A DNA stretch of 64,000 nucleotides from an uncultured beta proteobacterium (GTDB taxonomy: Bacteria > Pseudomonadota > Gammaproteobacteria > Burkholderiales > Thiobacillaceae). The notes beneath the pieces were generated by a model. That model made no database searches. It was not told where the DNA came from and saw nothing but the letters and a program-made list of their open reading frames with translations. The translations under genes were made by a program, and so were the position numbers. The stretch covers positions 204,260 to 268,259 of the forward strand of contig CAWAJU010000005.1 of NCBI GenBank assembly GCA_963782495.1, written 5' to 3'. The stretch's first letter is position 1. Each line of letters begins with the position of its first letter. Positions 1 through 64,000 of the stretch are shown here, one piece after another.

Positions 1-66
1 GCGACAGTGTTGCGGTGCGCGCGATCGCGCTACAACCGTTCAATTTCGTTCTGGAGGGAAAATAAG

Positions 67-798
67 ATGGACACAACAATAGGCTTCTCCCACTTCATCA
101 CCCAGGCCGATGCACTCGGCAAGACGGTGCTGTTTCTCCTGCTGGGGCTTTCCCTGGCAAGTTGGTATCTGATTCTCACCAAGGCCATCGCCAATGTGCT
201 GGCCAAGCGGCGCGCGGAGAAATTTCTCGATCAGTTCTGGGCAGCAGACTCGCTACAGCAGATTCGCCACGCGCTGCTGCAACAGCCGCGCGACCACGCC
301 TTCGCCCAACTGGCTCATGACGCGCTGGAAGCGGCCAGCGACAGCGAGAAACACGGCATGCAAAAACTGGCCGCAGCCGGGGGCCTGGGCGAGTTTCTTA
401 CCCGGCTGCTGCGCAACGGCATAGACCAGGAATCGATGCGGGTGGAACATGGACTGACCATCATGGCTTCCGCGGGTTCAGCCGCGCCTTACATTGGCTT
501 ATTCGGCACGGTCTGGGGGATTTATCACGCGTTGGTCAATATTGGCCTGTCCGGCCAGGGCACCCTGGACAAGGTGTCCGGCCCGGTGGGCGAGGCGTTG
601 ATCATGACGGCCCTGGGCCTGGCGGTGGCGATCCCCGCGGTACTGGCCTACAACGCCTTCAACCGGCGCAACCGGGTATGGCTGGCCAAGCTCGATGCCT
701 TCGCGCATGATCTCTACGCCATCATCACGGTGGGCGAAAAGTCCAACAGTTCAGCTGGCGGCGAAGTGCGCTCGCTGCAAGTTGCAAGAAAGGGCTAA
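67..798 (+). CDS. exbB: MotA/TolQ/ExbB-family proton channel (ExbB-like)
   Basis: ORF 7..798. Start moved to ATG 67, which is preceded by GGAGGGA. Hydrophobic helices and the family-typical C-terminal block GPVGEALIMTALGLAVAIPAVLAYN. An exbD-like gene follows 4 nt later, then a TonB-dependent receptor. Confidence 0.85.
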   Translation: MDTTIGFSHFITQADALGKTVLFLLLGLSLASWYLILTKAIANVLAKRRAEKFLDQFWAADSLQQIRHALLQQPRDHAFAQLAHDALEAASDSEKHGMQKLAAAGGLGEFLTRLLRNGIDQESMRVEHGLTIMASAGSAAPYIGLFGTVWGIYHALVNIGLSGQGTLDKVSGPVGEALIMTALGLAVAIPAVLAYNAFNRRNRVWLAKLDAFAHDLYAIITVGEKSNSSAGGEVRSLQVARKG

Positions 799-801
799 GT
801 C

Positions 802-1224
802 ATGGCGATGGGAAGCTTCGAACAACGCCGCCATCAGGGACCGATGGCGGACATCAACGTGGTGCCGCTGGTGGATGTAATGCTCGTGCTGCTGGTGATC
901 TTCATCATCACTGCGCCACTGTTGACCAATGCGGTCAAGATCGACCTGCCCAAGGCCAGCAGTTCGCCGAATATCACCAAGCCTGAACACATTGAGTTCG
1001 GCATTCGTGAAAACGGCGACCTATTCTGGAATGGCGAGCAGGTGACGATGGCGCAACTCGGCCCGCGCTTTGCGGCTACAGCGAAGCAGCAGCCACAGCC
1101 CGAACTGCATATCCGCGCCGACCGGCATGCGGAATACGAGCCCATCGCAAAAGTGATGTCGCTTGCTGCAAAGGCCGGACTGACACGTATCGGGTTTGTG
1201 ACCGATCCATCAATGCAACCGTAG
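802..1224 (+). CDS. exbD: ExbD/TolR-family biopolymer transport protein
   Basis: 140 aa. N-terminal motif INVVPLVDVMLVLLVIFIIT is typical of ExbD/TolR. Adjacent to exbB. Confidence 0.85.
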   Translation: MAMGSFEQRRHQGPMADINVVPLVDVMLVLLVIFIITAPLLTNAVKIDLPKASSSPNITKPEHIEFGIRENGDLFWNGEQVTMAQLGPRFAATAKQQPQPELHIRADRHAEYEPIAKVMSLAAKAGLTRIGFVTDPSMQP

Positions 1225-1346
1225 AAGAATGATCAACTTCTTGTCGCATCAAGCTTGAAGCGACAATTTGTCACACTCCCATATTTTCCCAAGTCAATAC
1301 AATCCTCCCTTGAACAATCAAAAATTAGATTTCGGGGAGAACAACA

Positions 1347-3440
1347 ATGCGCAAAACGATACTTGCCACGGCGTTGGCAACACTCACATTTTCTGTTTAC
1401 GCCGCCGAAACATCCGTACTGCCAGCAATCATGGTGAGCGCACCCGCTGAAAACGGCGAACTGGAATCCGCCAAATCCACAGCGGCAAGTGCTGCGGAGC
1501 TGTTTTCCAATTCCGGCGTGGTTTTCTCCAGCGGTGGCGGCATTTCCGCGTTGCCTTCGCTGAACGGCCTTGGCGATGACCGCATCCGTATCCGCGTCGA
1601 TGGCCGGGAAGTCACTTCGGCATGTGGCAATCATATGAACCCGCCGCTTTCTTATGTCGATCCCCAACAGGTCAACAAGATTGATGTTGTCGCCGGCGTC
1701 ACGCCAGTCAGCATGGGCGGCGACAGCATTGCCGGCACGATAAGCGTGAACACGAACGAACCTGTGTTTGCCAAGACACCGGGAGAACTGCATAAGGAAG
1801 GCAACCTGTCGCTGGCTGCACACAGCATTGACCACGGTTACTCCGCTGCAATTGGCGGATCGGTTTCCAGTGACCGCCTGAGCCTGGTCTATGACGCATC
1901 CTGGCGCGCCGCCGACAGCTACAAGGACGGCAACGGCGACAAGGTTCTGGACACCTTGTACAAGGCACGCAACCAGTCACTTACGCTGGGCGCACAGGGC
2001 GACGGCAATCGCCTTGTCTTCCGTGTCGGCGAACAACGGGTTCCTTATCAAGGCTTCCCCAATCAGTTCATGGACATGGTCGATAATCACGGTGTGTTTG
2101 CCAATCTGGCTTATACGGGCGACTTTGCCTGGGGCATACTGGACACACGGCTTTACTGGCAGGACACCAAGCACGAGATGGGCTTCTTTACACCTGAGAA
2201 GCCCGGCATGATGCCGATGAACACGCATGGTGTTGATGTTGGCTACGACATCAAGGCTGACATCCCCCTTTCGGAAACGCATCTGCTGCGCGTTGGTAAC
2301 GAATACCATCGCCTCCGGCTCGATGACTGGTGGCCACCCGTGCCTTCATCGATGATGATGGGTCCGAACACGTTCCGGAACATCAACAACGGCCAGCGCG
2401 ATCGTTTTGCTCTCTATGGCGAGATGGAATCGCGCTGGGACGAAAAATGGACGACGAATGTCGGCCTGCGCCAGGAGTTTGTACGCATGGATACGGGTAC
2501 GGTGCAGCCCTACAACCCCATGGCCAGCATGATGAACGTCGACCCCAACTATGCGGCTGCATTCAATGCACGCGACCGTTCAAAGAGCGACAACAACCTC
2601 GATCTGACTGTCCTGGCGCGTTATACGCCGCAAGTTACCGATACCTATGAGTTCGGCTTTGCGCGCAAAAGCCGTTCGCCCAGCCTGTATGAGCGTTATA
2701 CGTGGGGACGCAACACCATGGACATGACGATGATAGGCTGGTTTGGCGATGCGAATGGTTATGTCGGCGACCCCGATCTGAAGCCGGAGATTGCCAATAC
2801 CATCAACGCGTCGGTCACCTGGAAATCCACCGATGCCAAAGCCTGGGAAGTCAAACTGGCGCCGCATTTTAGCTATGTCCAGGATTACATCGACGCCGAT
2901 GTGATCGGCACCTATCACCCCTACAACATCGCCAGCGTTACCCGTGCCTTGCTGCGTTTTGCCAATCACGACGCACGGCTTTGGGGAATCGATTTGAGCG
3001 GAAACATGCGTATGTGGAACAACGCTCAGTACGGTCATGGACAGATCAAGGGCAGCCTCGCCTTTACCAAAGGCGAACGTACCGATGGCGGCGTCCTGTA
3101 TCACATCATGCCGCTCAACGCGTCAGTCAGCATCGAACAGATGGCCAATGCCTGGACCAACTCGCTGGAGTTGCAACTGATCGACAAGAAAACAAATGTG
3201 GATACACAGCGTTACGAACCCGAAACCGATGGCTATGCACTGGTCAACCTCAGCACCCGTTACCAGTTTAACGACAAGGCCAACATCACCTTTGGCATAC
3301 GCAATCTGTTCGACAAGCAATACGACCTGCCTCTTGGCGGCGTGAGCATTGCCGATCTGAAATCGACCATGAGCGGACCTCTGGCTTCTGTGACAGGGCC
3401 GGGTCGTTCCTTTGAAGCTGGATTGAACATCAAGTTCTGA
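1347..3440 (+). CDS. TonB-dependent outer-membrane receptor
   Basis: 697 aa. Signal peptide (MRKTILATALATLTFSVYA), plug-domain-like N-terminus, and a C-terminal beta-barrel ending in F (GLNIKF), typical of TBDRs. GGAGA lies upstream of the ATG. Confidence 0.9.
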   Translation: MRKTILATALATLTFSVYAAETSVLPAIMVSAPAENGELESAKSTAASAAELFSNSGVVFSSGGGISALPSLNGLGDDRIRIRVDGREVTSACGNHMNPPLSYVDPQQVNKIDVVAGVTPVSMGGDSIAGTISVNTNEPVFAKTPGELHKEGNLSLAAHSIDHGYSAAIGGSVSSDRLSLVYDASWRAADSYKDGNGDKVLDTLYKARNQSLTLGAQGDGNRLVFRVGEQRVPYQGFPNQFMDMVDNHGVFANLAYTGDFAWGILDTRLYWQDTKHEMGFFTPEKPGMMPMNTHGVDVGYDIKADIPLSETHLLRVGNEYHRLRLDDWWPPVPSSMMMGPNTFRNINNGQRDRFALYGEMESRWDEKWTTNVGLRQEFVRMDTGTVQPYNPMASMMNVDPNYAAAFNARDRSKSDNNLDLTVLARYTPQVTDTYEFGFARKSRSPSLYERYTWGRNTMDMTMIGWFGDANGYVGDPDLKPEIANTINASVTWKSTDAKAWEVKLAPHFSYVQDYIDADVIGTYHPYNIASVTRALLRFANHDARLWGIDLSGNMRMWNNAQYGHGQIKGSLAFTKGERTDGGVLYHIMPLNASVSIEQMANAWTNSLELQLIDKKTNVDTQRYEPETDGYALVNLSTRYQFNDKANITFGIRNLFDKQYDLPLGGVSIADLKSTMSGPLASVTGPGRSFEAGLNIKF

Positions 3441-3450
3441 CTTGATCTGC

Positions 3451-3478
3451 CTTCCCCATGCAATGCGGGGAAGAGTTT
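3451..3478. terminator. Hairpin between convergent TBDR and uppP genes (possible bidirectional terminator)
   Basis: CTTCCCC-ATGCAATGC-GGGGAAG stem-loop followed by AGTTTTG. Lies between two convergent stop codons. Confidence 0.4.
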
Positions 3479-3489
3479 TGCTTAACAGC

Positions 3490-4314
3490 CTAGCTGCTCG
3501 ACCAGTTCACCACATGGGTATAGGCAGTCAGCAGGATCAGGCCGCCGAACACAATGCGATACCAGGCAAACACGGTGAAGTCATGGCTGCTGATATAGCG
3601 GATCAGGGCTTTCACTGAAAACGCGGCGCTGATGAAGGCGGCGACAAAGCCCACGGCCAGCACGCCCAGTTCGTGCATGTCGAGCAGGTCGCGGGCCTTG
3701 TAGAGTTCATAAAATGAGGCCGCGCCCAGAGTCGGCACCGCGAGGAAAAAGGAAAACTCGGTTGCCGCCTTGCGCGACAAGCCAAAGAACAAGCCGCCGA
3801 TAATGGTCGCGCCTGAGCGTGAGGTTCCGGGAATCAAGGCGAGCGCCTGGGCAAAACCAAGCTTGATCGCATCGATGGGACTCACGGCTTCCACCGTTTC
3901 CACCCGAATCACATGGCGACGTTTCTCTGCCCAAAGTATGAACAGGCCACCGACTATGAACGCCATCGCAACCGGCACCGGTGAAAACAGGGCCGCCTTG
4001 ATCTGCTTGCCGTAAAGCAGTCCGATAGCGGCCAAGGGTATGAACGCAATGGCCAGATTGAGCCAGAAGCGGTTGGCGACGCCGTCGCGCCCCAAGCCCC
4101 TGATTGCCCACCCCAGGCGCGACCGATAATCCCACACAACCGCGAGGATCGCGCCCATCTGGATGACGATCTCGAACACCTTGCCTTTTTCGTCGTTGAA
4201 ATGCAGCAGGTCGCCAACCAGGATCAAATGGCCGGTGCTCGAAACCGGCAGGAACTCGGTCAAGCCTTCGACGATCCCCAGGATCAGGGCCTTGAGAAAG
4301 ATTGCGATATCCAT
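3490..4314 (-). CDS. uppP: Undecaprenyl-diphosphate phosphatase
   Basis: ORF 3490..4350. Start moved to MDIAIFLKALILGIVEGLTEFLPVSSTGHL (canonical UppP/BacA N-terminus). The extra 12 codons of the ORF overlap an upstream terminator hairpin. Confidence 0.9.
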   Translation of the reverse strand: MDIAIFLKALILGIVEGLTEFLPVSSTGHLILVGDLLHFNDEKGKVFEIVIQMGAILAVVWDYRSRLGWAIRGLGRDGVANRFWLNLAIAFIPLAAIGLLYGKQIKAALFSPVPVAMAFIVGGLFILWAEKRRHVIRVETVEAVSPIDAIKLGFAQALALIPGTSRSGATIIGGLFFGLSRKAATEFSFFLAVPTLGAASFYELYKARDLLDMHELGVLAVGFVAAFISAAFSVKALIRYISSHDFTVFAWYRIVFGGLILLTAYTHVVNWSSS

Positions 4315-4332
4315 GAGCGTCAGAGTCCGGAT

Positions 4333-4359
4333 AAAAAAACCGCGCGGCATTCCGCGCGG
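4333..4359 (-). terminator. Rho-independent terminator of the 4400..4777 gene
   Basis: Minus strand reads CCGCGCGG-AATG-CCGCGCGG followed by TTTTTTT. Confidence 0.55.
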
Positions 4360-4399
4360 CGGGTTGTTCAGGCGCCCATCTTAACCCGGATCGACGAAA

Positions 4400-4777
4400 T
4401 CAGGTCCGGTAGTCAGGCTTATCCAGGGAATCATCCGGCGGCGCGGCGGGTGGCTCAGGCGGAGGCAATGAGTCCTTCATCTCCTGTTTGATCAACTCCA
4501 GCATCTGGTCGAGGGTCACGGCACCTTCCTTACGAAAAGACTCGGCCAGCTCGCGCGCTCGTTCAGACAATTGCGGAGGCGGCGCGGGGGGTGCCTTGCC
4601 CTGCATGCCGGCCTTTACGGAATCACGCAGATAGTTAAAGAACAGGTCAACGTCAGCCGGTTTCACCAGCGCGCGAAGGCGTTCCAGATCCACGGGCGGG
4701 GGAGGGTCCGCCGCCTTGACCGGCCCCGATAGGGCGCCGGCCGCAGCCAGCACCGCAAAGGCATATTGCAATTTCAT
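4400..4777 (-). CDS. Hypothetical secreted proline-rich protein
   Basis: Start chosen at MKLQYAFAVLAAAGALSGPVKA (signal-peptide-like), preceded by GGAGAG. PPPP/PPAPPP tracts. No family recognised. Confidence 0.6.
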   Translation of the reverse strand: MKLQYAFAVLAAAGALSGPVKAADPPPPVDLERLRALVKPADVDLFFNYLRDSVKAGMQGKAPPAPPPQLSERARELAESFRKEGAVTLDQMLELIKQEMKDSLPPPEPPAAPPDDSLDKPDYRT

Positions 4778-4939
4778 GGCGATCTCTCCGTGAGGTTCAG
4801 GCAATCACGCTCAGGCTGCAAAAACGGCGGAATGGTTCCTCAAGCTTCTTGATAGTCCTTTCCGACGGGCTTTGCCAGTTCGACTGGCAATTCAAGCCAG
4901 CGGCCATCGCTCATTGCTATCTTATGCTAAACCCACAAG

Positions 4940-5003
4940 GCGCAACTTCACAAACTCGACCGCCTTCCTCGCCCAACTTTCATTCCTATTGTCGGACCTG
5001 CCA
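4940..5003 (-). repeat. Decayed copy of the thiC 3'-end segment (copy C)
   Basis: CTTCACAAACTCGACCGCCTTCCTC (4946-4970) matches thiC 7426-7452 (CTTCACAAACTCGACCGACTTCACTTCC). GTCGGACCTGCC matches ATCGGACAGGCC further along. It shares the CTTCCTC 2-nt-shorter variant with copy A. Confidence 0.5.
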
Positions 5004-5052
5004 CCGTCTCCAAGGTCACGGAACTAAACTTCCGCAAGAGCGCCTATATGGC

Positions 5053-5535
5053 ATGTTCGGAAAACTTCAAAACAAGCTGCACGACTTTGTCGAAAGCTTC
5101 GCGCCCAGTCCCGAGACCCGCATGCGTCAGGAAATGGCGGCCCTCCAGCAAGCCTGTTGCCAGTTGTTGATGGAGGCGGCGCGACTCAGCGAGGCAAACA
5201 CCCAGCAGAAACGCGCCGTTGTCGCGCAGGTGATGCGGGAGCAGTTCACCATCCAGGAGGCCGATCTCACCGCGATGATGGACACCGCCGGCCGCCCGGA
5301 AAACCGGCTTACCTCCTACTACGACCAGGTGACGCAGATCAACAAGGGCTTCGGCCCCGCGCGCAAGGCGCGTTTCATCGAACAGCTCTGGCGCGTCGCC
5401 ATGGCGGACGGCAACATCGACATGTACGAGGACCAGCTGGTGCGCACGCTGGCCGAGCTGTTGTACGTCCCGCACACCGATTTCATCCTCGCCAAGAATC
5501 GGGTGCAGGCAGGCGTCGCCCCGCAGATGAATTGA
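5053..5535 (+). CDS. TerB-family (tellurite-resistance TerB-like) protein
   Basis: ORF 4849..5535 trimmed to MFGKLQNKL. About 160 aa, with the TerB-like C-terminal block FIEQLWRVAMADGNIDMYEDQLVRTLAELLYV. Confidence 0.7.
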   Translation: MFGKLQNKLHDFVESFAPSPETRMRQEMAALQQACCQLLMEAARLSEANTQQKRAVVAQVMREQFTIQEADLTAMMDTAGRPENRLTSYYDQVTQINKGFGPARKARFIEQLWRVAMADGNIDMYEDQLVRTLAELLYVPHTDFILAKNRVQAGVAPQMN

Positions 5536-5580
5536 CTTGCATCTGCTGACCGAATATTTGAGCTTTCTCAAACCTTCCGA

Positions 5581-5695
5581 TACACCTCGGCCCCCTGCTT
5601 CACAAACTCCACCGACTTCCTCCATGCCTTTCTGCAGCGCCTCTTCATCAGACAGGCCTTACTGGTCAGCGTAGTCGCGCACGTCCTGGGTAATA
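5581..5695 (-). pseudogene. thiC 3'-end remnant (copy A)
   Basis: About 85% identical by eye over about 115 nt to thiC 7408-7522. Translated in the thiC frame it gives [24 protein letters not shown], followed by a 2-nt deletion. It therefore carries both an in-frame stop and a frameshift. Confidence 0.75.
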
Positions 5696-5815
5696 TTTCA
5701 AACAACTCGAGCCCAGCTCCTTGAATTGTCAGGGCATGTCCCTATTGCGGATCGACAACCTGGTCATCCGGGATAATCTATCGGCTGATACCGCATGCTT
5801 GCCTGTGCATGGAGT

Positions 5816-7117
5816 TCAGCGTTTCATCAGATAGACCAGCCTGACGTGCGGCGGCAGGACTGCCGTTTCGGCCACGGTGATGCCGTGGACATGCTTTTTA
5901 GAGGCATAGTCGAACTCGCCGGCCGGCCATGATCCATATCTGCTCTTGTCCGTGGTATTCGGCCCGCCGCACGAAGCGCCATGGGCGTGTTTATCCTGGC
6001 CGGCCCTTACACCGACCTGTGCCAGGTCGGCGGTCCCCATCAGAAACCGGTCGCGCAGGTCCGGGGTGCCTTCTTCGCCATTGCAGATTGTCCAGCCTTC
6101 GGGCGCGATGAGGTGACGACCGCCGGTTTCGTCGAGATGGATTGCGCGCTCGGTGGGATGCCAAGCGATGATGGTTCCAGCCGGCACGCCGTAGGAGCCT
6201 TCCGGCAACGGTGGTGCCTCGTGCTGGGCCAGCAACGCCCGCGACCTGGCGAACTCGGGAGGCAGCAGATTCCAGTAGCTCCGCGCCGTCGCAGAGATGG
6301 GCGCACCAAGCATTTTCAACTCGCCGCTACGCAACAGCGCCAGTGTTTCGATAATGTCCTCCAGTCGGGTGAGCACGGCAGCGCCGGTATAAGGCTCGCC
6401 GTTGCGCCGGAAGCCGCCCGAGGTGGCCACGAATATCAGTTCCACGCTGCTGTCGGTCAAGGCAGTTTTTGCTGTCTGGTCGATCTTTCCGTCGGCACTG
6501 CCGCTGAGAAATGTGGCCCGGAACGCGGCCCTGACCTTGGTCGTCTGCTCCTGGCTCGAACCCATCACCCGTCCGCGTATTGCAAGCCGGCAGCCGTATT
6601 TGATCGCGCTCACATAGTGGGACCCGTAATCCAACAGGAACTGACGCTCGAACGAGTCCGGGCTTAATTCGCCGTCTTCGCCCCGAGGACGTCTTTCCGG
6701 GTCCCAGATCAGGCGTTCATGTCCGAGTATTTCCGTGATATCGCTGGTCCTGCCCTTGGAATCCTGCAAAGCGTAGATCGAATGCGAGTTGCTGCGCTCC
6801 TCCACCGCCTTATCCAAAGCTGCCGAGGCGCTCACAAAACCATAACTGCCCTGGAGATAGGCGGCCAGGAAGTGCGCCTCCTCGCGCGTGGAACTGGCCT
6901 CTTTCAGCTCGAAATGCTCATCTACCGTGAATTCCGATACTTCCTCCATGCCCCTCATCAATCTCGGAATTCTTAACGGGCAATCGCCTGCTCGGCGCTT
7001 CGGCGCCCCGGGATCAGACATGTCCAGCCCGTCTCCCAACCTGAGCAAGCCTTCATTGATAAAGCCCGGATTCACCTGGTATTCATCGCGGCCAATATTC
7101 GGGTTTGTGGCTGACAT
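5816..7117 (-). CDS. MACPF-like pore-forming domain protein with C-terminal phage tail-collar-like domain
   Basis: ORF 5816..7204. Start preferred at ATG 7117 (GGAGGA 4-5 nt upstream); ATG 7129 is the alternative. YGSHYVSAIKYGCRL fits the MACPF signature (Y/W)G(T/S)H(F/Y)x6G(G). The C-terminus (PEGWTICNGEEGTPDLRDRFLMG ... PPHVRLVYLMKR) resembles tail-collar/MdpB-type domains. Confidence 0.7.
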   Translation of the reverse strand: MSATNPNIGRDEYQVNPGFINEGLLRLGDGLDMSDPGAPKRRAGDCPLRIPRLMRGMEEVSEFTVDEHFELKEASSTREEAHFLAAYLQGSYGFVSASAALDKAVEERSNSHSIYALQDSKGRTSDITEILGHERLIWDPERRPRGEDGELSPDSFERQFLLDYGSHYVSAIKYGCRLAIRGRVMGSSQEQTTKVRAAFRATFLSGSADGKIDQTAKTALTDSSVELIFVATSGGFRRNGEPYTGAAVLTRLEDIIETLALLRSGELKMLGAPISATARSYWNLLPPEFARSRALLAQHEAPPLPEGSYGVPAGTIIAWHPTERAIHLDETGGRHLIAPEGWTICNGEEGTPDLRDRFLMGTADLAQVGVRAGQDKHAHGASCGGPNTTDKSRYGSWPAGEFDYASKKHVHGITVAETAVLPPHVRLVYLMKR

Positions 7118-7394
7118 GTCGTCCTCCATTTGTAAGTTGAGTCCAAGTGAACGGAATCTGCCAGGCGCCGCAGCTCGTTTTGCGCATGAATCGATATTCG
7201 GCAAATATCGACAATAATCCGTATAGCACGCGCTATTTTCCGGCCTCGCAGTGCGACTTCACCGTCTGGCTCGCCATCCCCCTCTACAGGTCCCACTTTC
7301 GCTGATGTCCTGCTTGGCAGCGAGGTCTCGCACTCCCCGGGCAGGCCCAATTTTACTTGGCGGCAACTGTGCCTCGATTGTTGTCGTGGGTACC

Positions 7395-9452
<2,058 letters not shown>

Positions 9453-9537
9453 GAAAGTAGCGGAAATATGGAATAATTGCAAGATAAGACCCTACTTAAC
9501 TGATTGAATTTTCGAAATTTAAGCGGAGCTGGAACTG

Positions 9538-10191
9538 ATGGATATTGAGCAGGTGCGCTACAAGATGGTCGAACAGCAAATCCGTCCCTGGGAGGTATTG
9601 GATCCGGATGTGCTGGAACTTCTCATCAAGATCAAACGGGAAGAATTCGTCCCCGGACCCTACCGCTCCCTGGCCTTCGTGGATATGGAAATCCCGCTTG
9701 GCCACGGTGAACAGATGTGGTCACCCAAGCTCGAAGCCCGCGCCCTGCAGGAGTTGCAACTGAAAAAACCCGACAAGGTGCTGGAAGTAGGCACTGGCAG
9801 TGGCTATCTCACCGCCTTGCTCGCCTCGCTCGCGGCCCATGTGCGCTCGGTGGATTGCATCGGCGAATTCGTCGCCGATGCAAGCAAAAAACTCGCGGCC
9901 CATGGCTTTGGGAATGTCACTCTTGAAACGGGCGACGGCGCCAGCGGCTGGCCTGCACATGGCCCTTATGACGCCATCGTCATGACTGGTTCGTTGCCCT
10001 TGCTGCCGGACGCACTGCCCAAGCAACTGGCCCCGGGCGGACGGCTGTTCGTGATCCTGGGCGAAGGGCCGATCATGCAGGCTACCCTGTTCACTTGCGT
10101 TGCGCCGGGTTCCTACCGCCGTACGGTGCTGTTCGAAACCCTGGTCAAGTCACTGGCACATGCGGCCCAACCGGAACGTTTCGTCTTCTAG
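9538..10191 (+). CDS. Protein-L-isoaspartate O-methyltransferase family protein
   Basis: 217 aa. SAM-binding motif VLEVGTGSGYLTALLA and overall COG2518-like sequence. Confidence 0.8.
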   Translation: MDIEQVRYKMVEQQIRPWEVLDPDVLELLIKIKREEFVPGPYRSLAFVDMEIPLGHGEQMWSPKLEARALQELQLKKPDKVLEVGTGSGYLTALLASLAAHVRSVDCIGEFVADASKKLAAHGFGNVTLETGDGASGWPAHGPYDAIVMTGSLPLLPDALPKQLAPGGRLFVILGEGPIMQATLFTCVAPGSYRRTVLFETLVKSLAHAAQPERFVF

Positions 10192-10222
10192 GCAAAACGT
10201 GGCGAGAGAAGGATAGCGTCCA

Positions 10223-10540
10223 GTGCGCAACATCAGCGTTGCCGAGCTTGAGACCATGTTGAAAGAGGGGAAGGCGCCTGCGGTGCTGGATGTTCGGGAA
10301 GAATGGGAAACGCGGCTGGCGCCCTTTGCCGGGGCGACCTGGATACCCATGGGCCAGATTCCGGCGCGTCTGCAGGAATTAAATAAGACCCGGGAAACTG
10401 TCGTTATCTGTCACCATGGCATCCGCTCCTGGCGGGTCGCCAAGTTTCTGGAGAGCGAGGGGTTCGAAAATGTCATCAACCTGGCCGGCGGAATCGATGC
10501 CTGGTCCAAGGAGATCGACTCTTCCATCCCCCTCTATTGA
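10223..10540 (+). CDS. Rhodanese-like domain protein
   Basis: 105 aa with a GTG start. Active-site loop CHHGIRS is typical of single-domain sulfurtransferases. Confidence 0.85.
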   Translation: MRNISVAELETMLKEGKAPAVLDVREEWETRLAPFAGATWIPMGQIPARLQELNKTRETVVICHHGIRSWRVAKFLESEGFENVINLAGGIDAWSKEIDSSIPLY

Positions 10541-10549
10541 GATAACAAC

Positions 10550-11992
10550 ATGAGCCTGAAACCCCTGGTATTTCTGCTTGGCGCAGCATTGGCCGCACCG
10601 TTTGCCCGCGCGGAGAATCTGAGCGACGTTTACCGCGACGCGCTGGCGTTTGATGCCCAGTACGCCTCGGCACGGGCCGTTTACCAGGCCACCCGGGAGA
10701 AGCTGCCGCAGGCCCGCGCGGGGCTGCTGCCCAATGTAAGCGCCAGTGCCAACGTTCTGCATAATAATGTCGACACCTCGGCGTTTCCCAGTATGACGTT
10801 TACCTCCAACAGTTGGGCTGTAACCGGGGTGCAGCCCATTTTCCGCTGGCAAAATTGGGTGGTGAACGATGAGGCCCAAGCCCAGGTCAAGGCTGCGGAG
10901 AGCCAGCTCAAGGCTGCCGGGCAGGATCTGATCCTGCGCACTGCCCAAGCCTATTTCGATGTACTGCAGGCCGAGGACAATATCGAATTCATCCGGGCGC
11001 AAAAGGCCGCGATTTCCGAACAGCTCGCCGCGGCGAAGCGCAGCTTCGAAGTGGGCACGGCCACGATCACCGATACGAACGAGGCGCAGGCCCGATTTGA
11101 TCTGGCCACCTCTCAGGAAATCGCCGCGCTCAATGACCTGGAAATCCGCAAGCGGGCCTTGGTCAAATTGACCGGCAAGAATTACAGCAAGCTGTCCCAT
11201 CTGAATCCCAAGGCCGACCTCGTGCAACCGGACCCGGCAAACATGGATGTCTGGGTCGGCCGGGCCCAGAATGACAACGTAAATGTCGTGGTGCAGCGCT
11301 ATCTCAAGACCATTGCAGATGAGGAAATCCGGCGCAATCGGGCAGGCCATTACCCCACTCTGGATCTGACTGCCAACTACACGGACGGCCGCAACCAGAA
11401 CTTCGGCTCGACCCAGATCGATAACAAGACCAGCGTCGTGGGCCTGGAACTCAATATCCCGATCTACCAGGGCGGCCTCATATCCTCCCAGGTGAGGGAA
11501 GCAGTCGCCAACCAGGAGAAGGCCCGGCAGGATCTGGAGAACGCGCTGCGCGATGCCACCTTGCAGACCAGTCAGGCTTTCCTCAACGCCAAGAACGGTG
11601 CTGCTCAGGTCAAGGCCCTGGAGCAGGCCCTGGTATCCAGCCAGGTGTCGCTGGATTCCACCCTGCTTGGCCTGGAAGTGGGCGTGCGCACCAACGTGGA
11701 TGTGCTCAATGCCCAGCAGCAGGTGTATTCCGCGCGCAAGGATCTGGCGGCCGCGCGCTACGGTTTCCTGCTGTCGGTGCTCAATCTCAAGGCCGCCGCG
11801 GGCATCCTGTCCGCGGCCGATCTGGACGAAATCGACAAAGTACTGACTGCGATGCAGGAGCAGACACCGAATCAAACCAGGACGACCGGGCTGCGCTCAC
11901 AGTCCCCGGCATCAAGTCCGAAGATCACGCCACTGTCGAGCGGCGGTGGTCTAAGGCTTAGCCGTGACCTGAGTCTCGCTTCGCCGCGCTAA
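10550..11992 (+). CDS. tolC: TolC-family outer-membrane channel
   Basis: 480 aa. Signal peptide, N-terminal LSDVYRDALAFDAQYASARA, and a duplicated coiled-coil repeat architecture typical of TolC. Confidence 0.9.
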   Translation: MSLKPLVFLLGAALAAPFARAENLSDVYRDALAFDAQYASARAVYQATREKLPQARAGLLPNVSASANVLHNNVDTSAFPSMTFTSNSWAVTGVQPIFRWQNWVVNDEAQAQVKAAESQLKAAGQDLILRTAQAYFDVLQAEDNIEFIRAQKAAISEQLAAAKRSFEVGTATITDTNEAQARFDLATSQEIAALNDLEIRKRALVKLTGKNYSKLSHLNPKADLVQPDPANMDVWVGRAQNDNVNVVVQRYLKTIADEEIRRNRAGHYPTLDLTANYTDGRNQNFGSTQIDNKTSVVGLELNIPIYQGGLISSQVREAVANQEKARQDLENALRDATLQTSQAFLNAKNGAAQVKALEQALVSSQVSLDSTLLGLEVGVRTNVDVLNAQQQVYSARKDLAAARYGFLLSVLNLKAAAGILSAADLDEIDKVLTAMQEQTPNQTRTTGLRSQSPASSPKITPLSSGGGLRLSRDLSLASPR

Positions 11993-13237
11993 CTGCAACA
12001 TCGTCCACACCCGCTGCGCCGCACCCCGATGTGCGGCGGCAAACATACGACCCGCCTCTCCCATCCTCTGGCGCGCAGTTTCATCCAGATTCAGCAAGGC
12101 AGCCTGGGCAGCCCATTCCGCGGCATTCGACACGCGCAGCGCGGCGCCGTGCGCAATCGCATCCTCGGCGGCCTGCTTGAAATTTTCCGTGTGCGGACCG
12201 AGCAACGCCGGACAACCCACCGCACTGGCTTCAATCAGATTCTGCCCGCCATAAGGCAAGAGACTGCCTCCGATCAGCGCGCAGTCTGCCATCGAATAAT
12301 AGGCAAACATTTCGCCCAGGCTGTCGCCCAGCCATACCCGGGTGTCAGCGCGCACCGCTGCATTCTCGCTGCGCCGCTGCATCTTCAATCCGCGATCACG
12401 CACCAGCGCAGCCACGTCGTCGACCCGTTGCGGATGGCGTGGAACCAGCGCAAGCAGCACATTTGGCGCGGCGGACTTGCAATACGCATCGAGGATGAGT
12501 TTCTCTTCGCCAGCGCGCGTGCTGGCCGCGAGCCACACCGGGCGTTCGCCAATCAGCGTGCGCATGACCTTCCCCAGTTCAATCTGATCCAGCGGCGGTT
12601 CGAGATCAAATTTGAGATTGCCCGTCACCACGACATTTGCGGCGCCGAGCTCGCTCAATCTCTCGGCATCCTCTCCGGTTTGCGCAGCGACCCCGGCGAA
12701 ACCCTGCAGAACACTGCGCGTCAGCCTCCCCAGCCGCTGGTAGCCGTGTGCGGATCGTTCTGACAGGCGCGCGTTTACCAGGAACAGGCGCACCCCGGCA
12801 CGGCCCGCTTCACGAACCAGATGCGGCCACAGCTCGGTTTCCATGATCAGCCCCAGGCGCGGACTTGAACGCCGCACAAAACGGCGCACCATGGCCGGGT
12901 AATCGTAAGGCAGGTAGCGCACGCTGACCCGGTCGCCAAACATCTGTTCAAGCGTCGCGCGACCCGCAGGCGTCATGCAGGTGATCAGCACCGGGGGCAC
13001 AGGAGACAGCGCGAGAAATCGCTCCACCAGCGGCGCGGCGGCGCGCGCTTCGCCGACCGACACTGCGTGAATCCAGACCGGTTGGCCGGGCAATGGCTTG
13101 CAGAATCCGAACCGCTCCAACACATGCCGCCAGTAGCCCCGTTCCTTGACTCCGCGCAGCAGCAATCTGAGCGGAATGAAAGGCAGGGCGAGCCACAACA
13201 TCGCGCGGTAGAGCAAGCTTTGCAGGCCAAGCAACAT
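11951..13237 (-). CDS. waaA: 3-deoxy-D-manno-octulosonic acid (Kdo) transferase
   Basis: 428 aa. WIHAVSVGE motif and overall KdtA/WaaA-like sequence. Confidence 0.9.
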   Translation of the reverse strand: MLLGLQSLLYRAMLWLALPFIPLRLLLRGVKERGYWRHVLERFGFCKPLPGQPVWIHAVSVGEARAAAPLVERFLALSPVPPVLITCMTPAGRATLEQMFGDRVSVRYLPYDYPAMVRRFVRRSSPRLGLIMETELWPHLVREAGRAGVRLFLVNARLSERSAHGYQRLGRLTRSVLQGFAGVAAQTGEDAERLSELGAANVVVTGNLKFDLEPPLDQIELGKVMRTLIGERPVWLAASTRAGEEKLILDAYCKSAAPNVLLALVPRHPQRVDDVAALVRDRGLKMQRRSENAAVRADTRVWLGDSLGEMFAYYSMADCALIGGSLLPYGGQNLIEASAVGCPALLGPHTENFKQAAEDAIAHGAALRVSNAAEWAAQAALLNLDETARQRMGEAGRMFAAAHRGAAQRVWTMLQLARRSETQVTAKP

Positions 13238-13301
13238 GGGCGCTATTTTACGGGGATGTCGGCGCTGCTGATAAAATCAGCCCAAACCAGATGGAGTTCC
13301 C

Positions 13302-14312
13302 ATGAAAATCCTGCTTACCGGCGCAGCCGGATTTATCGGCATGCATGTCGCCCAGATTCTGCTCAAGCGCGGAGAAGACGTTGTCGGCATCGACAATCTG
13401 AACGACTACTACGACCCCAAGCTCAAGCTGGCCCGGTTGGAACAACTCAAGCCGCACAAGAACTTCCACTTCGTGAAGGGCGACATTTCCGAACGCATGG
13501 CCATGGAGGAATTGTTCGCCAAGGAACACTTCAAGCGCGTGATCAATCTGGCCGCCCAGCCGGGCGTGCGTTACTCGCTGAAGAATCCCCACGCCTATGT
13601 CCAATCCAATATCGTGGGTTTCGCCAACCTCCTGGAAGGCTGCCGCCACCATGGGGTGGAACATTTCGTTTATGCCAGTTCCTCGAGCGTCTACGGCGCC
13701 AATACCAAGATGCCGTTCTCAGTCGACGACAATGTGGACCACCCGGTCAGTCTCTATGCCGCCAGCAAGAAGGCCAACGAACTGATGGCTCACACCTATT
13801 CCCACCTGTATGGCCTGCCGACCACCGGGCTGCGCTATTTCACCGTGTACGGTCCCTGGGGCCGGCCCGACATGTCGCCCTGGCTGTTCACTTCCGCCAT
13901 CCTGGAAGACCGGACGATCGATGTGTTCAACCACGGCAAGATGCGGCGCGACTTCACCTATGTGGACGATATCGCCGAAGGCACCGTGCGGGTCATGGAC
14001 CGCATTCCCCAACCCGATCCGGCCTACGACCACGTCAGCGGCAGTCCCGCGCAAAGCCACGCGCCATACCGGGTCTACAACATCGGCAACCACCAGCCGG
14101 TGGAGCTGATGAGCTTCATTGGCACCATCGAAAAAGCCCTGGGCAAGGAAGCGAAGAAGAATTACCTGCCGATGCAGCCGGGCGACGTGGAAGCGACCTA
14201 CGCGGACATAGATGCGCTGAGGAAAGATGTTGGGTTCGAGCCCAAGACGGCGCTGGAGACGGGCGTCGCGAACTGGGCAGCTTGGTACAAGGAATACACG
14301 GGCCGCCAGTGA
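13302..14312 (+). CDS. NAD-dependent epimerase (UDP-glucuronate 4-epimerase-like)
   Basis: 336 aa. Contains MKILLTGAAGFIGMHV...GIDNLNDYYDPKLK and the YAASK catalytic motif. Confidence 0.85.
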   Translation: MKILLTGAAGFIGMHVAQILLKRGEDVVGIDNLNDYYDPKLKLARLEQLKPHKNFHFVKGDISERMAMEELFAKEHFKRVINLAAQPGVRYSLKNPHAYVQSNIVGFANLLEGCRHHGVEHFVYASSSSVYGANTKMPFSVDDNVDHPVSLYAASKKANELMAHTYSHLYGLPTTGLRYFTVYGPWGRPDMSPWLFTSAILEDRTIDVFNHGKMRRDFTYVDDIAEGTVRVMDRIPQPDPAYDHVSGSPAQSHAPYRVYNIGNHQPVELMSFIGTIEKALGKEAKKNYLPMQPGDVEATYADIDALRKDVGFEPKTALETGVANWAAWYKEYTGRQ

Positions 14313-14383
14313 AGGAACGCTGACACCAAATACGAGGCGCAGCCACCAATCAACTCACAATCTCCGGTGGCACCGTCAATGTT

Positions 14384-15124
14384 CTAGAGTCTCGCACTCC
14401 TCCCCCCATCCACCGCAATCACCTGCCCCGTCACATAGGGCGCATCGCACACCAGGAAGCGTACGGCGCGGGCGATATCGCTCGGCTCGCCAGCGGACTT
14501 GAGGATGGTGTTGGAAATGATGCGCTGGCGCGAAAGCTCGTCGAAATTGGGATCGTCCTCGGGCCACACGATAGGGCCGGGCGCCACCGCATTCACCCGC
14601 ACTTCAGGCCCCAACTCACGTGCCAGCGATTTCGTCAGCCCCACCAGTCCGGCTTTCGCGACGGAATACACAACATAGTTTTCCATCGGCCTGTCGGCGT
14701 GAATGTCGGTGATGTTGACGATGCAACCGCGGTGCTTGCGCAGTTCCGGCGCCGCCGCCTGGGAAAGAAACATCGGCGCTTTCAGGTTGGTGCCCATCAG
14801 GTCAACCCAGTCACGCTCGCTGATGCTTCCCACCAGGGTCGGATAAAAGCTGGACGCATTGTTCACCAGCACATCGAGGCGGCCGAAGCTGGCGACCGTC
14901 TGGTTGACCAGACTGGTCAATAACCCAGTGTCGAGCAAGTCCGCCTGGATCAGGGAAACCGAATCGGGCCGCAGGTCATTGAGTTCGTCCTGCAGTGCGC
15001 GCGCAGCCTCGGCGGAGTTGCGGTAATGAATCATCAGGTTCATGCCCTCGCCGTGCAGGGCGCGGGCGATCTGCGCCCCAACCCTCCGGGACGCCCCTGT
15101 AATCAGCGCAACTTTGCCTTGCAT
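14384..15124 (-). CDS. Short-chain dehydrogenase, pteridine reductase-like
   Basis: Start at MQGKVALITGASRRVGAQIA. SDR fold motifs including YSVAK. Resembles FolM/PTR1-type reductases. Confidence 0.8.
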   Translation of the reverse strand: MQGKVALITGASRRVGAQIARALHGEGMNLMIHYRNSAEAARALQDELNDLRPDSVSLIQADLLDTGLLTSLVNQTVASFGRLDVLVNNASSFYPTLVGSISERDWVDLMGTNLKAPMFLSQAAAPELRKHRGCIVNITDIHADRPMENYVVYSVAKAGLVGLTKSLARELGPEVRVNAVAPGPIVWPEDDPNFDELSRQRIISNTILKSAGEPSDIARAVRFLVCDAPYVTGQVIAVDGGRSARL

Positions 15125-15183
15125 CTCCCACACCCCGTATAGTTCTGACCTTACGCATTATCCATCAAGCCCTGCCCGTCGTC

Positions 15184-16320
15184 ATGCCTCAAGTGCCTCC
15201 ACCCTCGGACGATGCCCGCGCCAGCAGCGAGCGCCTGCTTGCCCGGATGCGGGAGGCGATCGCGACCGACGGCTGGCTCAGCTTTGCCCGCTACATGGAG
15301 CTTGCCCTCTATGCCCCCGCCCTGGGTTATTACAGTGGCGGCGCGCGCAAATTTGGCTCGGCCGGCGACTTTGTCACTGCTCCCGAAATCTCTCCCCTGT
15401 TTGGCCGCGTGCTTGCGCGGCAACTGGCCGAGGTGCTTGACCAGTCCGGCAAAGCGCTCCTGGAACTGGGCGCCGGTACCGGCAGGCTGGCGGCACAGAT
15501 TCTGGGCGAGCTGAAACAGCTGGGGAAGCCGGCGTCCTATTCCATCCTGGAAGTGAGCAGCGAATTGCGCCAGCGGCAGGAGCAAACCCTGGAGCAGGCG
15601 GGTTTGGCCGGGGCGGTGACCTGGCTGGACACGCTACCCGAGACGTTCTCTGGCATCGTATTCGGCAACGAGGTGCTGGATGCGCTGCCGGTTCACCTGA
15701 TCCACTGGACCGCACAGGGTCCCATGGAGCGCGGGGTGGTCTGGAAGGAAGACCAACTGCGCTGGCAGGACCGGCCCATCGCTGATGCCCTGCTGCTGAA
15801 GCAGGCTGCTGCGCTCGATCTGCCACCCGGCTATGTCAGCGAAATCAATCTTGCCTCGCCCGCCCTGGTAAGGGAGCTGGGCCGGCGCTTGCAAGCCGGC
15901 ATGCTGCTGTTCGTCGACTATGGCTACGGGCGTAGTGAGTACTACCATCCACAACGCCATATGGGCACACTACGGGCACACTACCGACATCATGCACTGG
16001 ATGACCCGTTTCATTTGCCCGGGTTGACCGATCTGAGCGCACATGTGGATTTCACGGCCGTCGCCGAAGCGGGGCTGGAGGCAGGACTGGACTTGCTGGG
16101 CTATACGAGCCAGGCGCATTTTCTCGTCAATGGCGGCATTACGGCCTTGCTGGCTGGAATCCCCGTCGAAGCGGCGACCCGCTATGCACCGCTTGCAAGC
16201 GGTGCGCAAAAGCTGCTGTCTCCGGTCGAAATGGGCGAGTTGTTCAAGGTGATGGGATTGGGCAGGCAGGTGATCGCGCCGAGCGGTTTTGTTACCGGTA
16301 GCCTGGCCAGGCTGCTGTAG
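15184..16320 (+). CDS. SAM-dependent methyltransferase (COG1565 / MidA-NDUFAF7-like)
   Basis: 378 aa. Contains YYSGGARKFGSAGDFVTAPEISPLFG and LLELGAGTGRLA motifs. Confidence 0.75.
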   Translation: MPQVPPPSDDARASSERLLARMREAIATDGWLSFARYMELALYAPALGYYSGGARKFGSAGDFVTAPEISPLFGRVLARQLAEVLDQSGKALLELGAGTGRLAAQILGELKQLGKPASYSILEVSSELRQRQEQTLEQAGLAGAVTWLDTLPETFSGIVFGNEVLDALPVHLIHWTAQGPMERGVVWKEDQLRWQDRPIADALLLKQAAALDLPPGYVSEINLASPALVRELGRRLQAGMLLFVDYGYGRSEYYHPQRHMGTLRAHYRHHALDDPFHLPGLTDLSAHVDFTAVAEAGLEAGLDLLGYTSQAHFLVNGGITALLAGIPVEAATRYAPLASGAQKLLSPVEMGELFKVMGLGRQVIAPSGFVTGSLARLL

Positions 16321-16326
16321 CACAAG

Positions 16327-17472
16327 CTAGTGAAGGTGCTGCGGTGCCTGTCCGGATTCTTCCGGTTCTTCAGTGTGCACCGAATCACCAGACGGTGTGG
16401 GAAACAGCGGCGCGCCGCAGTCTTCGCAGTATTCCAGCGGCAGGCGCCCTTCCAGCACGGTGATGTCCTTCACCCCCAGGCGTTGCAACTGCTGGGCGAT
16501 GTCATCGGGTATGCCTTCGATGTCTTCGGTATCCAGCAGCGGCCAGACGATGCCGTGAACCAGCCCGGTTTTCGCCATCAGCCCGAAGCTGACCCGATAT
16601 TCTTCAAGCTCCCGGTCGCCATAAGGTGCGATGACCACGCGCAATTGCACCGGTGCCACACTAAAGCTTGCGCCGAGGAATTCAACCGCGGCTCCCAGGC
16701 TGAAAGCGCGCAATTGTCGATCCGCTTCGCGCGCTGCGGCGAAATAGGCGTTGGGCAGGAGCAGTTGCAGAGCGCAGGCCGGCAAGGCAGGTCGCAACGC
16801 TTCCCCACCCTGGGTTTGCCAGGCCTTGAGCACCGATTCGCGGCTCACGTCCTGCTCCTGCCAATGGAACAAGGGCTGGTCCGGCCGGGTTCGGGCGAGG
16901 CCTATCAGATAGCGCACATCGGACAGGAAAGGCGCGGTGGGTGGCAGTTGGTCGCTGCTCATGGACAAGGCCTGGGCCTTGTCCAGCGCGCGCAGCAGCT
17001 GGGCCGCAAGCCTGCGGGTTTCACTGAAACCGCGCGGCAACTGATCCGGACTCAACAGGCAGTCGGCGAGGCTCAGTTCCACACCGGAGGCAAATACATG
17101 GGCGCCCAATTGCACGCTCAGGTTGGCGACCAGTTCGGCCTTGAGGGCGCCTGCCGGCAAAGCAAAGCGCGACCACGCGAGAATGGGGACCGCGATGAGC
17201 AGGGTGTTATCGGCCGGACTTTCCGACCGCGCCTCGACGGCGTCGGCCAGTTCATCATAGGCCAGACGATCCAGGTTGAAGGCATGATCCAGAGCGGCAA
17301 ACAGCGCATCGTCGTTGCCCGCGCCAAGCAGCTTCTCGATGACGCTGCGCAGCGAGCGCTCCCAAAACTCATCCTCAGTGCGGCTGCCGGATTCGGATAA
17401 GTCCTGCGCCAGGCGCACCAGTTTCTCCGCTTCGCGGGAAAGGGATTTGTCATGGGGTCGGGTGCGTTTCAT
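16327..17472 (-). CDS. Conserved hypothetical protein (possibly DUF2863-like)
   Basis: 381-aa ORF with coding-like composition. Family assignment is from memory only. Confidence 0.55.
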   Translation of the reverse strand: MKRTRPHDKSLSREAEKLVRLAQDLSESGSRTEDEFWERSLRSVIEKLLGAGNDDALFAALDHAFNLDRLAYDELADAVEARSESPADNTLLIAVPILAWSRFALPAGALKAELVANLSVQLGAHVFASGVELSLADCLLSPDQLPRGFSETRRLAAQLLRALDKAQALSMSSDQLPPTAPFLSDVRYLIGLARTRPDQPLFHWQEQDVSRESVLKAWQTQGGEALRPALPACALQLLLPNAYFAAAREADRQLRAFSLGAAVEFLGASFSVAPVQLRVVIAPYGDRELEEYRVSFGLMAKTGLVHGIVWPLLDTEDIEGIPDDIAQQLQRLGVKDITVLEGRLPLEYCEDCGAPLFPTPSGDSVHTEEPEESGQAPQHLH

Positions 17473-17529
17473 GGAGCTAGCGTATTCCTTTCAGGGACAA
17501 AAGTCGCCCGAATTCTTCCCGCCCGCGCC

Positions 17530-20244
17530 CTAGTTCAGGCGCCCATGACAATGCTTGTATTTCTTGCCACTGCCGCACGGGCAGGGGTCGTTGCGCCCCA
17601 CCTTGGGCACGCCGGAATCGAGCGCTGCCATGGCCATAGGCATGGCGGCCTGGGCCAGCGCCACATCCGGGTCGGCATGCTGATATTGCACGTTGGCCGG
17701 GCCTTCATGTTGCTCGACCGCCTGTACATCTTCCTCGGTGCGGACCTGCACGGTAGTGGTAATGCGGGTGACTTCGATCTTGATCGCATCGAGCATGGCA
17801 GAGAACAATTCGAATGCTTCGCGTTTGTATTCCTGCTTGGGATCCTTTTGCGCGTAGCCGCGCAGGTGGATGCCCTGGCGCAGATGGTCAAGCGCGGCCA
17901 GATGCTCACGCCAGTGGGTGTCCATGCTCTGCAGCATTACGGCCTTCTCGAAATGACGCAGCACCTCGGCCCCGACTGCCAGCTCCTTGGCCGCATAAGC
18001 GGCATCCGCCTCGACGCACACCTTGTCGCGCAGGCCTTTCTCGTCCAGCGTCTTGTCCGCATTGAGCCATTCCTGCAGGGGCAGTCTGGATCCGAATTCA
18101 GCCTCGATGGCTCTTTCCGCGCCTTCCACATCCCACTGTTCTTCCATCGAATCGCGTGGAATGTGGGTATCGATCACCGTATTGATCACGTCATGGCGCA
18201 TTGCAGTGATGGTCTCGTCGATATTTTCGCTGGCGAGTAATTCGTTGCGCTGCTCGTAGATGACCTTGCGCTGGTCGTTGGACACATCGTCATATTCCAG
18301 AAGCTGTTTGCGGATATCAAAGTTGCGTGCCTCAACCTTGCGTTGCGCGTTCTCAATCGCGCGCGACACCCAGGGATGTTCGATGGCTTCGCCCTCGGGC
18401 AGCTTGAGCCGGTTCATAATCGCCGCCACGCGGTCGGAGGCAAAAATCCGCAGCAGGGGATCGTCCAGAGCGAGGTAGAAACGCGACGAGCCGGGATCGC
18501 CCTGACGCCCGGCGCGGCCGCGCAATTGGTTGTCCACGCGGCGCGATTCGTGCCGTTCGGTGCCGATGATGTGCAGGCCGCCGGCGGCGAGCACGGCGTC
18601 ATGACGCGGCTGCCATTCAGCCTTGAGCTCGGCGCGCTTCTGCTCCTTCTCGGCCGGCGAGAGACTGGCGTCATCGTCGATGACATCCTGTTGGCGCTGA
18701 ATGCTGCCGCCCAGCACGATGTCGGTCCCGCGACCCGCCATGTTGGTGGCGATGGTGATACCGCCGGTCGCACCAGCCTGTGCGACGATTTCGGCTTCCT
18801 TGGCATGCTGCTTGGCGTTCAGCACCTGGTGCGGCAACTTCTCCTTCTGCAGCAGACCGGAAAGGTACTCGTTGGTTTCGATCGATGTAGTGCCGACCAG
18901 AACCGGCTGGCCGCGGCCATGGCACTCGCGGATATCCTTGATCACGGCCTGGAATTTTTCCGTAGTGGTGAGGAATACCTGGTCATGCATGTCCTCGCGG
19001 ATCATGTCGCGGTGGGTGGGGATCACCACGGTTTCCAGGTTGTAGATAGACTGGAATTCGTAGGCTTCGGTGTCGGCCGTGCCGGTCATGCCGGCGAGCT
19101 TGCCGTACATGCGGAAATAGTTCTGGAAAGTGATCGACGCAAGGGTCTGGTTTTCCTTCTGGATCGCCACGCCCTCCTTGGCCTCAACGGCCTGGTGCAG
19201 GCCCTCCGACCAGCGGCGCCCTGTCATCAGGCGCCCGGTGAATTCGTCGACGATGACGACCTCATTGTTTTGCACCACATAATGCTGATCACGGTGATAT
19301 ACCGAGAACGCGCGCAGGGCGGCGTTGACATGGTGCATCAGACGGATGTTGGCGGCGTCATACAGGCTGCCGCCGCGGGGCAGCAGCCCCATGTCCGTCA
19401 GAAGCTGTTCGATCTTTTCGTGACCGGATTCGGAAATGATGACCGAATGGGCCTTTTCGTCCACCCAGTAGTCGCCGACTTCGCTCTTTTCTTCGGCCTG
19501 CCGACTCAGCTTGGGCGGAATGGCGTTGACGCTGGTGTAGAGCTCGGTGCTGTCCTCGGACTGGCCGGAGATGATCAGCGGCGTGCGCGCCTCGTCGATC
19601 AGGATCGAATCGACCTCGTCGACGATCGCATAAGCCAGACCGCGCTGGACCTTTTCCTCCATCTGGTAAACCATGTTGTCGCGCAGGTAGTCAAAGCCGA
19701 ATTCGTTGTTGGTGCCGTAGGTGATGTCAGCAGCGTAGGCGGCCTGTTTCTCCTCGTGGGACATCTGCGAAAGGTTGACGCCGACCGTCAGGCCGAGGAA
19801 CCGGTAAATGCGCCCCATCCAATCGGCGTCGCGCTGGGCCAGATAGTCGTTGACCGTCACCACGTGCACGCCCTTGCCGGTCAGCGCATTGAGATAGGCC
19901 GCCAAGGTTGCCACCAAGGTCTTGCCCTCGCCGGTGCGCATCTCGGAAATCTTTCCATCATGCAGCACCATGCCACCTATCATTTGCACGTCATAATGGC
20001 GCATGCCAAGCGCGCGGCGGCTGCCTTCGCGTACGACCGCAAAGGCCTCGGCCAAAAGCTTGTCGACCGGCTCGCCGTTGGCAATGCGCTCCTTGAACGC
20101 GGCGGTCTTGGCGCTCAGTTCCGCGTCGGTGAGTTTTTCCAGCGCCGCCTCATGGGCGTTGATCGCCGCGACCTTTTGCCGGTATTGTTTAACCAGCCGG
20201 TCGTTGCGGCTGCCGAATATTTTTTTTGCCAGGGTTTGCAGCAT
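17530..20244 (-). CDS. secA: Preprotein translocase ATPase SecA (canonical, full length)
   Basis: 904 aa. MRTGEGKT Walker [29 protein letters not shown], and the C-terminal zinc motif [14 protein letters not shown]. Confidence 0.97.
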
Positions 20245-20322
20245 GGATAGCCTGAATGAGTTAGTTTCTTGCAGGAAAATCAGAGAATTTTATCATAACG
20301 TGCAAGACCATCTGGTTAGCGC

Positions 20323-20754
20323 ATGACCCAGGCCAAACGTCTGGGCGACCTGCTCGCCACGTCCGGCCAAGGCAAGGTATTGGCGCGTGGCCAGGCGCTA
20401 CTCGCCCTGCAAGCCCGGTTGGATAAATTGTTGCCGGAATCGTTCCGCGGCCAGGTATTTGTCGCCGACCTCAAGGACGGAATCCTGTCCCTGGCCTGCG
20501 CCCACGGCGCGCTCGCCACCCGGCTCAGAAGCGAAGGCCCGCACCTTGCAGAGGCCCTTGCCAAACAGGGCCTGGACGTTCAGCAAGTCAAGATTCTGGT
20601 CCGCCCCGATTTGCCGCTCTACCGTGGCCCAACCAAGGCCAAACCTGGACTGAGCCGAGGCGCCTTGAATGCCTTGACCGAGGTGGAACAATCACTGGAA
20701 CCCGGCGGTCTGCAAACGGCCGTGCGGCGGATGATCCGCAGGCACAGACCCTGA
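20323..20754 (+). CDS. DciA/DUF721-like protein
   Basis: 143 aa, divergent from secA. Sequence and position are typical of DUF721 proteins in beta/gammaproteobacteria. Confidence 0.65.
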   Translation: MTQAKRLGDLLATSGQGKVLARGQALLALQARLDKLLPESFRGQVFVADLKDGILSLACAHGALATRLRSEGPHLAEALAKQGLDVQQVKILVRPDLPLYRGPTKAKPGLSRGALNALTEVEQSLEPGGLQTAVRRMIRRHRP

Positions 20755-21063
20755 TTAGCCTTCCCGAACCTTGGGACCCGCTGGCAACGGGACGGCAACA
20801 GGCCAAGAGGCACTGAAATCAGCTCTTGGCAGTGCAGGCATGCGATCCTGAATCAACCCCGCACATTTGGCTTCAAATCTGGCCGAAATATCCGTTATTT
20901 GAGATGGGGAGAAACTCAGGATCCTCGTCGTCGTCCGAGCGCCCCGTGCATCCGGAACCCTGGCGTCACCACCGGTCCAACCAGGATGCAAACCTTTCCA
21001 ACATCAAGGTGTAACGAAGATGACCAAGGAAGCAGGACCGACACCCCTGGCGGGCAAACGATA

Positions 21064-22017
21064 ATGGGTCTACTGGAACAGAATCTGGAACATCGCGGAG
21101 CCACCCCACCGGGAACGGTGACGGACTCTGTTTCGCGGCTGAGTCAGGACGGATACTTTGTCGCTTCACTTGACGACCTCGGACTCTCAGCCACCCGGCT
21201 CATCCAGGAAGTCGCTCCCCTGTTTGCGCTCGCCGACTGGGACCCCTATGACGTTCGGCGGCGCCAGATCGAGGCGATTGAGCGGCGCATTCCGGCGGGA
21301 CAACTATCCACAGAGGCATTCTGGCAATTGGAGATTGCCCGCGGCCTCTATGCCTGCCCGCTGAAGGATCAGATCGGGGAAGCGAGGCTGCTCCAACGTT
21401 TCAACCTGACCTTCGGCATCGACACAAACACAATTCCGAAGATCGCGCCGTTTCGCAAGAAATGCGTCACCGGACTTGAGCTTGCCCGCGCATCCGGCGC
21501 GTGGAAACTGCGCTCGTTTCGCCAAGGCAATGTGGTGCAATACCTGGGCGACATTCGCGCCATCCCGCGGACCCATCCCGCCATCCCCGAGCAGGCCTTC
21601 GATAGGGGCACCCACCTGCTTCAGACGGTCGAGCGCCTGGTATCAATTGCTGCCGCCCTCCACTTGGACGCAGAAACCGCCACCGCCCGGGTCTGGCTGG
21701 TGGATACTCGATGCCAGACCAGCGAGCAAGTGTCCGTAGTCCCCGAGGGAGATCACCGCGACGGCGCCCATGTGGTGGTGCCAGCCGTGGTCATTGCAAA
21801 CGAGGCCGTGATCGGCGCAAAGAGCCGGATACTTCGGCCTCAAGAAGGCGGTGCGGTTCTGCTGGACGAACGCCAGCTTCAACCCGGCGAGTTGTCCATG
21901 CTCAACGACGAGGTGCTGCTCCACGGCGTGAGCCCGCTTGAGGCGGGCAGCCGCAAGATACTGGGCTTGGACATCGTGTTTGGCGCTGGAAATCCGGACG
22001 CCCTTCTGACATCGTGA
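21064..22017 (+). CDS. 2OG-Fe(II) dioxygenase-family protein (PF10014-like)
   Basis: ORF 20899..22017 trimmed to MGLLEQNLEH. PEGDHRDGAHVV (HxD) plus a distal LLHGVSP histidine give a facial-triad-like pattern. Confidence 0.5.
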   Translation: MGLLEQNLEHRGATPPGTVTDSVSRLSQDGYFVASLDDLGLSATRLIQEVAPLFALADWDPYDVRRRQIEAIERRIPAGQLSTEAFWQLEIARGLYACPLKDQIGEARLLQRFNLTFGIDTNTIPKIAPFRKKCVTGLELARASGAWKLRSFRQGNVVQYLGDIRAIPRTHPAIPEQAFDRGTHLLQTVERLVSIAAALHLDAETATARVWLVDTRCQTSEQVSVVPEGDHRDGAHVVVPAVVIANEAVIGAKSRILRPQEGGAVLLDERQLQPGELSMLNDEVLLHGVSPLEAGSRKILGLDIVFGAGNPDALLTS

Positions 22018-22092
22018 AGTACCCGCGGGATTGCGACCTGTAGATCCCGAGCAAAAGTTCTCGAACCGGCATTGGCGACGTAATGAGCGCGG

Positions 22093-22395
22093 CGAGTCGT
22101 GCTGCGGCCGTTGTTTTGGTTGCTTCAAGAGGCCGGGGGTTGCCCGGTGGCTGGCCATTGGCTTCCATTAGCCGCCAGCCTCAAACCGGGGAGACGTCGC
22201 ACCGACAATTCATGCGGCTTGACCTGAACGACCCCAAGAACATGGGGGCAGAAGATGAGCAGGAGTGTTACCCATGTCTCCGTACGAGCGTTACCTATCT
22301 CGCCGGTCTATACAGCGAAGCAAAAGAAAGTAACTTGCCGCCGGGCAACCCCCGGCCTACGAGGCGAAAGGCCGTGAGGCACGACGCGACCGGCT
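22093..22395. repeat. Inverted-repeat-bounded non-coding element (MITE-like or structured)
   Basis: Perfect 17-bp inverted repeat: GGCCGGGGGTTGCCCGG (22131-22147) and CCGGGCAACCCCCGGCC (22341-22357). The outer arms are imperfectly complementary. Internal tandem 16-mers are GTTACCCATGTCTCCG and GTTACCTATCTCGCCG. Confidence 0.45.
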
Positions 22396-22431
22396 CGGGA
22401 ATATCGAGTCTGGCCACATAATGTTGTCCAC

Positions 22432-22896
22432 TTATATAACAGCCTCAGCATAAATGTTTACCGCCTCATCGTCAGCCGAAATGACGATCATGTGGTTACT
22501 AGAGTTCCTCAATAAATGTGCGACGTCCTTCCCAACTATGGCTCCACGAGGGTCGGAATTGGGCATATTGATCGTCATAGATTGATCCGGAAGGCATTTT
22601 GCCGAAATAGTATTTGCGACGGGCCCCAGTTCTCTCGCGCCTAACCTTTCCGACTCAATTCGCAGATAGCCTTCAAACTCTCTCTGTAGCGTATAAGTGT
22701 TGGCAAGATTGACATACTCATGCATCAGAAGTGGTCCGTCGAGTCCCAGCATTGAGATCGTGGCTAGCGCACATGTTCTTGAGGCGAGAACCTCCACTTG
22801 AGACTTGGGCTTCACTTCATTGCCGCAGCCTGAAAGGGCCGGAATCAAGGCCGAAAAGACGCAAGCAACGGCGTAACCACGGGTTGACAGTTGCAT
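22432..22896 (-). CDS. Hypothetical lipoprotein
   Basis: 154 aa with lipobox LSGC after a hydrophobic N-terminus. Markedly lower GC than its surroundings. Confidence 0.6.
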   Translation of the reverse strand: MQLSTRGYAVACVFSALIPALSGCGNEVKPKSQVEVLASRTCALATISMLGLDGPLLMHEYVNLANTYTLQREFEGYLRIESERLGARELGPVANTISAKCLPDQSMTINMPNSDPRGAIVGKDVAHLLRNSSNHMIVISADDEAVNIYAEAVI

Positions 22897-22917
22897 TCGC
22901 AGCCTCTCACCAAGTCC

Positions 22918-23100
22918 TCAGATCAGCACCAGCCGCTCGATGATGTAAAGCATCGCCGCAATCAGCACGAACACAAACAGAAACCGCAGCCCCCGCATCG
23001 CCCAGTCGAGATAACGCCGATCGCGCGTAAACACCCACGCCAACACCAGGCTGCCGACAACGCCCAGAGTTAGTACCAGGAGGAGTCTAAGGACGACCAT
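22918..23100 (-). CDS. Small two-helix membrane protein (hypothetical)
   Basis: 60 aa with two hydrophobic segments. Same strand as lpxC and immediately downstream of it. Confidence 0.4.
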   Translation of the reverse strand: MVVLRLLLVLTLGVVGSLVLAWVFTRDRRYLDWAMRGLRFLFVFVLIAAMLYIIERLVLI

Positions 23101-23180
23101 GACTTGACTGGATTGCCGCGCTACGCTCGGAAAGACCCCTCAGACCAATGCGCGTCAAGGCTTGGCGAAAGTTTCCTGAT

Positions 23181-24095
23181 TCAGGCCAGCAACGCATGCC
23201 AGCGCACCAGCGCCTCGGGGGCATCTTCCACCCGCAGGAAGCTGACTATCTCCCAAGCCTCCTGGTCGGCAAGCAGGGCACGCAGCAGTTGGTTGTTCAG
23301 GGCATGACCGGACTTGTAGGCATGGAAACTACCTATCAGGGGCTTGCCCAGCACGTAGAGATCGCCAATGGCATCAAGCACCTTGTGTTTGACGAACTCG
23401 TCATCGTAGCGCAAGCCATCGTTGTTGAGCACGCGGTATTCGTCCATCACAATGGCATTATCGAGGGAACCACCCAAGGCCAGTCCGCTGTTGCGCAGCA
23501 TTTCGACTTCATGCGAGAAGCCGAAGGTGCGGGCGCGTGCGACTTCCTTGATATATGACGTCTCGGCAAAATCGATCACGACCCGATTGCCGCTTTTCTC
23601 GAATACCGGATGATCAAAGTCTATGCCGAACTCGAGGCGAAAGCCGTTATACGGGCTCAGACTGACGTGCTTGTCGCCGTCCACCACTTCCACATGCTTT
23701 TTCACCCGGATGTACTGCTTCGCCGCGTTCTGCTCTTCCAGCCCTGCAGACTGGAGCAGAAACACGAAGGGTGCGGCGGATCCGTCCATGATGGGAACTT
23801 CGGGTCCGGTCAGGTCGATCACCAGGTTGTCGATGCCCAAGCCCGCCAAGGCGGAGAGCAAGTGTTCGACGGTGGACACTTTGGCGCCGCCACCTTCCAG
23901 CGCCGAACATAATCGGGTATCGGTGACGCGGTGAGGATCGAGCAGAATGTCCACGGGTGGATCGCAATCAATGCGCCGGAACAGGATGCCGGTGTCAGGC
24001 GCAGCCGGGCGCAGGGTCATCTCGACCTTGAGGCCGGAGTGCAGACCAACGCCGGTGGCCTTGATCTGGGACTTGATGGTGCGCTGCTTGATCAT
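23181..24095 (-). CDS. lpxC: UDP-3-O-acyl-N-acetylglucosamine deacetylase
   Basis: 304 aa. Starts [21 protein letters not shown], with a strong LpxC match throughout. Confidence 0.95.
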
Positions 24096-24262
24096 GTAGT
24101 GACGCGTGTCATACGTTAATTATAGAATACTAATATTCTAGCCTGTTTAGGGGCGGCGGGCGTCGTTTCAGGACTGCGCCTGGACATTTGTGTTCCCTCG
24201 CGTCGCGCGGACAGCAAGTCCTCCCCCGGAGAGCGGTGGGAGAACCTGCCTCTACCAGAGGC

Positions 24263-25411
24263 TCAGTCAGCCTGTTTTCTGAGGAAGGCCGGAATGTCCA
24301 GCATATCCACCCCGGAGTCGACCATCGCCTGAACCGCGCGTTCGCGCCGCCCACGGATGACATTGGGCATGGCGTCTTCGGTCTGTGCTGCCATCGGTGC
24401 ATCGTAAGTCCCGGTGCGCACGACCTGCATGGGTTTGGCATGCGGCTGGCGTGACACCGGGCTGCCCAGGCCGGTGGCGACCATGGTCACCCGCAGCCGG
24501 TCTTCCATGCCTTCATCGATGACTTGGCCGACGATGACGGTGGCCTCGTCAGCGGTAAAGCCCTGGATGGTGGTCATGACTTCGTTCACCTCGCGCATCT
24601 TGACCGTGCTGGACGCAGTGATATTGACCAGCACGCCGCGCGCGCCGCTCAGGTTGACATCTTCCAGCAACGGGCTGGCAACGGCCTGTTCGGCGGCCAG
24701 GCGGGCGCGCTGATCGCCGTTGGCCTGGGCCGAACCCATCATGGCCATACCCATCTCGCTCATCACCGTGCGCACGTCGGCAAAGTCGACATTGACCAGG
24801 CCCGGGCAATTGATCACTTCGGCGATGCCGGCCACCGCGCCATGCAACACGTTGTTGGCGGCCTTGAAGGCGTCGAGCATGGAGACATCCTCGCCCAGTA
24901 CCAGCATGAGCTTGTCATTTGGGATGATGATGAGGGAATCGACATGCCGGCCAAGCGCTTCGATCCCCGCATTGGCGACGCGCACCCGTTTGCCTTCGAA
25001 GACGAACGGCTTGGTCACGACCGCCACGGTTAGTATGCCCAGTTCCTTGGCCACTTCGGCCACCACCGGAGCTGCCCCGGTACCGGTTCCACCACCCATG
25101 CCGGCAGTGATGAACAGCATGTCGGCGCCATCTATCATCTCGGCGATACGCTCGCGGTCCTCCAGCGCCGCTTCCCGCCCGGCTTCAGGATTGGCCCCCG
25201 CGCCCAGTCCCTTGGTCACCGCGCTGCCTAGTTGAAGCTGGGTCTTGGCCTGGTTGCGTTTGAGCGCCTGGGCATCGGTGTTGATGGCGATGAACTCCAC
25301 GCCCCCGAGTCCCGAGTCGATCATGTGATCCACGGCATTGCCGCCGCAGCCTCCGATGCCGATCACCTTGATGACGGCGTCCTGCGTTTCTGCATCCATC
25401 AATTCAAACAT
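24263..25411 (-). CDS. ftsZ: Cell division GTPase FtsZ
   Basis: Start at MFELMD. Tubulin signature GGGTGTGAAPVVA. Confidence 0.97.
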   Translation of the reverse strand: MFELMDAETQDAVIKVIGIGGCGGNAVDHMIDSGLGGVEFIAINTDAQALKRNQAKTQLQLGSAVTKGLGAGANPEAGREAALEDRERIAEMIDGADMLFITAGMGGGTGTGAAPVVAEVAKELGILTVAVVTKPFVFEGKRVRVANAGIEALGRHVDSLIIIPNDKLMLVLGEDVSMLDAFKAANNVLHGAVAGIAEVINCPGLVNVDFADVRTVMSEMGMAMMGSAQANGDQRARLAAEQAVASPLLEDVNLSGARGVLVNITASSTVKMREVNEVMTTIQGFTADEATVIVGQVIDEGMEDRLRVTMVATGLGSPVSRQPHAKPMQVVRTGTYDAPMAAQTEDAMPNVIRGRRERAVQAMVDSGVDMLDIPAFLRKQAD

Positions 25412-25502
25412 TTTGCTCTCCTTTGTTACAGCCAAACAAACAACACCAAGCTTCTCCCGGTGCGCCACAATGCGCGGCGCCGGTACGGCTTTTCCCCGAA
25501 CG

Positions 25503-26747
25503 TCAGAAGTTGCCTTTGAACCACGACTTCATCCGTTCAATAATGTCTTTCACGCTGCCCGCGCCCAGTTTGGGCGCCGCATCCCTACCCCTTCCCTCCA
25601 GACCGGCCATCAGCAGCCCGATCGCAGTGGCATAACGCGGGTTGTGCATGACTTCCGCCAAGCCTCCCTGGTAGCGCGGATAGCCCAGCCGGACCGGCAT
25701 GTGGAACACCTCTTCGCCCAGCTCGACCATGCCCTGCATGCCCGCCGTGCCGCCGGTGACGACGATGCCCGAGGACAACAGTTCTTCGAATCCGGAGCGG
25801 CGCAGTTCCGACTGGACTAGCGAATACAGCTCTTCCATGCGCGGTTCGATGAATTCGGCCAGTGTCTGGCGCGACAGGGTGCGGGGCGGCCGGTCGCCGA
25901 TACCCGGCACCTCGATCATTTCGCGCGCGTCGGCAAGCTGGCGCAGCGCGCAGCCGTGCCGCAGTTTCAGGTCTTCCGCGTCCTTGGGCGGAGTGCGCAG
26001 GGCCACGGCAATATCGTTGTTGACCTGGTCGCCCGCCACCGCAATCACCGCGGTATGGCGGATGGCGCCGCCGGTAAAGACGGCGATGTCGGTGGTGCCG
26101 CCGCCGATGTCGACCAGGCATACACCCAGTTCCTTCTCGTCCTCGGTCAGCACCGCCATGGCGGAGGCCAGCGGCTGCAACACCAGGTCGGCCACCTCCA
26201 GACCGCAACGCCGCACGCACTTGATGATGTTCTGCGCCGCAGACACCGCGCCGGTGACGATGTGGACCTTGACCTCCAGTCGGATCGCGCTCATGCCGAG
26301 CGGATCGCGCACGTCTTCCTGGCCGTCGACCACGAATTCCTGCGGGATGGTGTGGAGAATCTGCTGGTCCATCGGGATGTTCACCGCCCGCGCGGTTTCC
26401 ACCACCCGGTCCACGTCGAGCTGGCCGATTTCCTTGTCCTTGATTGCCACCATGCCGTGCGAGTTGAAGCTCCTGATGTGGCTGCCGGCGATCCCGGTAT
26501 AGACCTCGCGGATCTTGCAGTCGGCCATCAGTTCGGCTTCCTCCAGTGCGCGCTGGATTGCGTTGACGGTGGATTCGATATTCACCACCACGCCGCGGCG
26601 CAGCCCCCGGGATGGGTGGGAACCCATGCCGATGACTTCCAGACGGCCTTCTTCGCTGACCTCGGCCACGATGCATACGATCTTGGAAGTACCGATGTCG
26701 AGGCCGACAATCAGATTCTTCGGGTCCTTGGGTCTATTGCTAGCCAT
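25503..26747 (-). CDS. ftsA: Cell division protein FtsA
   Basis: 414 aa, actin-like ATPase with LDIGTSKI and DIGGGTTD motifs. Confidence 0.95.
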   Translation of the reverse strand: MASNRPKDPKNLIVGLDIGTSKIVCIVAEVSEEGRLEVIGMGSHPSRGLRRGVVVNIESTVNAIQRALEEAELMADCKIREVYTGIAGSHIRSFNSHGMVAIKDKEIGQLDVDRVVETARAVNIPMDQQILHTIPQEFVVDGQEDVRDPLGMSAIRLEVKVHIVTGAVSAAQNIIKCVRRCGLEVADLVLQPLASAMAVLTEDEKELGVCLVDIGGGTTDIAVFTGGAIRHTAVIAVAGDQVNNDIAVALRTPPKDAEDLKLRHGCALRQLADAREMIEVPGIGDRPPRTLSRQTLAEFIEPRMEELYSLVQSELRRSGFEELLSSGIVVTGGTAGMQGMVELGEEVFHMPVRLGYPRYQGGLAEVMHNPRYATAIGLLMAGLEGRGRDAAPKLGAGSVKDIIERMKSWFKGNF

Positions 26748-27489
26748 TCAGCTTCTTTCCATGCGGATGGTCGGGTTGTGGCGGACTGGCAGCCAGTTGC
26801 ACCGCAAAGCCATCCGGATAACGCAAATCGACATAACGCAGCTGGCCTCCCAACCGGGCTTCCAGGCCCGGGTACTGAGCGGCAAAGCGACTCAGTCGGG
26901 CATCCGCCTCCTGCCGGCCCAGGGCCACTACCAAACCGTTCGCCAGCCTGAGCCGCCAGGCGAGGCGCGGCGACAGGTCGATCGACACCAGCGTGCTGCG
27001 CAGTGGCGCAAGCGTTCTTTCATAGCGTTGGTAGGCCGCCATCACGTCCTGGCTGCTGCCGTCGGGGCCGTCAAACTGTGGCAGGCTGCCAGGCCAGCGT
27101 GCTTCGAATACTTCGCCCTGCGGATTGATCAGAGCGTCCTTGCCCCAGCGTCCGAACGGCACGTTCTCGGTCAGATGCACAACCAGCGCGCTGGGCCACA
27201 CGCGCGCGACCTTGGCTTCGCGCACCCAGGGCAGTCTTTCAAACCCCTCACGGGCCGCTTCCATGTCCACGGAAAAGAAATTGCCGCGCAACACGCGCTG
27301 GGCCACCAGCCTCACATCGGACTGAGTGACGTGATGGAGATCGCCCGTCACCTGTACGGTGCGCAGGCCGAACGCCGACAGCGACAAGCCCCAGGCCAAT
27401 GCCGCATACGACAACAGGCCGCCGGCCAGCCAGTACAGCGCGGTGCCGAGCTTGTGCAGGGTTTGCGCGGTGCCGTTGTCAGCCGCCAT
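26740..27489 (-). CDS. ftsQ: Cell division protein FtsQ
   Basis: 249 aa with one N-terminal TM helix and a POTRA-like region. Sits between ddl and ftsA. Confidence 0.88.
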
Positions 27490-28414
27490 TCAGGGTCTGC
27501 TCCAGGATCTTCACGCACAGATCTGCAAATGAAATGCCGGCCGCCCGGGCTGACATCGGCACCAGGCTATGGCTGGTCATGCCGGGCACGGTATTCACTT
27601 CCAGAAAATAGGGTTTGCCACTGCGGTCCAGCATCAAGTCAAGCCTCGCCCAACCCTTGCACCCCAGGACTCTGAACGCGCGCTGAACCAGGGGGTGCAG
27701 TTGTAGTTCGGCGTCCGGCGCCAATCCGGGGCAGTGATAACGCGTGTCATCGCGGAAATACTTGGCTTGGTAGTCGTAGAATTCCGTTGCAGGTTCGATG
27801 CGTATGGATGGCAAGACCTGGTCTCCCAATACCGGAAACTGCACCTCCATTCCGTCGATGAAACATTCGGCCAGCACGATCGGGTCGTATTTCACCGCCT
27901 CGGCGTAGGCAGCTGGCAGTTCCTCAACCCGTTTCACCTTGCTGATCCCGATGCTCGAACCCTCGTTCGCGGGTTTCACGAACAGTGGCAGGCCAAGATC
28001 GGCTGCGATCGCCGCGAGGTCGCTGCGCTCGTCGAGCAGCACGTGGCGCGCAACAGGAATACCCACTGCCTCCCATAGCAGCTTGGTGCGCCATTTGTCC
28101 ATGCCGACCGCCGACGCCATCACACCACTGCCGGTGTAGGGAATGCCCATCATCTCAAGCGCGCCCTGGATGCTCCCATCCTCTCCATGGCGCCCGTGCA
28201 GTGCGATGAACACGCGTTCGAAATTCTCAGCTTCCAAAGCGTGCAGACTGCGTTCACCCGTGTCGAACGCGTACGCATCGACCCCTGCTTCACGCAGCGC
28301 CTGCAACACAGCGTTGCCGCTCATCAGCGAGACTTCCCGCTCGGCGGATGTGCCACCCAGGAGGACGCCGACCTTGCCGAACTGTTTCACCCCGCACCCC
28401 TCACTTTCGTTCAC
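27479..28414 (-). CDS. ddl: D-alanine--D-alanine ligase
   Basis: [23 protein letters not shown]-terminus and ATP-grasp motifs. The exact start is uncertain: ATG 28414 or a few codons downstream. Confidence 0.92.
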
Positions 28415-29381
28415 CTATAATCCGAACTTCGCGGATCAGGCGTACGTTGGTCATCTCTTCCACTTTCTCTTCCACGCGCTCAATCAAGCCCTCGATGTCC
28501 GCCGCGGTCGCGCCACCCAGATTCACGATGAAGTTGGCGTGGGTTTCCGAGACCTGGGCCTGCCTCACGCGCATGCCCTTGAGACCGCAGGCCTGAATCA
28601 GCCTTGCCGCGTAGTCCCCAGGCGGATTGCGAAATACGGAACCGGCATTCGGCAGTTGCAGCGGCTGGGTAGCGATGCGCTGGGTGAGCAGCGCCTTGAT
28701 CTTCTCCCGCGACGCGGCTCCGTCCCCCTTGGGAAAGCGGAACCAGCCGCCGATGAACCATTCTTCTGCCGGCTCTTTCAGCGCGGCATGGCGATATCCC
28801 AGCATGTACTCGTCGGGCCGGCGTTCGTTCAGATGTCCCCGGCGATTCAGGGTCAGCGCCTGAATGACGTGGTTCCAGGTTTCCGAACCGTAGCAGCCGG
28901 CATTCATGGCCAGCGCGCCGCCCACGGTGCCGGGAATGCCGGCGAGAAACTCTGCTCCGGTCAGATTGTGATTGGCGGCAAAGCGGGCCAGCTTGGGCGA
29001 AGCCACGCCCGCCTCCGCATAAATCACGGCGGAGTTCTCCATTCCCGGCGCAGGTGGCGGCAAGCCTGTGCTGCGGGCTTCCATGGCGATGTGATTGAGC
29101 ACCCCGTGAAGCAGGATGACCACGCCCTTGAGCCCGCCGTCCCGTACCAGCAGATTGCTGCCCAGACCCACCACGTGGACCGCCTCGCTTGTGTCGAGCC
29201 CCTGCAGCAGCAGGCACAAATCGTCCAGGTCGGCCGGCACGTAAACCCGTTGCACCCGGCCGCCCGCGCGCCACGACACGTGTTGCGCCATCGATTCGTT
29301 ATGCAGGAAGCGGCCGCGCAGTACCTTGCCCGCGCCACCCCTGCCCGGGTCCTCGGGAAAGCGGAAGCGCGCCAGGGTCAT
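28401..29381 (-). CDS. murB: UDP-N-acetylenolpyruvoylglucosamine reductase
   Basis: 326 aa with FAD-binding and MurB C-terminal domain-like sequence. Its ATG overlaps the TGA of the upstream mini-cistron (ATGA). Confidence 0.93.
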
Positions 29382-29491
29382 CTCGTCGCCTCCGCATTTT
29401 CTGTCGTCAATTGAAGCCCCATCGTGTCGGCTGCAGGCGCCATTCGCGGGCGTGCGGATCCCCGCATGCGGGGCCCCTCCTTACTGCTCAT
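29378..29491 (-). CDS. 37-codon mini-cistron, unit B ([37 protein letters not shown])
   Basis: Its ATG overlaps the stop of unit A (ATGA) and its TGA overlaps the murB ATG (ATGA). GGAGG lies 7 nt before the murB ATG. Translation is inferred from geometry only. Confidence 0.4.
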   Translation of the reverse strand: MSSKEGPRMRGSARPRMAPAADTMGLQLTTENAEATR

Positions 29492-29496
29492 GTCGC
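29426..29496 (-). repeat. Conserved 71-nt repeat core (copy 1, murC-murB junction)
   Basis: gtcggctgcaggcgccattcgcgggcgtgcggatccccgcatgcggggcccctccttactgctcatgtcgc. Contains the palindrome CCCCGCATGCGGGG. Confidence 0.9.
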
Positions 29497-29601
29497 ACCC
29501 TCCCCAAGAGAAGTGGGCAACTCAGTCAGCCTCGCGTCGGCTGCAGGCGCCATTCGCGGCCGTGCGGATCCCCGCATGCGGGGCCCCTCCTTACTGCTCA
29601 T
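29488..29601 (-). CDS. 37-codon mini-cistron, unit A ([37 protein letters not shown])
   Basis: Its ATG overlaps the murC TGA (ATGA) and its TGA overlaps the ATG of unit B. It is the tail of track ORF 29488..29868. Confidence 0.4.
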
Positions 29602-29606
29602 GTCGC
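29536..29606 (-). repeat. Conserved 71-nt repeat core (copy 2, murC-murB junction)
   Basis: 70/71 identical to copy 1, 110 nt away. Its end contains the murC stop codon. Confidence 0.9.
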
Positions 29607-30986
29607 CGCCACCTTTGGCGCAACCTGGCCGATGGAACCCGCGCCCATCACCAGGACCACGTCGCGATCGCGCGCCTGTTCCCTGATGAGCTGGGGCAGG
29701 TCGGCCACGTTCTCCGCAAAAACAGGCTCGACCTTGCCTGCCACTCGAAGCGCACGCGCCAGGGCCCGCCCATCGGCTGCCACAATGGGCGCCTCGCCGG
29801 CGGCGTAGACCTCCGTCATCATCACGGCATCGGCCTCCGACAGCACTTTGACGAAATCCTCGAAACAATCCCGGGTGCGGGTATATCGATGCGGTTGAAA
29901 CACCAGGACCAGGCGCCGACCGGGAAACGCGCCACGCGCTGCGGCAAGGGTGGCGGCCATTTCCACGGGATGGTGGCCATAATCGTCCACCAATGTGAAA
30001 CTGCCGCCGTCCTTTGCGGTGATCTCTCCGTAACGCTGGAAGCGCCGACCGACGCCGGTGAACTCGCTCAGCGCCTTGAGGATTGCGGCGTCATCGGCGC
30101 CGGTCTCGTTGGCCACGGCTATGGCCGCCAGCGCATTCAGCACGTTGTGGCGGCCGGGAAGATTCAATACGACAGGCAGACGTGTTTCGCTGCCATTGCG
30201 GCGTATTGCGGTGAAGTGCATCTGGCCGTCAACCGCCCGCACATCGATTGCCTGCAGGTCGGTGTCCGCGGCAAAGCCATAGCTGGTGACGGGTTTGGAA
30301 ATCTGCGGCAGGATTTCGCGTACGTGCGGATCATCAATGCACAGAACGGCACGGCCATAGAAAGGCAAGCGCTGGAGAAAATCGACAAACGCCTGTTTGA
30401 GCCGGTTGAAGTCATGACCATAGGTTTCCATGTGGTCGGCATCGATGTTGGTGACCACGGACATCACCGGCGATAGCAGCAAGAAAGAGGCATCGGATTC
30501 GTCAGCCTCCACCACAATAAAGTCGCCCTTTCCCAAGCGCGCATTGGCGCCGGCCGCGTTGAGCCGGCCGCCGATAACGAAGGTGGGATCCATGCCGGCT
30601 TCGGACAGGCAGGACGCCACCAGGCTGGTGGTAGTCGTCTTGCCGTGGGTGCCGGCGATGGCGATGCCTTGGCGCAGGCGCATCAATTCGGCCAGCATCA
30701 TGGCACGCGGCACCACCGGAATATGGCGGTCGCGCGCGGCCAGCACTTCGGGGTTGTCCTGTGTCACTGCGGTTGAAGTCACCACCGCATCCGCCATGCC
30801 TATATTGTCGGCGGCATGGCCGGTCACCATCCTGGCGCCCATCGCACTCAGCCGCCGGGTTGCGGCATTTTCGGCCAGGTCGGAACCGGAAACCGTGTAG
30901 CCCAGATTCACCAGCACCTCGGCGATGCCGCTCATGCCGGCACCACCGGCGCCGACGAAATGGATGTGTCGGACTGCGTGCTTCAT
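29598..30986 (-). CDS. murC: UDP-N-acetylmuramate--L-alanine ligase
   Basis: Start at [25 protein letters not shown]. Mur ligase motifs. Confidence 0.95.
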
Positions 30987-32089
30987 CGTGCCAACTCTTC
31001 GCACACATCACCCACTGCGCGGGTTGCGTCCGGTTTCGCCAAAACCTGGGCACGATGCGACATGGCGACCAGGGTTTCGCGATCCAGGCTCTTTAAAAGG
31101 TCGGCGAGCTTTTCCGGGCTCAGATCCTTCTGCTGCATCAACCACCCGGCATTCGCTTCGCTCAGGAAGCGCGCATTGGTGGTCTGATGGTCATCCACGG
31201 CAAACGGGAAGGGCACCAGCACCGCCGGCACGCCGGCGCAGGCCAGTTCCGCGACCGTCATGGCACCGGCCCGACACACTGCAAGATCGCACCATTCATA
31301 CAGCGTGGCCATGTCCTCGATGTAATCGCGGATGTCTGCATCCACTCCCGCCGCCGCGTAATTGGCTTCCAGTACCTGCCGATGCTGGCGGCCGGATTGA
31401 TGCACCACCTGAGGACGCCGGGCGGCCGGGATCAGCGCCAGGGCTTCCGGCAGCAAGGTATTGAGCGCCGAGGCGCCGAGGCTGCCGCCCACCACCAGCA
31501 GGCGCAGGGAACCATCACGCCCACTGTAGCGATGTTCTTCATTCGCCAGGCAGGCAATTTCGGCGCGCACCGGATTGCCCACCCACAGGGTGTCCACCTT
31601 GCGGCACGGCAAGGGCTTGTCCTTGTCGCCCTGGAACGCTGATGGAAACGCCCCCAGCACCCGGTCGGCCAAACAGGCCAGGATGCGGTTGGTCAGGCCG
31701 GCAATCGAATTCTGTTCGTGTACCACCAGCGGTTTTCCCAGCAGCGATGCCATCATCCCGCCGGGGAACGCGGTGTACCCGCCCATGCCCAGCACCACGT
31801 CAGGCCGCCGCGCCAGGATCGCCTTGAGGCTTTGGTAGAAGGCCCGCAGCAGCATGAGCGGAGCCAGGAACAGGCGAACCGCGCCATTGCCACGCAGGCC
31901 GCTCATCGATAGCCAAATCATCTCGAAGCCCGCTTCCGGCACCACACGCGCTTCCAGTCCGCTTCGGGTGCCCAGCCAGCAAACCTGCCAGCCCCGCGTG
32001 CGCATTTCATGCGCCACGGCCAGTGCAGGATAGACGTGGCCGCCGGTGCCGCCGGCCATGACCATGAGGGTCCGGTTGGCTGCATGCAT
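30983..32089 (-). CDS. murG: Undecaprenyldiphospho-muramoylpentapeptide beta-N-acetylglucosaminyltransferase
   Basis: ORF 30983..32497 trimmed to [26 protein letters not shown] (368 aa). Confidence 0.95.
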
Positions 32090-33246
32090 CAGAACGTCTT
32101 CCCGCGCATCATTTGTCGCTGCTCCCAGTCGATGCGCAGCAGGATCGACACTGCCATGCAGTTGGCGACGATGCCGCTGCCGCCGTAGGAAAGAAACGGC
32201 AGGGTCAGGCCCTTGGTGGGCAGCAAGCCCATGTTGACGCCCATGTTGATGCCGGCCTGCACGCCCAGCCAGATGCCGATCCCCTGGGCCACCAGGGCGC
32301 TGAAGTTGCGTTCCAGTTTGGCCGCGCGCAAGCCGATCATGAAAGCCTTGATGGTGAGCAGCACGAACAGGGCGATCACCGCTGCCACGCCAATGAAGCC
32401 CAATTCCTCGGCAATGATCGCGAGGAGAAAGTCGGTATGGGCTTCCGGCAGGTAGAACAACTTTTCCACGCTGCCACCCAGGCCCAGACCCAGCCACTCT
32501 CCCCGGCCGAACGCGATGAGGGCATGGGAGAGCTGGTAGCCACGGCCGTAGGGGTCATCAAACGGTCGCAAAAAACCCAGCATTCGTTCCATCCGGTAAG
32601 GCGAGATGACAATCAAGCCCGCAAAGCCCACCATCAGCACGCCTACCAGAGCGGCGAAAATCTTCCAGTTGAGTCCGCCCAGAAACAGGATGCCCATGGC
32701 AATGGCCACGATCACCACGAAGGCACCAAAGTCCGGTTCCAGCAACAGCAGGGCACCGGACAACATCATCACGCCGGCCATGGGCAGGAATCCCTTCTTG
32801 ATGTCATCCATGAACGCGGCCTTGCGGGTGGTGTAATCCGCCGCATAGATCACGGCAAAGAACTTCATCAATTCCGAAGGCTGCAGATTGGCGAAGCCCA
32901 GACCGATCCAGCGACGGCTGCCATTCACGACCTTGCCGATGTGCGGGATCAGCACCACCACTAGCAGCAGCAGACCGGAGAAGAATAGCCACGGCGCCAT
33001 TTGCTGCCAGGCCCGCATGGGGATCTGGAACACGGCCACCGCCATGGCGAGCGCCATCAAGGAATAGACCGCCTGACGCAGCAGAAAGTAATGGCCCTGG
33101 TGGCCGGTTTGACGCATGCCTTCAGCGGTGGCGATGGATGCGGAATAAATCATCACCAGGCCGATCACCAGCAGCGCAATGGTCAGCCACAGCAGACCGA
33201 AATCCAGTTCGGCGGTGGGCTTGAGTTTACGGGCGGAATAGATCAT
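32089..33246 (-). CDS. ftsW: Peptidoglycan glycosyltransferase FtsW (SEDS family)
   Basis: 385 aa, polytopic, with SEDS-like motifs. Position in the dcw cluster. Confidence 0.93.
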
Positions 33247-34643
33247 CAGCCCGCGTCCCCACCCAATGCGTGCACTGCAGCAACGAATACCTCGGCCCGA
33301 TGCAGATAACTGCGGAACATGTCGAAGCTGGCGCAGGCCGGCGAAAGCAATACGGCGTCACCTGGATGAGCCAGGCTGCGCGCGGCCTTGACCGCATCTT
33401 CCAGCGTATCGGCGGACACGACGGGGACAGCCACGCCCGCCAGTATTCTTCCAATCTCCGGACCATCGCGGCCGATCAGAATCACCGCCCGAGCATTGGC
33501 TTCCACCGCCTGTCTCAGGGGTGCAAAATCCTGGCCCTTGCCGTCACCGCCCAGAATCACCACGACCTTGCGTCCCATGCCATACATGGCCGCCTCGGTT
33601 GCGCCGACATTGGTGCCTTTGGAGTCGTCGTAGTAAGCGACGCCATCGATGTCTGCCACCCGCTCCATCCGGTGCGGCAGGCCCTTGAAATGGCGCAAGC
33701 CTTGCAAGGCTTGGGTTTCCGGCACGCCGATGGATGTGGCCAGGGCCAGGGCCGCCAGCGCATTCGCGACATTGTGCAAACCCGTGATGGGTATCTCGCT
33801 GACCGGCATCAGCTGCCGGGAGTCCTCACACAGTTCGCCTTCGCACACGCCGAAATGCCCGGCTGTCGGCAGTGTGTGTATGCCGAAGGTCACGCGCTTG
33901 CGATCCGGCCAGGCCATGGCCATTACCCGCGGATCTTCCCGGTTCAGTACTTGCACGCCGTTGCCCGAGAATATGCGCGCCTTGGCGGCCGCATAGCGTT
34001 CCAGGTTCGGGTAACGGTCCAGGTGATCTTCACTGACATTGAGGACCGTCGCCGCATCGGCGTTGAGGCTGGACGTGGTTTCGAGCTGGAAACTGGACAA
34101 CTCCAGCACCCACACCTGGGGCATAGCGATCTCGCCCACATCCACTTCCGTCAGTGCGTCCAGCACCGGCAAACCAATATTTCCCGCCACGCAGGTGCGC
34201 AAGCCGGCCGCTCTGCACATCTCGCCCACCAGGGCGGTGGTGGTGCTCTTGCCGTTCGACCCGGTAATGGCGACCACCTTCATCGTGTAGCCCGAGTTCT
34301 GGTTGAGGGCAAAGATGGCGCGTGCAAACAGTTCAACGTCGCCCAGGACTTCGATATCCCTCGCCCTCGCTCTTGCCACCGCCGGTTCCGCCAGCGACAG
34401 ACCGGGACTCAAGACCAGCAGATCGACTGCCTGCAGGATTTCATCCCGAAATGGACCGGTGTGAAGCGCGATATCGGGAAACTTCTCCTGCAGGATGCGG
34501 GCATGGGGCGGATGGGTCCGCGTGTCTGCCACGCTGACTACCGCTCCGCGCGCCACCAGCCAGCGCACACAGGACAGACCCGTATCCCCCAGTCCGAGGA
34601 CCAGGGCCTTCTTGCCGGAAAGTTGCAGGCAGTCGTAGTTCAT
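33246..34643 (-). CDS. murD: UDP-N-acetylmuramoylalanine--D-glutamate ligase
   Basis: ORF 33246..35321 trimmed to [24 protein letters not shown] (465 aa). Its ATG overlaps the mraY stop (ATGA). Confidence 0.95.
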
Positions 34644-35725
34644 CTCAGCTTCAACGTCGACAACCCAATCAGCACCAGCATCATGGAAATGATCCAAAAC
34701 CTGACCACGACCTGCGTCTCCTTCCAGCCCTTGAGCTCGTAGTGGTGATGTATGGGTGCCATGCGGAAGATGCGCTTGCCGGTCAGCTTGAAGCTGGCGA
34801 CCTGGATCATCACCGAGAGGGTTTCCATGACGAACACGCCGCCCATGATGAACAGCACGATCTCCTGCCGGACAATGACCGCAACCACGCCGAGTGCAGC
34901 ACCCAGCGCCAGGGCACCCACATCGCCCATGAACACCTCGGCCGGATACGCGTTGAACCAAAGGAAAGCCAGGCCGGCGCCGGCAATGGCGGCGCAGAAC
35001 ACGATCAGTTCGCCGGCCCCCGGAATGTGTGGGAGCCCAAGATATCTGGAGAACACCGCGTTGCCTGCAACGTAGGCGAAGATCCCCAAGGCCGATGCCA
35101 CCATGACCGTGGGAAGGATGGCGAGCCCGTCGAGGCCGTCGGTCAGGTTGACCGCATTGGATGAGCCGACGATGACGAAATAGGTCAGCACCAAAAAGCC
35201 CAGGGCGCCGAGCGGAATCGCCACGTGTTTGAAGAAGGGCACGATCAGCTCTGTCTGCGCCGGCAGATCGGTGGTGTACACAATCGCGAGCGCGGCGCCA
35301 ATGCCGAACACGGACTGCCACAGGTACTTCCAGCGTGCGATGAGTCCCTTGGGATTCTTGTGCACGATCTTCCTGAAATCGTCCACCCAGCCGATCGCAC
35401 CAAAGCCCAGGGTCGTCAGCAGCGCGATCCAGACATAGCGGCTGTGGAGATCCATCCAGAGCAGGGTGGCAATCGCCACCGAAACCAGGATCAGCGCACC
35501 GCCCATGGTCGGCGTGCCGGCCTTCACCAGATGGGTTTGCGGACCGTCATCGCGCACCGACTGGCCGAACTTCATGATCTTGAGCCGGTTGATCATCCAC
35601 GGACCGACCACAAAGGAAATGCTCATGGAGGTCAGCACTGCCAGCACCGCGCGCAGGGTCAGGTAATTGAAGACGTTGAATGCCCTGATGTTCTGACCGA
35701 CGGTTTGGAACAGCCATAGCAGCAT
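34640..35725 (-). CDS. mraY: Phospho-N-acetylmuramoyl-pentapeptide transferase
   Basis: 361 aa with a strong MraY match ([18 protein letters not shown]). Confidence 0.96.
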
Positions 35726-37089
35726 CAGAGAGCCCCTTGACCGACGAAACTGTCCACCACGCGCTCCATCTTCATGGCCCGGGACCCCTTCACCAGCACT
35801 GTCACGTCCGGCGCGAGTTCGTTTTCCAGATCCGCCAGCAACTCCTCGATGCGTTCGTAATGCAGCGCGCCGGCACCGAACGCCTGTACGCTCGACTTGG
35901 ACCAGTCGCCCAAAGCCAGCAGGCGATCCACTCCGGCCTGACGTGCCGCCAGGCCTACCTGGGCATGGAGCGCGGCGGATTCGTCGCCCAGTTCGCGCAT
36001 GTCGCCCAGTACCAGGATTTTTTTCCCAGGCCGCTGGGTCAGCACGGCGATTGCGGCTCTTACCGAATCGGGGTTGGCGTTGTAGGTGTCGTCGATAAAC
36101 AGCGCGCCATTATGACCAGCCTTGTTTTCGAGCCGCCCCTTGACGCCGGTAAAGCCGGCAAGGCCTTGTTCTATCGCGTGCAGACTCGCCCCCATGGCCA
36201 ACGCGCAGGCCGCCGCCGCCAGGGCATTGCGGGCGTTGTGCTCCCCGGCAAGCTGCAGACGAACCGACACTTCACCCTTGGGTGTATGGATGCTGAGCAT
36301 CTGGCCGCTTTGCTCGCCCGCGCTTTGCCCACGTACCTCGGCGCTGGCAGCGAAACCAAAGTCGACGACACGGCACGCTGTATTCATGCTGCGCCACTGG
36401 CCTGCATAAGGGTCATCGGCATTGATCACCGCCACGCCGTCTGACCGCAAACCCTGGTAGATCTCACCCTTGGCTTTTGCAATCGCATCGAGCGAGCCGA
36501 GCAAGCCCACATGCGCCGACTGGGCATTGTTAACCAGAGCGACGGTGGGCCGGGCAAGATGGGTCAGATAGGTCAGCTCGCCAAAATGGTTCATGCCCAT
36601 TTCCAGCACCGCGAACCGATGGCCGGATCGCAGGCGAAGCAGCGTCAGGGGGCAGCCGATGTCGTTGTTCAGATTGCCCTCGGTGGCGAGCACGCAGTTG
36701 GCGTCACCCGCTTCGGTCCGCAGTATGGCTGCAAGCATTTCCTTGACCGTTGTCTTGCCATTGCTGCCGGTGATGGCCGCCAGCGGAATTGAAAATTTCT
36801 GCCGCCAGTGGGCCGCCAACTTGCCCAAGGCGATACGGGTGTCTTCCACCACGATGGAGGGCTTGAGTTCGGGTGCGCCATAATGATTAAGTACCACCCC
36901 GGCCGCGCCCTTTGCCAGGGTGTCCGCGGCAAAGCGCGCGGCGTCGTAGGTCTCGCCCCGCAATGCAATGAATAGCTGCCCGCTGGCGATGGAACGGCTG
37001 TCGGTGGAAACCGAATCAAACTCCCCGTCCTCCCCGACCAAGTGGCTCCCCATGGCCTGAGCCGCTTCGGACAGACTCATCATGCTCAT
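35725..37089 (-). CDS. murF: UDP-N-acetylmuramoyl-tripeptide--D-alanyl-D-alanine ligase
   Basis: Start taken at ATG 37089 ([11 protein letters not shown]), with GGAGG 7 nt upstream. This ATG overlaps the TGA of the 74-codon mini-cistron. Mur ligase motif ITGSNGKTT. Confidence 0.92.
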
Positions 37090-37310
37090 GACCACACCTC
37101 CGACGGCGCACTCACGGTCTCTTGCCCCTCATGTGGCTGGAGGTGTTCATTCGCGGACGTGCGGATCCCCGCTGCGCGGGGCCCCTCCTTACTGCTCATG
37201 ACCACACCTCTGCCAGCGCCGCTCCCGGTGCAGAATCTCCATGTCGGTGTGCGGTGCTCATTCGCGGACGTGCGGATCCCCGCTGCGCGGGGCCCCTCCT
37301 TACTGCTCAT
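37086..37310 (-). CDS. 74-codon mini-cistron made of two 37-codon repeat units ([19 protein letters not shown]... twice)
   Basis: Its ATG 37310 overlaps the murE TGA (ATGA) and its TGA 37088-37086 overlaps the murF ATG (ATGA). It is the tail of track ORF 37086..37913. Confidence 0.4.
   Translation of the reverse strand: MSSKEGPRAAGIRTSANEHRTPTWRFCTGSGAGRGVVMSSKEGPRAAGIRTSANEHLQPHEGQETVSAPSEVWS
37147..37205 (-). repeat. Conserved repeat core (copy 3, murE-murF junction)
   Basis: tcattcgcggacgtgcggatccccgctgcgcggggcccctccttactgctcatgaccac. Same family as copies 1 and 2, with a different hairpin loop (CCCCGC-TGC-GCGGGG). Confidence 0.9.
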
Positions 37311-37316
37311 GACCAC
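37258..37316 (-). repeat. Conserved repeat core (copy 4, murE-murF junction)
   Basis: 59/59 identical to copy 3, 111 nt away. Contains the murE stop codon. Confidence 0.9.
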
Positions 37317-38746
37317 GCCCCCAGTGCCCGCATGGCGGCGTCCACATCGGAAAACGGGTGCCTTTCGCCGGCAACTTCCTGGTAATCCTCGTGACCCTTG
37401 CCGGCGATCAACACCACGTCCGCCGCGCGGGCCATACCCACCGCTTCGAAGATGGCGCGGGCCCGGTCGGGCTCGACCTTGTAGCCTGCCTTCATGCCTG
37501 GAGTGATGTCGTCGATGATGGCCAGCGGATCTTCGTGGCGCGGATTGTCGCTGGTCACGATTACGCTGTCTGCGCCTTCGCTGGCCGCCCGTCCCATGAG
37601 CGGCCGTTTGCCGCTGTCGCGGTTGCCGCCGCAGCCAAACACGCAGATCAACCGGCCCTGGGCGGAAGTCTTCCTTAAACTGGCCAGGACTTTTTCCAGC
37701 GCGTCGGGCGTATGCGCATAGTCCACCACGACCAGGGGTTGTGCTCCGCCCCCCAAAGTCTGCATACGGCCCGGCGGCGGAACAATTAGGGACAGAAGCT
37801 CGCAAGCCCGGGTCAGCGGCACCTCCGAGACCAGCAGTGTGGTCAGAACTGCAAGCACATTGCTGGCATTGAAGCGGCCCACCACCGGCGCCCGCAATTC
37901 TGTCTGCCCCCAATCCGAACGAATCCCGATGCGCAGGCCCAAGCGGTCGGCCTGGAGTATTTCGCCGATTACGGCGCCGCGTTCAAAGCCATAACCCGCG
38001 ATGTGCAGGCCCTTGATCTCGCGCTCAAGTTGACGGCCGAACTCGTCATCCAGATTGAGTACGGCATTGTTCAGGCCGGGCCAGTTGAACAGCCGGGCTT
38101 TGGCTGCCGCATAGGCATCCATGTTGCCGTGGTAATCAAGATGATCGCGCGACAGGTTGGTCAGGACGCCCACATTGAACTGGCAACCGACGGCGCGGCC
38201 CTGATCCAGACCGTGGGAAGAAACTTCCATGGCGCAGGCCCGCGCGCCGTCCTGGAGATAGCGCGCCAGGGCTTGTTGGAGTTCGATGGCATCCGGCGTG
38301 GTGTTGGCGCTGGGGCTCAAGCTGCCGGGGAAGCCGTTGCCCAATGTGCCCAGCAGGGCAGTCTTGCGTCCCTCGCGAGCAAGACATTGGGCAATCCAGT
38401 GGGCAACCGAGGTCTTTCCGTTGGTGCCCGTCACGCCGATCATGTGCAGGTGCTCGGAAGGCCGGCCGTAGACCTGACTGGCAATTTCGCCCACCCGGTT
38501 CCTCAAGTCCTCCACTCCGGCATTCGGCACAGACCACGCCGGGTCCCAGACATAGCCCTTCCTTTCCCACAATATTCCATCGGCACGGTTGGCAATCGCC
38601 TGGGAAATAAAATCCCGACCATCCAGACGAGTGCCGGGATAGGCAGCGAACACCAGACCCGGGCCCGCCTTGCGACTGTCCGCACTCAGCGCTCTGACGG
38701 AAGTGCCCAAACGATGCAGGATGTGTTCAGCCGATTCCATGCTCAT
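37307..38746 (-). CDS. murE: UDP-N-acetylmuramoyl-L-alanyl-D-glutamate--2,6-diaminopimelate ligase
   Basis: 479 aa. VTGTNGKTS motif and the DNPR motif (SDNPRHEDP). Confidence 0.95.
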   Translation of the reverse strand: MSMESAEHILHRLGTSVRALSADSRKAGPGLVFAAYPGTRLDGRDFISQAIANRADGILWERKGYVWDPAWSVPNAGVEDLRNRVGEIASQVYGRPSEHLHMIGVTGTNGKTSVAHWIAQCLAREGRKTALLGTLGNGFPGSLSPSANTTPDAIELQQALARYLQDGARACAMEVSSHGLDQGRAVGCQFNVGVLTNLSRDHLDYHGNMDAYAAAKARLFNWPGLNNAVLNLDDEFGRQLEREIKGLHIAGYGFERGAVIGEILQADRLGLRIGIRSDWGQTELRAPVVGRFNASNVLAVLTTLLVSEVPLTRACELLSLIVPPPGRMQTLGGGAQPLVVVDYAHTPDALEKVLASLRKTSAQGRLICVFGCGGNRDSGKRPLMGRAASEGADSVIVTSDNPRHEDPLAIIDDITPGMKAGYKVEPDRARAIFEAVGMARAADVVLIAGKGHEDYQEVAGERHPFSDVDAAMRALGAWS

Positions 38747-40482
38747 GCGGGATCGGAACGGGCAGGCAGTGCCGGTTCGGTTATCCGAGTGGCGGGCGGC
38801 TCGGATATATCGGGCGGTATGCCAAGCTGGCGCAAGGCGGCCGCCATCACCTGGGCAAACACCGGAGCCGCCACGGTACCGCCGTAATAAGCCGCGCCGG
38901 AAGGCTCATCGATCATCACGGCGATGATGAGACGCGGGTCGGAAGCGGGCGCCATCCCCACAAACGAGGCGATGTAACGATCCGGGGAATAATGGCCATC
39001 GATGGCTTTGTGCGCGGTCCCCGTCTTGCCCGCCACCCGGTAGCCGGGAATCCGGGCGAGTACTGCCGTGCCGCCTTCCTCGGTAACGGTTTCCATCATG
39101 TTGCGCACTGAGCGGGCGACTTCCACCGAGAGGACCCGTTCTCCGGTCATCTCATTGACTTCCCGCTTGAGGAAGGTCAGCGGCATCACCACGCCGTCAT
39201 TGGCGAAGGCCATATAGGCCCGCGCCAGCTGCAGCAGGCTTACGGAAATGCCATGGCCGTATGCCATGGTGGCCTGCTCGACCGGTCTCCATGTCTTCGG
39301 ATCACGCAGCCGGCCGGAAGCTTCCCCCGGGAATCCCGAGCCAGGAGTCTGGCCAAAGCCGGCACGATGCAAGGTGTCCCAAAACTGGTCAGGGGTAAGG
39401 CGCATGGCCATCTTTACTGCGCCGATGTTGCTGGACTTCTGCAGCACTTCGGTTACCGTGAGTTGGGGGTGATAGTGGTCATCCCTGATCAATTTGCCGC
39501 CCACCTTGTAGTCATCGGGCAAGTCCAGAACGGTATTGGGCCTGACCAGATTGCGCTCCAGCACGGCAGAGATGGTGAAGGGCTTCATGGTGGAACCGGG
39601 TTCAAAAGTATCCGTCACCACCCGGTTGCGCGCCTGCGCCGGGTCATACTGGTTACGGTTGTTGGGGTTGAATACCGGCAGATTGGACAGCGCAAGAATC
39701 TCTCCGGTCTTGGCATCCAGCATCACGATCCCGCCGCCTTTGGCCTTGTTGGCCAGCACTGCCGCGGCCAGTTCGCGATGGGCCAGATACTGCAGCTTCA
39801 GATCGAGTGACAAAGCCAGATTGCCGCCCATCTGGGCGCCGCGTCCGGGACTGATATCGGCTACCAGTTGCCCACGGTTGTCCTTCAGGACATGCCGCGA
39901 ACCCGGCTTGCCGGAGAGCCAGTCGTCGTATGCGCGTTCCACACCTTCGCGTCCGACATCATCGACATTGGTGAAGCCCACCACGTGTGCCGTCACCTCC
40001 CCTTCTGGATAGAAACGACGAAACTCCCGATGCAGACTCAAGCCTGGCCAGCCCAGTGCCGCAATGCGTGCGGCCTGTGCCGGACTAAGCGTACGATCGA
40101 TTGCCACCTCGCCGGTCCGCTCGGTGTGCAGCTTCCTGCCCAAGTCTTTGCTTTGGAGATCAAGAATGCGGGCCAGTTCACTTATTTGCCGTTGGCTGAT
40201 TTCCGCCGTTTCGTCGGGTCGGGCCCAGAGCGCCTCCACCGGTGTGCTGATCGCCAGAGGCTTGCCGTAGCGGTCCACCACCATGCCGCGATGGGCGGGG
40301 ATGGACAACACCCGGGAAGCCACCGCATCACCCTTGCCGCGCAGGAAATTCTTGTTCAAGCCCTGCAAATAAACGGCGCGGACGACCAGAATGGCAAACC
40401 AACCCAGCAGCAATCCCGCCACCAAGGCCATACGCCAGGACGCCAGATGCAGTTTGAGCAGGCGCCTGCTGGAATAATTCAA
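38743..40482 (-). CDS. ftsI: Peptidoglycan D,D-transpeptidase FtsI (PBP3)
   Basis: 579 aa. N-terminal TM helix plus STMK, SSN and KTGT motifs. Confidence 0.93.
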   Translation of the reverse strand: MNYSSRRLLKLHLASWRMALVAGLLLGWFAILVVRAVYLQGLNKNFLRGKGDAVASRVLSIPAHRGMVVDRYGKPLAISTPVEALWARPDETAEISQRQISELARILDLQSKDLGRKLHTERTGEVAIDRTLSPAQAARIAALGWPGLSLHREFRRFYPEGEVTAHVVGFTNVDDVGREGVERAYDDWLSGKPGSRHVLKDNRGQLVADISPGRGAQMGGNLALSLDLKLQYLAHRELAAAVLANKAKGGGIVMLDAKTGEILALSNLPVFNPNNRNQYDPAQARNRVVTDTFEPGSTMKPFTISAVLERNLVRPNTVLDLPDDYKVGGKLIRDDHYHPQLTVTEVLQKSSNIGAVKMAMRLTPDQFWDTLHRAGFGQTPGSGFPGEASGRLRDPKTWRPVEQATMAYGHGISVSLLQLARAYMAFANDGVVMPLTFLKREVNEMTGERVLSVEVARSVRNMMETVTEEGGTAVLARIPGYRVAGKTGTAHKAIDGHYSPDRYIASFVGMAPASDPRLIIAVMIDEPSGAAYYGGTVAAPVFAQVMAAALRQLGIPPDISEPPATRITEPALPARSDPA

Positions 40483-40769
40483 GGTCGCTTCACCGTGTCA
40501 GTCTGGCTGGCTGCGGACAACAGCACGATCTTGTCGAGCGGCACCGGAATCAGACCCAACTCCTTGCGCGCCAACTGGTCCACGCGGCTGTGGCTGGCAA
40601 GACTGCCCACTTCCAGTTGCAATCTGCCCCAGTCCACTTCCAGTTCCCGCTCTTGCTTATCCAGACTCTCCTTGTCCATGAACTGCAGGCGTGCCCGGTC
40701 ACGCACCTGCACAACTGCGAGCGCACATGCCAGCAACGCAAGGGTCAGAAACACGTCCAGTCGTTTCAT
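40479..40769 (-). CDS. ftsL: Cell division protein FtsL
   Basis: 96 aa with a single TM helix and a coiled coil. Lies between rsmH and ftsI. Confidence 0.8.
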
Positions 40770-41692
40770 GCCACCCGCTCCGCCACACGCAGCACAGCAC
40801 TACGCGCCCTCGGGTTAAGCGCGGTTTCCCCGGAGGACGCGTGCACCGCGCGTCCCACCAGGCGCAGGCGACCAGATCGCAAGTCCACTGCGCGCACCGG
40901 CAGTCTGGCCGGGGCTTGCTCGCCCGCAGCTTCGTCGCGCATGAAACGTTTGACAATACGATCTTCCAGGGAGTGGAAACTGATTACCGCAAGTCGGCCA
41001 CCGAGTTGCAGGTTCTCCACGCACGCAGGCAGAACCGCTTTCAACTCTTCAAGCTCCCGATTGAGGTAAATCCGTAGAGCCTGAAAGCTGCGCGTCGCCG
41101 GATGCTGGCCTGGCTCGCGGCTGCGAACGGCCCCGGCAATGACCTGCGCAAGTTGCGCCGTGGTGCGGAATGGCGTTGTCTTGCGCGCCTGAGCAATCGC
41201 GCGCGCAATCTGTCGAGCAAACCGTTCCTCGCCATAATTCCTCACCACCTCCTCGATTTCTTTCTCTTCCGCCTCCGCTAACCAGTCTGCCGCGCTCATG
41301 CCCTGCTGCGGGTTCATGCGCATGTCCAGAGGGCCGTCGAGGCGGAAGCTGAAGCCTCGTTCGGCATCATCCAACTGGGGTGAAGACACCCCGACGTCCA
41401 GCAAAATGCCATCCACCTTGCCCCAGCCCTGGGCTGTCAGCACTTCGCCCAGTTCGGAAAATCGCGCATGGACCAGCGTGAAGCGCGGGTCCCTCATTTC
41501 CCTTCCGGCGCCAATCGCGGCCGGATCCTGATCCAGCGCGAGCAGCCTGCCCTCAGCGCTCAAACAGTCAAGAATCAGACGGCTGTGACCGCCGCGCCCA
41601 AACGTCCCATCCAGGTACCGGCCATCGGGTCTGATCGCCAGCGCCTCCACAACCTCACGCGCCAGTACCGGCACGTGAGCAAACTCGCTCAC
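40766..41692 (-). CDS. rsmH: 16S rRNA (cytosine1402-N4)-methyltransferase
   Basis: 308 aa. Contains HVPVLAREV...[10 protein letters not shown], typical of RsmH/MraW. Confidence 0.95.
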
Positions 41693-42135
41693 AAAGTGAA
41701 CCCCTCCAACTCGGGAGGCATTTCCGCATCCTTGAAAGACAAGGCCTCCTCCACTCGGGCCCCCCAGCGCTCTTCACTCCAAAGTTCGATTTTCAGACCC
41801 TGGCCCACCAGAACCACGGACTTGTCCAATTCGGCAAACTGACGCAGGGAGGGGGTCAACAAGATGCGGCCGCTGGCATCGAGGTCCAGCACCTCAGCGT
41901 GTCCGACCAGAAGTTGTTGCAGTTGCCGAATGCGGGAATTGAAACTGGACAGGCCCATGAGCTTCTTTTCGATGGGCTCCCACTCGGGCTGGGGATAGAG
42001 CAGCAGGCAACGATTGGGGTCCGCCGTCACCACCACCCTGCCTTCGGCGCGGGCAACCAGCGCGTCCCGATAGCGAACCGGTACCACGAGGCGCCCTTTG
42101 CTATCCAGACTGACTGTTGTGACTCCCCTGAACAC
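41689..42135 (-). CDS. mraZ: Transcriptional regulator MraZ
   Basis: ORF 41689..42201 trimmed to a GTG start giving (M)[25 protein letters not shown] lies 5 nt upstream. Confidence 0.9.
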
Positions 42136-42299
42136 GCTTTCCCCCTTGGCGATGGGCGAGGATTCTCCCACCTTTCCCCACCAAAAACCACTAACCCCCA
42201 CTATAGTTAAACCTTTATGGCAGAGTCAAGCGCTAATTGGAATAATTCTCAAAAAGCTCAAGCACTTAGCGAAACGGAGGCAAGCACTTCGAGCCCATT

Positions 42300-42328
42300 A
42301 AAAAACCGCGCATTAGGCGCGGTTTTTT
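42300..42328 (-). terminator. Rho-independent terminator downstream of rnpB (symmetrical, A-run/T-run on both sides)
   Basis: AAAAAA-CCGCGC-ATTAG-GCGCGG-TTTTTT. Confidence 0.65.
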
Positions 42329-42376
42329 AATCCGAACATCAAATTATATCTACAACATATTGAATTTATGTGAATT

Positions 42377-42694
42377 GGATGAGTCAACCTGTAAGCCGGG
42401 TTCTGTCATGGACAGTCATTCCTCTAGACCTGCCATCGCTGGCGGGTTCAAGCCACCTACCCGCAGACTCAGCGAGCCGCTTCGTCGCCTGCCTATTTGG
42501 TGTTGCTCCGGATGGAGGTTGCCGCGTTTCACCCTTTGTAATAGTGCCGCGATAAACTGCGGTAATCGCAAAGACTCGTCTCTGTGGCCCTGTTCCTCGC
42601 CTCGCGGCGTACGGCCGTTAGCCGTCATCCTGCTCTGCGGAGCCCGGACTTTCCTCTGCCGGCGTATCGTCGGCAGCGACTGTCCAGTCAACTC
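42377..42694 (-). ncRNA. rnpB: RNase P RNA (bacterial type A)
   Basis: Minus strand reads GAGTTGACTGGACAGTCGCTGCCG...GAGGAAAGTCCGGGCTCC...GGGTGAAA...ACAGAACCCGGCTTACAGGTTGACTC. This matches the universally conserved RNase P blocks and P1 pairing. The two ORFs called here are artefacts. Confidence 0.85.
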
Positions 42695-42810
42695 ACCCAC
42701 ATTTATTATAGGGTTGATTAATGGAATGCGATTAGCTAATGATAAGTATGGGGCCGATGCGATGACTCCTAGTTGACTTTCTCGGACACACAAAAATAGG
42801 AGAATTCAAA

Positions 42811-43323
42811 ATGAGGAGAAGGCTATATTTCATGGTTCCCGACCTCGCCAGTGTCAGGCATATTCGCGATGAATTGCTGTTGAACCTGATCGAGGATCCT
42901 CACATTCATGTCTTGGCCAAGGATGGTGTGCCTTTGGAAGGCCTGCACGAAGCCAGCATCCTGCAAAAGACCGATGTCGTGCATGGCGCCGAAACCGGCC
43001 TGGCGATAGGCGGCGGACTCGGCATACTGGCCGGTGTGGTGGCTATACTGTTTCCGCCCGCCGGCGTCAGCGTACAGTTGGTGGTGATCCTGGTCACCGC
43101 ATTGATTGGTGCTGCGTTTGGCGCCTGGGTATCCAGCATGGTGGCCTCGTCGATCCCCAATTCGAGGCTCAAGACTTTTGAATCGGCCATCGAATCCGGC
43201 CGAGTGTTGATGATGGTCGATGTACCCGCAAGCCGCGTCGACGAAATCAAACGATTGGTGAGCAGCCACCACCCCGAGACCAGCGGCAGCATGATGGAAC
43301 CCACCATACCGGCATTCCCCTGA
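42811..43323 (+). CDS. Membrane protein (DUF1269-like, hypothetical)
   Basis: 170 aa with glycine-rich TM segments (GLAIGGGLGILAGVVA). GGAGAA SD-like sequence upstream. Confidence 0.6.
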   Translation: MRRRLYFMVPDLASVRHIRDELLLNLIEDPHIHVLAKDGVPLEGLHEASILQKTDVVHGAETGLAIGGGLGILAGVVAILFPPAGVSVQLVVILVTALIGAAFGAWVSSMVASSIPNSRLKTFESAIESGRVLMMVDVPASRVDEIKRLVSSHHPETSGSMMEPTIPAFP

Positions 43324-43333
43324 CACCCTCCCC

Positions 43334-43357
43334 GCCGCAGATACTCTGCGGCTTTTT
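43334..43357 (+). terminator. Rho-independent terminator between convergent genes
   Basis: GCCGCAG-ATACT-CTGCGGC followed by TTTTT. Confidence 0.6.
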
Positions 43358-43366
43358 GGAAGCGCT

Positions 43367-44437
43367 CTATGCTTCCAGCACGGCAGGCGCAAAACCTGCC
43401 GTTGTTTTGTCCAGTTTCCAGTTGACCTGTTCGCCAGCACGCATGGGGATCAGCAACTGGCCACCCAAGTCCATTGTCTCTGGCACCGTCCAGCTTTGTC
43501 TTCTCAGAGTGATTGTTTCGGGGTTGCGCGGTAGGCCATAGAAATCCGCGCCGTAATGGCTGGCAAATGCTTCCAGCTTGTCCAGTGCATCAGCGACCTC
43601 GAAGACCTCTGCGTACAGTTCGATTGCTGCATGAGCGGTATAGATGCCGGCGCAGCCGCAAGACGACTCCTTGGCAGTTTGCGCATGCGGTGCCGAATCG
43701 GTACCAAGAAAGAATTTCGCATTGCCCGAGGTCGCGGCCTGGATCAAAGCCTCTCGATGCGCTTCGCGTTTGAGCACCGGCAAGCAGTAGTAATGGGGAC
43801 GTATGCCACCGCGAAACATGGCATTACGGTTGAAGAGCAAGTGATGTATGGTGATCGTGGCTGCCACATTGGCAGGGCTTGCCCGGACAAATTCAGCCGC
43901 CTGCGTGGTGGTGATGTGTTCCAGCACGATCTTCAGCCTGGGAAAATCCTTCAGCAGACGGGTGAGGTGGCGTTCGATGAACACAGCTTCCCGGTCGAAC
44001 ACGTCCACCTCAGTATCCGTGACTTCGCCATGCAGCAGCAGCGGCATCTTGTGCTCTTCCATCGCAGCAATCGCAGGATAGGCCTTGCTCAACTCGGTTA
44101 CGCCTGAATCGGAATGGGTGGTGGCGCCTGCAGGATAGTATTTCACCGCATGGACGATGCCGCTTCGACTGGCACGAACAATTTCCTCTGGACTGGTATT
44201 GTCCGTCAGATACAAAGTCATGAGCGGCTTGAATTTCGTTCCTGCAGGCAGGGCAGAGAAGATACGGTCCCTGTACCCTGCCGCCAATTCGACGGTGGTT
44301 ACCGGTGGCTTCAGGTTGGGCATGACGATGGCCCGGGCAAAACGCCGAGCTGTATCGGGCAACACTGCCGCCATTGCCTCTCCATCCCGCAAGTGGAGAT
44401 GCCAGTCGTCGGGACGGCCGATAGTCAATTCATTCAT
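43367..44437 (-). CDS. pyrC: Dihydroorotase (homodimeric type)
   Basis: 356 aa. Contains [10 protein letters not shown] and [12 protein letters not shown] motifs. Confidence 0.93.
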
Positions 44438-45300
44438 TCAACTCTTTCCTGCTTCATGCCCAGGGCCAGGTCATACAAGGAATTCTTCTTTGCGCCAGTC
44501 AGCCGGGCGGCCAAACTCGCGGCCCGGCTCACCGGCAATTCTTCCAGCAGCAGGCTCAGTACCCGCTTGTGTTCCATTTCATCCTGATTGCAGTCTTGCG
44601 GCGCACCGGAAAGGATCAGGACAAACTCCCCCCTCTGCCGATTGGGGTCCTCAACCAGCCAGTTCTCCGCTGCGCCCAGCGGCAAGGTATGAATCTGCTC
44701 GAAGCGTTTGCTCAATTCCCGCGCAATGGTCAGGGTTCGGTCCGGACCCAATACCATCGTCATATCTGCCACGGTCGTGGCAATCCGGTGCGGGGACTCG
44801 TAAAATACCAGGCCAAAAGGCAGATCCCGAACCGCAGACAAGGCTTTGCTACGCGCTTCGTCTTTCGCGGGCAGAAACCCGTAGAACAACCAGTGCTCAA
44901 ATAATTGCCCGCTGACGGACAAGGCTGCCATTGCCGCGCTGGGGCCTGGAACTGGAATCACGGCGAGCTTGGCCCGATCTACCGCAGCCACCAGCCGAGC
45001 TCCCGGATCCGACACGGCAGGCGTACCTGCGTCAGTCACATAGGCGACAACCTGACCGGCGCGGATGCGCTCTATGATTCCTTCTGCCGCCTGTTGTTCG
45101 TTGTGCTCACGCACTGATACCATTTCCTTGCGCAGACCAAAGTGATCCAGCAACACCCGGCTCACCCGGGTATCCTCCGCCGCTACGCAATCGGCCTGCT
45201 TCAACACTTCCAGCGCACGCAGGGTGATGTCCCCAAGATTTCCGATCGGGGTGGCAACTACATATAATCCGGGCATCAATCCCATTTGCATCTGACTCAC
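44434..45300 (-). CDS. rsmI: 16S rRNA (cytidine1402-2'-O)-methyltransferase
   Basis: 288 aa. Contains [22 protein letters not shown]...AAEDTR. Confidence 0.92.
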
Positions 45301-45314
45301 CTTGCCATTTTCTC

Positions 45315-45668
45315 ATGTTGCGACAACTCCTCGGAAAATTCGCTGAGGGCAGGGCGGAGGCACACCTGAAAGCCCAGGGGCTGGGCTTGGTGGCGCGTAA
45401 CGTGCGCAGCCGCTTTGGTGAAATCGACCTCATCATGCGCGACGGCGACGTGCTGGTTTTTGTCGAAGTGCGTAGCCGCAGTCGCAACGATTTTGGCAGC
45501 GCCGCCGATAGCATCACGCCGGCCAAACAGCGTCGCATTGTGCTCGCGGCGCGTGAGTATCTGGCCCGACAGCCTGGGTATCCGGTCTGCCGGTTTGATG
45601 TGGTAACCATGGACGGCACGCGCAACGATCCAGTGTGGATCAGGAATGCCTTCGGCGATATGGGATAA
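45315..45668 (+). CDS. yraN: YraN-family (UPF0102) endonuclease-like protein
   Basis: 117 aa. Contains GEIDLIMRDGDVLVFVEVRSR, divergent from rsmI as in many proteobacteria. Confidence 0.85.
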   Translation: MLRQLLGKFAEGRAEAHLKAQGLGLVARNVRSRFGEIDLIMRDGDVLVFVEVRSRSRNDFGSAADSITPAKQRRIVLAAREYLARQPGYPVCRFDVVTMDGTRNDPVWIRNAFGDMG

Positions 45669-45675
45669 TAATCAA

Positions 45676-46266
45676 ATGGATTTGATCGAACGCATCCAGG
45701 GCCATTTCGAGCAATCGGCCCGCCTCAAGCTGGAAACGGCCGCGCTGCTTGCCGTGCCCATAGCCCGAGCGGCAGACCGCATCCTGCAATGTGTGATGAG
45801 CGACGGCAAGGTGTTGGCCTGCGGCAATGGCGGATCGGCCGCGGACTCCCAGCATTTTGCCTCGGAGATGGTAAACCGATTTGAGCAGGAACGCCCTGGC
45901 CTGGCTGCCATTGCGCTTACCACCGACACGTCCACACTCACCTCGATCGCGAATGATTACGCCTATCATCAGGTGTTCGCCCGCCAGGTCTCGGCGCTGG
46001 GGCATCCAGGCGATGTGCTGCTGGCCATTTCCACCAGCGGCAATTCCGACAGCGTGGTGCGGGCCGCTCAGGTTGCGCGCGAGCGTGACATGAGCGTGAT
46101 CGCACTAACCGGTCGAGACGGCGGAAGTCTTGCGGAACAAATGAGCGACAGCGACATTCTTATCTGCGTGCCGGCAGACAACACCGCCCGCATACAGGAA
46201 ATTCATTTATTAACCATCCACTGCCTCTGCGATGTAGTGGATAGCGTCTTGCTGGGAGTAGCTTAA
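45676..46266 (+). CDS. SIS-domain protein (phosphoheptose isomerase / DiaA-like)
   Basis: Start at MDLIERIQGHFEQS. Contains GNGGSAADSQHFASE and ISTSGNS motifs. Sits in the yraN-diaA-dolP-type neighbourhood. Confidence 0.85.
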   Translation: MDLIERIQGHFEQSARLKLETAALLAVPIARAADRILQCVMSDGKVLACGNGGSAADSQHFASEMVNRFEQERPGLAAIALTTDTSTLTSIANDYAYHQVFARQVSALGHPGDVLLAISTSGNSDSVVRAAQVARERDMSVIALTGRDGGSLAEQMSDSDILICVPADNTARIQEIHLLTIHCLCDVVDSVLLGVA

Positions 46267-46841
46267 TGCGCGGAATACTTTATTTGACCCTGATTGCGGC
46301 CCTCACCCCGGCCCTGAACGGCTGCGTGGCGGTGGTAGCGGGCGGCGCCGCCGCGACCGGATTCTTGATGGCCGAGGATCGGCGCAAGACCGGCGTTTAT
46401 CTGCAAGACGAGGAAATCGAATTGCACGGCATGAATCGCGTGCACGAATTGTTTCCCCAGGCCTCGGTCAACGTGAGCGTCACCAGTTACAACCACAATG
46501 TATTGCTTACCGGCCAGGCTCCCGACGAGTCCACCAAAGCGAAGGTGGAAGAGTCGATCAAGGGCATTGCGAACGTCCACACGGTGTACGACGAAATCAC
46601 GATCTCGGGCGTGCCTTCCCTGACTTCCGCTGCCAATGACAGCGCGATCACCACGAAGATCAAGGCCAAGCTGCTGGATGGCAAGGGCGTGAACTTTAAC
46701 CATGTCAAGGTCGTGACCGAGGCCGGCGTGGTCTACCTCATGGGCCTGTTGACCCATGCAGAGGGGGAAGAGGCCGCCGAAGTTGCCGCCCACACCGGCG
46801 GCGTGGTACGGGTGGTGAAGGTGATCGAATACATCGACTGA
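46266..46841 (+). CDS. BON-domain lipoprotein (DolP/YraP-like)
   Basis: 191 aa with lipobox LNGC and two BON-like repeats. Confidence 0.8.
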   Translation: MRGILYLTLIAALTPALNGCVAVVAGGAAATGFLMAEDRRKTGVYLQDEEIELHGMNRVHELFPQASVNVSVTSYNHNVLLTGQAPDESTKAKVEESIKGIANVHTVYDEITISGVPSLTSAANDSAITTKIKAKLLDGKGVNFNHVKVVTEAGVVYLMGLLTHAEGEEAAEVAAHTGGVVRVVKVIEYID

Positions 46842-46854
46842 CCAAGGCGCGGGT

Positions 46855-47361
46855 GTGAAGCATGAGCTGGAATCCCATTCGGCTGCGCCACCGGCGTTCG
46901 AGGCCAAGATCGCCCACCCGGCTGGTCTGGCGGCACGCCTGAGCACCCTGCCCCGGCCTCTGGTTTTTACCAACGGCTGTTTCGATATTCTGCACCGTGG
47001 CCATGTCAGCTATCTCTCCCAGGCGCGGGGCTTGGGAGCCAGTCTGGTCGTGGGCGTCAACACGGATGCATCGGTGCAGCGTCAGAACAAGGGCGACGAC
47101 CGGCCGATCAACACGCTGGCAGACCGCTTGGCAGTGCTGGCCGCGCTGGAGTCCGTGTCCCTGGTCGTACCGTTTGATGAAGACACGCCGCTCAATCTGA
47201 TCCTCGCCATCCATCCGGAGGTCCTGGTGAAGGGCGGCGACTGGCCGGTCGAAACCATAGTCGGCAGCCGCGAAGTCCTGGGCTGGGGCGGCCAGGTTCA
47301 TTCCATCCCATTCCTGCATGCGCGTTCCACCACGGCCCTGCTGAACAAGATCCGCACATGA
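46855..47361 (+). CDS. D-glycero-beta-D-manno-heptose 1-phosphate adenylyltransferase (RfaE domain II-like)
   Basis: 168 aa. Cytidylyltransferase motif [16 protein letters not shown]. Confidence 0.85.
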
Positions 47362-48821
47362 ACTATGCCGACCTGAGAGACTTTGTCGCCCAACTGGAAC
47401 AGCGGGGTGAATTAAAAAGGGTCGCGCTGGAAGTTGATCCCAAGCTCGAAATGACCGAATTCTGCGATCGCATGCTCAAACAGGGCGGTCCGGCGATCCT
47501 GTTCGAGAAACCCAGAGGCCACAGCATGCCGGTGCTCGGCAACCTGTTCGGCACGGTTCAAAGAGTTGCACTGGGCATGGGCGAGGAAGATCCGGGCAAG
47601 TTGCGGGAAATCGGTCAGCTATTGGCCTATCTCAAAGAGCCTGAACCCCCCAGGGGACTCAAGGACGCCTGGGATAAACTCCCGATCCTCAAACAGGTGC
47701 TCAACATGGCGCCCAAGGAAGTGCGAACGGCGCCGTGCCAGGAAATCACCTGGGAAGGGGCCGACGTGGATCTTTCGCGCTTGCCGATTCAGACTTGCTG
47801 GCCGGGCGATGCCGGACCGCTGATCACCTGGGGGCTGGTGGTTACCAAAGGGCCGCACAAGGCTCGGCAAAATCTGGGCATCTATCGCCAACAGGTGATT
47901 GGCCCCAATCGCGTCATCATGCGTTGGCTCGCGCATCGCGGCGGCGCGCTGGATTTTCGCGACTTCCAGCAGGTCAGTCCGGCCAAGCCCTTCCCGGTGG
48001 CAGTCGTGTTGGGTGCGGATCCCGCCACGATTTTGGCTGCGGTCACACCAGTGCCGGATTCCTTATCCGAATACCAGTTCGCCGGCCTGCTGCGCGGCGC
48101 AAAGACCGAAGTGGTGAAATGCCTGGGCAGTGACTTGCAGGTGCCTTCCAGCACGGAGATCGTGCTGGAAGGCCACATTCATCCGGACGATATGGCTGCC
48201 GAGGGACCCTTTGGCGACCACACTGGTTACTACAACGAGGTGGAGAAATTTCCGGTGCTCACCATCGACCGCATCACGATGCGCACGAATCCCATCTATC
48301 ACTCCACCTACACGGGAAAACCGCCGGACGAACCAGCGATCCTCGGCGTGGCCTTGAACGAAGTGTTCGTGCCGCTGCTGCAAAAACAGTTTCCCGAAAT
48401 CACTGATTTCTATTTGCCGCCCGAAGGCTGCAGCTATCGCATGGCCGTGGTCAGCATGAAGAAGAGTTATCCCGGCCACGCCAAGCGCGTCATGTTCGGT
48501 GTGTGGAGTTTCCTGCGCCAGTTCATGTACACCAAATTCATCCTGGTGACCGACGATGACGTGAACGTGCGCGACTGGAAGGAAGTCATCTGGGCGCTGA
48601 CCACCCGGGTGGATCCGGTGCGCGACACGCTCATCGTGGAAAACACGCCGATCGATTATCTCGACTTCGCCAGCCCGGTATCAGGCCTGGGCAGCAAGAT
48701 GGGCATTGACGCCACCAACAAGTGGCCGGGCGAAACCCAGCGCGAATGGGGCACACCCATCAGCATGGATGAAGCGGTCAAGGAGCGCGTCGATGCGCTA
48801 TTTGACGAGCTGGGTCTTTAG
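47358..48821 (+). CDS. ubiD: 4-hydroxy-3-polyprenylbenzoate decarboxylase
   Basis: 487 aa with a strong UbiD match throughout. Confidence 0.93.
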
Positions 48822-50258
48822 GCCGCCCAATCTGTCCTCTGACTCCTGCCCCTGGTAAACCCATTCCAGCAGCGCATCCTGGGCATCCGTTCCACGCTCG
48901 GCCTTCAGATCGTTAATGAAGAAGACCACGATCCAGCGTCTACCATTCCGGTCGAGAACATAGCCCGCCACATTCTTGACATTGGCAAGCGTGCCGCTCT
49001 TGACATGAGCATGGCCAGCCACGTCGCCGTCTTGCGCACGGGTTTTCATGGTGCCGTCCACTGCCACGATGGGCAGGGACGATTCAAGTTCGGCAAATGC
49101 GGGCCCGCGCCACGCAAGCTGCAGCAACTTCGCCAAATTGATCGGCTGGAGACGTTCAATGCGCGACAGGCCGGCGCCGTTTTCCAGCACGATTCCCGAA
49201 GCATCGATGCCCTTTGATTTAAGCCACTCTCGCATGACCACGATGCTTTTTTCCAGCCTTGCGGGCGGACCTTTCTTTTCCGCGCCCAGCGTCAGGAACA
49301 GTTGGCGGGCCATTACGTTGTTGCTCCACTTGTTGATGCTGCGCAATACATCCGTCAGCGGCGGCGATTCGAAACGCATGACCAGCTTCGCGTTCGTGGG
49401 TACCAGGCCGGGATGAACGGTGCCGGTCAGCGTGCCGCCCTGATCGCCCCAAAGGGAGCGGAATAAGCCGGCCGTGGTTTCCAGGGGATCGCCCAGATTG
49501 ATGGCCATGATCTTTTCTCCGCACGCCAGGGCGTAATTGCCGGCCACGACCAGGCCCGGTGCGCGGCTATCACCTGCGTAGTCCACGTTCAGATGGTCGC
49601 GCCAGTTGTCGCAGGGACCCGCGTCGGGCTGAACATGATTCTCCAGCAATAGCGGAACAGGAAGAGGGTCGGCACTCGCGCCCACCACACCGTCCGTCGC
49701 GTTGAGACGCAGCTGGGTGGAATTGAAATTGGCCAGTAGTGCTGAAGGTGGCGTGTTGTAGGCGCGCCGCGGATCGCCGTCAAAACGGGCAGGGTCGGCC
49801 GGGTCATCGGGAAAGAAGCTCGCATCCAGCAAGACATCGCCGTGTATGTCACGAATGCCGCGCGACTTCAGTTCCCGCAATAGCAGCCAGAACCGCTCCA
49901 GAGTCAGCGATGGATCGCCATAGCCCTTCAGATATAGGTTGCCATCGAGGACGCCCTGGTCGGCGTGCCCGTCCGCATAGACCTCGGTTTTCCATGTATA
50001 GGCCGGGCCCAGGAGATCAAGACCCGCATAAGTGGTGAGCAGTTTCATCACCGAGGCCGGATTGAAACTGGACAGGGCCTTGTGCGCAAGCAGGGGCTCG
50101 GGTTGTCCGACTTCCCACACCACCACCCCGACATGCGAAGCCGGAATGCCGGCCTGCCTGAGGGCAACAATTACAGGGGTCGGAAGGTCGCCATGGGGAG
50201 CTGCATGCGCTCCACCTAGACACAGACAGCAAAGCAACAGCAGTATCATGCGGGCCAT
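48798..50258 (-). CDS. dacB: D-alanyl-D-alanine carboxypeptidase/endopeptidase (PBP4)
   Basis: Start at [19 protein letters not shown] (signal peptide). SVMK, SNN and KSGT motifs. Confidence 0.88.
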
Positions 50259-50290
50259 GAACGAATTATGGCCGGAATTGAATCGTGTGT

Positions 50291-51319
50291 TCAGGACAAG
50301 TCGTTCACGTACCAATCCATCGCTTCTGCCAACCCTTCCGCCATCTGGTGGGTAGGCTCATACCCAAGCAAGGTGCGAGCCTTGCTCACGTCGGCCTGCG
50401 AGTGGCGCACGTCGCCGGGGCGGAAGTCGCGGTAAGTGGGTTTGAAATTTTCCAGGTGCGGAAATCGCGGCACCAGATTGACCCGGATAGCTTCGAACAG
50501 ATCGTTGAGCGTGGTCCGGCCCCCCACAGCAACGTTGTAGACCTGATTCACCGCATCGGGATTCTCTGTCATGGCCGATAGGACGTTGGCCTGGATGACG
50601 TTGTCGATGTAACAGAAATCCCGGCTGGTCTCGCCGTCGCCATTTACATACACCGGCAGGTTGCGGATCAGGCTGGCAATCCAGAGGGGAATAACTGCGG
50701 CATAGGCACCATTGGGGTCCTGGCGGCGACCGAAAATGTTGAAGTAGCGCAGGCCGATGGATTGGGTGCCGTAGGTGCTGGCAAACACGTCGGCATAAAG
50801 TTCGTTCACATATTTCGTGACAGCGTAGGGTGACAGGGGCTTGCCGATCTGGTCCTCGACCTTGGGAAGCCCCGGATGATCGCCATAGGTGGAACTGGAT
50901 GCCGCATAGACAAAGCGCTTGCAACCCGCATCCCGACTCGCTACCAGCATGTTCACAAAGCCCGTGATGTTGGACGCATTGGTTAGCAGGGGATCTTCGA
51001 TCGAACGCGGTACCGAGCCCAGGGCGGCCTGATGCAGCACGTAGTCGACGCCGGCGCAAGCCTGGCGGCAGTCGTCCTGCGCGCGGATGTCACCGAACAG
51101 GAAACGGAAATTCTCCCATTTGGCCGCCCCGACACTGTCCCGGACCTGATCCAGATTCTTCTGGTGGCCGGTGGCGAAGTTGTCCAGGCCCACGACCGAC
51201 TGGCCCAGATTGAGCAGCGCCTCCGCCAGATTGCAGCCGATGAAACCAGCCACCCCGGTGACCAGCCAGGTCTTGGGGGCAGCCTGCAGCGCGCCACATA
51301 CCTCAGTGTAGCGCGACAT
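50291..51319 (-). CDS. NAD-dependent UDP-sugar 4-epimerase (WbpP/TviC-like)
   Basis: Start at MSRYTEV. Contains [15 protein letters not shown] and YAVTK motifs. Confidence 0.85.
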
Positions 51320-52599
51320 CACAGCCTCCAGAGCTTGAAGCCGGCGCCCGATACCTTGGCCGGATCGTGCGCGCACTTCACGTCGGTAAAGACCCCGCCG
51401 CGTTTGAGTCGGGCGGTCAGTTCATCAAAAGGCTGATCCAGGTAAGACTTGTGGGCCACGGCGGCAACGATGGCATGGCACTCGGGCAGATCCTCCCATC
51501 GGGTCAGGCGGATGCCGTACTCGTGTTCTGCCTCGCGCGACTCGCCGAGCGGATCATGGACACTCACCTCGCAACCGAAGGATTGCAGTTCCCGGACCAC
51601 ATCCACCACCTTGGAATTGCGCAGGTCCGGGCAGTTTTCCTTGAACGTCAGGCCCAGCACATTAACCTGTGCACCCCTCACCTGCACCCCATTGCCGATC
51701 ATCTGCTTGACCGTCTGCTGGGCGACATAGGCGCCCATGCCATCATTGATGCGCCGCCCGGCCAGAATCACCTGCGGGTGATAGCCCAACATGTCGGCCT
51801 TGTGGGTAAGGTAGTACGGGTCCACGCCAATGCAATGCCCTCCCACCAGGCCCGGACGGAAAGGCAGGAAATTCCACTTGGTGCCCGCTGCCTGCAACAC
51901 TTCCAGCGTATCGATGTCCATCTTGTGGAAGATCAGCGCCAGCTCGTTCATCAACGCGATGTTCAGGTCCCGCTGGGTGTTTTCGATGACCTTGGCCGCC
52001 TCGGCAACCTTGATGGAGGTGGCCTTGTGCACGCCGACGGTGATCACGCTGGCATACAGCGCCGCCACCTTTTCCAGGGTGTCCGCATCGTCCCCGGACA
52101 CCACCTTCTTGATCCGGGTGATGGTGTGTTCCTTGTCGCCTGGGTTCACCCGTTCGGGCGAGTAGCCGACATGAAAGTCCCGCATCCATTTCATGCCGGA
52201 ATGCTTCTCCAGAATCGGGATGCAGACTTCTTCGGTAGCGCCGGGATAGACGGTCGATTCATACACCACCGTCGCGCCTTTCTTCATGTGCTTGCCCACC
52301 GTCGTGGATGAGCCCACCAAGGGAGAAAAATCCGGGATATGTGCCTCATCCACGGGGGTGGGCACCGCGACGATGATGAAATCCGCGCGCGCCAGTTCGG
52401 CAGGATCAGTCGTCACTCTCAAGCGGGTTGCGGCTTGAAGAGCCTCGGTTGAAACTTCTCCGGTCGGGTCGCAGTACCGCCGGTAGTGATCGATCTTTTC
52501 CGCGGACAGATCATAACCGATGGTGTCATACTGCTTGCCGAATTCCGCCGCCAGGGGCAAACCCACATACCCCAGACCAACCACAGCCACTGTGCTCAT
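51319..52599 (-). CDS. Nucleotide-sugar (UDP-N-acetylhexosamine) 6-dehydrogenase (WbpO/TviB-like)
   Basis: ORF 51319..53100 trimmed to [17 protein letters not shown] (426 aa). [11 protein letters not shown] catalytic-Cys motif. Confidence 0.88.
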
Positions 52600-52614
52600 T
52601 AGAAAGATCTCCCG

Positions 52615-53463
52615 ATGCTGAACAAACTGTTTCGTCCGGTGCAATTCTACCCAAGGTTGACAAGAAACCCGATTAGACGGCCAACATATATTGATTGCCT
52701 TGTGCGCAAAGCCTGGGCCAGCTTGCTGCTCGGACTGGTTCTTGCATTGCCTGCGCGGGCAGATGTGGCGGATACCCTGATCCGGGTCAAGGCCGGCGTC
52801 GTGGGCATAGGCACCTACCAGCCCGGTCGCAGTCCGAGCGGGCAACTCAAGGGCACCGGTTTCGTAGTCGGAGACGGCCAGACCATCGCCACCTGCTATC
52901 ACATCGTCAAACCCCTGCTTGACGTGGCCCACAACGAAACGTGGGCGGTATTTGTCGGTCAGGGCCGGGAAGTCCATTACCGCGTGGCCAAGGTGACCGC
53001 CACCGATCCCGCGCATGATCTGGCGCTGTTGCGCTTCGAGGGCAATGCCCTGCCCGCCCTGAAATTGGGCGACATGGACCAGATCCGCGAGGGCGACCAA
53101 CTCTATTTCACGGGCTATCCGATAGGCTCAATATTGGGCTTGTATGCAGCCACACACCGGGCCGGTCTCGCGGCCATTGTCCCCATCTACACGCCGCTGC
53201 CGCGAGCCAGCGAGTTGAATGCCCGCACCATCCGCCAGGCCTCCGACCCATTTCGCGTTTTCCAGCTCGACGCCATCGCCTATCCGGGCAACAGCGGTAG
53301 TCCTTTGTGGCAGCCGGAAAGCGGTGTCGTCATGGGCGTGGTGAATTCAGTCTTTGTCAAAGGTTCAAAAGAAGCCGCACTTACCAACCCCAGCGGGATT
53401 TCTTTCGCGATTCCGGTCGATCATGTCCGCGCATTGATGGATCGGGCCGGAGCGTACAAGTAG
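52615..53463 (+). CDS. Trypsin-like (S1C) serine protease, secreted
   Basis: His (ATCYHIV), Asp (DLALLRF) and Ser (GNSGSPLW) triad context. The start may be GTG 52702, just before the signal-like WASLLLGLVLALPARA. Confidence 0.75.
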   Translation: MLNKLFRPVQFYPRLTRNPIRRPTYIDCLVRKAWASLLLGLVLALPARADVADTLIRVKAGVVGIGTYQPGRSPSGQLKGTGFVVGDGQTIATCYHIVKPLLDVAHNETWAVFVGQGREVHYRVAKVTATDPAHDLALLRFEGNALPALKLGDMDQIREGDQLYFTGYPIGSILGLYAATHRAGLAAIVPIYTPLPRASELNARTIRQASDPFRVFQLDAIAYPGNSGSPLWQPESGVVMGVVNSVFVKGSKEAALTNPSGISFAIPVDHVRALMDRAGAYK

Positions 53464-53479
53464 GGCGTAATGCGACACC

Positions 53480-54784
53480 CTATTCAACCCGGTTGAGCAG
53501 GTCCAGAGCGGTCGTCGCCATCAGCTGCATCTGCTCCCCGTCGACAATATAGGGGGGCATGAAGTAGACCGCATTGCCTATGGGCCGCATCAACACCCCG
53601 AGGTCCAGGGCCTGCAGGTGCCAGCGTAGCGAGAAGCCGGGTTGCGCATCCTTTACATCGAATGCCCAAATCATGCCCAGATGGCGGAAGAAGCTTACCC
53701 GCGGATGGGCTGACACCTCTGCCAGCAGTTCCTGGAAGATCGCCGCTTTGGCCCGGTTGGCGTCCAATACCTGGTCCGATTCGAATATGTCCAGCACTGC
53801 GCACGCTGCGCGGCAAGCCAGCGGGTTGCCGGTATAGGAATGGGAATGGAGAAAGCCTCTGGCGGTTGCGTCCCCGTAGAACGCGGCATAGATATCATCC
53901 GTAGTCTGCACACAGGACAAGGGCAGATAGCCCCCAGTGATGCCCTTGGACAGGCAGAGAAAGTCGGGGCGGACGTTTGCCTGTTCGCAGGCAAACAAGG
54001 TGCCGGTGCGGCCAAACCCAACCGCGATTTCATCGGCAATCAGATGGACCTGGTAGCGATCGCAAATTTCCCGTGCCCGGCCCAGGTAGATCGGGTGATA
54101 CATGGCCATCCCGGCGGCACCCTGGACCAAGGGTTCGAGGATTAAGGCTGCGGTGTCGTTTGCGCGCTCCGCAAGACAGACTTCCAAGGCGTTGGCTGCT
54201 CTCAGGGCGTAGGCGTCAGCGGATTCCCCCGTCTCGGCGCCTCGGAAATCCGGCGTTGGCACTTGCCGGGTGCGCCGCAACAGAGGCGCGTAAACGTCCC
54301 TGAACAAGGCCACGTCGGTGACGGACAGGGCGCCCACGGTTTCCCCGTGATAACCGTTCTTCAGGCTGATAAAGCCAATCTTGTCCGGCTTGCCGACGTT
54401 GCGCCAATAGTGAAAACTCATCTTCAGCGCGATTTCGGTCGCGCATGCGCCATCCGAGGCAAAGAACGCATGGCCCAGGCCGCTCAGCTGCGCAAGCCGC
54501 TCCGACAATTCCACTGCTGGCGGGTGCGTGCAGCCTGCGAGCATGACATGCTCGATTTTGCCGAGTTGGTCGACCAGAGCCGCATTGATGCGCGGATTGG
54601 CATGGCCGAACAGATTGACCCACCAACTGGAAATCGCATCGAGATAGCGCCTGCCCGATTCATCGATAAGCCACGCGCCCTCGCCCCGAACTATCGCCAG
54701 AGGGGGCGTTGATTCGAGCGCTTTCATCTGGGTGCAGGGATGCCAGAGAAACTGGCGCGAACGGGCCTGAAGCAAGCTGGGCAT
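53480..54784 (-). CDS. bioA: Adenosylmethionine-8-amino-7-oxononanoate aminotransferase
   Basis: ORF 53480..54934 trimmed to MPSLLQARSRQFLWHPCTQMK. Class-III aminotransferase with LSKGITGGYLPLS (PLP lysine). Confidence 0.9.
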   Translation of the reverse strand: MPSLLQARSRQFLWHPCTQMKALESTPPLAIVRGEGAWLIDESGRRYLDAISSWWVNLFGHANPRINAALVDQLGKIEHVMLAGCTHPPAVELSERLAQLSGLGHAFFASDGACATEIALKMSFHYWRNVGKPDKIGFISLKNGYHGETVGALSVTDVALFRDVYAPLLRRTRQVPTPDFRGAETGESADAYALRAANALEVCLAERANDTAALILEPLVQGAAGMAMYHPIYLGRAREICDRYQVHLIADEIAVGFGRTGTLFACEQANVRPDFLCLSKGITGGYLPLSCVQTTDDIYAAFYGDATARGFLHSHSYTGNPLACRAACAVLDIFESDQVLDANRAKAAIFQELLAEVSAHPRVSFFRHLGMIWAFDVKDAQPGFSLRWHLQALDLGVLMRPIGNAVYFMPPYIVDGEQMQLMATTALDLLNRVE

Positions 54785-55224
54785 GGATGCAAGCAAAACT
54801 GATACGCAGACCCCATTGTATTCGCCCTGGCGCGAGGAACTCACAACTGGAGACACCGCACAACCCGGTCCCAAGTGGAAAACCGCCGCCGTTCGTCGGC
54901 GCATTGTAAAGCGAATTAACCGGAAAAACGCCAAGCTCTTCGTCGGCTTTCCGCCAAGCTTGATGGCGCACTGTCGGCAGTGACTTCTTCTCCCTCTGTT
55001 TCACGCCGGTCCGTACGCGTTTCGATCTGCGCCGCGTATTGATTTTCAAACGTTTTCTTGCCGCCTCAACCAGATGGGCAAAACGCTTGCCGCGGACCCG
55101 TTTTCAATCTTTAAAGACACCCTTTTATCTTGTTCACAACCCCGGGTTTTCTGGCACGGAAATCTTGTTCAAGTCATGAATATCACGGTCGATAACTCCG
55201 GTAGGCAATAACAAAAAACCTGAA

Positions 55225-56667
55225 ATGCAAATCCCGGTTGCCCTGTCCTCGCAGTACCTGCCCAGGTCGCAGACTCTGGCGACCACTGACGCCCTTTGTA
55301 CTGCGTTGTCCGCCGAACAGTATCTGCAGCTGCAGGCTGAGGTATTGGGTCGCGGCCAATTTGCCGAGGCGGCAACCGCACTCGCCCAGCAACTTGCCTG
55401 CAGACTGGCTTGCGATCGAGTCAGTATCGGCTGGCTCAGCCGCCATGGAATGCTTGTAGCGGCGACCTCCTATGTAGCAGAATTACACGTGCGTCAGGAA
55501 ACCGCCCGGCTGGTCGGCGCTGCAATGGATGAGGCGGCCGAGCAGGGCAGCGCCCTGATCCACCCCGAGCCGGAAGGCGGCAAGCCTCGAATTCGGCTGG
55601 CCCATGAGGAATTGGCACGGCGCCAAGGCTATGCGCTGTGCACCGTCCCTTTAGTTCACGGCGGGACCGTGGTCGGCGCTTTCACGCTGGAACGCCGGGA
55701 GGGGTGCTTCAGCGTTGAAGAAGGGATGCTTTACGAACATCTCGCCTGCATGCTGGCGCCTGTCCTCGCACTCAAACACGAGAACGACCTTTCGCTCTGG
55801 CAACGCGGCCTGATCGCCGCCAAGATCCGCCTGCGCTGGGGTACCGGCACAGCAGTAAGCAAGCCGCACATTTTCGGGCTTACTGCGGGCTTTGCTCTGC
55901 TCGCTTTCATCGCACTGTTCCCCTTTACCTATAGCGTCAGCGCGCCAGCGCGCCTCGAAGGCGCGTTCCAGCGAGTATTGTCCGCGCCCACTGATGGCTT
56001 CTTGAGCAAGGTCTACGTGCGCCCCGGCGATCGGGTGAAAGCCGGACAGATGCTGGCCGAACTGGCCGATCAGGACCTGCTGGTCGAGCAACGCGGCTTG
56101 CAAGCCGAGCTGGCCCAGAACGAAAACGCGCTGGTTGCCGCACAGGCCAAGGGAGATCGAGCCGAATACGGCATCAACCAAGGCAAGGCCGAGGCGGCAC
56201 AGGCCAAGTTGGAACTGATCCAGCAACAACTGGAACGTGCGCATGTGCGCGCGCCATTTGACGGCGTGATTATCAAGGGCGACCTGAGCCAGTCGGTCGG
56301 GGCTCCGCTGGAGCGCGGTGCCGAGCTCCTCACGCTGGCTCCGGACACTGGCTACCGGGTGATGATCGAAGCGGAAGAGAGCGAAGTGGCCGAACTGAAG
56401 CCCGGCCAGAGCGGCCGCTTAATCCTCGCGGCCATGCCTGTCCAAACCATGCCGATCCGATTGGAGCGGATCACTTCACTTGCGACCACGGAGAATGGCC
56501 GGCATTACTTTGCCGTGTATGCAGCCCTGGACTGCAGGCAGCCCGGCCTGCGCCCGGGCATGCAGGGCGTGGCCAGGATAGCGGTGGACCGGCGCCCCAT
56601 GCTGATGAACTGGCTCACGCGCAGTTTCAGTTGGTTGCGCTTCAAGCTCTGGTCCTGGGGCGCCTGA
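55225..56667 (+). CDS. GAF-domain / transmembrane / HlyD-like periplasmic adaptor protein
   Basis: 480 aa. N-terminal about 190 aa is GAF-like (VSIGWLS...ALCTVPLVHGGTVVGAFTLER). One TM helix (IFGLTAGFALLAFIALFPF). Then a lipoyl/coiled-coil/beta-barrel pattern typical of the HlyD/MFP family (GFLSKVYVRPGDRVKAGQMLAEL, VRAPFDGVI). Confidence 0.75.
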   Translation: MQIPVALSSQYLPRSQTLATTDALCTALSAEQYLQLQAEVLGRGQFAEAATALAQQLACRLACDRVSIGWLSRHGMLVAATSYVAELHVRQETARLVGAAMDEAAEQGSALIHPEPEGGKPRIRLAHEELARRQGYALCTVPLVHGGTVVGAFTLERREGCFSVEEGMLYEHLACMLAPVLALKHENDLSLWQRGLIAAKIRLRWGTGTAVSKPHIFGLTAGFALLAFIALFPFTYSVSAPARLEGAFQRVLSAPTDGFLSKVYVRPGDRVKAGQMLAELADQDLLVEQRGLQAELAQNENALVAAQAKGDRAEYGINQGKAEAAQAKLELIQQQLERAHVRAPFDGVIIKGDLSQSVGAPLERGAELLTLAPDTGYRVMIEAEESEVAELKPGQSGRLILAAMPVQTMPIRLERITSLATTENGRHYFAVYAALDCRQPGLRPGMQGVARIAVDRRPMLMNWLTRSFSWLRFKLWSWGA

Positions 56668-56668
56668 C

Positions 56669-58819
56669 ATGGCAACGGATTCACTGTTCAGCCCCAACTG
56701 GTATCGGGTTTGCGCCTTGCATCCGCAACTGGGCGGGCATGTCCGGGTCCAGCGTCAACCCAGCCGCGACCGCCAATGGTATGTGCTCATCGATGGCGCA
56801 AGCGGCCGTCAGCATCGGGTCAATGACCTTGCCTACCAGTTTGTCGGGCGTTGCAATGGCCGCTACAACGCGCAGCAGATCTGGGAAAGCCTGTTCGAAA
56901 CCCTGGCCGATGATACTCCCACCCAGGATGAGATCGTCCGTCTGATCGGCCAGTTGGTTGAAGCTGGTTTACTGCAAGTGGAAAAACAGTCGGATGTGGA
57001 AGCCTTGTTCGAACGCCATCAGGAACGCGCCGGCAGGATTCGCCGCAGCGCCCTCAACCCCCTGTCGTTCCGTATCCCCTTGTTCAACCCGGCTTCACTG
57101 CTGCAACGCCTTGATGGTGTCGCCCAGCAGATCTTCAGCCCCTGGGTGCTTTGGCTGTGGCTGGTCATCATGGGCATTGCACTGATGACGGCATTTGCCC
57201 ACTGGAATGAACTGCGCGCCCAAGCTGCCACCACCATGCTGACGCCGCGCTATCTCATCCTGCTGTGGCTGTGTTTTCCGCTCATCAAGGCGTTGCATGA
57301 ACTGGCTCATGGTCTGGCGGTTCGCCGCTGGGGCGGCGAGGTCACGCAGATGGGTGTGGCCCTGCTACTCCTGGTGCCTGCGCCCTACGTCGACGCGTCG
57401 GCGGCCTCGGCCTTCCGTCCAGCCTACCAGCGGGTCATGGTGAGCGCGGCCGGAATCATGACCGAGTTGCTGCTTGCCGCCTTAGCCCTAATGGTCTGGC
57501 TCAATGTCGAGCCTGGCCTGGTACGTGACATCGCCTTCGTCTTCCTGTTCATCGGTAGCGTCTCGACCGTGCTGTTCAACGGCAATCCGCTGCTGCGCTT
57601 TGATGGCTATTACATGTTGAGCGACGCGCTCAATCTGCCCAACCTGGCCACACGCAGCAGCCGTTACTGGGCCTACCTGGCGCAACGCTATCTGCTCAAG
57701 CTACCCGATCCGGCATCTGTCGAGCCCGGCCACGGGGAGCGCTTCTGGCTCTTGCTCTACGCGCCCCTGGCGTGGGCTTACCGACTGCTCATCAGCCTGG
57801 TGATCGCATTCTGGATCGCTTCAAAATCCGCCCTTCTGGGGCTGGCTGTGGGCCTGTACATGCTCCACGGCAGTCTGGCAAAACCGATTTACCGCGTGTT
57901 GCACTTCGCCTTCTTCTCCCCAAGCTTGGGCAACCGGCGCCTGCAAGCCCGAGCCCTCGCGTCTGCGACCCTGGTCCTGGCGGTCGTGGCGCTGGCGGCC
58001 TTGCCCATACCTTCCAACACTACCGCTGAAGGCGTGGTCTGGCTGCCGGAAAAGGCTCAATTGCGCGCCGAGACCGGCGGCTTCGTAGTCAAACTACTGG
58101 CCCGCGACGGCGAGCGCGTGCGGACCGGTCAACTGATCGCCGTTCTGGAAGATCCCACCCTGATCACCCAGCAGCAGGATCTGCAAAGCCAGTATGACGC
58201 CTTGCGCACCGAATATTTCGAATCCCTGCTGAGCAATCCGCTGAAAGCCAGGAACGCCGACCAGGCGCTGCAGAAAATCCGACCGGAACTCGAGCGTAGC
58301 GAGGACAAGCTCGCGCAACTCAAGGTGCGCGCCCAAACCGACGGCACCCTCGTCATGCCCGGACAGCAGGACCTGCCGGGCGTGTTCGTGAAGCAGGGCG
58401 CCCTGCTCGGCTATGTGTTCAGTCCCGATCAGGTGAGGGTACGCGCAGTGGTCGACGAAAAGGATATTGCCTTGGTTCGCAAGCGCACGCGGGCAGTCGA
58501 TGTACTGCTGGCAGAAAACGCCCGGCAGCCTCTGCGCGCCAGCCTCGCGCAAGAGACCCCGGCAGCCACGCACACCCTGCCCAGTCCCGCGCTCGGCGAC
58601 CGGGCAGGCGGCAGCCAGATTACCGATCCCACTGACCAGGACGGCGTGCAAACCCTGGAGCCGGTATTTCTGGTGGACCTGTTACTGCCGCGCGATGCCA
58701 CGCGTCGCGTGGGTGGGCGCGCCTGGGTGCATTTCGACCATGGCACCGAACCGCTTGCTCTGCAATGGGGCCGCCGTCTCCGGCAGCTCTTCCTCAAGCA
58801 TTTCGACCAAGCGGCTTGA
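56669..58819 (+). CDS. PqqD-like (RRE) domain / M50 site-2-protease-like membrane metalloprotease / HlyD-like domain fusion
   Basis: 716 aa, starting 2 nt after the upstream stop. N-terminal WYVLIDGASGRQHRVNDLAYQFVGRCNGRYNAQQIWESL...LVEAGLL is PqqD-like. HELAHG (HExxH) in a TM helix plus NGNPLLRFDGYY (M50 second motif). C-terminal GFVVKLLARDGERVRTGQLIAVLED plus a coiled coil is HlyD-like. Confidence 0.75.
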   Translation: MATDSLFSPNWYRVCALHPQLGGHVRVQRQPSRDRQWYVLIDGASGRQHRVNDLAYQFVGRCNGRYNAQQIWESLFETLADDTPTQDEIVRLIGQLVEAGLLQVEKQSDVEALFERHQERAGRIRRSALNPLSFRIPLFNPASLLQRLDGVAQQIFSPWVLWLWLVIMGIALMTAFAHWNELRAQAATTMLTPRYLILLWLCFPLIKALHELAHGLAVRRWGGEVTQMGVALLLLVPAPYVDASAASAFRPAYQRVMVSAAGIMTELLLAALALMVWLNVEPGLVRDIAFVFLFIGSVSTVLFNGNPLLRFDGYYMLSDALNLPNLATRSSRYWAYLAQRYLLKLPDPASVEPGHGERFWLLLYAPLAWAYRLLISLVIAFWIASKSALLGLAVGLYMLHGSLAKPIYRVLHFAFFSPSLGNRRLQARALASATLVLAVVALAALPIPSNTTAEGVVWLPEKAQLRAETGGFVVKLLARDGERVRTGQLIAVLEDPTLITQQQDLQSQYDALRTEYFESLLSNPLKARNADQALQKIRPELERSEDKLAQLKVRAQTDGTLVMPGQQDLPGVFVKQGALLGYVFSPDQVRVRAVVDEKDIALVRKRTRAVDVLLAENARQPLRASLAQETPAATHTLPSPALGDRAGGSQITDPTDQDGVQTLEPVFLVDLLLPRDATRRVGGRAWVHFDHGTEPLALQWGRRLRQLFLKHFDQAA

Positions 58820-58827
58820 CGACTGAC

Positions 58828-60816
58828 ATGGCCTGCCTTCTACCCACCTCCACGTTGCCGCAACCCGGCCTGATCTGGGGTCTTTATCCGGAAAAACCCC
58901 GGCCGGCCGGCGACCCGTCCTGGACCAGTCGTCTGAGCGCCTTATCCGCACGCTTTGCCAGGCCTGGTCTGCGCTTCCATACCGCAATCGCGATACGCTC
59001 CGAGGCACTGGAGCAGAGCCTGGGCAGTCAGGACAGCGCCGCCTTCGCCCAGGCGGTCAAAACGCTCAGGCAGGAGCTATCCCGCCGGGGCCTTACGCCC
59101 GAACTCATCACTCAAGCCTTCGCCCTGGTCAGTCTGGCCTGTCGGCGCCACCTCGGCCTGTCGCCGTTCACCGCCCAGCGGATCGCCGCGTCCATCATGT
59201 TGGAAAACCGGCTGGCGGAAATGGCCACTGGCGAGGGCAAGACCCTGGTTGCCGCCCTGGTTGCCGGGACCGGCGGGTTGGCAGGCATGCCCGTGCACGT
59301 GCTGACCGCCAATGATTATCTGGTGGCGCGCGATGCGGAAAGGCTTAAGCCCGTCTATGAATCGCTGGGGCTTGCGGTCGGCGCCGTGCAGCAAACCATG
59401 GACAGCCGCGCCCGGCGTGCCGCCTATGCCTGCGACATTACCTACTGCACGGCCAAGGAATTGGTCTTCGATTATTTGCGCGATCAGCCCTTGCGCGAGC
59501 GTACCGAGCTGGCCAGGCGCGCCGCGCGACTTGAAGGGCCAGCCGTTGCCGGCCCCAGCACCCTGCTGCGCGGCTTGTGCATGGCCGTGATCGATGAAGC
59601 AGACAGCATATTAATCGACGAGGCGCGCGTGCCCTTGGTCATTTCCGAATTGCACCACCAAGCCGACAAGCAGGAAGCCACGGTGCAACTGTTGCATCTG
59701 GCCACCGGTCTGCAACGGGGTAAAGACTTTCTCCTGGAAGTCCAAAGCCAGTCTGCGGCGCTGACCGAGGCCGGACGCGCGCAGCTGGCGGCACACGCCG
59801 GAAACTTGCATCCCGCCTGGCGTAATCGCCGTCTCGGCGAAGAGAATCTTTGCCTCGCTCTTGCCGCTCTGCACCTGTTCCAGCGCGACCAACATTATCT
59901 GGTACGCGCCGGCGCCGTGCATATCATCGATGAAACCACCGGCCGTCTCGCGACCGGACGTACCTGGTCGCGTGGCCTGCATCAACTCATCGAGATCAAG
60001 GAGAACTGCCAGCCCAGTGGCGAAACCGTCACCCGGGCGCAAATCACTTACCAACGCTTCTTCCCCCGGTATCTCAGGCTGTGCGGGATGAGCGGCACAC
60101 TCGCCGAATCGCGCGGCGAACTGGCGCGCATCTACAGGCTGCCAGTTGTGCGCGTTCCGCTGCGCCTGCCCAACCGCCGCATTGAAACCAGTCATCGCGT
60201 CTTTCTCAAGCGCAGCCAGCAATGGCAGGCAGTGACCGAGCGGGCGGGCGAGCTGCTGCGCTCCCAGCGGCCGGTGTTGATAGGCACGGACTCGGTCGCC
60301 GATTCCGAAAGTCTGTCCGCGCACCTGGTCCGGGCCGGACTGCCGCATGCCGTGCTCAATGCGCGCAATGATGGAGAGGAAGCCGCCATTGTCGCCCTGG
60401 CCGGCCAAGCCGGCCGCATTACCGTCGCCACCAACATGGCCGGCCGCGGCACTGACATTCCCCTTGGTCCGGGCGTCGCCGCGCGCGGCGGACTGCACGT
60501 GATCGGTTGTCAGATGAACAGCGCGCGACGCATCGATCGCCAACTCAAGGGCCGCTGTGCACGCCAGGGCGACCCCGGCAGTGCGGAATCCGTGCTGAGT
60601 CTGGACGCCCCGCTCGTCGCACGTAACCTGCCCAAGGATCTACTGCACCTGGCCGGAAAACTGGCCGGGCGCGCGAACGGCCGACTGCCTGGCTGGCTGG
60701 GGAGACTGCTCGCCGCCCTGGCGCAGCGTCTGGAAGAATCCCGCCATCAGGGACAGCGCGCCCTGCTGCTGCATCAGGATCAGCAAATCGACCGCCAGCC
60801 GGTGTTCAGGGACTAG
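58828..60816 (+). CDS. Truncated SecA-like ATPase (second SecA paralogue)
   Basis: ORF 58765..60816 with start taken at MACLLPTS (58828). [38 protein letters not shown] and RQLKGRCARQGDPGS align block by block with the canonical SecA at 17530..20244. It ends about 70 aa after NBD2. Confidence 0.8.
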   Translation: MACLLPTSTLPQPGLIWGLYPEKPRPAGDPSWTSRLSALSARFARPGLRFHTAIAIRSEALEQSLGSQDSAAFAQAVKTLRQELSRRGLTPELITQAFALVSLACRRHLGLSPFTAQRIAASIMLENRLAEMATGEGKTLVAALVAGTGGLAGMPVHVLTANDYLVARDAERLKPVYESLGLAVGAVQQTMDSRARRAAYACDITYCTAKELVFDYLRDQPLRERTELARRAARLEGPAVAGPSTLLRGLCMAVIDEADSILIDEARVPLVISELHHQADKQEATVQLLHLATGLQRGKDFLLEVQSQSAALTEAGRAQLAAHAGNLHPAWRNRRLGEENLCLALAALHLFQRDQHYLVRAGAVHIIDETTGRLATGRTWSRGLHQLIEIKENCQPSGETVTRAQITYQRFFPRYLRLCGMSGTLAESRGELARIYRLPVVRVPLRLPNRRIETSHRVFLKRSQQWQAVTERAGELLRSQRPVLIGTDSVADSESLSAHLVRAGLPHAVLNARNDGEEAAIVALAGQAGRITVATNMAGRGTDIPLGPGVAARGGLHVIGCQMNSARRIDRQLKGRCARQGDPGSAESVLSLDAPLVARNLPKDLLHLAGKLAGRANGRLPGWLGRLLAALAQRLEESRHQGQRALLLHQDQQIDRQPVFRD

Positions 60817-60819
60817 GCC

Positions 60820-62895
60820 ATGATGTATCGATTGTTCCGCGGTTATCTTCCCAAGGCGGTCAATCCGCAGTTCTATCTCACCCGCATGCTGCGCCGCATG
60901 GATCCGCTACGCGCAGCATCCGAGCTGTTACGTTCAGCTTTGAATGTCCTGACAGACGACCTGCTGATCGTCGACACCCAGGGCCGCGTGGTGTTGGCGA
61001 ACCGGCGATTTGCCGATCTGCTGGGCCAGACTCGGCAAACCCTGATCGGGCAGTCGCTCGATACCCTGGCATGGCAGGACAGCCATGGGGAGCCACTTGG
61101 CGCTGGCACCTATCCATGGGAAATCGCGCTCCAGCGGGGCGCTACGACGCGCCTCAACAGGTTATGGCTGACCGATAGTCACGGCGTACGCCGCGCCTTC
61201 CTGGCCAATTGTTCGCCCCTTCCCGTGGGCGACGGCAAGTGCGGGGGCGCCATGATTTCGCTGGATGAGATTGCCGGACTTGACGCAGACAAGATCGAAC
61301 CGCATCGCCCGGTGCATAAAGTCGATGGCGGGACCTACGCCGCAAGCCTGGCCCTGGCCGACACGGCCCATGAGATCCGTTCGTCCCTCAACGCGACGCT
61401 GGGCTTTACCGAGTTGCTGCGCCGCGGCCAGTTCAAGGACGACGCTGACTACCGGTGCCACCTAGATATCGTTCACTCCAGCAGCAGGCATTTGCTGGAA
61501 CTTGTCAACGGCATTCTGGACATTTCCAGTGCGGAATCTGGCGCGTTGGAGGTGAAACTGGGCGACTGCGCACCGTACCGGATTGCGCACGAAGTCGTGC
61601 AAGCCGAGAGCGTCAGGGCTTGCGGAAGGCGCGCGTCCATTGAACTGGTCTGCCCCGGTTCGATTCCCGCATGTATCCAGAGCGACCCGGCGCGCCTGCA
61701 CCAGATTGTCGGCCATCTCGTCCGCCATGTGACCGCGTATTCAAGCGGGGGCGACGTCAAGCTTGTCCTGCGCTTCATCGCGGCGCGTCCTCAGGCACAG
61801 CTTCTGTTCGAAATCAGCAGCAACGAGACAGCAGAAGGCAAGCCGAAAACCCCGATTGAACCGTCAATCCAGGCTGGCCTGGCAACGGCCAGGCGCTTGG
61901 GCGGCGCCGGCCTGGGACTGACACTGAGCCTTCGACTAGCCCGCGCCATCGGTGCTGAACTGGTCATGAGACGCGTCCCTGGCGTTGCCCGAACCTTTGT
62001 GCTCAAGCTGCCCGCCGGCCCGATTGAAGCCATCAGGCTGATCACTCCGGAACAGGCGGCGAGCCAGCAGGGCGGCGCGAATCCGGCGGTTGGTTCACAC
62101 TGGAAACTTTCCCCCGCGCGCGTGCTGATTGTGGATGACGCTCCCGAAAACCGCGAACTGGTGCGCCTGGTCATGGAGGATGCGGGAGCCGTGACCGAAC
62201 AGGCGGAAAACGGCCTCACCGCGGTGGAAAAGGCGCGATCCCGACACTACGACCTCATTCTCATGGATCTGCATATGCCCGGCGCGGATGGCGCCACCGC
62301 AACTCGCCTGCTGCGTCAATATGGCCTGAAGGCACCCATCGTGGCGCTGACCGCGCACTCCTTGAAGAACCTGGAACAGGAGCTTATTGATGCTGGTTTC
62401 ACGGCCTATCTCGCCAAGCCGATAGAAATAGACCGATTGTTGGCCACCGACGCCTCGCTGGTCGGTGGCACCCGTGTTTGCCAGCCGCTTAACAAGCTCG
62501 CTGCGCTGCCGATTAAACCCGTATACGGCAGCAACCTGCCGCAACTGCCCATCGTGTCGCGCCTGGCAGGCAACCCGCGCCTGCAAGCCGCGATCAACAA
62601 ATTTCTTGCCCGCCTTGGCGGCCAGCTAAGCGCGATTGAACTGGCCTGGCAGGCCCGCGATTTCGAGACACTCGCCAGCCTGGCGCACTGGCTAAAGGGA
62701 GCGGGGGGCACAGTGGGGTTCGATTCGTTCAACGAGCCCGCCAAGAGATTGGAACAGCTGTCCAAAACAAAACAGGCGGACGACATGGAGGAAGTGCTAA
62801 TGGAATTGAAGGACATATCTGCACGCATTGTGCGGCCACAGGTCGCGGCCAGTACTTCAACCCCGGGTCCCGAGCAGACACGGGTCAAGCCCTAG
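60820..62895 (+). CDS. Hybrid sensor histidine kinase (PAS - HisKA - HATPase - REC - HPt)
   Basis: 691 aa. PAS-like N-terminus, H-box AHEIRSSLNATLGF, G-box GGAGLGLTLS, receiver VLIVDDAPENRE...LMDLHMPGADG, and a C-terminal HPt-like segment (LAHWLKGAGGTVG). Confidence 0.88.
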   Translation: MMYRLFRGYLPKAVNPQFYLTRMLRRMDPLRAASELLRSALNVLTDDLLIVDTQGRVVLANRRFADLLGQTRQTLIGQSLDTLAWQDSHGEPLGAGTYPWEIALQRGATTRLNRLWLTDSHGVRRAFLANCSPLPVGDGKCGGAMISLDEIAGLDADKIEPHRPVHKVDGGTYAASLALADTAHEIRSSLNATLGFTELLRRGQFKDDADYRCHLDIVHSSSRHLLELVNGILDISSAESGALEVKLGDCAPYRIAHEVVQAESVRACGRRASIELVCPGSIPACIQSDPARLHQIVGHLVRHVTAYSSGGDVKLVLRFIAARPQAQLLFEISSNETAEGKPKTPIEPSIQAGLATARRLGGAGLGLTLSLRLARAIGAELVMRRVPGVARTFVLKLPAGPIEAIRLITPEQAASQQGGANPAVGSHWKLSPARVLIVDDAPENRELVRLVMEDAGAVTEQAENGLTAVEKARSRHYDLILMDLHMPGADGATATRLLRQYGLKAPIVALTAHSLKNLEQELIDAGFTAYLAKPIEIDRLLATDASLVGGTRVCQPLNKLAALPIKPVYGSNLPQLPIVSRLAGNPRLQAAINKFLARLGGQLSAIELAWQARDFETLASLAHWLKGAGGTVGFDSFNEPAKRLEQLSKTKQADDMEEVLMELKDISARIVRPQVAASTSTPGPEQTRVKP

Positions 62896-62905
62896 CGAGT
62901 TTTCC

Positions 62906-64000: not shown

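Follow-up and report, generated by a model that had tools for sequence, protein, structure and literature searches.

What is the function of a bacterial membrane protein in which a PqqD-type domain, an M50 intramembrane protease and an HlyD-type periplasmic adaptor are joined in a single chain? Such a fusion had been claimed in a preliminary description of the 64,000-nucleotide stretch of DNA analysed here (the window), for the open reading frame that begins with the ATG at 56669 and whose stop codon ends at 58819. In this study, profile searches, invariant motifs, an AF2 model and Foldseek bore out the three-domain architecture of the 716-residue product, and the gene was placed in a conserved neighbourhood, whose features are listed in Table 1.

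Table 1. Features of the locus, in window coordinates. Window-equivalent positions denote features on the same contig beyond the window; the L021 coordinate is the window coordinate minus 46668.
Feature	Position	Strand	Basis or remark
Full housekeeping SecA	17530-20244	-	Has the wing/scaffold and SEC-C domains
GAF-HlyD protein, 480 aa, first cassette gene	55225..56667	+	Pfam, TIGR01730, hydropathy
PqqD/RRE - M50 intramembrane metalloprotease - HlyD adaptor fusion, 716 aa	56669..58819	+	ORF, profiles, AF2
PqqD/RRE-like winged-helix domain, residues ~17-102, predicted cytoplasmic	56717..56974	+	Pfam, family profile, AF2
M50 (site-2-protease-type) core, residues 158-444, 7 predicted TM helices	57140..58000	+	Pfam, NCBIfam, invariant residues, AF2
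HlyD/MexA-type adaptor domain, predicted periplasmic, residues 445-716	58001..58816	+	Pfam, Foldseek, profile
SecA-like ATPase, 662 aa, second SecA paralogue	58828..60816	+	Pfam, alignment
Hybrid histidine kinase (PAS-HisKA-HATPase-REC-Hpt)	60820..62895	+	Pfam
REC-GGDEF-EAL protein, 612 aa	62906..64000	+	Continues past window end
Small secreted adaptor, beyond window	Window-equivalent 64746-65609		After REC-GGDEF-EAL
LEPR-XLL/DUF4347 giant protein, beyond window	From window-equivalent 65667

Domain Architecture of the 716-Residue Protein

The N-terminal domain scored above the gathering cut-off of Pfam PqqD (PF05402; 23.9 versus 23.4 bits, residues 38-102), and the pattern by which it had first been recognized was recovered, with WYVLIDGASG starting at W37 and the closing GLL ending at 102. 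Peptidase_M50 (PF02163), on the other hand, matched residues 202-277 with E = 4e-5 and fell just below its cut-off (23.5 versus 27.2 bits). The last ~270 residues, proposed to be an HlyD module, exceeded the cut-offs of both HlyD_D23 (33.4 versus 30 bits) and HlyD_3 (29.4 versus 22.2 bits). Because most members of a panel of 69 homologues (48-81% identity) matched the same Pfam families (PqqD in 58, best 3.3e-11; Peptidase_M50 in 60 at E<=1e-3, best 3e-8; HlyD_D23 in 68), the marginal PqqD and M50 scores are not due to chance. A family profile recovered the PqqD crystal structure 3g2b at positions 17-102 (E = 1.9e-5), and MacA/MexA as well (4dk1, E = 3e-9).

The two zinc-site motifs that had been pointed out in the M50 core were both located. 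HELAH occupies residues 210-214 (nt 57296-57310) within the predicted TM helix 193-220, and NGNPLLRFDG occupies residues 304-313 (nt 57578-57607) at the end of helix 284-304, as part of the segment NGNPLLRFDGYYML at 304-317. The key residues H210, E211, H214, N304, N306, P307, F311 and D312 were invariant among the 69 sequences. An HExxH in a TM helix with a downstream NxxPxxxxDG-type zinc-ligand motif, the mark of M50/site-2 proteases, is therefore present, and on sequence grounds the protein is best regarded as a divergent member of Peptidase_M50. The M50 core alone gave no match to PDB sequences with phmmer, even at E<=10. The best family match was NF041824 (daptide_HExxH; residues 36-399, E = 3e-44); the M50 core was also matched by a YydH/LiaK profile (E = 6.7e-8), and the NHLM_micro_HlyD profile gave a weak match.

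Structure Model and Membrane Topology

In the AF2 model of the 716-residue protein (pLDDT 84.5), the N-terminal domain (pLDDT 80-91) had strands at 25-32, 35-42 and 48-52 and helices at 53-59, 68-82 and 86-98, a secondary-structure pattern that predicts the three-strand/three-helix winged helix required of PqqD/RRE domains. Past the HExxH helix, a re-entrant beta-hairpin as in site-2 proteases was assigned at 228-241 from the secondary-structure pattern only (strands 228-233 and 236-241). The adaptor domain was made up of a lipoyl/barrel-sandwich part, an alpha-hairpin (496-549) and a beta-barrel. Foldseek with the full model returned adaptor matches only (MexA 1vf7, E = 6e-12; range for MexA, AcrA and MacA, 6e-12 to 1e-9) and none for the M50 or RRE parts.

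The model contained seven TM helices, an odd number, and the loops had a positive-inside bias of 8 versus 4, which became larger once helix ends were included. From the AF2 helices and these loop charges, an N-in/C-out topology is predicted, with the RRE and the active site cytoplasmic and the HlyD part periplasmic; for the RRE and the HlyD part, these are the sides that the preliminary description had proposed to check. The same two sources place HExxH and NPxxxFDG at the cytoplasmic ends of their helices.

Conservation of the Gene Cassette

Members of the PqqD-M50-HlyD family came from at least 597 species genomes, and at E<=1e-30 the family comprised 3,900 clusters. Its gene belongs to a cassette composed of GAF-HlyD, RRE-M50-HlyD, a truncated SecA paralogue and a small adaptor, with or without DUF3467 and TolC. 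The GAF-HlyD gene lay immediately 5' of the M50 gene in 85 of 86 evaluable loci and the truncated SecA paralogue immediately 3' of it in 77 of 84, while the small secreted adaptor was present in 53 of 73. The cassette is kept across Beta-, Gamma-, Alpha- and Deltaproteobacteria, Myxococcota, Nitrospira, Methylomirabilia, Acidobacteriota, Campylobacterota and Planctomycetes. That the flanking GAF-HlyD and SecA-like genes form one conserved cassette with the M50 reading frame had gone unremarked in the preliminary description.

In the window, the stop codon of the GAF-HlyD gene ends 1 nt ahead of the ATG of the fusion gene. Its product has a cytoplasmic GAF domain (48-167), one TM segment (~216-234) and a periplasmic membrane-fusion domain; it matched Pfam GAF, HlyD_3 and HlyD_D23, and TIGR01730 (RND_mfp) with 95.6 bits (cut-off 94.9). 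The SecA-like protein has an N-terminal extension of ~75 aa, followed by NBD1 (DEAD), the preprotein cross-linking domain, NBD2 and the start of the scaffold helix. Its motor domains were matched in Pfam (SecA_DEAD 1.8e-84, SecA_PP_bind 2e-21, P-loop_SecA 2e-45), and Walker-type GEGKT and DEAD motifs were seen in the alignment. It had no Pfam match to the SecA_SW wing/scaffold or to SEC-C, aligned to B. subtilis SecA over 46-597 only, and scored 498 against TIGR00963, the equivalog cut-off of which is 800. The SecA-like gene is absent in ~8% of loci and is thus not universally essential. Since the M50 gene persists, together with the LEPR gene described below and the small adaptor, in lineages without it, the link between the M50 protein and the leader is the tightest within the cassette.

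No ABC transporter or T1SS genes were found in the cassette of any annotated neighbourhood inspected, and no RND or MFS inner-membrane transporter was found in the cassette. A TolC gene was clustered with it in Methylosinus and in 2 of 101 loci and was absent from the window; a TolC-family factor may be supplied in trans. The hybrid histidine kinase, which in relatives lies 3' of the giant genes or is missing, is a lineage-specific operon insertion outside the conserved core and is probably regulatory, and the REC-GGDEF-EAL protein is a lineage-specific c-di-GMP enzyme. More generally, GGDEF/EAL, HD-GYP, PilZ and cNMP-GGDEF genes recur near the cassette. Neither a riboswitch nor any other Rfam element was found near the operon.

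Two candidates were discarded during the analysis. A recurrent cluster of small ORFs with a CPxCG motif proved to consist of reading frames antisense to the small adaptor gene, and an upstream class-III aminotransferase, considered as a daptide-type enzyme, proved to be BioA (TIGR00508, 521.7 bits, cut-off 405), encoded on the opposite strand and conserved among close Thiobacillus relatives only.

Linkage to LEPR-XLL Giant Proteins

Genes for giant cadherin/Ig-repeat proteins, which reach ~12,000 residues, adjoin the cassette, and the first ~25 residues of these proteins constitute the NCBIfam LEPR-XLL leader (RRRP-L-I-E-E-L-E-P-R-I-L-F-S-A-D). The leader follows the pattern of Met, ~10-15 mostly basic residues and P-[LV]-[IVL]-E-E-L-E-P-R-[IL]-L-[FY]-S-A-D, and the proteins that bear it range from 1,000 to >12,000 aa. 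On the contig studied here, a giant with this leader begins 1.7 kb past the window end, and the N-terminus of this LEPR-DUF4347 protein begins MNPVADFRRRPLIEELEPRLLFSADFAP. The earlier statement that no precursor gene is adjacent therefore held for small ORFs within the window and did not hold for the likely substrate gene, which starts just outside it. NF012209 (LEPR-XLL) gave 20.9, 19.4 and 19.8 bits in three cassette-linked proteins (cut-off 17).

Across 99 cassette loci, the LEPR motif headed a large ORF in 45, exactly one per locus, and among loci of close relatives (>=43% identity) a LEPR gene was present in 31 of 33. In the control with reversed translations, the LEPR regular expression had 0 matches over 1.59 Mb in six frames; it was loosened twice to admit variants such as EPMEPRLLYSAD and TLEPRVLLNAD, and the controls still gave 0. 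Residues beyond the expression were conserved as well; among 95 unique leaders, 93% had E at -3 and 84% had D at +8. In the reverse search, the cassette was present in 29 of the 44 LEPR-DUF4347 loci having at least 7 kb upstream, compared with 5 of 14 loci of leaderless DUF4347 proteins. The cassette and the LEPR-XLL giants are thus coupled in the genome in both directions.

Loci of the distant clade have the giant gene, 26-38 kb long, on the 5' side of the cassette, and the seeming lack of LEPR genes there is in part due to 10-kb flanks that were too short to reach them; no giant gene lay within +/-10 kb in ~14 of 24 distant loci scored as lacking LEPR. Annotated giants with a LEPR N-terminus are encoded by genes of 26.5 kb in Methylosinus, 31.8 kb in Pontibrevibacter and 38.2 kb in Pseudosulfitobacter, and PGAP names the second of them 'LEPR-XLL domain-containing protein'. 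These 26-38 kb genes of distant relatives lie on annotated plasmids.

The passengers behind the leader vary (DUF4347, DUF7948-SBBP, LamG, Ig and one without a Pfam match), which argues that the leader, rather than the passenger, tracks the cassette. Repeats of the passengers include cadherin, Big_9, Ig and tandem-95. The leader is predicted to be disordered and non-hydrophobic and would therefore not be a Sec signal. The giant ORFs run off the contig ends, so that their C-termini lie beyond the assembled sequence.

Proposed Role and Alternative Explanations

Considering these results, we favour, with moderate confidence, the explanation that the 716-residue protein is the central inner-membrane part of a cassette dedicated to LEPR-XLL giants, in which it would act as an RRE-guided leader peptidase in a tripartite-type export apparatus. 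From gene neighbourhood and homology, we infer the following sequence of events. The cytoplasmic PqqD/RRE domain would capture the leader while the giant is still nascent or unfolded, as RREs capture RiPP leaders, and the M50 active site, open to the cytoplasmic membrane face, would remove it, for which the daptide peptidase MpaP offers a parallel; the cut would be expected directly behind SAD or in the variable linker downstream of it. The fused adaptor, GAF-HlyD and the small secreted adaptor could together form a conduit of the tripartite or type-1 kind that spans the periplasm and docks to TolC, with the truncated SecA paralogue, in which the ATPase and preprotein-clamp domains are kept, providing the push in place of a type-1 ABC transporter. 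The GAF domain, together with the often adjacent c-di-GMP enzymes, might gate export. The preliminary idea that a PqqD-like domain implies a peptide substrate thus survives in so far as a leader-bearing substrate is meant, with MpaP as its precedent, and not as regards a small RiPP-type precursor.

Several observations run counter to this explanation. None of the cassette proteins would obviously serve as a protein-conducting channel in the inner membrane, the two-helix finger/wing region, which engages SecY, is missing from the SecA-like protein, and TolC is seldom encoded in cis. Classically, giant adhesins with cadherin/Ig repeats are substrates of type-1 systems and carry C-terminal signals. 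Given this type of cargo, and given that the C-termini of the giants lie beyond the contig ends, a separate T1SS may export them. One explanation of this kind, which we regard as unlikely, holds that the cassette is a retention/release or quality-control device for giants that leave the cell C-terminus first through an ordinary type-1 system whose genes lie elsewhere. The N-terminal leader, emerging last, would be held at the inner membrane by the RRE and cut by the M50 domain under GAF/c-di-GMP control, and the cut would release or mature the adhesin, comparable to the action of LapD/LapG on LapA. The repeats of the giants are typical of T1SS adhesins, the c-di-GMP genes recur nearby with a GAF sensor in the cassette itself, and such a device would agree with the want of an evident channel-forming component and with a SecA-like protein that is dispensable in some lineages. 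A SecA-type motor, three adaptor-type proteins and, in a few clusters, TolC are more than tethering and cutting would require, however; ABC/T1SS genes were absent from every neighbourhood inspected, and the leader is of a cytoplasmic type, extreme N-terminal, and resembles bacteriocin-type export leaders.

The model implied by the preliminary description, maturation and export of a small RiPP or bacteriocin from a precursor elsewhere in the genome, now appears very improbable. It could draw on the homology of the RRE-M50 part to daptide MpaP and YydH/LiaK, on the HlyD-type adaptors of bacteriocin exporters (cf. the weak NHLM_micro_HlyD match) and on the adjoining aminotransferase, but the latter is the BioA mentioned above, and the NF041824 score is half of the cut-off (151.7 versus 300 bits). 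The small precursor with a Gly-Gly or NHLP/Nif11 leader that had been suggested did not materialize: conserved small ORFs, modifying enzymes and ABC/PCAT exporters were all absent in ~180 loci of the family, and the giant LEPR-XLL protein is the sole recurrent leader-bearing gene product. We give even less credence to site-2-protease signalling, that is, regulated intramembrane proteolysis acting on an anti-sigma factor or a membrane regulator, with the HlyD part as periplasmic sensor and the kinase and c-di-GMP genes as output. M50 membership, the re-entrant beta-hairpin and the hybrid kinase and REC-GGDEF-EAL genes adjacent in the window would suit it; yet these genes are lineage-specific insertions, sigma/anti-sigma genes adjoined the cassette in no inspected locus, and the RRE and adaptor stand where RseP-type site-2 proteases typically have PDZ domains. 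The SecA-like gene, the extra adaptors and the LEPR giants would also be left unexplained.

If export guided by the RRE is taken one step further, the cassette would represent an unrecognised secretion pathway of diderm bacteria, in which a SecA-type motor and an RRE-guided leader peptidase replace the type-1 ABC transporter and LEPR-XLL serves as the dedicated N-terminal secretion signal of proteins of 8,000-12,000 aa, the largest known from bacteria. We put this forward tentatively, as a possibility that falls short of being probable.

Novelty and Implications

No description of the cassette was found in open-access papers or bioRxiv, and this widespread gene cassette is apparently undescribed; a 2026 preprint on giant proteins is unrelated. 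The same literature contained no account of the route by which LEPR-XLL proteins, which are among the largest bacterial proteins and have no recognisable Sec signal, are exported to the surface. The present analysis connects these giants with one conserved machine and one recognition domain. If the proposed role is true, RRE domains would reach from small-peptide natural-product pathways into protein secretion, and a first role would be given to a SecA paralogue in Gram-negative bacteria. Culturable hosts are at hand in Piscinibacter sakaiensis 201-F6, Marinobacterium mangrovicola, Methylosinus sp. C49 and a Pseudomonas sp. Current annotation names are misleading ('PqqD family peptide modification chaperone', 'biotin/lipoyl-binding protein', 'prepilin peptidase', 'DEAD/DEAH box helicase'), and RiPP mining tools keyed to RREs probably flag the family as false-positive RiPP clusters.

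Comparison With Known Systems

The closest known relative is the daptide peptidase MpaP/DapP, an RRE-dependent intramembrane peptidase that removes an ELExMEAP leader (Ren et al., bioRxiv 10.1101/2023.03.08.531785). As the NF041824 match indicates, an M50 site-2-protease core follows an N-terminal PqqD/RRE domain in the same chain in both proteins, and in both systems the leader is a short acidic-Leu-acidic...Pro stretch (ELExMEAP in daptides, EELEPRxL in the LEPR giants). In contrast to the 716-residue protein, MpaP has no C-terminal adaptor domain. Daptides are ~25-residue peptides of Actinobacteria and Bacilli with genes for a decarboxylase, an aminotransferase and a methyltransferase, whereas the cassette occurs in Gram-negative lineages with a SecA paralogue and adaptors as partners and proteins of 1,000 to >12,000 aa; no daptide decarboxylase or methyltransferase genes and no Thr-terminated short precursors were found in its gene context. 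As the equivalog cut-off was not reached either, the protein is, judged from its sequence, a homologue of the NF041824 daptide protease and not a member of that family.

With type-1 secretion and tripartite efflux systems (HlyBD-TolC, MacAB-TolC), the cassette shares lipoyl/beta-barrel/alpha-hairpin periplasmic adaptors, in a few clusters a TolC gene and, for T1SS, giant repeat adhesins as its proposed cargo. It differs in having no ABC, RND or MFS transporter and a SecA paralogue as its ATPase, in the number of its adaptor-type proteins, which are three, all different and one of them part of the protease chain, and in a proposed signal that is N-terminal where RTX-type signals are C-terminal. 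The proposed coupling of leader removal to export would follow the logic of PCATs, although their N-terminal leader peptidase is of the C39 type and that of the cassette an M50 metalloprotease.

The accessory SecA2 of Gram-positives and mycobacteria is likewise a second, shorter SecA next to a housekeeping one, and is dedicated to special substrates, often large adhesins, as is proposed for the SecA-like protein. The SecA-like protein nevertheless scores well under SecA2 family cut-offs (TIGR04221, 431 versus 725), its entire wing/scaffold region is gone, and it occurs in diderm hosts, accompanied by adaptors and an M50 protease in place of SecY2 and Asp accessory proteins. The LapA/LapG/LapD system resembles the cassette, by description, in that a dedicated protease is, or in the cassette would be, directed at the N-terminus of a giant repeat adhesin, and in the proximity of regulation linked to c-di-GMP. 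The protease of the Lap system, LapG, is a periplasmic enzyme of the cysteine type, LapD serves as a GGDEF-EAL receptor, and the RRE, the M50 protease, the SecA paralogue and the extra adaptors, which the Lap system does not have, set the cassette apart from it.

Results

The coordinates of the gene encoding the PqqD/RRE–M50–HlyD fusion were as the preliminary description gave them, and its three-domain architecture was upheld by Pfam matches and by recurrence across the family. In the 716-aa protein, PqqD (residues 38-102) scored 23.9 bits against a cut-off of 23.4, Peptidase_M50 (residues 202-277, E=4e-5) reached 23.5 bits, just under its cut-off of 27.2, and HlyD_D23 and HlyD_3 both exceeded theirs. 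These marginal single-sequence scores are reproducible family-wide: among 69 homologues of 48-81% identity, PqqD was matched by 58, Peptidase_M50 by 60 and HlyD_D23 by 68, and a profile of the 69 retrieved 3g2b, a PqqD crystal structure (E=1.9e-5), as well as MacA/MexA. H210, E211 and H214 (HExxH) and N304, N306, P307, F311 and D312 (NGNPLLRFDG) were invariant among homologues.

The AF2 model (mean pLDDT 84.5, pTM 0.63) comprised an N-domain of three strands and three helices (25-98) and, past a linker modelled with low confidence, seven long helices (158-177, 193-220, 252-279, 284-304, 357-384, 388-416 and 418-444), of which the HExxH helix leads straight into a beta-hairpin (228-241) like that of site-2 proteases. 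The C-terminal domain of the model was similar to MexA/AcrA/MacA (Foldseek, E=6e-12). On the basis of the seven modelled helices and the loop charges, the protein is predicted to be N-in/C-out, with the RRE and both zinc motifs cytoplasmic and the adaptor periplasmic; thus no domain is placed on an incompatible side of the membrane, in line with the preliminary description.

The fusion, here from a Thiobacillus-like betaproteobacterium, is a member of a large family and no one-off. A word-indexed search found more than 5,000 relatives, nearly all of 709-738 aa and at full coverage; an exhaustive search gave 12,451 clusters (50% identity) at E<=1e-3, 3,900 of them at E<=1e-30, the best 150 clusters being nearly all about 715 aa and aligned full-length; and a pattern scan of species-representative genomes gave at least 597 confirmed loci. 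Database names are inconsistent, including "putative peptide zinc metalloprotease protein", "PqqD family peptide modification chaperone", "biotin/lipoyl-binding protein" and "efflux RND transporter periplasmic adaptor subunit".

The cassette genes in the window are tightly packed on a single strand. Across 98 related loci, with each component scored only where the contig was long enough, GAF-HlyD lay directly upstream of the fusion at 85 of 86 evaluable loci, the SecA-like gene directly downstream at 77 of 84, and an adaptor of about 285 aa with a signal peptide (TIGR01730 above cut-off) was present at 53 of 73. The hybrid kinase and GGDEF-EAL genes of the window are lineage-specific insertions; in this genome they lie within the operon, with the SecA-like gene on one side and the small adaptor on the other. 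Genes for c-di-GMP signalling (REC-GGDEF-EAL, HD-GYP, cNMP-GGDEF, PilZ) and hybrid kinases recur near the cassette, GGDEF/EAL at about 16 of 101 loci by BLAST. A class-III aminotransferase adjoins the cassette in the window, where it is BioA (TIGR00508 above cut-off), and in Methylosinus. Such an enzyme is found in daptide clusters too; the adjacency here is probably coincidental, because the gene is on the opposite strand and is not kept across loci. The TPP riboswitch, RNase P RNA and dcw cluster are ordinary features of the window.

Coordinates of features in the window and at compared loci (L021, the window's own contig; its coordinates are window coordinates minus 46668)
Feature	Sequence	Position	Strand	Remark
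TPP riboswitch	window	9354-9451	-	upstream of thiC (7395-9326)
Housekeeping SecA	window	17530-20244	-	904 aa
mur/ftsI cell-wall (dcw) cluster	window	33246-40482	-	
RNase P RNA	window	42376-42695	-	
Class-III aminotransferase	window	53480-54934	-	BioA
Class-III aminotransferase	L180	15459-16517	-	Methylosinus
GAF-HlyD	window	55225-56667	+	before fusion
PqqD/RRE–M50–HlyD fusion	window	56669 (ATG)-58819 (stop)	+	716 aa
SecA-like gene	window	58828-60816	+	after fusion
SecA-like gene	L180; L183; L182	11213-13129; 22130-24115; 22138-24120		RefSeq names vary
Hybrid kinase	window	60820-62895	+	after SecA-like gene
REC-GGDEF-EAL gene	window	from 62906, past window end	+	after hybrid kinase
c-di-GMP/hybrid-kinase genes	window	60820-64000	+	
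c-di-GMP/hybrid-kinase genes	L178; L179	3618-7642; 1502-1819, 14132-15961		
DUF4347 after LEPR leader	L021	18999-21416		window-equivalent 65667-68084, beyond window
Frame changes	L021; L178	21416/21418; 15105-15260, 12417-14145		
DUF3467 genes	L045; L072; L081; L087; L180	3329-3634; 1924-2241; 7695-8027; 7688-8056; 6735-7055		and 13 further loci

The DEAD motor, the preprotein cross-linking domain and NBD2 are all retained in the SecA-like protein; Pfam found no wing/scaffold or SEC-C domain, and its alignment to B. subtilis SecA ends at residue ~597. Since a complete housekeeping SecA (DEAD, PPXD, P-loop, wing/scaffold and SEC-C all present) is encoded in the same window, the cassette gene is a second, truncated SecA paralogue. 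RefSeq records variously call it "prepilin peptidase", "DEAD/DEAH box helicase" or "translocase". Pfam, applied to the Methylosinus copy alone of these, found SecA_DEAD (1e-103), PPXD and P-loop. The gene is missing from about 8% of loci, e.g., in Thiodiazotropha and Sulfurovum. The fusion, small adaptor and a LEPR giant occur without it in Candidatus Thiodiazotropha, Sulfurovum and several Gammaproteobacteria MAGs (L114, identical to L031, L124, L128, L132, L135, L142, L150, L155, L163 and L164), lineages in which the motor is either dispensable or provided in trans.

L021 runs on beyond the window end, where the small adaptor gene precedes one for a protein with cadherin/Big_9 repeats and DUF4347; both genes come straight after the SecA-like gene in a relative at 69% identity. 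At the N-terminus of all such giants, Met and a short run of basic residues precede ...P-L-[IV]-E-E-L-E-P-R-[IL]-L-[FY]-S-A-D, and this leader exceeds the curated cut-off of NF012209 ("LEPR-XLL domain", NCBIfam). An ORF of 200 aa or more was headed by a LEPR-type motif at 45 of 99 loci, a single one at each, with 44 on the cassette strand; reversed translations (1.59 Mb x 6 frames) gave 0 matches. Counting only loci where 6 kb or more lay downstream, the motif was found in 31/33 at >=43% identity. Among 95 unique leaders, positions outside the selection were conserved (E at -3, 93%; L at -1, 72%; D at +8, 84%), the median distance upstream to Met was 15 residues, and no hydrophobic segment was present; AF2 predicts the first ~60 residues of the leader-bearing protein to be disordered. 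In the reverse test from LEPR-DUF4347 N-termini, the cassette was found at 29 of 44 loci with at least 7 kb upstream; several of the others are additional copies, often with a small adaptor of their own, on contigs or in genomes where a cassette is known. Leaderless DUF4347 proteins (cyanobacteria, Burkholderia, Nitrincola) had a cassette in only 5 of 14 cases. Non-DUF4347 passengers are also headed by the leader.

On metagenome contigs, frame changes split giant genes and one SecA-like gene, leaving the leader in another frame than the protein body; those on L021 and L178 are probably assembly errors rather than true pseudogenes. In Planctomycetes (L137, L145; Rubripirellula, Planctomycetaceae), LEPR-DUF4347 proteins are accompanied, on the opposite strand, by a nearby divergent cassette (SecA-like ~40%, small adaptor ~30%, M50-type protein 25-27% identity). 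DUF4347 has an invariant His (HIISHG) and Cys (LYGCD) in alignments A2 and A3, and Foldseek aligned its AF2 model (pLDDT 86) with the P. aeruginosa T6SS effector Tce1 (9qpe_G) and, at E~2e-5, with legumain and caspases. Judged by the model, the domain resembles clan-CD cysteine peptidases in fold and may be a self-processing module of the giant adhesins.

An apparent absence of the leader from the distant clade (<43% identity; 5/27 at first count) was revised in the light of upstream giant frames and annotated plasmids. At 18 of its loci a DUF3467 gene (~105 aa), not present in the window's clade, lies directly upstream of GAF-HlyD with the giant gene on its other side; the product could be a chaperone or adaptor. 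In at least 10 of the 24 distant loci that gave no LEPR match, a giant open frame crosses into the 10-kb flank at its upstream end and stops just before DUF3467. Methylosinus sp. C49 has a 26.5-kb gene, DUF3467, GAF-adaptor, "PqqD family protein", SecA-like gene (mislabelled "prepilin peptidase"), small adaptor and TolC family protein in order; Pontibrevibacter has a 31.8-kb gene, named "LEPR-XLL domain-containing protein" by PGAP, before the same cassette, and Pseudosulfitobacter a 38.2-kb gene before its cassette. The Methylosinus and Pseudosulfitobacter giants have LEPR N-termini (...FDTLEPRVLLNAD and ...LETFEPRVLLSAD, respectively), and therefore the leader-cassette coupling extends over the whole family.

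Discussion

We propose a model in which the LEPR-XLL leader would be captured by the RRE in the cytoplasm and removed by the M50 site at the inner face of the membrane, while a periplasm-spanning route would be built from a TolC-family channel together with the three adaptor-type proteins, with the SecA paralogue as putative motor and GAF and c-di-GMP as possible regulatory input. Several points count against this model: no inner-membrane channel was evident among the cassette components, the SecA-like protein is without its SecY-engaging region and is missing from about 8% of loci, and TolC is rarely encoded in cis. The main rival has a separate T1SS export the adhesins and the cassette serve for their retention/release or maturation; it is judged unlikely. 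Two further readings fit the neighbourhood data poorly: that the substrate is a small RiPP, which is highly improbable, and that the protease serves S2P signalling, which is hardly credible.

The closest known system is that of the daptides. The best single family match of the 716-aa protein was NF041824, the MpaP family (residues 36-399, E=3e-44, 151.7 bits vs a cut-off of 300), over a span taking in the RRE and the M50 core. Daptide precursors carry the leader motif ELExMEAP, and the leader is cut off by MpaP, an intramembrane peptidase that is RRE-dependent (bioRxiv 10.1101/2023.03.08.531785). As the match spans both domains and MpaP removes a leader, the RRE-M50 half has, by analogy, a characterised functional precedent; the likeness of the LEPR core E-E-L-E-P-R to ELExMEAP is a lead only. 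The literature searched yielded no precedent for the C-terminal adaptor fusion, two extra adaptors and SecA paralogue, or for leader-bearing proteins of 1,000-12,000 aa. Open-access papers and bioRxiv held no mention of the cassette, with only incidental matches for DUF4347, LEPR-XLL and DUF3467, and none of the four core proteins has a system-specific model in NCBIfam release 20. That the cassette is a categorically new secretion pathway is somewhat doubtful. Bacteriocin PCAT exporters follow the logic of the proposed model, a leader peptidase built into the exporter, with different parts; the cassette combines known kinds of part, a putative RRE-dependent M50 leader peptidase and tripartite adaptors.

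Follow-up and report, generated by a model that had tools for sequence, protein, structure and literature searches.

What could a SecA protein do without the parts that engage the Sec translocon? The two-helix finger, the wing, and the C-terminal tail couple SecA to SecYEG, SecB, and the ribosome, and the finger inserts into SecY. The 64-kb stretch of DNA analyzed here (the window) encodes a canonical SecA together with a second, SecA-like protein that was originally predicted to lack these parts.

Architecture and family of the SecA-like protein

The two proteins, and the regions of the second, are positioned as follows.

17530..20244, minus strand: canonical housekeeping SecA (904 aa), the reference for comparison, with all five Pfam SecA domains (NF009538, 1295 bits against a cut-off of 814)
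58828..60816, plus strand: truncated SecA paralogue ("secondary SecA_DEAD domain protein"), an intact ORF of 662 aa
58855..58896, plus strand: family-specific N-terminal motif LPQPGLIWGLYPEK (residues 10–23), without a SecA counterpart
59230..59604, plus strand: NBD1 core from Walker A (GEGKT, residues 135–139) to the DEAD box (256–259), placed by motif positions and invariant columns
59674..59994, plus strand: preprotein cross-linking domain (PPXD), essentially full length (SecA_PP_bind model positions 4–110 of 110, E = 2.1e-21)
60172..60618, plus strand: NBD2 (P-loop_SecA) with motifs V and VI (RQLKGRCARQGDPG), placed by Pfam, BLASTP, and the family alignment
60691..60792, plus strand: C-terminal helix (AF2 helix, residues 622–655), corresponding to the start of the scaffold helix in SecA, aligning to SecA ~625–662

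The start of the SecA-like ORF at 58828 is consistent with the N-termini of homologues in the family alignment; an alternative in-frame ATG at 58765 would overlap the upstream gene. Public databases hold an identical 662-aa entry. All three SecA domains score above their Pfam cut-offs (SecA_DEAD, 283.9 bits, E = 1.8e-84; SecA_PP_bind, 77 bits, E = 2.1e-21; P-loop_SecA, E = 2.2e-45), and a Pfam search gave no match to SecA_SW or SEC-C. By BLASTP, residues 53–660 of 662 align with residues 27–662 of the window SecA at 36% identity; because this alignment stops at SecA residue 662 of 904, the SecA-like protein ends inside the long scaffold helix, of which the first ~35–45 residues are kept. The AF2 model, in which confidence is only moderate (pLDDT 73.6; <50 at residues 1–31 and low at residues 220–274), finishes with this single helix (622–655), and its top Foldseek match is SecA (1tf5, E = 1e-43). 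Scores against full SecA models fall well short of the cut-offs: 498.4 bits for TIGR00963 (cut-off 800; window SecA 1129) and 491.8 bits for NF009538 (cut-off 814; window SecA 1295). The SecA-like protein thus shares with canonical SecA (the window protein and the E. coli, B. subtilis, and T. maritima structures) an NBD1 with inserted PPXD, NBD2, the start of the scaffold helix, and all ATPase motifs, whereas the helical wing, the two-helix finger, the distal scaffold, and the SEC-C zinc tail are missing. Canonical SecA has DEVD in place of DEAD, and its residues 1–26 are replaced in the SecA-like protein by an N-terminus carrying LPxPGLxWGxYPE.

The original prediction of an absent wing, two-helix finger, and zinc tail therefore agrees with the missing SecA_SW and SEC-C matches and with the BLASTP end point, and a check for a hidden wing or finger in the Pfam, BLASTP, and AF2 results recovered neither. 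The stop had been placed ~70 aa past NBD2, within the scaffold helix, and indeed 72 residues follow LSLDAPL, vs. 313 in SecA. Conservation of the helicase blocks of NBD1, the DEAD box, and NBD2 was likewise borne out: GEGKT, DEAD, SGT, TNxAGRGTD, and RQLxGRxARxG are complete, and are invariant across an alignment of 24 family members (52–74% identity). The PPXD is shorter, as claimed, but the size of the difference was overestimated: PLVIS to HYLV spans 87 aa vs. 99 aa (a difference of 12 aa), not ~75 vs. ~130, and a strongly shortened PPXD is ruled out by this small difference and by full coverage of the Pfam model. An N-terminal region of ~95 aa without SecA counterpart is also ruled out, and should read ~50 aa, since the Pfam and BLAST matches begin at residue ~52–53, corresponding to SecA residue 27 and model position 17.

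Passed over in that first description were a 17-aa family-specific insertion in NBD1 between Walker A and the DEAD box, not found in canonical SecA; the lack in NBD2 of the variable insert typical of proteobacterial SecA; and the invariant N-terminal motif. Within this last motif (LPxPGLxWGxYPE), P13, G14, G18, P21, and E22 are identical in all 24 family members, as are R644 and D651 in the C-terminal helix; LPQPGLIWGLYPEK is a candidate docking motif.

Homologues of ~660 aa number in the hundreds in public databases, and among the best 150 clusters (50% identity) lengths lie at ~640–690 aa with few exceptions, namely some apparent fragments and three longer proteins. Because the truncated length is conserved across this large family, truncation is a conserved state rather than decay. 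At the DNA level, the gene matches secA only in patches of 34–122 nt (70–82%) over motif-coding stretches, in keeping with the earlier view that it is not a recent pseudogenized secA duplicate; these short patches and the family-wide truncated length rule out such an origin. Among genome contigs we counted 324 relatives, from beta-, gamma-, alpha-, and delta-proteobacteria, Nitrospira, and others, including a Candidatus Nitrospira defluvii homologue with 48% identity.

Secondary SecA_DEAD proteins of Gram-negative bacteria have been described in a purely computational study (Kamneva, Poudel & Ward, 2015, PLoS One; PMC4452313). They are known from Proteobacteria and Nitrospirae, among others, where they occur alongside canonical SecA, with SecA_SW missing or reduced to a fragment, and in the published tree they form a clade sister to actinobacterial SecA2. 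Their locus encodes GAF-HlyD and Peptidase_M50-HlyD proteins, often an extra HlyD/biotin-lipoyl protein, and sometimes an OEP; a type I secretion system (T1SS)-like role was already proposed for it, without cargo or PqqD (PMC4452313). That description mentions neither a cargo nor a PqqD-like domain nor an N-terminal motif (PMC4452313). By its domain content and gene neighbors, the window SecA-like protein is a further member of this little-studied family; in our literature search we found no experimental or functional study of the SecA_DEAD family, DUF4347, or LEPR-XLL.

Operon partners and associated giant proteins

Two genes lie directly upstream of the SecA-like gene.

55225..56667, plus strand: first operon gene, encoding a 480-aa protein with a cytoplasmic GAF domain, one TM helix (residues 216–234), and a periplasmic HlyD/RND-type adaptor (Pfam/NCBIfam, synteny)
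56669..58819, plus strand: gene directly upstream of the SecA-like gene, encoding a 716-aa protein with a PqqD-like (RRE-like) domain, a site-2-protease-like HExxH membrane metalloprotease domain, and a periplasmic HlyD-type domain

Stop-to-start distances in the operon are 1–8 nt, and the SecA-like gene is translationally coupled to the GAF-TM-HlyD and PqqD-like/M50/HlyD genes. Of the ~80 related loci whose flanks are long enough, nearly all have the same gene order (GAF-HlyD, PqqD/M50/HlyD, SecA-like). HlyD_3, HlyD_D23, and RND_mfp matches occur in both upstream proteins. Pfam assigns PqqD, Peptidase_M50, HlyD_D23, and HlyD_3 to the 716-aa protein; its Peptidase_M50 score is below the cut-off (23.5 vs. 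27.2), so that the protease is a distant relative of the site-2 proteases. Its HExxH (residues 210–214) and FNGNPLLrfDGYY (residues 303–315) motifs are conserved in 57 homologues, with NPxxxxDG kept, and hydropathy suggests at least 5–6 TM segments. The N-terminus is assigned to PqqD in 24 of 26 members, and a profile of the family matches a PqqD structure (3g2b) with E = 8e-5. The protein also scores 151.7 bits against daptide_HExxH (NF041824), for which the cut-off is 300.

No ABC transporter was identified among the domain-checked neighboring genes of the window and the related loci. Domain searches of the neighbors also found no SecY2, Asp-type accessory genes, or glycosyltransferases; GAF-HlyD, PqqD/M50/HlyD, and hybrid kinase genes are present instead. 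A TolC-type OEP gene accompanies about six related loci, and there is no TolC gene around the operon (~51–64 kb of the window). In T1SS, tolC is often encoded elsewhere. The extra HlyD/biotin-lipoyl adaptor is absent from the window and present in many relatives, and is frequent but not universal in the published set (PMC4452313).

Giant proteins are encoded next to many of these operons. In the 58 related loci with at least 2.5 kb of downstream sequence, a giant repeat ORF is found on either side in 43, and an ORF bearing the motif EELEPRxLxSAD starts within 5 kb in 31; a giant gene is absent within the available flank in the other 15 (~1/4). EELEPRxLxSAD scores above the cut-off of NCBIfam NF012209 (LEPR-XLL), and DUF4347 comes next (180–195 bits); these proteins begin with LEPR-XLL and DUF4347 and carry cadherin/Ig/beta-helix repeats. 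A reverse scan from the cargo N-termini found the SecA-like gene in 23 of 39 metagenome loci with >4.5 kb of upstream sequence, and the GAF-HlyD and PqqD/M50/HlyD genes only in ~6 more. Because some LEPR-XLL loci have HlyD-domain partners without an adjacent SecA-like gene, the motor may lie at another place in the genome or not be required. On one contig there are two systems, each with its own cargo. Complete loci are present in Methylobacterium extorquens AM1 (META1p2399-2402), Geomonas paludis Red736, and Yoonia litorea DSM 29433. The cargo genes are flanked by GGDEF, EAL, or kinase genes, with REC-GGDEF, PAS-GGDEF, and GGDEF-EAL types nearby. By inspection, the cargo N-terminus (EELEPR...SAD) is charged, unlike a hydrophobic Sec signal peptide. 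We propose from this gene association, which is new here, that the giant LEPR-XLL/DUF4347 proteins are the putative cargo of the SecA-like operon. Two Chlorobium chlorochromatii proteins of 20,647 and 36,806 aa contain the LEPR-XLL motif, and their expression goes together with that of a horizontally acquired secA (bioRxiv 10.64898/2026.03.19.712371).

In the window itself, the sequence downstream of the SecA-like gene differs from that of its relatives.

60817..60870, no strand: inferred deletion junction, from colinearity on both sides with five related loci
60820..62895, plus strand: hybrid histidine kinase, PAS-HisKA-HATPase-REC-Hpt by domain search (orthologues 843–852 aa)

At the position of the junction, the colinear relatives, which are Thiobacillus, have a giant LEPR-XLL/DUF4347 gene followed by kinase codons 1–169, and some also have a fourth adaptor. 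In all five, the kinase alignment begins at residue 170/171, corresponding to window position 60871; the window kinase lacks the N-terminal membrane/sensor region of its orthologues and has no predicted TM segment. Neither a cargo gene, nor a fourth adaptor, nor a LEPR motif occurs anywhere in the 64-kb window. Deletion thus appears to have removed the cargo gene and kinase codons 1–169, leaving the three machine genes intact but locally without cargo. With the proposed cargo absent from the window, the local operon genes may be idle or decaying.

A proposed exporter and alternative roles

We think it probable that the SecA-like protein is the motor of a SecYEG-independent, T1SS-like exporter of giant LEPR-XLL proteins. 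With its NBD1, PPXD, and NBD2 and half of the scaffold helix, the protein would be an ATP-driven polypeptide motor that, rather than working on SecYEG, energizes an exporter spanning the envelope, similar to type I secretion and encoded by its own operon. The metalloprotease would read the N-terminal leader of the cargo with its PqqD-like cytoplasmic domain, and the site-2-protease-like membrane domain probably cuts the leader off and may offer the passage through the inner membrane. To our knowledge, none of the operon's proteins has been proven to form a protein channel in the inner membrane, and we know of no site-2 protease that conducts polypeptides. The unfolded chain would be threaded from N- to C-terminus by the SecA-like clamp (PPXD and NBD2), and the HlyD-type domains of two or three adaptors would span the periplasm and connect to a TolC-type channel. 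Most likely, the exported protein would be an adhesin of the cell surface, controlled by c-di-GMP or a two-component system. Going beyond the observed domain content, family conservation, synteny, cargo-gene association, and genes missing relative to colinear relatives, we infer ATPase activity, leader recognition and cleavage, the direction of transport, and the envelope route; independence from SecYEG is suggested by the missing parts and the gene context. The idea of a SecA-derived motor that is non-canonical with respect to SecYEG, already put forward in the original prediction, fits the missing parts, the fixed length, the equivalog scores, and the operon context. Evenly balanced, in our estimation, is the more specific proposal of a distinct, ABC-free pathway in which a SecA-type motor, PqqD/S2P/HlyD, and GAF-HlyD, in many cases together with a small adaptor and TolC, would act on LEPR-XLL substrates through a 24-residue LEPRxLL leader read by the PqqD-like domain.

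In exponentially growing M. extorquens AM1, the GAF gene alone of the locus was expressed (PMC4452313), an observation that counts against the exporter model. So do the quarter of loci in which no giant gene was seen, the LEPR-XLL loci with HlyD-domain partners but no SecA-like neighbor, and the lack of a TolC gene around the window operon.

Other roles can be envisaged. The protein might be an accessory ATPase of the SecA2 type that delivers dedicated substrates, possibly the LEPR-XLL proteins, to SecYEG, with the HlyD and M50 proteins acting in a later step from periplasm to outer membrane. Its motor and PPXD clamp are complete, a canonical SecA is encoded in the same window, the structures 6sxh and 4uaq are matched (E ~1e-95 to 1e-104 by sequence, ~1e-37 to 1e-40 by fold), and the family clade is sister to actinobacterial SecA2 (PMC4452313). 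Yet the protein lacks the wing, the two-helix finger, and the greater part of the scaffold, scores for SecA2-type models fall far below their cut-offs (TIGR03714, 408.6 vs. 930 bits; TIGR04221, 431.2 vs. 725; TIGR04397, 455.3 vs. 1085; NF012136, 347.9 vs. 1100), no SecY2/Asp-type gene was found among the neighbors examined by domain search, and the charged cargo N-terminus, judged by inspection, does not resemble a hydrophobic Sec signal peptide, so that we regard a SecA2-type role as unlikely. The usual role of site-2 proteases is regulated intramembrane proteolysis, and the motor might instead be an unfoldase that feeds the site-2-protease-like enzyme, the output being a signal via GAF, kinase, and GGDEF proteins rather than export. 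In favor of this, site-2-protease catalytic motifs are retained in the partner protein, a GAF sensor domain is encoded in the operon, and genes for hybrid kinase, REC-GGDEF, PAS-GGDEF, and GGDEF-EAL proteins are near; however, the two to three periplasmic HlyD-type domains per operon and the TolC-type genes of some loci point to a trans-envelope conduit, and the tight link to giant extracellular-type repeat proteins suits export better than signaling. We consider this signaling role a shade less likely still. Several public records call close homologues "DEAD/DEAH box helicase," and there is a weak Pfam DEAD match (25.7 bits vs. a cut-off of 26), but SecA_DEAD (283.9 bits) and SecA_PP_bind (77 bits) score far above it, RNA helicase structures are matched by Foldseek with only E ~1e-7 and TM ~0.3 vs. 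1e-43 for SecA, and the gene context is one of membrane transport; a nucleic-acid helicase is highly improbable.

For the window gene in particular, a rather unlikely though not negligible reading is that it is a functionless leftover heading for decay after loss of its cargo, or alternatively that the deletion is only apparent, an artefact of assembly. Compared with five colinear relatives, the window is short of the cargo gene and 169 kinase codons; an adaptor and the cargo are retained in each of the two nearest relatives (75% and 72% identity), and the 64 kb contain no LEPR motif. Against decay, none of the three machine ORFs is shortened, no family-conserved residue checked in the SecA-like protein and the protease has been lost, and the identity of the machine genes to those of relatives (63–70%) is similar to that of flanking housekeeping-type genes. 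The view here is of 64 kb, and a cargo gene elsewhere in the genome is plausible, given the 15 of 58 loci without an adjacent giant gene and the one contig with two systems.

Should the exporter model be correct, SecA-type motors would not be restricted to the SecYEG pathway, and a stripped-down SecA, a leader-reading membrane protease, and HlyD adaptors would carry proteins that are among the largest in bacteria through both membranes, giving a concrete, testable route for the export of LEPR-XLL giant adhesin-like proteins. The SecA-like family would also be a natural experiment on whether a motor and clamp without the two-helix finger are enough for polypeptide threading. The window locus itself is of more modest value: it holds an ordinary member of the family, one that has lost the gene for its presumed cargo.

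Comparison with known systems

The window locus resembles the loci of secondary SecA_DEAD proteins (PMC4452313) in having a second SecA_DEAD protein without SecA_SW, a canonical SecA, and GAF-HlyD and M50-HlyD neighbors, and differs in having neither a fourth adaptor nor an adjacent large protein. Like the Gram-positive SecA2 proteins (mycobacterial, streptococcal/staphylococcal, Bacillus, Listeria), the SecA-like protein is a second, specialized SecA paralogue; SecA2 proteins, however, are ~760–790 aa with a scaffold-type C-terminus (the profiles are 762–776 long, and the SecA-like protein covers them to model position ~550–600), and their gene neighborhood is unlike that of the SecA-like operon. 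In domain content the protein is close to the E. coli fragment SecA-N68 (5k9t; Foldseek E = 2.2e-37, TMt 0.59), which likewise has motor and PPXD. SecA-N68 has a deregulated ATPase and is not known to translocate. That fragment is engineered, whereas the SecA-like family is natural and conserved, with ~60 more C-terminal residues and its own N-terminal motif. SecA_DEAD and PPXD modules have also been reported in giant proteins of Omnitrophota and Actinobacteria, with a suggested role in export (West-Roberts et al., 2023, bioRxiv 10.1101/2023.11.21.568195). These too combine a SecA motor and preprotein-binding domain without scaffold or wing and are tied to giant proteins, but they are fused into the giant protein beside TM segments, whereas the window SecA-like protein is free-standing (662 aa) with an HlyD and M50 operon.

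With the T1SS exporters of giant adhesins (HlyB/HlyD/TolC, LapA-type), the system shares HlyD-type adaptors, a TolC-type gene in some loci, giant cargo with cadherin/Ig/RTX-like repeats, and adjoining c-di-GMP signaling genes. It differs in that the ABC transporter is replaced in the SecA-like operon by a SecA-type motor and a site-2-protease-like membrane protein, and in that the conserved signal of the presumed cargo is N-terminal (LEPR-XLL), whereas T1SS signals are C-terminal. A parallel for the partner protein is the leader machinery of RiPPs (PqqD-like RRE; daptide HExxH protease, NF041824), with which it shares a PqqD-like start followed by an HExxH membrane protease, an architecture that, by analogy, suggests leader recognition and then cleavage. 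Unlike in RiPP systems, the presumed substrate is thousands of residues long rather than a short peptide, and the protease is fused to an HlyD-type domain.

A conserved family of truncated SecA-like proteins

The SecA-like protein is encoded by a real ORF, listed in the window at 58765..60816 (+) (683 aa); an internal ATG at 58828, located 8 nt past the stop codon of the upstream gene, gives a 662-aa protein, and this start agrees with the N-termini of homologues and with an identical 662-aa public protein. Pfam matches are to SecA_DEAD (283.9 bits), SecA_PP_bind (77 bits; model positions 4–110 of 110), and P-loop_SecA (155.3 bits); all five SecA domains are present in the canonical SecA of the window (904 aa; 17530..20244 (-)), with which it shares 36% identity (BLASTP). 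The alignment runs from residue 53 (SecA 27) to residue 660 (SecA 662) of the SecA-like protein; thus, this protein ends within the long scaffold helix. Together with the absence of Pfam matches to SecA_SW and SEC-C, this bears out the original prediction of a second SecA without wing, scaffold, and zinc tail. The AlphaFold2 model (pLDDT 73.6) has a single terminal helix (residues 622–655), and in Foldseek searches it matched SecA structures (1tf5, E = 1e-43), including the engineered truncation SecA-N68 (5k9t).

Segment lengths in the SecA-like protein and in the SecA of the window (aa)
Walker A to DEAD: SecA-like 121, SecA 104
PLVIS to HYLV (PPXD): SecA-like 87, SecA 99
Motif V to motif VI: SecA-like 40, SecA 76
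After LSLDAPL: SecA-like 72, SecA 313

The preprotein-binding domain (PPXD), which had been thought strongly shortened (by ~55 aa), is only 12 aa shorter, and the N-terminal region lacking a SecA counterpart comprises approximately the first 50 residues, not ~95. NBD1 carries a 17-aa insertion relative to the SecA of the window, and the variable insert of NBD2 is absent. The NBD1 insertion, just ahead of the DEAD box, is family-specific; its sequence varies, and its pLDDT in the model is <50. Walker B reads DEAD, vs. DEVD in the SecA of the window.

59487..59650 (+): NBD1 insertion region (SecA-like residues ~220–274)

At the DNA level, the SecA-like gene resembles secA only in patches of 34–122 nt (70–82%) over conserved motifs, so the paralogy is ancient; as originally proposed, the gene is not a recent pseudogenised duplicate. 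The long antisense ORFs opposing the SecA-like gene (59611..60543 (-), 310 aa), secA (18343..20250 (+), 635 aa), and the GAF-HlyD gene (55651..56244 (-), 197 aa) are not genes; they are a usual by-product of high GC3 (0.72–0.78).

Canonical SecAs are included among the 7974 proteins that a word-indexed search with the SecA-like protein matched at E<=1e-20. The best 120 of these have 52–100% identity and are nearly all 640–710 aa long; they are variously named "SecA", "DEAD/DEAH box helicase", or "hypothetical", and their named sources are Thiobacillus, Rhodocyclaceae, Sterolibacteriaceae, and Burkholderiales MAGs. Nearly all of the best 150 matches in an exhaustive phmmer search of representatives (50% identity clusters) are likewise ~640–690 aa. 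The genome-collection scan gave 324 relatives, from beta-, gamma-, alpha-, and deltaproteobacteria, Nitrospira, Haliangium, and others, including Ca. N. defluvii. In an alignment of 24 family members, the ATPase motifs (GEGKT, DEAD, SGT, TNxAGRGTD, RQLxGRxARxG) are invariant, as are R644 and D651 in the C-terminal helix, and P13, G14, G18, P21, and E22 of the family-specific N-terminal motif LPxPGLxWGxYPE. Scores against all NCBIfam SecA and SecA2 equivalog models are far under the cut-offs. Judged from these sequence comparisons, the SecA-like protein belongs to a conserved family and is not a copy in decay.

Partner proteins of the operon

The SecA-like gene is the third of three closely spaced same-strand genes:

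55225..56667 (+): GAF domain, one transmembrane (TM) helix, and HlyD/RND-type adaptor
56669..58819 (+): PqqD-like domain, multi-pass membrane domain, and C-terminal periplasmic HlyD-type domain (716 aa)

Related loci have the same gene order in essentially all cases where the flanking sequence suffices. The membrane domain of the 716-aa protein has HExxH at 210–214 and FNGNPLLRFDGYY at 303–315, the NPxxxxDG signature of site-2 proteases (M50). Pfam PqqD is matched by 24 of the 26 family members of this partner, and the family profile matches the PqqD crystal structure 3g2b over its whole length (E = 8e-5); the predicted PqqD-like identity of the N-terminus is robust. In relatives, a fourth small HlyD-type adaptor (220–530 aa) often follows the SecA-like gene, and a TolC-type OEP gene occurs in about six related loci.

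Just upstream of the operon are a trypsin-like peptidase of secreted type (52615..53463 (+)), also found in locus L004 (70% identity), and a class-III aminotransferase (53480..54934 (-)), also found in L004, L007, and L009 (73–80%); both thus belong to the local synteny, and no link of either to the exporter is evident.

Candidate cargo, and its absence from the window

Clustering of neighbours across 80 genome loci revealed that a giant ORF (1,000 to >3,300 aa, frequently extending past the locus end) very often lies directly behind the SecA-like gene or the small adaptor. These ORFs share an N-terminal basic stretch followed by EELEPRxL(F/Y/L)SAD, which scores 18.5–22.9 bits against NCBIfam NF012209 "LEPR-XLL domain" (cut-off 17), then Pfam DUF4347 (180–195 bits), and cadherin-like, Big_9, VCBS, or beta-helix repeats. 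Among the 58 loci with >=2.5 kb downstream, an ORF with the LEPR motif starts <=5 kb downstream in 31, and a giant repeat ORF lies on either side in 43. In a reverse scan, with aligned cargo N-termini as query against metagenome contigs, the SecA-like gene was present in 23 of 39 loci with >4.5 kb upstream; ~6 further loci have the GAF-HlyD and PqqD/M50/HlyD genes and no adjacent SecA-like gene. In L095, L129, L134, L140, L141, and L161, these genes and the small adaptor (missing in the short locus L095; carrying a C-terminal peptidoglycan-binding SPOR domain in L140) lie directly ahead of a LEPR-XLL/DUF4347 giant gene; such loci may have their motor gene elsewhere, or a motor may not always be required. 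PAS-GGDEF, GGDEF-EAL, or hybrid kinase genes commonly lie behind the cargo gene.

One metagenome contig, Ga0315338_1000005 (1.93 Mb; loci L003 and L111), has two complete operon copies ~290 kb apart, each adjoining its own LEPR-XLL ORF. In the alphaproteobacterial isolate Yoonia litorea, a 908-aa FG-GAP and RTX calcium-binding repeat protein (L060:12967-15693) follows the SecA-like gene and small adaptor, and the operon is preceded by another giant repeat ORF; thus, cargo types may vary. DUF4347, behind the LEPR-XLL motif, contains invariant H..(I/V)(S/T)HG and L(L/I)(L/I)YGC (alignment A2; L004:11975-12766, L085:6815-7609, and other cargo N-termini), which may resemble the His/Cys dyad of caspase-like (clan CD) proteases; by this analogy, DUF4347 might indicate a module for self-processing or retention.

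Five Thiobacillus-type relatives (L004, L005, L006, L008, and L009) are colinear with the window: they have in common with it the peptidase, aminotransferase, and three machine genes upstream, and genes for a hybrid kinase and a REC-GGDEF protein downstream. In these relatives, a LEPR-XLL/DUF4347 gene (1,380–2,523 aa) separates the SecA-like gene from an 843–852-aa kinase, and the two nearest relatives by SecA-like identity (75% and 72%) retain both adaptor and cargo gene. In the window, a 691-aa kinase ORF (60820..62895) begins 3 nt past the SecA-like stop (60816) and aligns only from orthologue residue 170/171 (window position 60871); thus, it lacks the transmembrane/sensor N-terminus (the first ~169 residues, with TM1, most of TM2, and the sensor region between them), and it has no predicted TM segment. 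No cargo gene, adaptor, or LEPR motif was found anywhere in the 64-kb window. The simplest reading of the sequence is a deletion covering the cargo gene and the start of the kinase gene (5′ end), although the apparent loss may be an assembly artefact. The REC-GGDEF response regulator (62912..64000+) runs past the window end; with the kinase it constitutes a c-di-GMP output module adjoining the exporter operon.

Proposed export route and relation to described systems

In SecA, polypeptides are bound and moved by the ATPase motor and the PPXD/NBD2 clamp; the two-helix finger, distal scaffold, and wing provide coupling to SecY, and the C-terminal tail to SecB and the ribosome. The SecA-like protein retains motor and clamp, and is without finger, distal scaffold, wing, and tail. 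The original observation was essentially right, and its interpretation as a SecA-derived motor that probably does not work canonically on SecYEG is supported. A SecA2-like helper of SecYEG is unlikely: both the gene context and the lack of the two-helix finger speak against it. An unfoldase feeding a signalling protease is quite unlikely, as multiple periplasmic adaptors and giant extracellular-type neighbours argue against it, and a nucleic-acid helicase is most improbable. That the system is a functionless relic in this particular genome is fairly unlikely, and would be compatible with the family-level model; all three machine ORFs in the window are full length, and the SecA-like protein and the protease, aligned with their own families, retain all conserved residues checked.

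In the proposed export route, the motor would dock on its operon partners, possibly via the invariant, probably disordered N-terminal motif, and thread LEPR-XLL proteins, N-terminus first. The leader might be read by the PqqD-like domain, by analogy with RRE domains and RiPP leaders, and removed by the site-2-protease-like domain; the HlyD-type domains would provide the link to a TolC-type channel. The GAF, kinase, and GGDEF genes suggest second-messenger control, as for T1SS adhesins. This proposal is weakest on the nature of the inner-membrane conduit.

The system is the one described in the computational study of Kamneva, Poudel & Ward (PLoS One 2015, PMC4452313), in which SecA_DEAD proteins share their loci with GAF-HlyD, Peptidase_M50-HlyD, and HlyD/biotin-lipoyl proteins, form a sister clade of actinobacterial SecA2, and are proposed as the ATPase of a T1SS-like machine with the M50 protein as membrane component. 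Thus, the SecA-like protein itself is not a new finding; no functional follow-up on the secondary SecA_DEAD system was found in the literature searched. PMC4452313 makes no mention of PqqD, DUF4347, cadherin-type proteins, or a specific cargo, and the link of the operon to LEPR-XLL/DUF4347 giants, the putative leader-reading PqqD-like domain, and the loss of the cargo gene from this locus appear to be new. Giant Omnitrophota proteins are also reported to contain embedded SecA_DEAD and PPXD modules that lack scaffold and wing (West-Roberts et al., bioRxiv 2023). In Chlorobium chlorochromatii, the giants Cag_663 and Cag_665 have an N-terminal LEPRxLL domain, and their co-expression cluster includes a horizontally acquired secA (Cag_1676); the authors propose other transporters and draw no link between the two (bioRxiv 10.64898/2026.03.19.712371). 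Chlorobi are among the phyla with a secondary SecA_DEAD protein (PMC4452313), and the Chlorobium preprint lends indirect support to the cargo link.
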